From the sequence record SRR2962707_3000: a stretch of DNA of 32,343 nt; one strand, 5' to 3'. A program made the translations under genes and the position numbers. Positions 1 through 32,343 of the stretch are shown one piece after another; position 1 is the first letter of the stretch, and every line of letters starts with the position of its first letter. Below the pieces are notes generated by a model that was not told where the DNA came from, searched no databases, and was given only the letters and a program-made list of their open reading frames with translations.

Positions 1-38
1 TACTTTTTACCGATTTTTTGTAGACAGCCTAAAAACTC

Positions 39-68
39 CTGGATGATCAAAGGATCATCCGGTTTTTT
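39..68. terminator. Probable bidirectional intrinsic terminator downstream of argJ
   Basis: GGATGATC-aaag-GATCATCC perfect 8-bp stem (41-60), T-run at 63-68 on + and A-run at 31-35 (T-run on -). Confidence 0.7.
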
Positions 69-74
69 CATTTT

Positions 75-1292
75 TTAAGTGGTGTACATTGAATTGAACA
101 TAACATAATCGGTTGAAAGGTCCGTTCCCCATCCCACTGCCGAAGCTTTGCCTTCTCTGAGCTTCATCTCAATAATGATTTCAGATTTTTTCAAAATGCG
201 TTTGACCAAATTCATATCAAACTCTAATGGCTTGCCCTGATCCAGCATTTGAACTGATTCCTGCTCATTACCCAAAAACAGGTCAACCTTATCTGTATTG
301 AATTTTACCCCGGACCGACCCATTGCCGCAAGGACTCTCCCCCAATTAGGATCTCTGCCAAACATGGCAGTTTTCACTAATGATGAGTCTGAAACGACCC
401 GAACGATTTGCCTCGCATCCTTTTTACTCCTGGCACCATTTAGTCGATACTCAATGAACTTTGACGCTCCTTCCCCATCAGAAATAATTAACTTGGCCAA
501 GTATATCATTAGCTCATTCAATTTCTCTTTGAAAAGCTGGTAGTTAGGGTCTCCTACGGAGGAAATGAGCTCATTATCAGCCAGTCCTGTAGTCATAATG
601 GAGGCCATATCATTGGTAGAAGTATCTCCATCTACCGTAATCATATTGAACGAATCATTGACAGCCTCTTTGAATGCTTTATCCAGAAGCTTTTGTTCGA
701 TATTGATATCTGTAAAAGTAAAAGCCAGCATGGTAGCCATGTTCGGATGAATCATCCCTGAGCCCTTGGCTATCCCAGCAATGTTTATGGTGTTTCCGTC
801 AATATCAAACTCCACATGTCCCTCTTTCGCAAACGTATCTGTTGTTAAAATTGCATTCGCTGCAAATGAACCTGCTCTTGAATTCTCAGAAAGGTTTTTC
901 ACATTATCCTTAATGCCTTGAACAACCTCATCTGTCGGAAACTCTTTTCCTATGATCCCGGTAGAAGAAACTAATACCTGATTCACATCGATATCCAATT
1001 CTTCCGCAGTTGCTCTAGCCATTGCGAGGGCTCCTTCTTCTCCTTGCTTTCCGGTTACTGCGTTCGCATTCCCAGAGTTGACCACAATAGCCCGTGCTAT
1101 ATTGTCTGTTTCTTTTAAATGCTTTTGTGAGAGTTTGACCGGAGCTGCACAAACCAAATTTTGTGTAAACGTGGCAGATACCTTAGCCGGCACTTCTGAA
1201 TACATAATTGCCAGGTCACGTCTCATGGATTTAACACCTGTGTGAGCTCCCCAGCACTTGATCCCACGAACATTAGTGATATTTCTAATCAT
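75..1292 (-). CDS. argJ: Bifunctional glutamate N-acetyltransferase / ornithine acetyltransferase
   Basis: NSGNANAVTG, SSTGIIG, ILTTDT, AKGSGMIHPNMATML (autocleavage Thr), DGDTSTND, DGEGASK, DPNWGR motifs. Start moved to ATG at 1292 (MIRNIT) to avoid overlap with argC. Confidence 0.95.
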   Translation of the reverse strand: MIRNITNVRGIKCWGAHTGVKSMRRDLAIMYSEVPAKVSATFTQNLVCAAPVKLSQKHLKETDNIARAIVVNSGNANAVTGKQGEEGALAMARATAEELDIDVNQVLVSSTGIIGKEFPTDEVVQGIKDNVKNLSENSRAGSFAANAILTTDTFAKEGHVEFDIDGNTINIAGIAKGSGMIHPNMATMLAFTFTDINIEQKLLDKAFKEAVNDSFNMITVDGDTSTNDMASIMTTGLADNELISSVGDPNYQLFKEKLNELMIYLAKLIISDGEGASKFIEYRLNGARSKKDARQIVRVVSDSSLVKTAMFGRDPNWGRVLAAMGRSGVKFNTDKVDLFLGNEQESVQMLDQGKPLEFDMNLVKRILKKSEIIIEMKLREGKASAVGWGTDLSTDYVMFNSMYTT

Positions 1293-1311
1293 GTCAATAA
1301 TTGAAAGGTAT

Positions 1312-2349
1312 TTAAGGTTGTAATGGAACAATAGCCAGACCTTCATCCTCATTGAGATCCAGCATTAAATTCATATTCTGAACAGCCTGACCAGCCGCTC
1401 CTTTTACTAAATTATCAATGACTGAAACCGTAATAATGGTTTTAGTACGACCATCATAAGTCACATACAAATCAGCATAATTGGTCCCCCTCACCTGTTT
1501 AAGAGAAGGCACCTGTTCTACAAGCCTAACAAATGGCTCGGTTTCATAGTAGTCTTTAAATATTTTCTGAATAAGTTCTTCCGAAATATCTTTCACTGGT
1601 TTAGAGTAAGACGTTGATAAAATACCTCTATCCACTGGTAGCAAATGCGGAGTAAAAAGAACGGAGGACTCCTCACCGGAATATGCATTGATCACTTCCT
1701 GAATTTCTATGGTGTGTCGGTGGTTCTTTACGCCATAAGCTGTGAAATTGTCATTTACCGCAGGAAAATGCGTGTTTGGTTTTGCCTTATTTCCTGCTCC
1801 TGTTACTCCGGTTTTGGAGTCTACAATTAGGTAGTCTTTGTCTATGATTCCTTCTTTTAAAAGCGGTGCGAGAGCCAATATTGCTGAAGTGGGAAAGCAA
1901 CCCGGGTTGGCTACCAGTTTTGCTTTTCTGATCTTAGCTCGAAATAGTTCCGGCAATCCAAAAACTGCAGCCTCAAAGCCTTTCGGAAAGTTGTGATCCT
2001 TCTTGTACCACGACTTGTAAACATCAGGAGATGATAGTCGGAAGTCCCCTGAAAGGTCAACAATCTTGAAGTCCCGGTCCAAATGATCTTTCACGAAATC
2101 CATGGATACGCCATGCGGAAGAGCTAAAAACACAATATCAAGCTTGTGTTTATCGATCTCCTCGATCCCTACAAGAGGTGCATCAAAAATTCCCTGAAAT
2201 TGTGGGTGAACATCAATAAAACGCTCTCCTTTCCTGGAGTCTGCTGTTATCACTGAAACCTCAACCGAAGGGTGATTGATGAGAATACGAACCAACTCTG
2301 ATCCGGTATAGCCGGTAGCTCCTACGATTCCTATTTTGTATTTACTCAT
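1312..2349 (-). CDS. argC: N-acetyl-gamma-glutamyl-phosphate reductase
   Basis: IVGATGYTG Rossmann motif, DLSGDFRL, ANPGCFPT catalytic Cys, DNLVKGAAGQAVQNMN. Confidence 0.96.
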   Translation of the reverse strand: MSKYKIGIVGATGYTGSELVRILINHPSVEVSVITADSRKGERFIDVHPQFQGIFDAPLVGIEEIDKHKLDIVFLALPHGVSMDFVKDHLDRDFKIVDLSGDFRLSSPDVYKSWYKKDHNFPKGFEAAVFGLPELFRAKIRKAKLVANPGCFPTSAILALAPLLKEGIIDKDYLIVDSKTGVTGAGNKAKPNTHFPAVNDNFTAYGVKNHRHTIEIQEVINAYSGEESSVLFTPHLLPVDRGILSTSYSKPVKDISEELIQKIFKDYYETEPFVRLVEQVPSLKQVRGTNYADLYVTYDGRTKTIITVSVIDNLVKGAAGQAVQNMNLMLDLNEDEGLAIVPLQP

Positions 2350-3542
2350 TTTCTATTTTCCTTGATTGATTGTAGCAATACATCAAAAACTATTTGAAGT
2401 TCGTCTTTGGTGATGTTTAAAGGCGGCACAATCCGAACCACATTGTCAGCTGTAGCATTGGCCAGTACTTTGTGCTCCATCATTGTAGCGACGATCGGTT
2501 TAGACTCGACAGCCAGAACAACACCAAGCATCAACCCCTCACCCCGGACGCCTTCTATTTCAGGGTAATCAACTGAGGCCTTCATGACTTTTTCTCTAAA
2601 CCACTGGCCATTTTCGGTTGCCGCTTCCATCAGATTTTCCTCTTCAATCACCTCAAGTGTGGCCAATGCTGCTGCACAAGCAAGTGGATTCCCTCCGAAG
2701 GTTGTACCATGATCGCCCCAATCAATAGCTGCTCCTACTTTTTCACTGGCAAGCACTGCTCCAATGGGCATTCCTCCACCTAAGCCTTTGGCCAGCGTCA
2801 TCACATCCGGTCTAACACCGTAATGTTCAAACGCAAACATTTTTCCTGTTCGTCCGATACCGCATTGAACTTCATCAAATACCAGCACAATACCTTCTTC
2901 ATCACAGAATGCTCGTAGATCTTTTAAAAACTGCTTTTCAGCGGGAATAATACCTCCTTCTCCCTGGATGGGCTCCATCATTATTGCTCCAATATCCTTA
3001 TTCACCTTTTCTTTCACCAGGTTCATGTCATTGAAGGGAATGTGACAAAAACCTGCAGGAATAGGGTCAAACCCATTCATCATCGCTTTCTTTCCGGTCG
3101 CAGCGATAGTAGCCATCGTTCTACCATGAAAGGCATTTTTCATGCTTATGATCGTTCCGCCTCTTCCGTTTTTACTAGCATATTTCCGTGCAATCTTTAT
3201 GGCCCCTTCTGCAGCTTCAGCCCCGCTATTTCCAAAAAAAACACGTTTCAATCCCGATAGCTCTGCTAGTTTTTTAGCAAGTACCATTTGGGGCTCTGAC
3301 AAATAGAAATTGGAAATATGAATCAGGTTTTTTGCCTGCTCTTGTATGGCATTTACCACTTTGGGATGCGAATGACCAACATTATTGACAGCAATACCGG
3401 CTAGCGCGTCAATGTATTCATTCCCCTCCATGTCCCACAACCTGGCTCCTTTCCCCTTTTTAAAGGCCAGCGGATATCTTTTGAATGTCGGTAAATAATA
3501 TTCTTTGTCTAATTGATGTAACTCCTCTGTACTGTAACTCAT
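2346..3542 (-). CDS. argD: Acetylornithine aminotransferase (class III PLP)
   Basis: NSGAEAAEGAIK, FHGRT, EPIQGEGG, DEVQCGIGRTG, TLAKGLGGG, HGTTFGGNPL; lies between argB and argC. Confidence 0.92.
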   Translation of the reverse strand: MSYSTEELHQLDKEYYLPTFKRYPLAFKKGKGARLWDMEGNEYIDALAGIAVNNVGHSHPKVVNAIQEQAKNLIHISNFYLSEPQMVLAKKLAELSGLKRVFFGNSGAEAAEGAIKIARKYASKNGRGGTIISMKNAFHGRTMATIAATGKKAMMNGFDPIPAGFCHIPFNDMNLVKEKVNKDIGAIMMEPIQGEGGIIPAEKQFLKDLRAFCDEEGIVLVFDEVQCGIGRTGKMFAFEHYGVRPDVMTLAKGLGGGMPIGAVLASEKVGAAIDWGDHGTTFGGNPLACAAALATLEVIEEENLMEAATENGQWFREKVMKASVDYPEIEGVRGEGLMLGVVLAVESKPIVATMMEHKVLANATADNVVRIVPPLNITKDELQIVFDVLLQSIKENRK

Positions 3543-3544
3543 GT

Positions 3545-4357
3545 TTATTTTGTAATCGTAGTACCTACTTGATTCGTTGTATTGATTGCTTCGATTAATT
3601 GTTCGGGCTTTGTTCCATTTATAATTCGTGCTCTCCTTGATCCTGCTTCAATGGCCTGCTGACAAGACTCTATTTTAGGTATCATCCCTCCGACAATCAC
3701 ATTGTCCATCATGTCAGGGATTTGCGCCAACGCCACTTCAGTGATTAACGATCCCGGATCATCTTTATCTCTCCTGATTCCATCCACATCAGTCAAAACC
3801 AAATACTCGGCTTTTAAGGCGCCCGCAATGGCGCCAGCCATCATATCTGCATTGATGTTGTAAGAAATTCCATCTTTATCAGCAGATACACATGCCACAA
3901 TGGGTATGTATCCTTTATCCAGAAGATCATTCAAAATTTCAGGCTGAACTGTTGCCACATCTGCTACCTGCCCCAGATCAATTTGCTTATCTCCTTCATA
4001 ATGAAACCGCTTTTTGGTGGTAATCATTCCCCCATCCTTTCCAGAAAGCCCTACGGCCTTCCCTCCTAATGAATTAATCAAGCCGACAAGGCTGGTATTA
4101 ACTTCTCCTTTCAGGGCCATTTCAATATACTTCATAGCCTCTGGTGTTGTTTTTCGATGACCCCCAATGAATTCAGATTGTATCTGTACTTTATCCAAAA
4201 TAGCATTGATAAAAGGACCACCTCCATGAACTATAACAATGCGATTACCCGCTTTATGAATGTCAACCACATTCTTCAAGATGGATCTTTTGAGGGGCTC
4301 ATCAATCATCGCATTGCCCCCATATTTTATGACAATGGTTTCTTGACTACTACTCAT
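3545..4357 (-). CDS. argB: Acetylglutamate kinase
   Basis: VIKYGGNA, IVHGGGP, GLSGKDG, YNINAD, LTDVDG, GGMIPK motifs. Confidence 0.95.
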   Translation of the reverse strand: MSSSQETIVIKYGGNAMIDEPLKRSILKNVVDIHKAGNRIVIVHGGGPFINAILDKVQIQSEFIGGHRKTTPEAMKYIEMALKGEVNTSLVGLINSLGGKAVGLSGKDGGMITTKKRFHYEGDKQIDLGQVADVATVQPEILNDLLDKGYIPIVACVSADKDGISYNINADMMAGAIAGALKAEYLVLTDVDGIRRDKDDPGSLITEVALAQIPDMMDNVIVGGMIPKIESCQQAIEAGSRRARIINGTKPEQLIEAINTTNQVGTTITK

Positions 4358-5165
4358 TCGTGCTGGATAGGTTTAAGAGACTATCTGTTTTCTTAATAAG
4401 CTTGTTGTTGGCAGTTAATTGATTGTCCAATGACTTTACTTGATAAGCAAGATTCTTAATGGATTTCCTCTGTTCATTTATCAACTGCTCAACACCCTTC
4501 ATGTTTTCAGTATTTGAGGATATTCGATTTGTAAGCGAAACCAGATCTTCACTCTGAGCCCGAAGTGAGTCGATGATTTGTCGATTAAGCTTTTGATTTT
4601 CAATCACTTCCTGATTGTTATCTACAATCGTTTGATGATCAGATTGAATGTTTTTACCAATGATTTGAACATGGTACAATAAGTCCACTCCAACGACAAT
4701 CAGCAAGGCATACATAGCATACTTAAACCCTGACGAGATAGTATTCATGCGGAAATTACGCTTTGACCATTCAATCAATGAAGCATTAAAGCACATTTGG
4801 TAATTACCATACTTGAGGAGATCAGATGCTAGACTAATGTCCGGCAGGAAAATAACTTTTGAATCCTCAGGTGCATTACCGCACGTTTGTGTATTATCTT
4901 CAATTGGAAGTTTGGACCATACACTCAAATAGCCCGCATGCTCCAATTCTTTGATTAGGTTAAGTCTGCCAACCAGGTGATTCATCACCTGTTCAAGTTC
5001 CTCATCACTCACTTTAAGACTGATGGCTTGCTGAAATGTGCTAATCTCAAATTTTCCTTTTGGAAAGTTGAAAGCAACAAAGTCTATAAGTCCAAATGAC
5101 TTCTTACCTGACCGGATCAGGCTTTTCACTAGCTTCTTTTCTTCTTTGCTTAGCGGCCTTTTCAT
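4350..5165 (-). CDS. Hypothetical protein with one central hydrophobic segment and a C-terminal coiled coil
   Basis: 271-aa ORF with YAMYALLIVVGVDLLY hydrophobic stretch then a Q/N/L/I heptad-like tail; overlaps both neighbours (4 and 8 nt). Confidence 0.75.
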   Translation of the reverse strand: MKRPLSKEEKKLVKSLIRSGKKSFGLIDFVAFNFPKGKFEISTFQQAISLKVSDEELEQVMNHLVGRLNLIKELEHAGYLSVWSKLPIEDNTQTCGNAPEDSKVIFLPDISLASDLLKYGNYQMCFNASLIEWSKRNFRMNTISSGFKYAMYALLIVVGVDLLYHVQIIGKNIQSDHQTIVDNNQEVIENQKLNRQIIDSLRAQSEDLVSLTNRISSNTENMKGVEQLINEQRKSIKNLAYQVKSLDNQLTANNKLIKKTDSLLNLSSTNE

Positions 5166-6319
5166 TTCACGATCCTCCTTGGAATGGCTGCTGGTAGTCT
5201 GCTCAACATTTCATTGTTCAATAACTGAGTCACCTGGGTAAAAGAACTGATATTGATTGTATTATTCTTCTGGCGGCCAACAAGTACAACCTCCTCTCCC
5301 ACACTCACATCCTCAATATGGCTAACATCCACCATGAACAAATTCATGTTGATCAAGCCAACAATGGGCGCCTTCTTCCCTTTTATTAGAACATGTCCTC
5401 GGTTTGATTGTGCTCGCGGATACCCATTGGAGTAACCCAAAGGCATCACGGCTACTTTCATGTCCTGAGTGGCCTGATAGGCTGTCCCATATCCTATAAA
5501 TTCACCTGCATCCACGTCACGTATATCCATCACATCTGTCTTCCAGGTAAACAATCGTTTCAAGGAACTATTGGAGGACTTTCCGGTCTCCTGCAAATGC
5601 ATGAAGTAGATATCCGGGCTTGGCCAAAAACCATATTGTGCGACTCCTATCCGAACCATATCATATACTGTATCAGGATACGCCAATGCAGCAGCAGAAC
5701 ATGCTATGTGCCTTATTTCCGGCATGTAGCTTTTCTTTTTGCAGGTCCTTAAAAACTCTTTGTATTTCTTATGCTGACGATCAATTTTGAATTGATTAGA
5801 TAAACTTTCGGCCCCACCGAAATGTGTGCAAAGTCCGGTAAATTCAATGTAGTTCTTATGCTTCTTTACAAAATTGAGACAATCGATGAACTCAGTCTCA
5901 GGTAAGCCTGTACGATTAGCTCCCGTTTCTACTTCCAGATGAACTTTAGCTTTTTTGTCCAGCTTCTTTGCTTCTTCCAGTACCAGTGGAAGTCGTTCAT
6001 AATTAAAAACATAAAACTCGATCTCGTGATCGATTGCCCAGTGGATGTCCTCATCATATAAAATACCCATGATCATCACATCACTGGATGGAGACTTGGC
6101 TTCCAATACCTCCTCTGCTTCAAAAGCTGAGGCGGTAGCAAAATGATTAACCCCTGCTTTCTCAGCCATCTTTACAAATTCCCTGATCCCATGGCCGTAA
6201 GCATTGGCTTTCACAACAGATGAGATGCGAACTTCCGGACCAATTTTTTTTTGAATAAAATTGATGTTTCCGGTGAGGGATGACTGACTGAGCTCAATGC
6301 GAGATGAGTGCCTTACCAT
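5162..6319 (-). CDS. alr: Alanine racemase-family PLP enzyme (divergent specificity residues)
   Basis: VVKANAYGHG PLP-Lys motif, MVRIG, IGYG catalytic Tyr, GYSNG; has INMN in place of VCMD and NNE in place of NYE. Confidence 0.85.
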   Translation of the reverse strand: MVRHSSRIELSQSSLTGNINFIQKKIGPEVRISSVVKANAYGHGIREFVKMAEKAGVNHFATASAFEAEEVLEAKSPSSDVMIMGILYDEDIHWAIDHEIEFYVFNYERLPLVLEEAKKLDKKAKVHLEVETGANRTGLPETEFIDCLNFVKKHKNYIEFTGLCTHFGGAESLSNQFKIDRQHKKYKEFLRTCKKKSYMPEIRHIACSAAALAYPDTVYDMVRIGVAQYGFWPSPDIYFMHLQETGKSSNSSLKRLFTWKTDVMDIRDVDAGEFIGYGTAYQATQDMKVAVMPLGYSNGYPRAQSNRGHVLIKGKKAPIVGLINMNLFMVDVSHIEDVSVGEEVVLVGRQKNNTINISSFTQVTQLLNNEMLSRLPAAIPRRIVK

Positions 6320-8298
6320 AGTTTGGTTTGTTCGTTCCAGATATATGATTTACCCCAACTCTCCTGTGCTAACTCCTTCACTTTCTTAATTACTTTTTCA
6401 TCCACCAGGTGCAGATGAGCGTTTGCTTCCAATGCATTATAATGAAAAGCATAAATCCGTGCCGCAAACTGGTGAAATGGCAGAGATGACTCTCCGGATT
6501 TTTCCTTATTTCCATGTACGGAGGGCCTGATGTCTTGTCCCCAATCCTGCCTTCCCTCATTATTTGGGTTTAAAAAGTAGGCACGATATTCACCGGATTT
6601 GTCTTTATCTACACGAAGAAGTGAAACAGCGTGGAAACCCAACATGTCGCCATGGTTGCTTGTGATAAAGATGCCAATCGGAATCGGATAAACCACTTCC
6701 CTGCCGTCGTTGAATTCAGGATGAAATGCAGCGTAGAAAATTCGAATGAATCCTTCGAAATCCATGATGGAATTACTGAGGTAATCGTAGCAGGATGCAA
6801 ACCCTACCGGAATCCAATGACCATACATTGCCGGATTTACCCATTTGTGTGGATCGTCTGTTCTGCCCATGGACCGACGCATCATTTCATTATATATTCG
6901 ATCGAGGTGTGGAACGAGAATCGCTGAAACAACATCAAGATTATAATCCAGCTTTTCTACCAGCCCTTTGCTTAGTTTGATTGATTCCAGATCATGATTT
7001 TCGAAGCGCATCATCAGGTTGTTCTGAGTAGTAACCGTGATAATCATATCAATAAGCTTTGCAGGAGCATGCTGGCTCCACATGCTTATTCCACGTGCAG
7101 ACTGACAAGTGGGATTATTCCCCTGCCCTATACCTAAAGGTTGACCTAGCACTTTGATGGTACCTCCCAGCAGATATTGTAGGGCTGAAGCTTTGGAATC
7201 AGATTTGCCAATAGATTTCAAAATTCTGGCTTCAACCTGAGAATTAATCTTTGCTCTTCTGAGATTTTCAAAACCGGCTCTTACAGGGCGTCTTGAGAGT
7301 AGATTCCGACCTAAGACTCTACTAAGTCCATAAATGCATTGATAATTCTCAGGGGTGATAACCTCCAGGATGAGCGAAGTGACAAATTCACGAAACTTTT
7401 CCCATTCGGCTTTTCCTCGATCATTCAATGCCAGACAATGAGGCACAAGCTCAGGAAACTGATTCGCCAGGTGTAGGAGCAAAACCGCGTGTTGCTGACT
7501 TACGAGTCCGGTTTTACTCATCGATTTCCCCATCTCGATGGTTTCTTCTTTTAATGCATCATAATCTGCTTTTTCAATGCACGATTTATAATCATCCAGA
7601 GAACGATGCTCCTGTGAAACCTTTGTTGGTGCCTTTATAGCATTAATAAATCTTCGGGTATTCTTATCAATTTCAGAAGATCCGGATGTGTCAAATCGTT
7701 GATCAATGAGTCGAATCAATTCACGTGCCTTCCGTGTTTCTATGGGTCGCTGACTACAGATTAAATCTATTTCTTCTGAAAGCTTTTGATATACCCCACT
7801 CAAGTCAATTTCGGAAAGCAGATATCCGAAAAGATTAGTGGCCTTTTTTACTTCCCTATCACTCATGACCATTCGGGTTTCCTCAGAAAGGTCATTGAGC
7901 GCAAATTCCAGATTGTGAACCAAAATCTCCTCTAATAAGGTGTTCGCCTCTTCCCTTGAAATTTGATCAGAAGGAGCCCCATTAACATAGGATAGAAGTC
8001 TTAATTCAGATAAAATTTCAAAACTCGAAGTAGGATGACCAGCCTGAAGGGTACCCTTAACCAAAGTGGGTACCAGCTTATTTGGATTATCCCAGGATGT
8101 CCCTTTAAAGAATCCCATTTGGTCCAGTTCGGGACTCTTTCTATACAGATATGTGAGCCCATCCCTGGTAAGAGCCAGAATATCGATCTGACTGGCCAGC
8201 TTGGCTGCTTTATCCTTTCTGGTCAGGTCTGAAGCCGTTTTGAAATCTTCAAAACTTGTTTCAAAGTTCTGAAAAAGTTTGTGTTCGGCAATTTCCAT
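6313..8298 (-). CDS. Hypothetical protein, predicted C-terminal papain-like (clan CA) cysteine peptidase/transpeptidase domain
   Basis: 661-aa ORF with GQGNNPTCQS (Gln six residues before Cys), GFHAVSLL and YFLNPNN..DWG. The CDS is certain; the function is inferred. Confidence 0.7.
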   Translation of the reverse strand: MEIAEHKLFQNFETSFEDFKTASDLTRKDKAAKLASQIDILALTRDGLTYLYRKSPELDQMGFFKGTSWDNPNKLVPTLVKGTLQAGHPTSSFEILSELRLLSYVNGAPSDQISREEANTLLEEILVHNLEFALNDLSEETRMVMSDREVKKATNLFGYLLSEIDLSGVYQKLSEEIDLICSQRPIETRKARELIRLIDQRFDTSGSSEIDKNTRRFINAIKAPTKVSQEHRSLDDYKSCIEKADYDALKEETIEMGKSMSKTGLVSQQHAVLLLHLANQFPELVPHCLALNDRGKAEWEKFREFVTSLILEVITPENYQCIYGLSRVLGRNLLSRRPVRAGFENLRRAKINSQVEARILKSIGKSDSKASALQYLLGGTIKVLGQPLGIGQGNNPTCQSARGISMWSQHAPAKLIDMIITVTTQNNLMMRFENHDLESIKLSKGLVEKLDYNLDVVSAILVPHLDRIYNEMMRRSMGRTDDPHKWVNPAMYGHWIPVGFASCYDYLSNSIMDFEGFIRIFYAAFHPEFNDGREVVYPIPIGIFITSNHGDMLGFHAVSLLRVDKDKSGEYRAYFLNPNNEGRQDWGQDIRPSVHGNKEKSGESSLPFHQFAARIYAFHYNALEANAHLHLVDEKVIKKVKELAQESWGKSYIWNEQTKLW

Positions 8299-8319
8299 TA
8301 AATGTGGCCTCTAACTGTT

Positions 8320-9543
8320 TTAAACGTAGAAATCTACTTTTTGATAATGCTTCAATAGTTCTGTCATCCGGTCCGGATCCTCTCCTTTAAAGTTGATCGT
8401 TCCGAAATGATTACCAAATCCTTCACGGTCATCACTGATTTTTTGAGTACTCAGAGGTGGTAATAGTGTATGGTCCACAAAGTAAGGTTCGTTATTCAAT
8501 TCTTCCGGAATCTCAAGTTTAGAGAACTGTTTTTTGTGAGGATAGATCATCACATTTCCATGATAATTTTTCGGTTTATTATTCGGATCAGGTAAGATCT
8601 CGGCGATTTCCTTATCCGTCAGGCTCGGGTCATGAATCTGAACAAAAGCAGCCAACGCATCAAACTCATAGGATTTACCACATAACTCCAGAATATGCCC
8701 TCCCGGTATCCTGCAGGCCGTTTCACCAAAGTTCAACTCATCATTTTCTGTTAGGAACCATTCAGGGTGTACCATTCCATATTCGATTCCGAAAATGTCC
8801 ACCAGTTTCTGAACATGCTTATGAATTAAATCTCTTTTGGACTCGAGGTAGTGACCCTCCGGGATAAAGTTTGAATAGCCGAGTTTCACATACTCAGTAA
8901 TATTTAAAAATTTGATTTCTCCACCATGGATAAACGCTTCGCAAGAAAATTCTCGCCCGGGAAGGTGGCTTTCTGCCAGACAAGGGAAATCGCCATCTTC
9001 ACATTCCTGATCTATCTGATCCATAGATCTCAACAGTCGATGACCAACTGTACCAGCTGAGGCAAAGGGTTTAATATGAACCCAGCTATCCTCTTCACCA
9101 TCGAGTTGAAGGTTGGCTTCATTCAATCGCTTCATGAAGGCTTTCACTCCTTCTTTATTGTAAACTTCTTCAAATAGGCCAACGCGCAAACCTCCTATTA
9201 GTGCCTTTCGCTTCATCATGGCCTTGTTTCGAAATAGAAACGCCCGGTTAAGCACACGAGGATCATCCCTGTAGATTGAGTTGAGTGCTCCTGCCCATTC
9301 CACCGTTTCTTCGAATAATGGAACAGCGACATCTACGTCATAAGCTTTCAACTTCTCTGCCAGGTCAAGTGAGTTTGATGTATCACTCCATTCATCTAGC
9401 TGATATGGAACAAAGGGTATATTATTTTCTTTTGCGTAAGGTTCAAAATCAGGAAAGGAAACCACTACAAACGGTTTCCCGGTCTTCTGCATACTCTCAA
9501 TTACGGGCAAACTCCACCCCATCAATGCGAAACATTTAGCCAT
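8320..9543 (-). CDS. ATP-grasp carboxylate-amine ligase, L-amino-acid ligase-like
   Basis: FRNKAMMK, IKPFASAGTVG, ESHLPGREFSCE, HPEWF and FGETACRIPGG correspond to ATP-grasp peptide-ligase motifs. Confidence 0.85.
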   Translation of the reverse strand: MAKCFALMGWSLPVIESMQKTGKPFVVVSFPDFEPYAKENNIPFVPYQLDEWSDTSNSLDLAEKLKAYDVDVAVPLFEETVEWAGALNSIYRDDPRVLNRAFLFRNKAMMKRKALIGGLRVGLFEEVYNKEGVKAFMKRLNEANLQLDGEEDSWVHIKPFASAGTVGHRLLRSMDQIDQECEDGDFPCLAESHLPGREFSCEAFIHGGEIKFLNITEYVKLGYSNFIPEGHYLESKRDLIHKHVQKLVDIFGIEYGMVHPEWFLTENDELNFGETACRIPGGHILELCGKSYEFDALAAFVQIHDPSLTDKEIAEILPDPNNKPKNYHGNVMIYPHKKQFSKLEIPEELNNEPYFVDHTLLPPLSTQKISDDREGFGNHFGTINFKGEDPDRMTELLKHYQKVDFYV

Positions 9544-9793
9544 CTTTTATATCATTTATTGGATTCAACAAGAAAAGGAAAGAACGATCGCCTTTCCTGA
9601 AATGAAAAATTTCGGTTGTTAGGTTGTCGATTGTTGACATTATTAACAATATAAAACCATCCCGCTCGGAAGGTTCAAACTATTTTCGATTCATTAATAT
9701 AATCATATAAAATATTTATTTATTCATATAATTACATCCGAAACTTAAGTTGGGAAAGAAGCAAATTATTGCCAGATCGTATACTCAAGTGAT

Positions 9794-9801
9794 TAATTTT
9801 G
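9794..9801 (+). promoter_or_regulatory. Bacteroidota sigma-A -7 element for hutH-hutU
   Basis: TAATTTTG matches TAnnTTTG, 21 nt before the hutH ATG. Confidence 0.55.
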
Positions 9802-9822
9802 TTGCCACAACAACTTTTATCT

Positions 9823-11403
9823 ATGACAAGTCAAACTTCAGTTTTTCACTACGGAGAAGATCACCTGACCGTAGGTATCGCACTTTCAATAGCAAGAGGT
9901 AACACGAAGGGTATCCTGACTGAAAAGACCAGAAAAGAAATCAACAGAAGTGCGAATGAGGTAAAAACGATCGCCGAGGGTGACAAGGCTGTTTATGGAA
10001 TAAATACCGGATTTGGGCCTCTTTGTACTACCCAAATATCAAAGAAAGAAACCAGCACACTGCAGAAGAACCTGCTAATGAGCCATGCGGTGGGATTAGG
10101 TAATCCTATCTCTGAGGAGCTTGCCAAGCTGATGATGATTCTGAAGGTTCACGCTTTGGCAAAAGGATTTTCGGGTGTAAAGGAAGAAACGATTGATCGG
10201 ATCATCCACCATATAGATAATGACATTATTCCACTCGTCCCCGAGCAAGGATCAGTTGGGGCTTCAGGAGACTTGGCACCTCTGGCTCACTTATTTCTGC
10301 CACTTATTGGATTGGGTAAAGTAAAGGTGAATGGTGAGTTTATACCCACAGAAAAATGGCTTCAACAGGAAGGCCTATCCCCTATTCAACTTGGGGCTAA
10401 AGAAGGCTTGGGTCTCATCAATGGGACTCAGTTCATAGCTGCTCATGCTGTTTCTGTGGTAGAAAGATTACAAAATGTGTTAACTCATGCAGACATTTCT
10501 GGCGCCATGATGGTTGAGGGACTTTTAGCCTCTGTCAAGCCTTTTTCGCCTGAGCTCCATGATGTAAGGCCATATAAGGGCAGTAAACATGTGGCGGCAT
10601 TTATCAGCAACTTACTTGACGGTTCCGAGGTAGTGCACTCACATGCCAATTGTGCACGGGTTCAGGATCCCTATTCGCTTCGTTGCATGCCTCAGGTACA
10701 CGGTGCATCTCGCAACGCCTGGCTCCACGTAAAGGAAATGCTGGAAGTAGAAATAAACTCCGTTACTGATAACCCGATCGTATTTAGCAAAGACCATACA
10801 ATCAGTGGGGGCAACTTTCATGGCCAGCCCATGGCCCTCCCGATTGATTATGCGTGCCTCGCAGCTGCAGAGGTGGGTAATATATCTGATAGAAGAATTT
10901 ATCTATCACTGGAAGGCGATACGCCGGGTGTACCTAAACTCTTATTGAAAGAAACAGGCACCAACTCCGGTTTTATGATCCCTCAATACACGACTGCCGC
11001 ATTGGTAAGTGAAAACAAAGGGCTTTGCTTCCCTGCCAGTGCCGATAGTATCCCAACATCACTGGGACAGGAAGATCACGTCAGTATGGGGTCAATCGGT
11101 GGACGAAAAGCACTCAGAGTGGTGGAAAATGTCGAAAAGATTATTGGAGTAGAGATTTTCTGTGCAGCTCAGGCACTTGATTTTCATCGGCCATTGAAGT
11201 CAAGCAAAATCATGAGCGCAATACATGATCATGTGAGAAGCAAAATCGATCATATCACCAAAGATGGGGTAATGAATGAGGTAATGGAAACTGCAATAGA
11301 AATGGTTCGAAATAAAGAACTAATCCAGGTAGCCAGACAAACAGCAGAGAAGGAGGGCATTTCCTTAGATACAGAGTTTAGTAATGAATTTGATAAATTT
11401 TAA
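9823..11403 (+). CDS. hutH: Histidine ammonia-lyase
   Basis: VYGINTGFG, LMSHAVG (Ser-His specificity pair), GASGDLAPL (MIO), QDPYSLRC, GGNFHG, QEDHVSMG; ATG at 9823. Confidence 0.95.
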   Translation: MTSQTSVFHYGEDHLTVGIALSIARGNTKGILTEKTRKEINRSANEVKTIAEGDKAVYGINTGFGPLCTTQISKKETSTLQKNLLMSHAVGLGNPISEELAKLMMILKVHALAKGFSGVKEETIDRIIHHIDNDIIPLVPEQGSVGASGDLAPLAHLFLPLIGLGKVKVNGEFIPTEKWLQQEGLSPIQLGAKEGLGLINGTQFIAAHAVSVVERLQNVLTHADISGAMMVEGLLASVKPFSPELHDVRPYKGSKHVAAFISNLLDGSEVVHSHANCARVQDPYSLRCMPQVHGASRNAWLHVKEMLEVEINSVTDNPIVFSKDHTISGGNFHGQPMALPIDYACLAAAEVGNISDRRIYLSLEGDTPGVPKLLLKETGTNSGFMIPQYTTAALVSENKGLCFPASADSIPTSLGQEDHVSMGSIGGRKALRVVENVEKIIGVEIFCAAQALDFHRPLKSSKIMSAIHDHVRSKIDHITKDGVMNEVMETAIEMVRNKELIQVARQTAEKEGISLDTEFSNEFDKF

Positions 11404-11480
11404 TAACCGCTGAGATAACAGAGAAAAGCTCTGAGAACACTGTGGTATCTCAGCTCTCTTCGCGATTAAAAGGTTAAAAA

Positions 11481-13478
11481 ATGACATTTAAAGAACAAAT
11501 ACTTCAAGGAATACCAGATCGCCTACCAGCCAAAAAGCCTTTGAAAGTAGGAGTAAACAGGGCTCCTAAACGAAAGGACATTCTATCTGTTGATGAAAAA
11601 AAACTAGCCGTTCGCAATGCGCTTAGATACTTCCCTAATGAGTGGCACAAAGAATTAGCACCTGAATTTGCCCAGGAGCTCAATGACTTTGGACGAATCT
11701 ACATGTACCGATTTATGCCGGAATATGATATGTATGCCCGAGCGATTGAAGAATATCCTGCAAAATCCAATCAGGCAGCAGCTATCATGCTGATGATCCA
11801 AAACAACCTGGATCCTGCGGTTGCACAGCATCCCGAAGAGCTGATTACCTATGGAGGAAATGGCGCGGTATTCCAAAACTGGGCACAATACCTGCTGACC
11901 ATGCAGTACCTGGCGACTATGAGTGATGAACAGACTTTGCACATGTATTCCGGGCACCCAATGGGACTTTTTCCTTCTCATAAAGATGCTCCGCGTGTAG
12001 TCGTCACCAATGGCATGATGATTCCGAACTATTCTCAACCAGATGATTGGGAACGATTCAATGCCCTGGGAGTTACGCAATACGGTCAAATGACTGCAGG
12101 TTCATACATGTATATCGGTCCTCAGGGAATCGTCCATGGAACTACCATTACGGTCATGAATGCCTTCCGAAAAAAGTTAGGATCAGGTGTTTCTTCTGCA
12201 GGTAAGATCTTTTTGACTGCTGGTCTCGGAGGGATGAGTGGCGCACAGCCTAAGGCAGGAAATATTGCCGGATGTATCACCGTATGTGCGGAAGTAAATC
12301 CCAATGCTGCCCATAAACGACATGATCAGGGATGGGTGGATGAGATCATTGAAGACCTGGATGCGCTTGTTACGAGAGTTAAAAAAGCTAAAGAAAATGA
12401 GGAGGTGGTTTCCATTGCTTTTGTTGGAAATGTGGTGGATGTCTGGGAACGATTCTTTGATGAAAACATCACGATTGAACTTGGCTCTGACCAAACATCA
12501 CTCCATAATCCTTGGTCTGGTGGCTATTACCCTGCGGGTTTAAGTTTTGAAGAATCGAATGACCTGATCCGTAACAACCCCAAAAAATTCAAGGAAAAAG
12601 TGCAAGAATCACTCAGGAGACATGCTAATGCAGTGAATAAACATGCAGCGCGAGGTACCTACTTCTTTGACTATGGAAATGCGTTCTTGCTTGAGTCATC
12701 ACGCGCTGGCGCAGAGGTGATGGCTGATAATGGAATTGACTTTAAGTATCCATCTTATGTGCAGGACATACTGGGACCGATGTGCTTCGACTATGGATTT
12801 GGACCTTTCCGATGGGTGTGTACTTCCGGAAAAGCAGAGGACCTGAGAAAGTCTGATCAGATCGCATTGGAAGTGATGAAGGAAATCAAAGCCTCTTCAC
12901 CTCAGGAAATCCAGCAGCAAATGCAAGACAACATCCGATGGATTGAGGAAGCTGAAAGCAACAAATTGGTCGTGGGCTCTCAGGCCCGAATTCTTTATGC
13001 AGATGCAGAAGGGCGCTCTAAGATTGCCGAGGCATTTAACCAGGCTATCAAAAAGGGTGAAATCACTGCTCCTATTGTTTTGGGAAGAGATCATCATGAT
13101 GTGAGTGGAACAGACTCACCGTATCGGGAAACCAGCAATATCTATGATGGAAGTAAATACACCGCTGACATGGCTATCCAAAATGTGATTGGCGACAGCT
13201 TTAGGGGAGCCACGTGGGTTTCCATTCACAACGGAGGTGGTGTTGGCTGGGGCGAAGTGATTAATGGTGGGTTTGGAATGCTACTGGATGGAAGCGACGA
13301 TGCTGACCGGAGACTTAAATCGATGCTTTTTTATGACGTAAATAATGGAATTGCCAGACGAAGCTGGGCACGTAATGATGAGGCTTTGTTTGCAATCAAA
13401 AGAGAGATGGAACGAACGCCGGAATTGAAGGTAACACTGCCCAATCTGGTAGATGATGACTTGTTAGACGAAATCTAG
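11481..13478 (+). CDS. hutU: Urocanate hydratase (long ~665-aa form)
   Basis: YGQMTAGSYMYIGPQGIVHGT, GLGGMSGAQP, SDQTSLH, GRDHHD, HNGGGVGWG motifs. Confidence 0.96.
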   Translation: MTFKEQILQGIPDRLPAKKPLKVGVNRAPKRKDILSVDEKKLAVRNALRYFPNEWHKELAPEFAQELNDFGRIYMYRFMPEYDMYARAIEEYPAKSNQAAAIMLMIQNNLDPAVAQHPEELITYGGNGAVFQNWAQYLLTMQYLATMSDEQTLHMYSGHPMGLFPSHKDAPRVVVTNGMMIPNYSQPDDWERFNALGVTQYGQMTAGSYMYIGPQGIVHGTTITVMNAFRKKLGSGVSSAGKIFLTAGLGGMSGAQPKAGNIAGCITVCAEVNPNAAHKRHDQGWVDEIIEDLDALVTRVKKAKENEEVVSIAFVGNVVDVWERFFDENITIELGSDQTSLHNPWSGGYYPAGLSFEESNDLIRNNPKKFKEKVQESLRRHANAVNKHAARGTYFFDYGNAFLLESSRAGAEVMADNGIDFKYPSYVQDILGPMCFDYGFGPFRWVCTSGKAEDLRKSDQIALEVMKEIKASSPQEIQQQMQDNIRWIEEAESNKLVVGSQARILYADAEGRSKIAEAFNQAIKKGEITAPIVLGRDHHDVSGTDSPYRETSNIYDGSKYTADMAIQNVIGDSFRGATWVSIHNGGGVGWGEVINGGFGMLLDGSDDADRRLKSMLFYDVNNGIARRSWARNDEALFAIKREMERTPELKVTLPNLVDDDLLDEI

Positions 13479-13481
13479 CTA

Positions 13482-14060
13482 TTACAAAACAGCATGAGGC
13501 TCTGATTCCCAATTGCCAAATATCCAATTACCCGGAAGTGTGGGGTCATTTGAAGCAAAGAATTCTTCTACCGCATTCATTAAATCATACCGTGATAGTT
13601 TGTAGTTCTGGGTTTTGTCCATCAGGCTAAATGCCTTATCGCAATAAGCCCGGTCGATTCCAAAAATGTCATAGAAGTCCTCGTATTCATTTTTTGAAAT
13701 GAAACCGTCCCTGTTCTGGTCGAAGAAATCAAACATGAAGTTGAATATCAGCTCTTTATAATCATCCAGTGTGTCTTCATCCCCTGAGAGAATAACTTCC
13801 TTCAAGAAGAAATCAACCCACTCCTGCTCAGTGACCTGATTAAACGTGAAAGGCTTAATGTCCTTAACTAATGAATTAAAAAGTTTAACAGCCTTATCAG
13901 TAATACGTTTGTGCCCTTTCCCTCCGACTTCATAATCCAAAGTTACGCGCACCTTTTCTACCATTTCGGTAAAGTCATCCATCTGAAGACACCCATTACT
14001 GTTGAGGTCCAGGATTCTAAAAAAGTATCCAAGCTTTTTACGCTGAAAATCTGCTGACAT
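13482..14060 (-). CDS. EF-hand calcium-binding protein (calerythrin/SCP-like)
   Basis: EF loops DLNSNGCLQMDD and DQNRDGFISKNE, plus a PGNWIFG C-terminal motif. Confidence 0.8.
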   Translation of the reverse strand: MSADFQRKKLGYFFRILDLNSNGCLQMDDFTEMVEKVRVTLDYEVGGKGHKRITDKAVKLFNSLVKDIKPFTFNQVTEQEWVDFFLKEVILSGDEDTLDDYKELIFNFMFDFFDQNRDGFISKNEYEDFYDIFGIDRAYCDKAFSLMDKTQNYKLSRYDLMNAVEEFFASNDPTLPGNWIFGNWESEPHAVL

Positions 14061-14078
14061 GTTTGATTAGGTTTGGCG

Positions 14079-14086
14079 CAAAAGTA
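14079..14086 (-). promoter_or_regulatory. Sigma-A -7 element for the EF-hand gene
   Basis: Reverse complement TACTTTTG, 18 nt upstream of the ATG. Confidence 0.6.
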
Positions 14087-14104
14087 GGAAGTCTTAAGCT
14101 ATTT

Positions 14105-15175
14105 TCAGACTACCCGCTTTTCGATGTAATCAGAATTGAAAATCCCGAGTGCGCCCATGTATTTAAGCTTAAATGAAACCAGATCTCCCACTTTGTAATT
14201 ACTGCTTGATTCTCCTAGATCCACAATTAACATATCGGAGCTTGCACCAGTAATTTCAATGGAGTCATCATCGGGAATAAGAAAATCCTCGGAAACATCT
14301 AAAAGACCTATGTCCAAAATGGCGCGATAGGATGTTTTGCCATAATCCTCTTCATTGATCTCAAATGTTTCACCGGAAGGATTAGCCTCCATGTAACCAC
14401 TCGGTATTTTCGGTTTTTCCGTGATCTCAATGATTTCGGAATGGAGCTTAAATACATCTCCCTCCATTCCCGGTACGACCTCCTGAGTAAATAAGTCCAA
14501 GCCAAAGAACAGCGTCTCACCAATCCTGAAATGATTGATTCCATCCGGTACTTGCTTTCTAAACAACAATGGAATCACAACAGATGTACCTCCCGTTACC
14601 CATGGTATCTTGCGATTAAACTTAGCCTCTATAAGTTGCTCATAAAGAGATAGTTGTACCAACTTATCCTCAGACGGCATAACCCCGTAAAGGCAGTTTA
14701 GATTTGAGCCAATACCTGTTACTTCAATGTTAGGTAGATTAAAAACCGACTCATAGAAATCCATCAGGTGATCTCCCATCACACCTTCTCTCAAGTCTCC
14801 AAGCTCAATCATGATAATGACCTTGTGCTTTTTGTTTTGCTTTACCGCTTCATCAGAAATCCACTTGATGGTTTTGTATTCGGTATTGAAACTGGCATCT
14901 GCATATTTAACCAGTCGGGGAATACTCCTTTTCGCAGGTGGTTTTATGTATACTGTCTGCACACTTGGATCAAGCTTTTTGATGACTTCCAAATTACTGA
15001 TCCTGGAGTCACAAATCTCTTTGGTCCCGAGATCTATCACCTCCTTCAGATACTTCTCATTGCCGCACAGCAACTTGGATACGACAGCCCATTCAATTTC
15101 ATTCTCTTTGAACAGCTTATCCAGAAATTGATAATTCTTCTTCAGTTTGTCTTTATATAATTCTATGAATGCCAT
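14105..15175 (-). CDS. Alanine/ornithine racemase-family PLP enzyme (Orr-like)
   Basis: VVSKLLCG PLP-Lys, ELGDLREGV, GIGSNLNCLYG, GGTS, RIGE and GASSDM match the clostridial ornithine racemase subfamily pattern. Confidence 0.8.
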   Translation of the reverse strand: MAFIELYKDKLKKNYQFLDKLFKENEIEWAVVSKLLCGNEKYLKEVIDLGTKEICDSRISNLEVIKKLDPSVQTVYIKPPAKRSIPRLVKYADASFNTEYKTIKWISDEAVKQNKKHKVIIMIELGDLREGVMGDHLMDFYESVFNLPNIEVTGIGSNLNCLYGVMPSEDKLVQLSLYEQLIEAKFNRKIPWVTGGTSVVIPLLFRKQVPDGINHFRIGETLFFGLDLFTQEVVPGMEGDVFKLHSEIIEITEKPKIPSGYMEANPSGETFEINEEDYGKTSYRAILDIGLLDVSEDFLIPDDDSIEITGASSDMLIVDLGESSSNYKVGDLVSFKLKYMGALGIFNSDYIEKRVV

Positions 15176-15177
15176 TC

Positions 15178-16329
15178 TTATTTTATTATGCGAGGAATTT
15201 TAGTTGGCAATCGAGTAAGCAGCTCGTAATTAAGCTGATCACTGAGTTCGCCAAACGAAGCAACACTGATTTCTACATCCCCGCTTTTTCCTATTAAAGT
15301 TACTTCATCTCCTTTTTTTACATTTTCAAGCTCTGAAACATCTATGGCGAGGTTGTTCATATTCACCATCCCGATCACAGAAACCCTGAAACCACCTATC
15401 AAAACACGACCTGTGTTACTAAGTGACCTGCTGAAGCCATGAGAATAGCCTATCGGCACAATAGCAATCTTCATGTCACGCTGAGCAAGGTAAGTGGTGC
15501 CATATCCTACAAATTCACCCATTTCAACATGCTTTACACTCATGATGGTGCTTTTCCATGCAATTAGTCTCCGAAGGGGTTCTGTTTTATCCTCTTTGCC
15601 CTTTAGATACTCTATAAAAATTTCCCGACTTGGCCAGAAGCCATACTGTAGAATGCCGATTCTAACCATATCCTCATGCATATCAGGAAGGCGAATAGAA
15701 GCAGCTGAGCAGCACGTATGTCTCATTTTTGGCTCAATACCATTATCAACTAACAACTGAGCCATTTGATTGAAATTCTTTTTCTGCTCCTCGACTCGCA
15801 AATAATTAGCTATACTCTCAGCGCCTGCATAATGTGTACAGAGTCCCTCAATAATTAAATGGTCCTGATACTTTTTAATGAAAGGAATGAGACGGGATAC
15901 TTCTTCATGATCAAACCCCGTTCTGTTCATGCCGGTTTCTAACTCAATGTGAATTTTAGCCTTCTTTTTTAACCTATCAGCCGTTTCAGCTGCTGCCTTA
16001 ATGCGATCGAATTCAAAAACAAAAAAGGAAATGTCATTTTCAATAGCCCACTCAAGGCTTTCATTGGAGATGTAACCCATAATCATGAGTTCAGTCCTTT
16101 CGCTTTTTATGGCCTGAAATACCTCCCTTGCCTCATCGGCACTGTAAACAGAGAAATGATCAACGCCCAATGACTCGGCCATTGGAACAAAAGCATCAAT
16201 TCCATGACCATATGCGTTTCCCTTGACTACTGAAGAAAAACGGGTTCCCTTTTTAATGAGACCCCTTAAGAAGCGAAGGTTATGTTCATAAGCCTCCCTG
16301 CTAAGCTCAATATATGATGGACTACTCAT
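15178..16329 (-). CDS. alr: Alanine racemase-family PLP enzyme
   Basis: VVKGNAYGHG, MVRIG, VGYG, GYSHG, QLNYELL; has VNMN in place of VCMD. Start set at ATG 16329 (8-nt overlap with the upstream gene). Confidence 0.85.
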   Translation of the reverse strand: MSSPSYIELSREAYEHNLRFLRGLIKKGTRFSSVVKGNAYGHGIDAFVPMAESLGVDHFSVYSADEAREVFQAIKSERTELMIMGYISNESLEWAIENDISFFVFEFDRIKAAAETADRLKKKAKIHIELETGMNRTGFDHEEVSRLIPFIKKYQDHLIIEGLCTHYAGAESIANYLRVEEQKKNFNQMAQLLVDNGIEPKMRHTCCSAASIRLPDMHEDMVRIGILQYGFWPSREIFIEYLKGKEDKTEPLRRLIAWKSTIMSVKHVEMGEFVGYGTTYLAQRDMKIAIVPIGYSHGFSRSLSNTGRVLIGGFRVSVIGMVNMNNLAIDVSELENVKKGDEVTLIGKSGDVEISVASFGELSDQLNYELLTRLPTKIPRIIK

Positions 16330-17458
16330 CAATTGCTTTTTCAACAATGGTGGTAAACATTTTTATCCCTGTAGTTATGATCTCGTCCGGAAAGTCATAA
16401 TCCGGACTGTGCAGTGCGGGACAATCCTGCCCCGAACCTATACCAAACATGGCACCAGAGAATTTTTGGGTGAAAAGACCAAAATCCTCACCCCACTTAA
16501 AAGGACGTTTTCGCACTTCTTTTTCATAGCCAAGTTCATCAATTACCTTTTCTATGAGTTGGACTGCTTTGGGGTCATTTCTGTTTGATGAAAATTCCTC
16601 GGTCCAGCTTATCTCACTCTGCAATTGATGCTTTTCAGTGATTTCCTCCACCCTTTTCAAAATTTGATCTGTCATAGGATTCATGGTCTCACGATTCCAT
16701 GTCCGTAAGGTATAATGAACTTCACCATGACCTGCTGATACTCCATAAGATAACTCCCCCATATTGATGTGAATCGGGGTGGCAAGAGCAAAATCGTCAC
16801 GATCAAGATCCGGCTGGCTCACTTCTCGAAACATTTGAATCAAGTCCGCTATCGCCGCTGCAGGATTAATACCTTGCTCCGGCTCTGCGGCGTGAGAAGT
16901 TTTACCGTAGAGCTTAATAATGATGCTTTTTGCTGCAGCCGTAAAATTGCCTTCTTTAATCACAATCTGATGAAGTGGATACCCCGGAAGGTTGTGAAAT
17001 GCATAAACCATATCTGGCTCATATTCAAACTGACTGTCTGCCAAGATAGCCTTTGCCCCTTCCCCGTTTTCTTCAGCAGGCTGAAAGACCAGAATTACTT
17101 TTCCTTTCTGGATTGGATTTTTCTGAAAATATTGAGCTACACCGCACATGATAGCTGTGTGGCCGTCATGTCCGCATTTATGTGAGACACCTTCATTAGT
17201 GGACTTGTGATCAAATTCATTGATTTCATTGATCGGTAACGCATCATGATCAGACCGAAGCATGATTGTTTTACCGGGTTTACCACTATCAAATGATACA
17301 AGAACTCCGGTTCCGCCAATTTCTACTCCTTCAATTTCTAACCCCTTCAAAAAGCTAATGATACGCTTTTGAGTTTCTTTCTCCTGTTGCGAGACTTCAG
17401 GGTATCTATGAAGCTCTTTCCTAAAAGCTATGAGATCGTTTACTGCGGTCTCTTCCAT
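16322..17458 (-). CDS. M20D-family amidohydrolase
   Basis: LHRYPEVS, RSDHDALP, HKCGHDGH, FQPAEE, GKTSHAA, GEDF, LHSPDYDF. Confidence 0.9.
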   Translation of the reverse strand: MEETAVNDLIAFRKELHRYPEVSQQEKETQKRIISFLKGLEIEGVEIGGTGVLVSFDSGKPGKTIMLRSDHDALPINEINEFDHKSTNEGVSHKCGHDGHTAIMCGVAQYFQKNPIQKGKVILVFQPAEENGEGAKAILADSQFEYEPDMVYAFHNLPGYPLHQIVIKEGNFTAAAKSIIIKLYGKTSHAAEPEQGINPAAAIADLIQMFREVSQPDLDRDDFALATPIHINMGELSYGVSAGHGEVHYTLRTWNRETMNPMTDQILKRVEEITEKHQLQSEISWTEEFSSNRNDPKAVQLIEKVIDELGYEKEVRKRPFKWGEDFGLFTQKFSGAMFGIGSGQDCPALHSPDYDFPDEIITTGIKMFTTIVEKAIDE

Positions 17459-17889
17459 CGCATTTCCAGGTATTTATTTGTAAATCCTAGTTTCTCGTAA
17501 AGATGTTTTGCTGGATTTTCAGGTTCTACATGTAGCGCGATATCCCCCTCTGTTTCTTTGAAAGCACGTTCAATAAGTTGACCTCCTATTCCCTTTCCAC
17601 GGTATTCAGAGTGAGTAGCGATGTAGACAAGGATGTTTTCCGGAATATAACCAGACATCCCTGTTTTGTTGATGATCGTGGCACCTACAATCGTATCACC
17701 ATCCCAGGCTGTAAGGATTAGTCCCCCGGGGTGCTTTCCTGCATTGAGTGCATATTCAATACAATTTCTAATGTGATCTTTCGGATCTCCAAACTCGTCT
17801 AAATAACGGTGAAGGAAGCTAACCACCTCCTCTTTTTCGTACAGGCCCACTGTCTGGGCCGGGAAGTATTTCTTGAAGGTTATATTCAT
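17440..17889 (-). CDS. GNAT-family N-acetyltransferase
   Basis: IATHSEYRGKGIG acetyl-CoA motif A and NPAKHLYEKLGF motif B. Confidence 0.9.
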   Translation of the reverse strand: MNITFKKYFPAQTVGLYEKEEVVSFLHRYLDEFGDPKDHIRNCIEYALNAGKHPGGLILTAWDGDTIVGATIINKTGMSGYIPENILVYIATHSEYRGKGIGGQLIERAFKETEGDIALHVEPENPAKHLYEKLGFTNKYLEMRWKRPQ

Positions 17890-19319
17890 TTTTTTTTATT
17901 GTTTTTTGCTAATCCTATGCTAATAAACACAATCGCCGCGCTAATTATTCCATAAAGGTTTGGATCAAGTCCAAACCACTGAATTTTCAGTAATGTCAAA
18001 GTAGTGGTCACCACCCCTCCCAGAAGCATTGCAATAAAGGCTCCTAATTTCGTAGCTCTTTTCCAGTAGAATGCCCCAATAATTGGAACAAACAAACCGG
18101 AAACCATGAATGCATAAGAGAACAGCATGGCCTCCAGTACATTCTCCAAAGATAACGCTACCACCAAAGCGATCACACCTAAAACCAATGTGGCTAACTG
18201 AGATGATCTCAGTGATTTCCTGTCCATCTCCTCAAGTCCTTTGTCTTTAAACCGAAGAATATCGGTTAGAAATGAACCGGATGATGCCATCAGGCAGCTA
18301 TCAGCAGTAGACATAACAGCCGAAAAGTATGCTGCCAAGACCAACCCCATCAATCCATGCGGAAGAACCGTACGGAGCAATACGGGCAACCCAAGCTCGG
18401 GATCCATATCTACATTGGCCGCATACCCAACCACTTCAAAAATCCCCTGCTCATAAGCCACTCTTCCAAACAATCCCAGAATAACGCCTAAGAAGGCCAT
18501 GAGAGGCCATTCGAAAAGTCCAGCGATAAACCAGGCTTTCTTAGCCTGCTTTTCACCTCTACTTGCAAATATCCGTTGGTAGAGCGTCATCCCCACAAAC
18601 CAGATTGGTATGATAGTGATTGCCCAATTGACTAAGTCACGCCAGGTTAAGTTCGTAAGCGTCAGATAATCTTTATTTACGATGGCTTTAACAGCTGGTA
18701 ACCCACCAATCGCATCAAACGCAAATGGAATACCAGCAAAAAGTAAACCAGCCATGAGTATGATCCACTGAACTGTATCGGTGTAAATCACGGCCTTTAA
18801 ACCACCCAGAATCGTATACCCAACTGCGACTACTCCCATTAATAACACAGCATTAGTGAATGAAAAGCCTTCGAACGTCCCCGTTGCAAGTTTAGCACCT
18901 GCAATAATTTGAGAACTGGTAAACCCCAGGTAACCAACGGTTGTAATAACTCCTGCCAGTATGGCCACATGCTTGCCATAGAAGTGTTCAAAAATCTGAG
19001 GCAGGGTGGTCATTTTTTGAATACCCGGGAGTTGGTAAACTTTAGGTATCAATAGCACGGCAGCCATCCAGGCTCCAATCAGTCCTGTGAAGAGCAACCA
19101 TGACCCGGAAAGTCCCATTGTGAAACCCAGACCTCCTAAACCGATGGAAAAGCCACCTCCAACATCTGTGGCAACAACAGATAAGCCGATGTGCCAGCTG
19201 GAAACATTTCTTCCAGCCACGTAATAATCATCACTGGTTTTATTCTTTCGGTAGAAATAAAGTCCGACGAGAAAAACCAAAACAACGTAAATAGCAAAAA
19301 TTGCTATGTCCAGTATCAC
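17886..19319 (-). CDS. Sodium:solute symporter family transporter
   Basis: About 13 hydrophobic segments; DYYVAGR, YTILGGLKAVIYTD and SAVMSTADS motifs; GTG start. Confidence 0.92.
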   Translation of the reverse strand: MILDIAIFAIYVVLVFLVGLYFYRKNKTSDDYYVAGRNVSSWHIGLSVVATDVGGGFSIGLGGLGFTMGLSGSWLLFTGLIGAWMAAVLLIPKVYQLPGIQKMTTLPQIFEHFYGKHVAILAGVITTVGYLGFTSSQIIAGAKLATGTFEGFSFTNAVLLMGVVAVGYTILGGLKAVIYTDTVQWIILMAGLLFAGIPFAFDAIGGLPAVKAIVNKDYLTLTNLTWRDLVNWAITIIPIWFVGMTLYQRIFASRGEKQAKKAWFIAGLFEWPLMAFLGVILGLFGRVAYEQGIFEVVGYAANVDMDPELGLPVLLRTVLPHGLMGLVLAAYFSAVMSTADSCLMASSGSFLTDILRFKDKGLEEMDRKSLRSSQLATLVLGVIALVVALSLENVLEAMLFSYAFMVSGLFVPIIGAFYWKRATKLGAFIAMLLGGVVTTTLTLLKIQWFGLDPNLYGIISAAIVFISIGLAKNNKKK

Positions 19320-19421
19320 CTAAAACTCCTTTCTTTTAGGGAGTGAGTGCAACGATTAATTAGGGTTTTTTGGTTTTTAGTAAAGAAGATAACTTCTTGT
19401 CGTTTTGGTTTAATTGAGTGG

Positions 19422-19429
19422 CAAAAGTA
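19422..19429 (-). promoter_or_regulatory. Sigma-A -7 element for the symporter-GNAT-amidohydrolase-racemase operon
   Basis: Reverse complement TACTTTTG about 100 nt upstream of the GTG. Confidence 0.55.
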
Positions 19430-19503
19430 AAACAAGGATCACCCTCATGAAAGTTTTACAGCCATTATCCCATTCTTTTCCAGAATATGATGAGATTTAG
19501 GAC

Positions 19504-20385
19504 ATGAAATATGTGTTCATGCTATTTGTTGCTTGCGTATGCATTTCATCATGCGCTCCACTAAGCAAAAGTCAAATCAAAATGTCTCACAATTACTTTG
19601 AGGCAATAGCCAATTACCCGCGTTATTATCGGGAGTTAAATGTACGTGTGGCTGATTTGGATCTTGAAGCTAAAAACCTGAAAAGTTCGCTTCATAATTC
19701 AGATTCTTTACGGATCGCAACGATTGTTTCGTCGATCCACGAATATGAAAGTGCAATGAAAATACCGGACAGTATATTGGTGCATTCCAAAATGGTTGAT
19801 AGATATATCCAGAATTACTATCTCTTAATACCAAATGGATTCAGTGTTTATCGTGCATTAAAAGGAACAACCGAAACAATTGGGGGAATCTTTGGTCTGG
19901 GGGGACTTGTGAGTGGGGTCTTACCTAATAATGTAAACGGACTGAATCCAACCAAGAAGAGAAAAATACAGGCTCATGTTCTCAATTCAGAAGAACAACT
20001 AATAAGTTCATTGAAAACATTGCAGAATTACATCAATACCTCCTACCTACCACGGTTGAACCAGATAGACAAGGAGTCGATAGCCAATTTTGAAATCCTG
20101 CTGGCTAGTATTAACCATAAGACCCCTCCTTTGGAATATTATACAAAACACAACCGTATGCTTACTGAATTCTACCAGAGGTTATATCACACAAAAAACC
20201 TTGTGAAAAAACTCTCAATAGCCATTGACACTTTTATAATGGTGGAGCAGGAAATAACCAAAAGCTTTCAGGAAAGGGAAAAAGTAAACCTGGAGGAATC
20301 GCATATGAATGAGCTCATCAACGATATGCAGCGGATTAATATCCTTATCCTTGACTTGAATGATAGAAGGGATTCATTCAATTAA
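19504..20385 (+). CDS. Hypothetical lipoprotein, alpha-helical
   Basis: Hydrophobic signal ending in ISSC lipobox-like sequence; 293-aa ORF followed by a terminator. Confidence 0.75.
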   Translation: MKYVFMLFVACVCISSCAPLSKSQIKMSHNYFEAIANYPRYYRELNVRVADLDLEAKNLKSSLHNSDSLRIATIVSSIHEYESAMKIPDSILVHSKMVDRYIQNYYLLIPNGFSVYRALKGTTETIGGIFGLGGLVSGVLPNNVNGLNPTKKRKIQAHVLNSEEQLISSLKTLQNYINTSYLPRLNQIDKESIANFEILLASINHKTPPLEYYTKHNRMLTEFYQRLYHTKNLVKKLSIAIDTFIMVEQEITKSFQEREKVNLEESHMNELINDMQRINILILDLNDRRDSFN

Positions 20386-20400
20386 AAAAATATTTATACA

Positions 20401-20432
20401 AAAAGCCACTCTGTCTTAACAGAATGGCTTTT
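20401..20432. terminator. Bidirectional intrinsic terminator
   Basis: AAAAGCCA-c-TCTGT-ctta-ACAGA-a-TGGCTTTT hairpin between convergent genes. Confidence 0.8.
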
Positions 20433-20446
20433 ATCATTCTTCCAAC

Positions 20447-21082
20447 CTATATTTCAGTAAAGCGAAATACTGGTTCAAGCTGATCAATATTCGAGTAAGC
20501 AACATCCAAGTCGATGATCTTACCATCTTCCAGTGAATACACCCATCCATGTATTTCCAACTCTCTATTCTTCCATGCTTTTTGCACTATTGAAGTCTTT
20601 GCCAAATTGTGAACCTGTTCTATAACATTAAGCTCCACCATCTTCTTTTCCTTTGCTTCAGGATCTTTAATGGCATCCAGGGTTTTGATATTATTCTGAT
20701 AAATGTCCTTAATGTAAGCAAGCCATCTTCCAATTAACCCAACATATTTAGTGTCCATAGCGGCTTTTACACCCCCACAACCATAGTGTCCGCAAACAAT
20801 GATATGTTTCACATGCAGGTATTCGACAGCATATTGCAATACGCTTAACATGTTGGTATCCGAATGCACGACTTGATTTGCAATATTTCTGTGAACAAAG
20901 ATTTCTCCTGATTCTGTACCGGTTATTTCATTCGCAGGCACCCGACTATCAGAACAACCAATCCATAAGAATTCCGGAGTTTGACCTTTTGCTAGCTTTT
21001 TAAAAAAATCCTTGTCCAAATTCAGTTTTTCCTGAATCCACTTTTCATTTCCTTTAATCAGTCGTTCGTACGATGCTTTCAT
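20447..21082 (-). CDS. can: Beta-class carbonic anhydrase
   Basis: WIGCSDSRV, FVHRNIAN, CGHYGCGGV zinc ligands; ATG at 21082 (MKASYERL). Confidence 0.93.
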   Translation of the reverse strand: MKASYERLIKGNEKWIQEKLNLDKDFFKKLAKGQTPEFLWIGCSDSRVPANEITGTESGEIFVHRNIANQVVHSDTNMLSVLQYAVEYLHVKHIIVCGHYGCGGVKAAMDTKYVGLIGRWLAYIKDIYQNNIKTLDAIKDPEAKEKKMVELNVIEQVHNLAKTSIVQKAWKNRELEIHGWVYSLEDGKIIDLDVAYSNIDQLEPVFRFTEI

Positions 21083-21281
21083 ATTCTTGAATTGTAGTTG
21101 TTTATTAGTGTGAAATCTAAATGAATAATACCCCAAGTTAGACTTCAACCCGGAGTTATCATAAAAAAAGATTAATTAACCATTAATGTAAAATAATATA
21201 ACTATTTCAATAAAATTCGTTCTATTTGCGTCAGGATTCATCACTAATTATTAATCTTCTCATAATAAAAATGTTGGATCC

Positions 21282-21316
21282 GGACCGCTTCGGCCCAACG
21301 GAGCGGTTCTTTTTTT
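21282..21316 (+). terminator. Intrinsic terminator oriented for a + strand transcript
   Basis: GGACCGCTTCG/CGGAGCGGTTC 11-bp stem with G-U pairs on +, followed by T7. Confidence 0.6.
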
Positions 21317-21563
21317 ATCTCAATCGTTGCTCCCAAAGAAATGCTCTTCTCTCTGACTCGATCCTTTTTATCATTTCAGGATCTCCAAACAACTCATGCT
21401 CAGGACTTTGCGAAGTAAAATGCCAATTTCCGCATTCCTCGCATTTATACACATTGATAGGTCCTTGTCCTTTTTTGTAATCATTTCTGATATGATGCTG
21501 TATCAAAGCCTCTTCAGCTAAAGTATGACTATCAAACGAACGCTTGCCTGATGAACATTTCAC
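21315..21563 (-). CDS. Small hypothetical protein with Cys/His zinc-binding-like motif
   Basis: N-terminal C..GKR.F and YKCEECGNWHFTS; 1-nt overlap with the rhodanese stop. Confidence 0.75.
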   Translation of the reverse strand: MKCSSGKRSFDSHTLAEEALIQHHIRNDYKKGQGPINVYKCEECGNWHFTSQSPEHELFGDPEMIKRIESERRAFLWEQRLR

Positions 21564-21937
21564 TACTTCTCAATTTCTAACCCTTTGGAAGACCAGTCCC
21601 TGATACCGCCTGAGTAATCATAAATTTGCTCAAAACCTGCATCCTTCAGCATTTTTGCAGCCTTTGCACTTCTACCCCCGCTGGCGCAATGAATGATAAT
21701 GGGTTCATCTACTCCTTCTTTTTTCATCTTATCCACAAAACCATCCTGCAAAAAATCTATATGAATTACATCAGGTATATGTCCCTGATCAAACTCACTT
21801 TTTGTTCGAATATCTACCACCTTAACTCCTTGATTTCTTAATTCAACAAGCTTTTCAGCACTTATCACCTCCACAGCTTGTTGCCCTGACATGGAGCAGG
21901 ACAGCATTACAAATAAAAAATATATTACTCTGTTCAT
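21563..21937 (-). CDS. Rhodanese-like domain lipoprotein
   Basis: VVDIRT..EF.QGHIP, HCASGGRS active-site loop, GGIRDW; signal ending in MLSC; start uncertain (ATG 21937 chosen). Confidence 0.88.
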   Translation of the reverse strand: MNRVIYFLFVMLSCSMSGQQAVEVISAEKLVELRNQGVKVVDIRTKSEFDQGHIPDVIHIDFLQDGFVDKMKKEGVDEPIIIHCASGGRSAKAAKMLKDAGFEQIYDYSGGIRDWSSKGLEIEK

Positions 21938-22079
21938 CGTATTATTTAATAAGTTCATGAAAATACAATCCAAAAATCAGGCTTTATACGTAGAAAACGG
22001 CTAGCAACTAATACATATATTAGCCCCAATAAACATTTGGATCGAATTTTGATTTAACCAGTATTAAGAGCATAAAATT

Positions 22080-22613
22080 ATGAAAACCATCTTTTTAAGC
22101 GTACTTATTCTCATTTCTACCTGTGCACTTGCACAAGATGAAGAACGATTGGACGAAAAAATAGATAGAATCACGTACGATTGGGACTTAGAGGCTGACA
22201 AGCTTTCCTCCTATGAAGGATTACAGCAGTTGTGCCTAGATGAGGCTTACAGAACCAAAATCCTCACACTACTGGATGAAATTCATCACTATGATTCTGT
22301 ATTGTATGATGTCCTACTGAAACTATCCAAAACCAGTAACGACAATGAGATCAAAAAGACGATTAAGGACATCAAAAAATTTGAGGAAGAATACGACACA
22401 CAAAGCTTCATTGCCTTTATGAGCGATGAGTGCAAGGCAATGAGGGACATTGAAAATCACGCAGATGAAACCGCCAATGAAGTAGGTTATAACTCCTATG
22501 ATGGGCAAGTATACTTGCTGGAAACCGAGCTTTTCAAGTATGTGAAGCACGTAACAGCCAGGGTAGATAAAATCAGGCTTCACGTGCATCACTTGAGCAA
22601 GCATTATAATTAA
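22080..22613 (+). CDS. Hypothetical secreted alpha-helical protein
   Basis: Signal peptide ending ALA|Q, typical of Bacteroidota; 177-aa ORF. Confidence 0.75.
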   Translation: MKTIFLSVLILISTCALAQDEERLDEKIDRITYDWDLEADKLSSYEGLQQLCLDEAYRTKILTLLDEIHHYDSVLYDVLLKLSKTSNDNEIKKTIKDIKKFEEEYDTQSFIAFMSDECKAMRDIENHADETANEVGYNSYDGQVYLLETELFKYVKHVTARVDKIRLHVHHLSKHYN

Positions 22614-23140
22614 GTTAGCTTCTCAGAAAATACTTTTTTAAACTTTTCAACCTTGGGAGCTACAACAAAAGCACAGTAAGGCTGACTTCCATTTTCATTG
22701 AAATAGTTGTCATGATCCGTCTCTGCTGGATAAAAATTATCATTCAGTGGAGAAATCTCCGTTACAATCGGATCTGGCCATATTTTCGACTCATTGAGCT
22801 TTAGCTTGTATGCTTCAGCCAACTCTTTCTGCTTCTCATTATGGTAAAATACAACAGATCTATACTGTGTGCCCACATCGTTCCCTTGTCTGTTTAAGGT
22901 CGTAGGATCATGAGTCTTCCAGAAAACCTCCAACAGCTCATCATAAGAAATGATTTCAGGGTCGTAATCAAATTGTATCACTTCCGCATGCCCCGTTTTT
23001 CCAGAACATACTTCCTTATAAGACGGATTTTTAGTGGAACCACCAGCATATCCGGATTTGACATTTAACACGCCCTTTAATCGCTGAAACATCGCTTCAG
23101 TGCACCAAAAACAACCGGAACCAAACGTAGCTTTTTCCAT
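22610..23140 (-). CDS. msrA: Peptide-methionine (S)-S-oxide reductase
   Basis: GCFWC, TGHAE, HDPTTLNRQGNDVGTQYRS. Confidence 0.96.
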   Translation of the reverse strand: MEKATFGSGCFWCTEAMFQRLKGVLNVKSGYAGGSTKNPSYKEVCSGKTGHAEVIQFDYDPEIISYDELLEVFWKTHDPTTLNRQGNDVGTQYRSVVFYHNEKQKELAEAYKLKLNESKIWPDPIVTEISPLNDNFYPAETDHDNYFNENGSQPYCAFVVAPKVEKFKKVFSEKLT

Positions 23141-23159
23141 ACTTTAAATATTAGATTGG

Positions 23160-23167
23160 CAAATCTA
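23160..23167 (-). promoter_or_regulatory. Sigma-A -7 element for msrA
   Basis: Reverse complement TAGATTTG, 19 nt upstream of the ATG. Confidence 0.55.
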
Positions 23168-23244
23168 ACTTCTTAGTGAATCATTTAGTTCCTATGTCCA
23201 TTCACTAGTATTGAATTATTAATTTAGTCCGCTAATCTATCAAT

Positions 23245-24468
23245 ATGGAGTATTACATCATCATTGCTTCTTCAATCATTATCATTCTTTCTTATCTATT
23301 CAACCGGATATCGGAGAAGTCCAATATCCCTTCTGTCTTACTTCTTATTTTTCTTGGGGTAGTTGGCAGAGAAGTTATTGGTTTGTTTGGTGTAGAAAAA
23401 GAAACCATTCTTGATATATTCACTCGAATTAGAATACTTGAAGTGCTTGGAACACTGGGACTTATACTCATCGTTCTGGAAGCTGCTCTTGAGCTGAAGA
23501 TTGCCAGGGATAAGTTTAAATTGATAGCAAAATCCTTTGTGATCGCCCTTGTTGGGCTGATGGTTTGCATGTTTGGTATTGCGACCATCCTTACCTTTTC
23601 ATTTAAGGATATGGGATGGTCTACAGCCCTTGTATATGCGACTCCCCTCTCTATTATCAGTAGCGCCATTGTGATCCCTTCCGTGGCAAACCTTAGCGAG
23701 GAAAATGAAGAATTTCACATCTATGAAAGTACTTTCTCAGATATCCTGGGGATTATGGTTTTTTATTTTCTGGTTGAATTGGCAGAGCCGACAAACAACA
23801 ATGTGATTGTCCTCGGAGATTTTACTTTCAGCCTGGTCATAACCATCATCACATCAGTCATTCTCTCTTATGTGCTCATCTATATATTCCAAAACATGGA
23901 AGCGAAGGTGAAGCTGTTTCTGATGATCGGAGTGCTGTTCCTTTTGTTTAGTATCGGTAAGCTCATGCACCTTTCCTCGCTACTTATTATCCTGGTTTTT
24001 GGCCTGATCCTAAACAATTACAAAATCTTTTTTGTAGGCAAACTTCGAAAGTATCTACGCCCGATGGCGATAGAGAATATCAGGGAGACATTTTTGATGA
24101 TTACGATTGAGTCCGCATTTGTCGTCCGGACGTTTTTCTTTGTCATCTTTGGTTTTTCTATCGCATTATCAACGTTATATGATGTCAAAGTGGCCATTAT
24201 TAGTGCTGCCATTATTGCGACGATTTACATTAGCCGTTTTGTCTCCTTTTTACCGTACAAACACGAAAATCTGAAACGAGCCATAGCGATTGGGCCCAGA
24301 GGCTTGATTACCCTGCTCCTGTTTTACTCCATCCCTGAAGAATTTGAATATGAGGGTTTTAAAACTGGTATTCTGCTTTTCGTTATCATTGTGACCAGCC
24401 TCGTCATGACTTCCGGCCTGATGAAGAAGGATAAGAAAAAGGAAGAGGAAATTTCAGAAGTTGAATAA
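23245..24468 (+). CDS. Cation:proton antiporter family protein
   Basis: Polytopic membrane protein with ISSAIVIP, ESTFSDILG and GPRGL motifs. Confidence 0.85.
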   Translation: MEYYIIIASSIIIILSYLFNRISEKSNIPSVLLLIFLGVVGREVIGLFGVEKETILDIFTRIRILEVLGTLGLILIVLEAALELKIARDKFKLIAKSFVIALVGLMVCMFGIATILTFSFKDMGWSTALVYATPLSIISSAIVIPSVANLSEENEEFHIYESTFSDILGIMVFYFLVELAEPTNNNVIVLGDFTFSLVITIITSVILSYVLIYIFQNMEAKVKLFLMIGVLFLLFSIGKLMHLSSLLIILVFGLILNNYKIFFVGKLRKYLRPMAIENIRETFLMITIESAFVVRTFFFVIFGFSIALSTLYDVKVAIISAAIIATIYISRFVSFLPYKHENLKRAIAIGPRGLITLLLFYSIPEEFEYEGFKTGILLFVIIVTSLVMTSGLMKKDKKKEEEISEVE

Positions 24469-24495
24469 CTTTAAACACCTAGACACAAATCAAGG

Positions 24496-24954
24496 ATGAA
24501 GAAGCTTAACGCACTCGCCCAAAAAGGACAGATCAATGAGAATGCCAGCATAAGAGACTCGCACTCCACTATCATCAATGCTGATGTTAATAAGGTGTGG
24601 GATATCCTTGTAAACATGGAAGAGTGGCCGAATTGGATGCAGGATGTAAAAAAAGTAACGGTAGAAGGAAATAAGGTTGAAGTGGGTACAGTCTTTAAGT
24701 GGATACAGGGAAGAGCACACGGCACTTCAGAAATACAGGCATTTAAGAAGCCTAATACTTTTGCATGGACAAGCAAGGCAAGTATGGTAAAACGTATTTA
24801 CGTCTGGTCGCTTGAATCAGATGAAGGACAAACCATCGCTACAGTAAGCGCTTCTTTTCAGGGAATAATGGTCGTTTTAGCCCAGAACCACCAGAAAGTT
24901 TATAACGAATTGCTAAACTGGCTGGAGGCTCTGAAAAACAAGGCAGAGGAGTAG
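24496..24954 (+). CDS. SRPBCC (START-like) family protein
   Basis: INADVNKVWDILVNMEEWPNW and C-terminal WLEALKNKAE helix. Confidence 0.85.
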   Translation: MKKLNALAQKGQINENASIRDSHSTIINADVNKVWDILVNMEEWPNWMQDVKKVTVEGNKVEVGTVFKWIQGRAHGTSEIQAFKKPNTFAWTSKASMVKRIYVWSLESDEGQTIATVSASFQGIMVVLAQNHQKVYNELLNWLEALKNKAEE

Positions 24955-24956
24955 TC

Positions 24957-25679
24957 TTACTCCCCGTCCGTTTTTGGTTTTGTTAGTTCTCTCAGCTGCT
25001 GTTGAACTATCTGAAAACCTGGTTGCATTTCTAATACTTCAAGGTATTTCGCCTTAGCACCTTCAATGTCTCCTTTGTCTTCCATGATCATTGCCTTCAC
25101 CCGGTGAGCAGCTACCCTGAGTTTAACTTCCTGTCCTTTCTTATCGGTTGTAGGAAAACGAATGGTTTGCTCATCTGATTGAGGATCACCAATAATGATA
25201 TCAAGAGATGTATTTGATTCCGCATATCTATCCAGTTCAAATTGAAGAAAAGCAATCTTGTAGAGGGTGTTGATGTTCCCATTTGCCAGGTATAGCTTCT
25301 CGTAATTGTTCAGCGCACGGTCTTTAGCTCCCAAATTATCAAACCCTGTTGCAGCTATTTCCATAGCAAACTGATTCTGAGCATTGATTCTAAGTGACTG
25401 CTGAGCGACCAATGCAGCAGATGCATTCTGGTTATACTGCAGATACAATAGCGCAAGTGAATCGTAAAGTGCGGAATTGCCTGGATTCTCCGCCATCAAG
25501 CTGTAAAGTGCGGTACGTGCGACCACTGGGTCATTAAACATTTTGGCTGTATTGTATATAAATGACTGCTTTCTTAGCTCCCACGGAATGGAATCGCCCG
25601 GCACTATTTCCTGACTTTGTCCATTTGCAAATCCAACAGTTATAACAGCAAGTAAAAAGAGTAGTTTTTTCATATTCAT
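24957..25679 (-). CDS. Secreted tetratricopeptide-repeat protein
   Basis: Signal peptide ending ANG|Q; TPR-like helical repeats. Confidence 0.75.
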   Translation of the reverse strand: MNMKKLLFLLAVITVGFANGQSQEIVPGDSIPWELRKQSFIYNTAKMFNDPVVARTALYSLMAENPGNSALYDSLALLYLQYNQNASAALVAQQSLRINAQNQFAMEIAATGFDNLGAKDRALNNYEKLYLANGNINTLYKIAFLQFELDRYAESNTSLDIIIGDPQSDEQTIRFPTTDKKGQEVKLRVAAHRVKAMIMEDKGDIEGAKAKYLEVLEMQPGFQIVQQQLRELTKPKTDGE

Positions 25680-25697
25680 CGTTTATCTAACAGCGTG

Positions 25698-25705
25698 CAA
25701 ACATA
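25698..25705 (-). promoter_or_regulatory. Sigma-A -7 element for the TPR gene
   Basis: Reverse complement TATGTTTG, 18 nt upstream of the ATG. Confidence 0.5.
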
Positions 25706-25706
25706 G

Positions 25707-27155
25707 TTATTTGTCTTTGGAGGCTGAAATGTATTTATCCCTGGCAATAAGCCCATGTTTTTTACCAATTTTTAACATTAAATCGAAGGCTTCCTTTTCA
25801 TTGTTTTTGATTCTGCCATCAAGAATAGCATCCTTGATCTCCGTCTTGATATCACCAATGATCCTGGAAGGCTTTATGTCAAACACTTCAATAATCTGAT
25901 CCCCTGACACAGGCGGATGAAAGTTCATGATACGGTCCCTCTCCTCTACCTCTTTGATCTTTTTTTCGACCTTTTTGAAATTGCCCCGGTAGCGCTTTAC
26001 CCGTTCCGGATTCTTGGAGGTCACGTCCGCTTTGCAAAGCGTCATCAAGTCACCCACATCCTCTCCTGCCTCAAATACCATTCTACGTACCGCAGAGTCT
26101 GTCACCTTATCGTTTACCAGAGCGATAGGCCTTAAATGAAGCCTGACCAGCTTTTGCACATACTTCATGCGCTCATCCAGTGGTAGTTTAAGCTTCTTAA
26201 AGATCTTCGGTACCCACTTAGCGCCTAAGTCTTCATGGCCATGAAACGTCCAACCCACTTTTTCATTGAAACGCTGAGTGGCGGGCTTGGCGATATCGTG
26301 CAGAATAGCTGCCCACCTGAGCCACAGGTCATCTGTCATCTCGCAGATATTGTCAAGCACCTGCAGTGTATGGTAAAAATTATCCTTATGCCCTTTACCA
26401 TTGATCTTTTCTACGCCCTGTAGATCGACCATCTCCGGAAAAATCCGTTTAAGCAAGCCGCTATGGAACAGCAATTGAAAACCATAAGAAGGTTTATCCG
26501 TCATGATGATTTTGTTCAGTTCATCCGTGATGCGTTCCTGAGATATGATTGAAATGCGATCTACATGCTGGATAATACCATCAAACGTGTCCGGCTCAAT
26601 GTCAAAATGAAGCTGCGTAGCAAACCGGATCGCACGAAGCATTCTGAGTGGATCATCGGAAAAGGTAATACCCGGCTCCAATGGCGTTCGCATGAGCATA
26701 TTTCGAATGTCTTCCATCCCATTGAATGGGTCGATTAGCTCCCCATAATTAGCTTCATTCAGGCTGATCGCCATGGCATTGATCGTGAAGTCTCGCCTGT
26801 TTTGGTCGTCTTCCAGCGTGCCATCTTCCACTACAGGATTTCGTGAATCCTTGCGGTAAGATTCCTTTCTGGCCCCCACGAATTCATACTCAAATCCATT
26901 ATGATGAATGGCCGCCGTGCCAAAATTTTTAAATGTGGAAAGCTTTGCATCCTTACCAAGGGATTCTGCAACTTCCTTTGCCAGTTCTATACCACTGCCA
27001 ACACACACAAAGTCAATATCTTTGGAAGGTCGGTTAAGAATAAGGTCGCGCACATATCCACCCACCACATAAACATCTATTCCCAATGCTTTGGCAGCTC
27101 GAGAGACCGTAGAAAAGATGGACAGGGAGCCTAAGTGATCCTTGTAAGTGGGCAT
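25707..27155 (-). CDS. cca: CCA tRNA nucleotidyltransferase / poly(A) polymerase family with HD domain
   Basis: VVGGYVRD, DIDF, RRDFTINAMA, DDPLRMLRAIRF, LHDIAK; ATG at 27155. Confidence 0.88.
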   Translation of the reverse strand: MPTYKDHLGSLSIFSTVSRAAKALGIDVYVVGGYVRDLILNRPSKDIDFVCVGSGIELAKEVAESLGKDAKLSTFKNFGTAAIHHNGFEYEFVGARKESYRKDSRNPVVEDGTLEDDQNRRDFTINAMAISLNEANYGELIDPFNGMEDIRNMLMRTPLEPGITFSDDPLRMLRAIRFATQLHFDIEPDTFDGIIQHVDRISIISQERITDELNKIIMTDKPSYGFQLLFHSGLLKRIFPEMVDLQGVEKINGKGHKDNFYHTLQVLDNICEMTDDLWLRWAAILHDIAKPATQRFNEKVGWTFHGHEDLGAKWVPKIFKKLKLPLDERMKYVQKLVRLHLRPIALVNDKVTDSAVRRMVFEAGEDVGDLMTLCKADVTSKNPERVKRYRGNFKKVEKKIKEVEERDRIMNFHPPVSGDQIIEVFDIKPSRIIGDIKTEIKDAILDGRIKNNEKEAFDLMLKIGKKHGLIARDKYISASKDK

Positions 27156-27159
27156 GATG

Positions 27160-27167
27160 CAAAGATA
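27160..27167 (-). promoter_or_regulatory. Sigma-A -7 element for cca (near-leaderless)
   Basis: Reverse complement TATCTTTG, 4 nt upstream of the ATG. Confidence 0.6.
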
Positions 27168-27176
27168 GTTTTTCAA

Positions 27177-27839
27177 TTAGGCATAAGCCTTTACCAAATG
27201 AGCACGTTGATCAAAAAGTTCGTCGAACTGAATAGTGCCTTCTTTTGAAAGCAAACCTCTGAAAAAACTTCTCAATTGCTTGCATAAGAACACATGAAAC
27301 TCTTTTTCCAGCTGAACCTGAGGGTAGTTTACGGGTTTTTCAAAGAGAAAAGACTTGAGTGTTTGCTTGTACACCACCAGTGCTACTTCCGGGTCTACAC
27401 GGTCATCGATCATCTGCTCATTCCTGCCTTGCTCCATTAACACAGCAAAGCGCTCAAATACCGTTTCGTTAATGTACTCTCCCATCAGCTGAGACATTTT
27501 GCCGGTATTATCCACAGCCTCTCGTAGTACCATTGGGTTGATGTGGCGTACATTTTCATAGACCAGTTCCAGGTAATTGATCAGCTTTAAAGCAAAGGGA
27601 CGATCCGAGTAGATGATCTCCAGTGATCGATTAACAAGCATGTCCAGCTTCCATTTGCCCACTTCCAACAGGAGGTCCTCCTTATTCCTGAATTGGAAAT
27701 AGATGGTTTTCTTGCTCATTTTTAATGAGTTAGCAATGTCACTCAATGTAGTCTTATTATATCCCTTCGTGGAGAAGTGTGCGTATGCCGCTGCTAAAAT
27801 ATGTTCCCGCCTTTCCAATGTCCTTGCTTTGATTTTCAA
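27177..27839 (-). CDS. TetR/AcrR family transcriptional regulator
   Basis: ILAAAYAHFSTKGYNKTTLSDIANSLKMSKKTIYFQFRNKEDLL helix-turn-helix; start uncertain (TTG 27839 or ATG 27878). Confidence 0.88.
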   Translation of the reverse strand: MKIKARTLERREHILAAAYAHFSTKGYNKTTLSDIANSLKMSKKTIYFQFRNKEDLLLEVGKWKLDMLVNRSLEIIYSDRPFALKLINYLELVYENVRHINPMVLREAVDNTGKMSQLMGEYINETVFERFAVLMEQGRNEQMIDDRVDPEVALVVYKQTLKSFLFEKPVNYPQVQLEKEFHVFLCKQLRSFFRGLLSKEGTIQFDELFDQRAHLVKAYA

Positions 27840-27889
27840 AAATAGAGGGCTGGCAACTCTTGAGCAATGAAAAATCATAGATAATCTAA

Positions 27890-30467
<2,578 letters not shown>

Positions 30468-30470
30468 GGG

Positions 30471-30762
30471 ACCTCACCCTCAGCCGCATTTTAAAGAACT
30501 CTCCCCCAACCCCTCTCTTTGAAGAGAGGGGAGCGTTTGGGTTTACTGTATGCGCGTGTCATCCTGAGGTTCTGAAGGATCTGGGATAGTGCGGGTTGTT
30601 TATTGTGGTTAAGACCTCACCCCCACCCCTCTCCTAAATGAGAGGGGAGCGTTCGCGATAACAGAACTATTCCCCCGTATCAAAGGGGGTTAGGGGGTTG
30701 TTTTGAGTAAATAAATTCCCCTCCTTCCACATCCCTTCACACCCCCTTTTGTTAAGGGGGAG
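30471..30762. repeat. Cluster of REP-like palindromic repeats
   Basis: CCCCTCTC(n6)GAGAGGGGAGCGTT at 30510-30537 and 30626-30653; ACCTCACCC at 30471 and 30614; C5..G5 hairpins at ~30671-30700 and ~30733-30762; GTCATCCTGAG..GAAGGATCT at 30558-30582. Confidence 0.75.
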
Positions 30763-30871
30763 TAACTGTGAAGTTGTTCACCATCCAATCGCCAGCACAG
30801 CGAAACCTAAGGCCTTAAATTATGAGCATTAAGAAAAGTAAGGCTTCCACGGCCTGATTAGAAATAAGACA

Positions 30872-30901
30872 TTGAACTATCTCCTCCCATCCTTACCTTT
30901 G
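30872..30901 (+). promoter_or_regulatory. Sigma-A promoter for dapA
   Basis: TTG (30872-30874), 19-nt spacer, TACCTTTG (30894-30901), 7 nt before the ATG. Confidence 0.65.
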
Positions 30902-30908
30902 CGAAACA

Positions 30909-31778
30909 ATGAAAGCAGAACTGAAAGGAACCGGCGTGGCACTGGCTACTCCCATGAACACAGACTTTACAGTAGACTACCCATCACTGGATAAGCTACT
31001 CAACCACATCATCGATGGAAACGCCGACTATATTGTAGTTCAGGGCACCACAGGTGAGTCACCTGTGTTTTCCTGGGATGAAAAGCTGGAGATACTGAAG
31101 TTTGTGCTGAATCACCTGAAAAGCAGCAAGCCCGTAGTGTTCGGACTAGGAGGCAACAACACGTTTGACCTGATTGAAAAATCAAAGGATTTGAAAGACT
31201 TTGACCTGGCTGCCATCCTTTCTGCAAGCCCTTACTATAACAAACCCTCCCAAGAAGGAATCATCAGGCACTACCAAATGCTTGCAGATAAATTCCCCCA
31301 TCCGATTATCCTTTACAATGTACCATCGAGAACCGCTTCTAATATGGAGGCATCTACCACGCTGGAGCTGGCGAAGCACAAGAACATTCTAGGGATAAAG
31401 GAAGCCTCTGGAGACCTGGACCAGTGCAGGGAGATTGCTGACAACCGACCGGATGACTTCATGCTCATCTCCGGTGACGATGGGTTGGCGTATGAAATCA
31501 TCAAGATGGGTGGTGAAGGAGTGATTTCTGTAATAGGCAACCTGATGCCTTCGGAATACACAATGATGGTTAACACAGCACTCAAAGGCAACTATAAGAC
31601 AGCAGGTAAGCTCAACGATGATCTGTCCAACGTCTATGATATGCTCTCTGAGGAAGGTAATCCCAGCTCCCTCAAGGCAGGGCTGGAAGCCATAGGTATC
31701 TGCACCCGCACGGTAAAACCACCTCTTTTCAATGCATCCGAGTCCATGGTTGAGAAGTGGAAGAAATATTTCAACTGA
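30909..31778 (+). CDS. dapA: 4-hydroxy-tetrahydrodipicolinate synthase
   Basis: GTTGES, PYYNKPSQEG, ILYNVPSRT, GIKEASG Schiff-base Lys, SGDD. Confidence 0.94.
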   Translation: MKAELKGTGVALATPMNTDFTVDYPSLDKLLNHIIDGNADYIVVQGTTGESPVFSWDEKLEILKFVLNHLKSSKPVVFGLGGNNTFDLIEKSKDLKDFDLAAILSASPYYNKPSQEGIIRHYQMLADKFPHPIILYNVPSRTASNMEASTTLELAKHKNILGIKEASGDLDQCREIADNRPDDFMLISGDDGLAYEIIKMGGEGVISVIGNLMPSEYTMMVNTALKGNYKTAGKLNDDLSNVYDMLSEEGNPSSLKAGLEAIGICTRTVKPPLFNASESMVEKWKKYFN

Positions 31779-31882
31779 GTAAAACCCCGTTTAGGTTAGT
31801 AAATAGCCATTCAATTGTTCTGATCAGGTTATTACCGATGAATTATGTAACTTTTAATTCTCTAATTATTATTTAGGGTTAA

Positions 31883-32022
31883 GAACGGGTTCTGATGTAA
31901 TATCAGCTTTGAGGGTGTTTTAATCTATGTTACACAATCTGATTGTGTCACCAAACTACATAGCAACAGTTTGCATTCTCCTCATAAGAAAGTTGATTTT
32001 CGTTGGGCCCGTTCACTTTTTT
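31883..32022 (+). ncRNA. Structured rod-shaped ncRNA, 6S RNA-like candidate
   Basis: Five nested helices with internal loops, G-U pairs only on the + strand, and a 3' T-run (details under findings). Confidence 0.55.
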
Positions 32023-32080
32023 GTCCTCTAAACAAGGCGATTGCTCCCGTATTTATGATGGTGATTTGTTTCTAAACCAT

Positions 32081-32107
32081 AAAAAAAGGGAGCCTTTCAG
32101 CTCCCTA
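32081..32107 (-). terminator. Intrinsic terminator of the histone-H1-like gene
   Basis: AGGGAGC/GCTCCCT 7-bp stem with an A-run at 32081-32087 (T-run on -). Confidence 0.8.
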
Positions 32108-32136
32108 ATTTCTTTATCGGTTTGGTCGTTAATCGA

Positions 32137-32313
32137 TTATCCTTTGTTCTTAATGTCTTGAACCTCTAGTCTGATCTCTTGTGCAAGATTTTTCATCTCC
32201 TGCATACCTTTTCTTACTCGTGTGCCGGCGGCATTATTCTTCTTATCGTAAAACTTTTCGAAATCAGCTTCAAGTGATTCAACCATTGACTTAAGTTGTT
32301 CAAATCTTTTCAT
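32137..32313 (-). CDS. Small basic histone H1-like (Hc1-type) protein, 58 aa
   Basis: Manual translation MKRFEQLKSMVESLEADFEKFYDKKNNAAGTRVRKGMQEMKNLAQEIRLEVQDIKNKG; the FY.K.N.AAGTR.RK motif is characteristic; followed by a terminator; absent from the ORF track. Confidence 0.85.
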   Translation of the reverse strand: MKRFEQLKSMVESLEADFEKFYDKKNNAAGTRVRKGMQEMKNLAQEIRLEVQDIKNKG

Positions 32314-32343
32314 TGTTATAAGGTAATTAAGGTTATCGATAAA

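Follow-up and report, generated by a model that had tools for sequence, protein, structure and literature searches.

The window (the whole stretch of 32,343 nucleotides analysed here, from sequence record SRR2962707_3000) carries an operon whose host is a marine, Ekhidna-like member of the Cytophagales. The nearest complete genome, the 3.9-Mb chromosome of Ekhidna sp. (G002), is 98% identical and stands in for that of the window's host. The ORF listing places eight genes at positions 75-9543, all on the minus strand. The genes and their flanking signals are as follows:

9544..9798, minus strand: promoter/leader region common to the operon and a divergent hutH gene, with a hairpin at 9598..9576
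8320-9543, minus strand: ATP-grasp ligase gene (407 aa), the first gene of the operon
6313-8298, minus strand: gene for a 661-aa enzyme
5162-6319, minus strand: Alr-family racemase gene (385 aa)
4350-5165, minus strand: gene for a 271-aa protein of no family
3545-4357, minus strand: argB, acetylglutamate kinase (270 aa; TIGR00761, 219 bits, cut-off 151)
2346-3542, minus strand: argD, acetylornithine aminotransferase (398 aa; TIGR00707, 501.6 bits, cut-off 410)
1312-2349, minus strand: argC, N-acetyl-gamma-glutamyl-phosphate reductase (345 aa; TIGR01850, 426.6 bits, cut-off 234)
75-1352, minus strand: argJ, bifunctional ornithine acetyltransferase/N-acetylglutamate synthase (425 aa; NF003802, 464 bits, cut-off 351)
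41..60, minus strand: intrinsic-terminator-like hairpin 3' of argJ (8-pair stem, then a T run)

Gaps of 21 nt (ligase/661-aa) and 2 nt (argB/argD) separate two of the gene pairs, while four others overlap: 661-aa/racemase by 7 nt, racemase/271-aa by 4 nt, 271-aa/argB by 8 nt and argD/argC by 4 nt. The argC and argJ genes overlap by 41 nt as annotated, or are separated by 19 nt if ArgJ starts at its 21st codon. This codon (position 1292) is probably the true start, giving a protein of 405 aa as in relatives, and all junctions are then at most 21 nt. The sequence-only reading had described eight co-oriented, closely packed genes ending in a terminator after argJ, a description borne out by the coordinates, the junctions and the hairpin with its T run at 60..41. 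In an alignment of six upstream regions, the blocks 'AGTTTGAAC' and 'TTATAT', which we take to be Bacteroidota -33/-7 promoter elements, are kept among Ekhidna-like loci. The promoter/leader region (9544..9798) has no Rfam match.

The product of the first gene is weakly matched to the Pfam family ATP-grasp_4 (PF13535; 21.2 bits, under the cut-off of 27). Among solved structures, its family profile is most similar to 4wd3, an L-amino acid ligase (E-value: 1.3e-11, residues 63-312), followed by 3vot (E-value: 1.1e-4); the single sequence also matches 4wd3 (E-value: 9.5e-9), which presumably belongs to an antibiotic pathway. Residues K158, E202, H259, E261, E274, R278, G281 and G282 are invariant in all 102 homologues of at least 380 aa, and by analogy the first six would bind nucleotide or metal. 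On this sequence evidence the protein is classified as a carboxylate-amine ligase of the L-amino-acid-ligase (Lal) type.

The 661-aa protein matches no family in Pfam, NCBIfam, PHROG or PADLOC. Its AlphaFold2 model (pLDDT 88.5, pTM 0.81) predicts an all-helical N-terminal domain (residues ~1-356) followed, at residues ~357-620, by a cysteine-enzyme domain of clan CA that resembles calpain. When residues 357-620 of the model are compared with solved structures by VIA, the best 18 matches are all calpain protease cores (~200 residues aligned, rmsd 4.4-5.1 Å, 11-15% identity) with Z-scores of 6.4-7.3, values below 8 that may represent a common arrangement. These are followed by staphopain (Z 5.4) and then cathepsin B (Z 4.5). 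The best Foldseek matches are likewise calpain cores (E-values: 0.035-0.3), with none at E ≤0.001, so that the predicted fold match to calpain is a middling one. Neither the calpain family PF00648 nor any other Pfam family matches the 661-aa protein at E ≤0.001, and PF00648 is also missing from the 25 families matched most widely by 45 members of its family (E ≤1). Residues Q392, C398, H556, N577 and N579 are invariant in 117/117 homologues, and the Gln(-6)-Cys...His...Asn order that they form resembles that of clan CA papain-like cysteine enzymes. The earlier label of 'papain-like' fits the motif and the predicted fold. The protein family is a compact one, with 293 cluster representatives among 1.84 billion at E ≤0.001, and the model suggests a new Cys/His/Asn enzyme with a calpain fold, whose family is unnamed. 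With their catalytic residues invariant, both the ligase and the 661-aa enzyme look active.

The ligase gene lies directly upstream of the 661-aa gene at every locus where upstream DNA is available (46 of 49 loci in all). In a set of 122 loci, the 661-aa cluster is found in 117 and the ligase cluster in 106; one further arrangement, a single 1066-aa ORF fusing the two enzymes, is encoded by a Planctomycetota MAG (1/122). The conserved unit is therefore the ligase with the 661-aa protein, behind which Bacteroidota add a modified Alr racemase (this unit, with or without the racemase, is referred to below as the cassette). The argB-D-C-J genes are an accessory module, next to the cassette only in a minority of loci (argJ adjoins it in 9/122). 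The sequence-only reading had taken all eight genes as a self-contained pathway; as a conserved unit, the eight are not supported by the comparison. A full-text literature search found no description of the system.

The strict pairing of a ligase with a peptidase-fold enzyme whose Cys/His/Asn set is intact could indicate a make-and-break oligomer or polymer serving as a nitrogen store or osmotic buffer, with the ligase polymerizing ornithine-containing units in the manner of cyanophycin synthesis or RimK and the calpain-like enzyme depolymerizing them. Some Lals and RimK do make oligomers, and a module that could supply precursor at high flux is present. However, primer, granule or carrier genes are not recurrent near the cassette and the closest solved ligases are dipeptide-forming Lals, and we consider this explanation unlikely.

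ArgJ, ArgB, ArgC and ArgD each score above the equivalog cut-off, such that the ArgJ-type (cyclic) pathway to ornithine is complete. In Ekhidna sp. G002, the cassette argC and argJ are the sole copies in the genome, and argF, argG and argH were not found. The sole OTC-like gene of this genome is PyrB (413 bits). No match to argG, and none to argH above the cut-off, was detected in G002, G003 or G004, and argG is missing from 8 of the 13 genomes tested that have both the cassette and the arg module (G002, G003, G036, G054, G070, G144, G212 and G213). Judged by its gene content, the host lineage is unable to make arginine yet keeps four ornithine-making genes. Because the lineage is without argF, argG and argH, ornithine is an end product there rather than a step towards arginine.

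ArgJ and the cassette tend to occur together. Among 201 sampled Cytophagales genomes, six encode the 661-aa protein, the same six encode ArgJ and the remaining 195 encode neither, although these six represent four genera and are not independent. Among 401 Bacteroidia genomes, both are found in 4, the 661-aa protein only in 1, ArgJ only in 4 and neither in 392. Arg genes lie next to the cassette in no fewer than three layouts: argB-D-C-J downstream and co-directional (L001, L002, L005, L025, L132 and L136), argB-D-C-J upstream and divergent (L153, L155 and L161), and a housekeeping cluster (argG, argF', argC and argD) upstream and divergent in seven Cyclobacterium/Negadavirga loci. At least nine changes are needed to place arg linkage on the 661-aa tree, and in the ArgJ tree the cassette-linked copies fall in two clades. 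The gene-neighbourhood survey suggested by the earlier reading thus finds arg genes beside ligase homologues in several independent layouts, rather than a housekeeping copy never linked to them elsewhere. Its claim that the ornithine genes are dedicated is likewise upheld: argF, argG and argH are absent, ArgJ tracks the cassette and the arg-adjacent layouts are several. None of the findings that the earlier reading had named as refuting it was encountered. Several observations count against a dedicated supply. Of 18 Bacteroidota genomes checked, four (G004, G207, G209 and G308) have the cassette but no ArgJ, and 4 of the 401 Bacteroidia have ArgJ but no cassette. Free-standing argB-D-C-J modules are present in Bacteroidota (L050-L057), and none of 80 further ArgJ loci has a cassette within 10 kb.

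Co-location could alternatively be due to chance, with the arg module providing ornithine for polyamines, proline or ornithine lipids and the ligase pair being unrelated to it. The free-standing operons are consistent with this, as are the cassettes that work without ArgJ (G004, G207 and G209). Decarboxylase and arginase-family (agmatinase) genes are also present in all Ekhidna genomes, but equally in those lacking the arg module, and ornithine cyclodeaminase was not found in the 5 genomes searched. The co-occurrence of 6/6 against 0/195, the three different adjacent layouts and the overlap of genes from the racemase through argB also argue against chance, to which we give little credence.

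The cassette racemase is a third Alr paralogue, encoded in addition to a MurF-Alr fusion and Alr2, and scores well against alr (TIGR00492; 286.5 bits, cut-off 168). The cassette racemases keep the PLP-lysine and catalytic-tyrosine motif blocks ('VVKANAYGHG' and 'GYG'). However, none of the 28 has a pocket of the alanine type, in which a C-terminal 'NYE' block provides Tyr and 'CMD' is also present. At the Tyr position of the 'YE' of alanine racemases, 27/28 have the Asn of 'NE' and 1/28 has Ala, and all 28 have 'NMN' where the host MurF-Alr, which keeps the Tyr, has 'CMD'. In the solved Alrs compared, this position is Tyr, or Gln in 4y2w, and the other block reads 'CMD' or 'TMD'. VanT serine racemases are marked by the same exchange of Tyr for Asn. 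The 'variant racemase' noted previously is therefore an extra and altered Alr paralogue. It is mostly limited to Bacteroidota and allies and is missing from Firmicutes and Gemmatimonadota loci. The 271-aa protein encoded next matches no Pfam or NCBIfam family, is fast-evolving and has, by eye, one hydrophobic segment and a coiled-coil-like tail. Homologues follow the racemase in L001-L005 and L140, and in the Marivirga group the same position is occupied by a distant relative (pairwise E-value: 9e-7, with 26% identity across 90 residues).

A racemase adjoining an ATP-grasp ligase raises the prospect of cell-envelope modification, in which peptidoglycan precursors, or some other component of the envelope, would receive a D-amino acid or ornithine. 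Ligase/racemase pairs such as Aslfm/Racfm serve D-Asp cross-bridges in this way, a PBP1-type gene lies upstream in Marivirga loci and a membrane-anchored protein follows the racemase. Against this, Mur, Fem and flippase genes are not recurrent around the cassette, and by eye neither the ligase nor the 661-aa enzyme has a signal peptide. The cassette is also patchy within families (6/201), reaches a Halobacteriales archaeon MAG (L045) and lacks the racemase in Firmicutes. A role in the envelope is accordingly held to be quite improbable.

Other neighbours of the cassette point to osmotic adaptation. In Bacteroidota, a gene for an MscS channel immediately adjoins the cassette in L033, L137-139 and L148, and in L132 such a gene comes next after argJ. 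In halophilic Firmicutes, a recurrent neighbour is an AblB-type N-acetyltransferase (TIGR03827; 238 bits, cut-off 205), a GNAT gene that adjoins the cassette in nine loci and sits within its operon. As this acetyltransferase is absent from all six cassette-bearing Cytophagales genomes of the 201-genome sample, acetylation is not a universal step. The titles of the cassette-locus records include many salt- and soda-lake taxa. Halobacillus, which carries the cassette, is described in one report as accumulating N-delta-acetylornithine and N-epsilon-acetyllysine (PMC2412884). Gene context thus favours the osmolyte among the four roles put forward in the sequence-only reading (osmolyte, nitrogen store, envelope modifier or bioactive metabolite). 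A point against it is that a dipeptide of ornithine and a neutral amino acid would have a net charge of +1, an uncommon property among compatible solutes.

The MscS neighbours also bear on two further explanations. Other Lal pathways yield rhizocticin and bacilysin, compounds of this kind often contain D-amino acids and ornithine, and the nearest solved relative of the ligase is 4wd3, all of which would suit a bioactive antimetabolite peptide. However, the ligase is unusually conserved (78-94% identity across Cytophagales) and the pair spans many phyla with a constant two-gene core, exporter, resistance and tailoring genes are not recurrent, and a solute is the better fit to the channel genes; an antimetabolite is very unlikely. 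The pair might otherwise tag a protein reversibly, the ligase adding terminal residues and the calpain-like enzyme removing them, for which the TTL/vasohibin and RimK systems provide precedent. The combination of a ligase with a protease-fold partner is compatible with tagging, and the large helical N-terminal domain of the model could bind a protein. The dedicated amino-acid supply, racemase and MscS neighbours point instead to a bulk small molecule, and a conserved target gene was not found nearby. The likelihood of protein tagging is therefore slight in the extreme.

The model that we narrowly favour is a pathway dedicated to making an amide compound that contains ornithine, most likely an osmoprotective solute. 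ArgJ, ArgB, ArgC and ArgD, assigned by family membership, would convert glutamate to L-ornithine. Ornithine would be a substrate of the ligase, which would use ATP to form an amide bond between it and another amino acid or a carboxylic acid. The racemase, with its pocket enlarged by the Tyr-to-Asn change, would provide one partner in its D-form, be it D-ornithine or a D-amino acid that is small and polar. The resulting ligase product would be processed by the 661-aa enzyme via an acyl-cysteine intermediate, either by transfer or cyclization to the final compound or by regulated hydrolysis. The product would most likely be stored in bulk as a nitrogen-rich osmoprotective solute, and the arg module may serve as a flux booster, by analogy with the dedicated precursor genes of other solute clusters. 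More tentatively, and with rather more doubt than belief, the product may be an undescribed ornithine-based compatible solute, possibly with D-ornithine or another D-residue, made by the ligase and a new transferase or cyclase of calpain fold. The pair and the AblB-like acetyltransferase of halophilic Firmicutes could then account genetically for solutes of the N-delta-acetylornithine and N-epsilon-acetyllysine class, whose genes are missing so far.

Although strongly conserved, the ligase/calpain-like pair has not been assigned a function. The window provides the first concrete handle on its substrate, in that predicted arginine auxotrophs retain an ornithine pathway of their own only alongside the pair, and so makes a pathway that can be tested out of two orphan enzymes. 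Marine Bacteroidota could prove to have a new class of solute and clan-CA enzymes a new type of reaction, and the genes might be found for the ornithine- and lysine-derived solutes of halophilic Firmicutes, whose chemistry has been known for a long time.

Several known systems share parts of this organization. The Lals 4wd3 and 3vot are the best solved sequence relatives of the ligase, and 4wd3 has the 'GE.A.R..GG' block in common with it. In contrast to these, the window ligase falls below the ATP-grasp_4 cut-off and is always paired with the 661-aa calpain-like enzyme, a partner that, to our knowledge, no characterized Lal has. The calpain protease core (MEROPS C2, PF00648) is the fold with which residues 357-620 align best, but the 661-aa protein lacks a PF00648 match and has a 356-residue helical domain fused in front. 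Glutathionylspermidine synthetase/amidase, and glutathione synthetase with phytochelatin synthase, combine an ATP-dependent amide ligase with a Cys enzyme of the papain superfamily, by which the ligase product is hydrolysed or transferred. No sequence relation to these systems was found, the two enzymes are separate proteins here (fused in 1/122 loci) and thiol-metabolism genes are not linked. The N-acetylglutaminylglutamine amide (NAGGN) pathway uses a GNAT/ATP-grasp enzyme and an amidotransferase to make an amino-acid-derived osmoprotectant. The cassette similarly has an ATP-grasp ligase and a second modifying enzyme, and its Firmicutes operons include a GNAT gene. However, the window ligase is not GNAT-fused, its partner has a papain fold instead of being an Asn-synthetase-type amidotransferase, an ornithine supply and racemase are attached, and the window operon encodes neither a GNAT nor such an amidotransferase. 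Ectoine (ect) clusters include a dedicated aspartokinase and an adjacent mscS gene. Although their enzymes and precursor are wholly different, they resemble the proposed pathway in combining solute synthesis with a private precursor supply and a mechanosensitive channel neighbour.

Eight co-oriented ORFs occupy the minus strand from 75 to 9543. Together with the flanking features, they are arranged as follows.

Features of the operon and its flanks (window coordinates)
60..41: hairpin with T run, 3' of argJ
75-1352, minus strand: argJ
1312-2349, minus strand: argC
2346-3542, minus strand: argD
3545-4357, minus strand: argB
4350-5165, minus strand: 271-aa protein
5162-6319, minus strand: Alr-family racemase
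6313-8298, minus strand: 661-aa protein
8320-9543, minus strand: ATP-grasp ligase (407 aa)
9598-9576, minus strand: terminator-like leader hairpin with T run, just 5' of the ligase start codon
9799-13478, plus strand: hutH (histidine ammonia-lyase) and hutU (urocanase), divergent from the cassette promoter region
13482-19319, minus strand: second operon

In operon order, the ORF junctions are a gap of 21 nt, overlaps of 7, 4 and 8 nt, a gap of 2 nt and overlaps of 4 and 41 nt. Starting ArgJ at its 21st codon turns the 41-nt overlap into a 19-nt gap and gives a product of 405-407 aa, as in its relatives. The ORFs at 75-9543 and the hairpin at 60..41 bear out the sequence-only reading of eight co-oriented genes ending in a terminator. 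In family scans, ArgJ, ArgC, ArgD and ArgB each score over their own equivalog cut-off, the racemase belongs to the Alr family (TIGR00492, 286.5 bits), the ligase is a weak ATP-grasp match and no family was found for the 661-aa or 271-aa protein. The comparison genome is the complete 3.9-Mb chromosome of an Ekhidna sp. MAG (locus L001, genome G002; 98% identical), in which the proteins of the operon region are 86-98% identical to those of the window. The cassette (ligase, 661-aa protein and, where present, racemase) shares a 255-nt upstream region with the divergent hutH-hutU pair, a neighbour seen in Ekhidna loci only. Two short blocks of this region are kept across six Ekhidna-like loci. The leader hairpin was rejected as a regulatory element: it has no Rfam match and, of the homologous loci, L004 keeps it and L002 keeps part of it, whereas it is not conserved in L001 and L003.

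Presence counts across two sets of loci define the conserved core. The first set comprises 49 loci, each encoding a relative of the 661-aa protein. The ligase lies immediately 5' of the 661-aa gene in 46 of these, and the remaining three contigs start inside or at the 661-aa gene. Of the 49 loci, 29 have a racemase, which in 27 of them lies downstream and points the same way; all 29 come from Bacteroidota, Balneolales and a few other lineages, and none was found in the Firmicutes or Gemmatimonadota loci of this set. For the second set, from a profile-based scan, all ORFs of 122 loci were clustered. The core clusters are the 661-aa protein (117), ligase (106) and racemase (70), and the next commonest neighbours are argD-like genes (18), argC (15), argB (14) and argJ (9). 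On these counts, two genes form the core, which in Cytophagales grows to three or four, and the argB-D-C-J module is accessory. The 271-aa protein follows the racemase in Ekhidna-like loci, has a remote relative at the same position in the Marivirga group and is fast-evolving and apparently membrane-anchored. A Planctomycetota MAG (L176) carries an uninterrupted 1066-aa ORF (8723-11923) in which residues 1-292 correspond to the ligase and 427-1065 to the 661-aa protein; this reflects either a true gene fusion or a misassembly. Five Bacillaceae loci (L029, L041, L042, L043 and L192) have a second 661-aa paralogue (606-662 aa) a few kb from the first, and the Cys and His residues are kept in the Bacillaceae paralogues within a 45-sequence alignment. 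A further homologue (G599:C1:263277-265181) has one in-frame TAA and may be a pseudogene or reflect a sequencing error.

Among the accessory arg genes, argJ tracks the 661-aa gene closely in Cytophagales. Among 201 genomes of this group, evenly sampled, the 661-aa gene occurs in six, ArgJ in exactly those six and neither in the other 195. The six carriers belong to four genera and, being kin, are not all independent; the two genes are linked in four and unlinked in two. Among 401 Bacteroidia genomes, four have both, one has the 661-aa gene only (a count resting on a single unpublished genome, G308), four have ArgJ only and 392 have neither. Of 18 Bacteroidota carriers checked, 14 encode ArgJ; the exceptions are G004 (E. 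lutea), G207, G209 and G308. Two results count against a strict link: no cassette was seen within 10 kb in any of 80 additional ArgJ loci, and eight close relatives of ArgJ (59-77% identity) are encoded away from it, mostly in free-standing argB-D-C-J modules. Where arg genes do adjoin the cassette, they do so in at least three layouts.

Placement of arg genes relative to the cassette
Arg module downstream, co-directional: L001, L002, L005, L025, L132, L136 and the window
Arg module divergent upstream, in the order argJ-C-D-B and then the ligase: L153, L155, L161
Housekeeping arginine cluster as divergent neighbour: seven Cyclobacterium/Negadavirga loci
argJ upstream, same strand: genome G599

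The Cyclobacterium/Negadavirga clusters contain argG, an N-acetylornithine-carbamoyltransferase-like argF', argC, argD and an ArgE-like gene. On a tree of 112 homologues of the 661-aa protein (FastTree), arg linkage requires at least nine gains or losses, and in a tree of 25 ArgJ sequences (IQ-TREE) the linked copies form two clades, each with its own support. Because the adjacency is repeated and differently built, it argues for function rather than inheritance.

In the Ekhidna lineage, that function is not arginine synthesis. In the Ekhidna sp. chromosome (G002, complete), G003 and E. lutea, argG has no match whatever and argH has none over the cut-off, while searches for both were positive in all 14 control genomes. 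The sole OTC-like gene of G002 encodes the aspartate carbamoyltransferase PyrB (413 bits; cut-off 263), and the carbamoyltransferases of all three genomes are PyrB-like only, with PyrB identity verified in G002. G002 and G003 have no argC or argJ other than those of the operon; E. lutea lacks both. The genus looks auxotrophic for arginine on this gene content. Judged by genome content, the Ekhidna lineage does not convert ornithine to arginine, and the operon's ornithine module is not for arginine. Across 13 genomes with both cassette and arg module that were tested for argG, the gene is absent from eight (G002, G003, G036, G054, G070, G144, G212 and G213, the last two being Cryomorphaceae MAGs whose completeness is not established) and present in five (G005, G006, G111, G214 and G216). 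G005 and G006 have a separate Bacteroidota-type arg cluster (argG, argC and an argF'-like gene) besides the operon-linked module, and in G005 argH is on the same contig as that cluster. A polyamine or proline sink for the ornithine was also considered and rejected: no ornithine cyclodeaminase (OCD) was found in the five genomes searched, and decarboxylase and arginase-family genes are the same in Ekhidna genomes with and without the arg module.

The two core proteins are a putative ligase and a predicted cysteine enzyme. A profile of the ligase family matches the solved "L-amino acid ligase" 4wd3 (RizA; E-value: 1.3e-11) and 3vot (E-value: 1.1e-4). The residues predicted to bind nucleotide and metal are the same in all 102 homologues. 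The ligase is unusually conserved, with 78-94% identity over its best 120 database relatives, which are named only generically. The 661-aa family stands apart and is compact, with 293 cluster representatives at E <=0.001 among 1.84 billion proteins, and every named relative is "hypothetical". No usable family was obtained for it from Pfam on 45 members (E up to 1), Pfam on its odd-architecture matches, PHROGs, PADLOC, a profile search against the PDB or the ESM Atlas, which gave Peptidase_C2 as a weak lead (0.75). With zero PADLOC hits, the reading of the cassette as a defence system was rejected.

An AlphaFold2 model of the 661-aa protein, built on the 45-sequence alignment, is confident (pLDDT 88.5, pTM 0.81) and is all-helical to about residue 425 and mixed alpha/beta beyond. 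Foldseek returned no match at E <=0.001; the best were calpain protease cores (E-values: 0.035-0.3, probability 0.75-0.99). In VIA-align, 18 calpain entries come top (Z 6.4-7.3, about 200 residues over 357-620, rmsd 4.4-5.1 Å), followed by staphopain (Z 5.4), a Parabacteroides dipeptidyl aminopeptidase (Z 5.2) and cathepsin B (Z 4.5), all of these Z scores being below 8 and so not decisive by themselves. The modelled calpain match, which lies behind a helical N-domain (1-356), can be considered middling. Gln392-(x5)-Cys398, His556 and Asn577/Asn579 are invariant in 117 of 117 homologues. Because the calpain-topped fold matches agree with this invariant Gln-Cys-His-Asn set, we call the protein a predicted new family of clan-CA calpain-like cysteine enzymes; in Pfam scans it fails formal membership of MEROPS C2 (PF00648).

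Each Ekhidna genome encodes three Alr paralogues. One is a MurF-Alr fusion (about 794 aa), presumably the housekeeping enzyme; another belongs to the cassette, and the last lies about 9 kb away. Both the PLP-lysine block and the catalytic-tyrosine block are retained in the cassette racemases. All 28 have "NMN" where solved alanine racemases and the host MurF-Alr have "CMD" or "TMD", and in the C-terminal "YE" block they have Asn (27 of 28) or Ala (1 of 28), whereas most solved Alrs and the host MurF-Alr have Tyr. The earlier description of the enzyme as a variant racemase holds. In VanT serine racemases, the pocket is opened by a Tyr-to-Asn substitution, putatively the same one.

Neighbouring genes in other loci provide a context for the product. 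A gene for the small-conductance mechanosensitive channel MscS lies immediately beside the cassette and points the same way in L033, L137-139 and L148, directly follows argJ in L132 and is within 2-6 kb of the cassette in L005, L166 and L186. In nine Firmicutes loci (from Halobacillus, Salimicrobium, Oceanobacillus, Gracilibacillus, Salipaludibacillus, Melghirimyces and a Bacillaceae MAG), the cassette is adjoined by a gene over the cut-off for TIGR03827 (putative beta-lysine N-acetyltransferase, AblB). This gene is directly upstream of the ligase and co-directional in eight of the nine; in the ninth, L186, it comes after the 661-aa gene and on the opposite strand. A histone-deacetylase-family gene (Pfam Hist_deacetyl, no NCBIfam name), whose product could deacetylate an N-acetylated amine, adjoins the cassette in L176 and L198 and is near it in Ekhidna (L001:18650-19564, L003 and L004), making three lineages altogether. 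Titles of cassette-bearing records lean heavily to marine, saline and soda-lake organisms, and several Halobacillus and Planococcus genomes carry the cassette. According to passages of one review, N-delta-acetylornithine and N-epsilon-acetyllysine are solutes from aerobic Firmicutes only (PMC2329653), and part of another states that Halobacillus halophilus accumulates both (PMC2412884). We favour a bulk solute as the likely cassette product on the combined grounds of a release valve, an N-epsilon-acetyl-beta-lysine-type acetyltransferase, a private precursor supply and a salt-biased distribution. None of the six sampled Cytophagales genomes that bear the cassette has the AblB-type gene; together with the missing racemase in the Firmicutes loci, this argues against one chemistry common to all carriers.

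The second operon encodes a Na+/solute symporter, a 149-aa GNAT protein, an M20 amidohydrolase (TIGR01891, 237 bits), the third Alr paralogue, an Orr-like racemase (NF040742, 314.8 bits, under the cut-off of 480) and an EF-hand protein. It looks like a system for importing and degrading an N-acyl or D-amino-acid compound, and it could recycle the cassette product. This operon adjoins the cassette in the four Ekhidna loci only. The Orr-like gene is present in all six cassette genomes; because it is also found in 20 of 195 others, its co-occurrence with the cassette is suggestive only.

The proposed model for the pathway is as follows. Glutamate would be converted to ornithine by ArgJ, ArgB, ArgC and ArgD, as assigned by family membership. 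The ligase would couple ornithine to a partner, with the racemase supplying a D-substrate. The calpain-like enzyme may then act on the ligase product via an acyl-cysteine intermediate, by transfer or cyclisation or by regulated hydrolysis. Iyer et al. 2009 is said to be a catalogue of ATP-grasp neighbourhoods. A full-text literature search found no description of this gene set, and the portions seen of two papers on ATP-grasp dipeptides (PMC13674229 and PMC13725569) concern other systems. The best reading of the operon is a dedicated pathway that is fed by ornithine and centred on an uncharacterised pair of ligase and calpain-like enzyme, and it probably serves osmoadaptation. The sequence-only reading of a self-contained pathway is partly supported: the ornithine genes are read as dedicated to it, but the eight genes are not the conserved unit and argB-D-C-J is accessory. 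By function, the closest analogues would be NAGGN synthesis, glutathionylspermidine synthetase/amidase and the pairing of glutathione synthetase with phytochelatin synthase.
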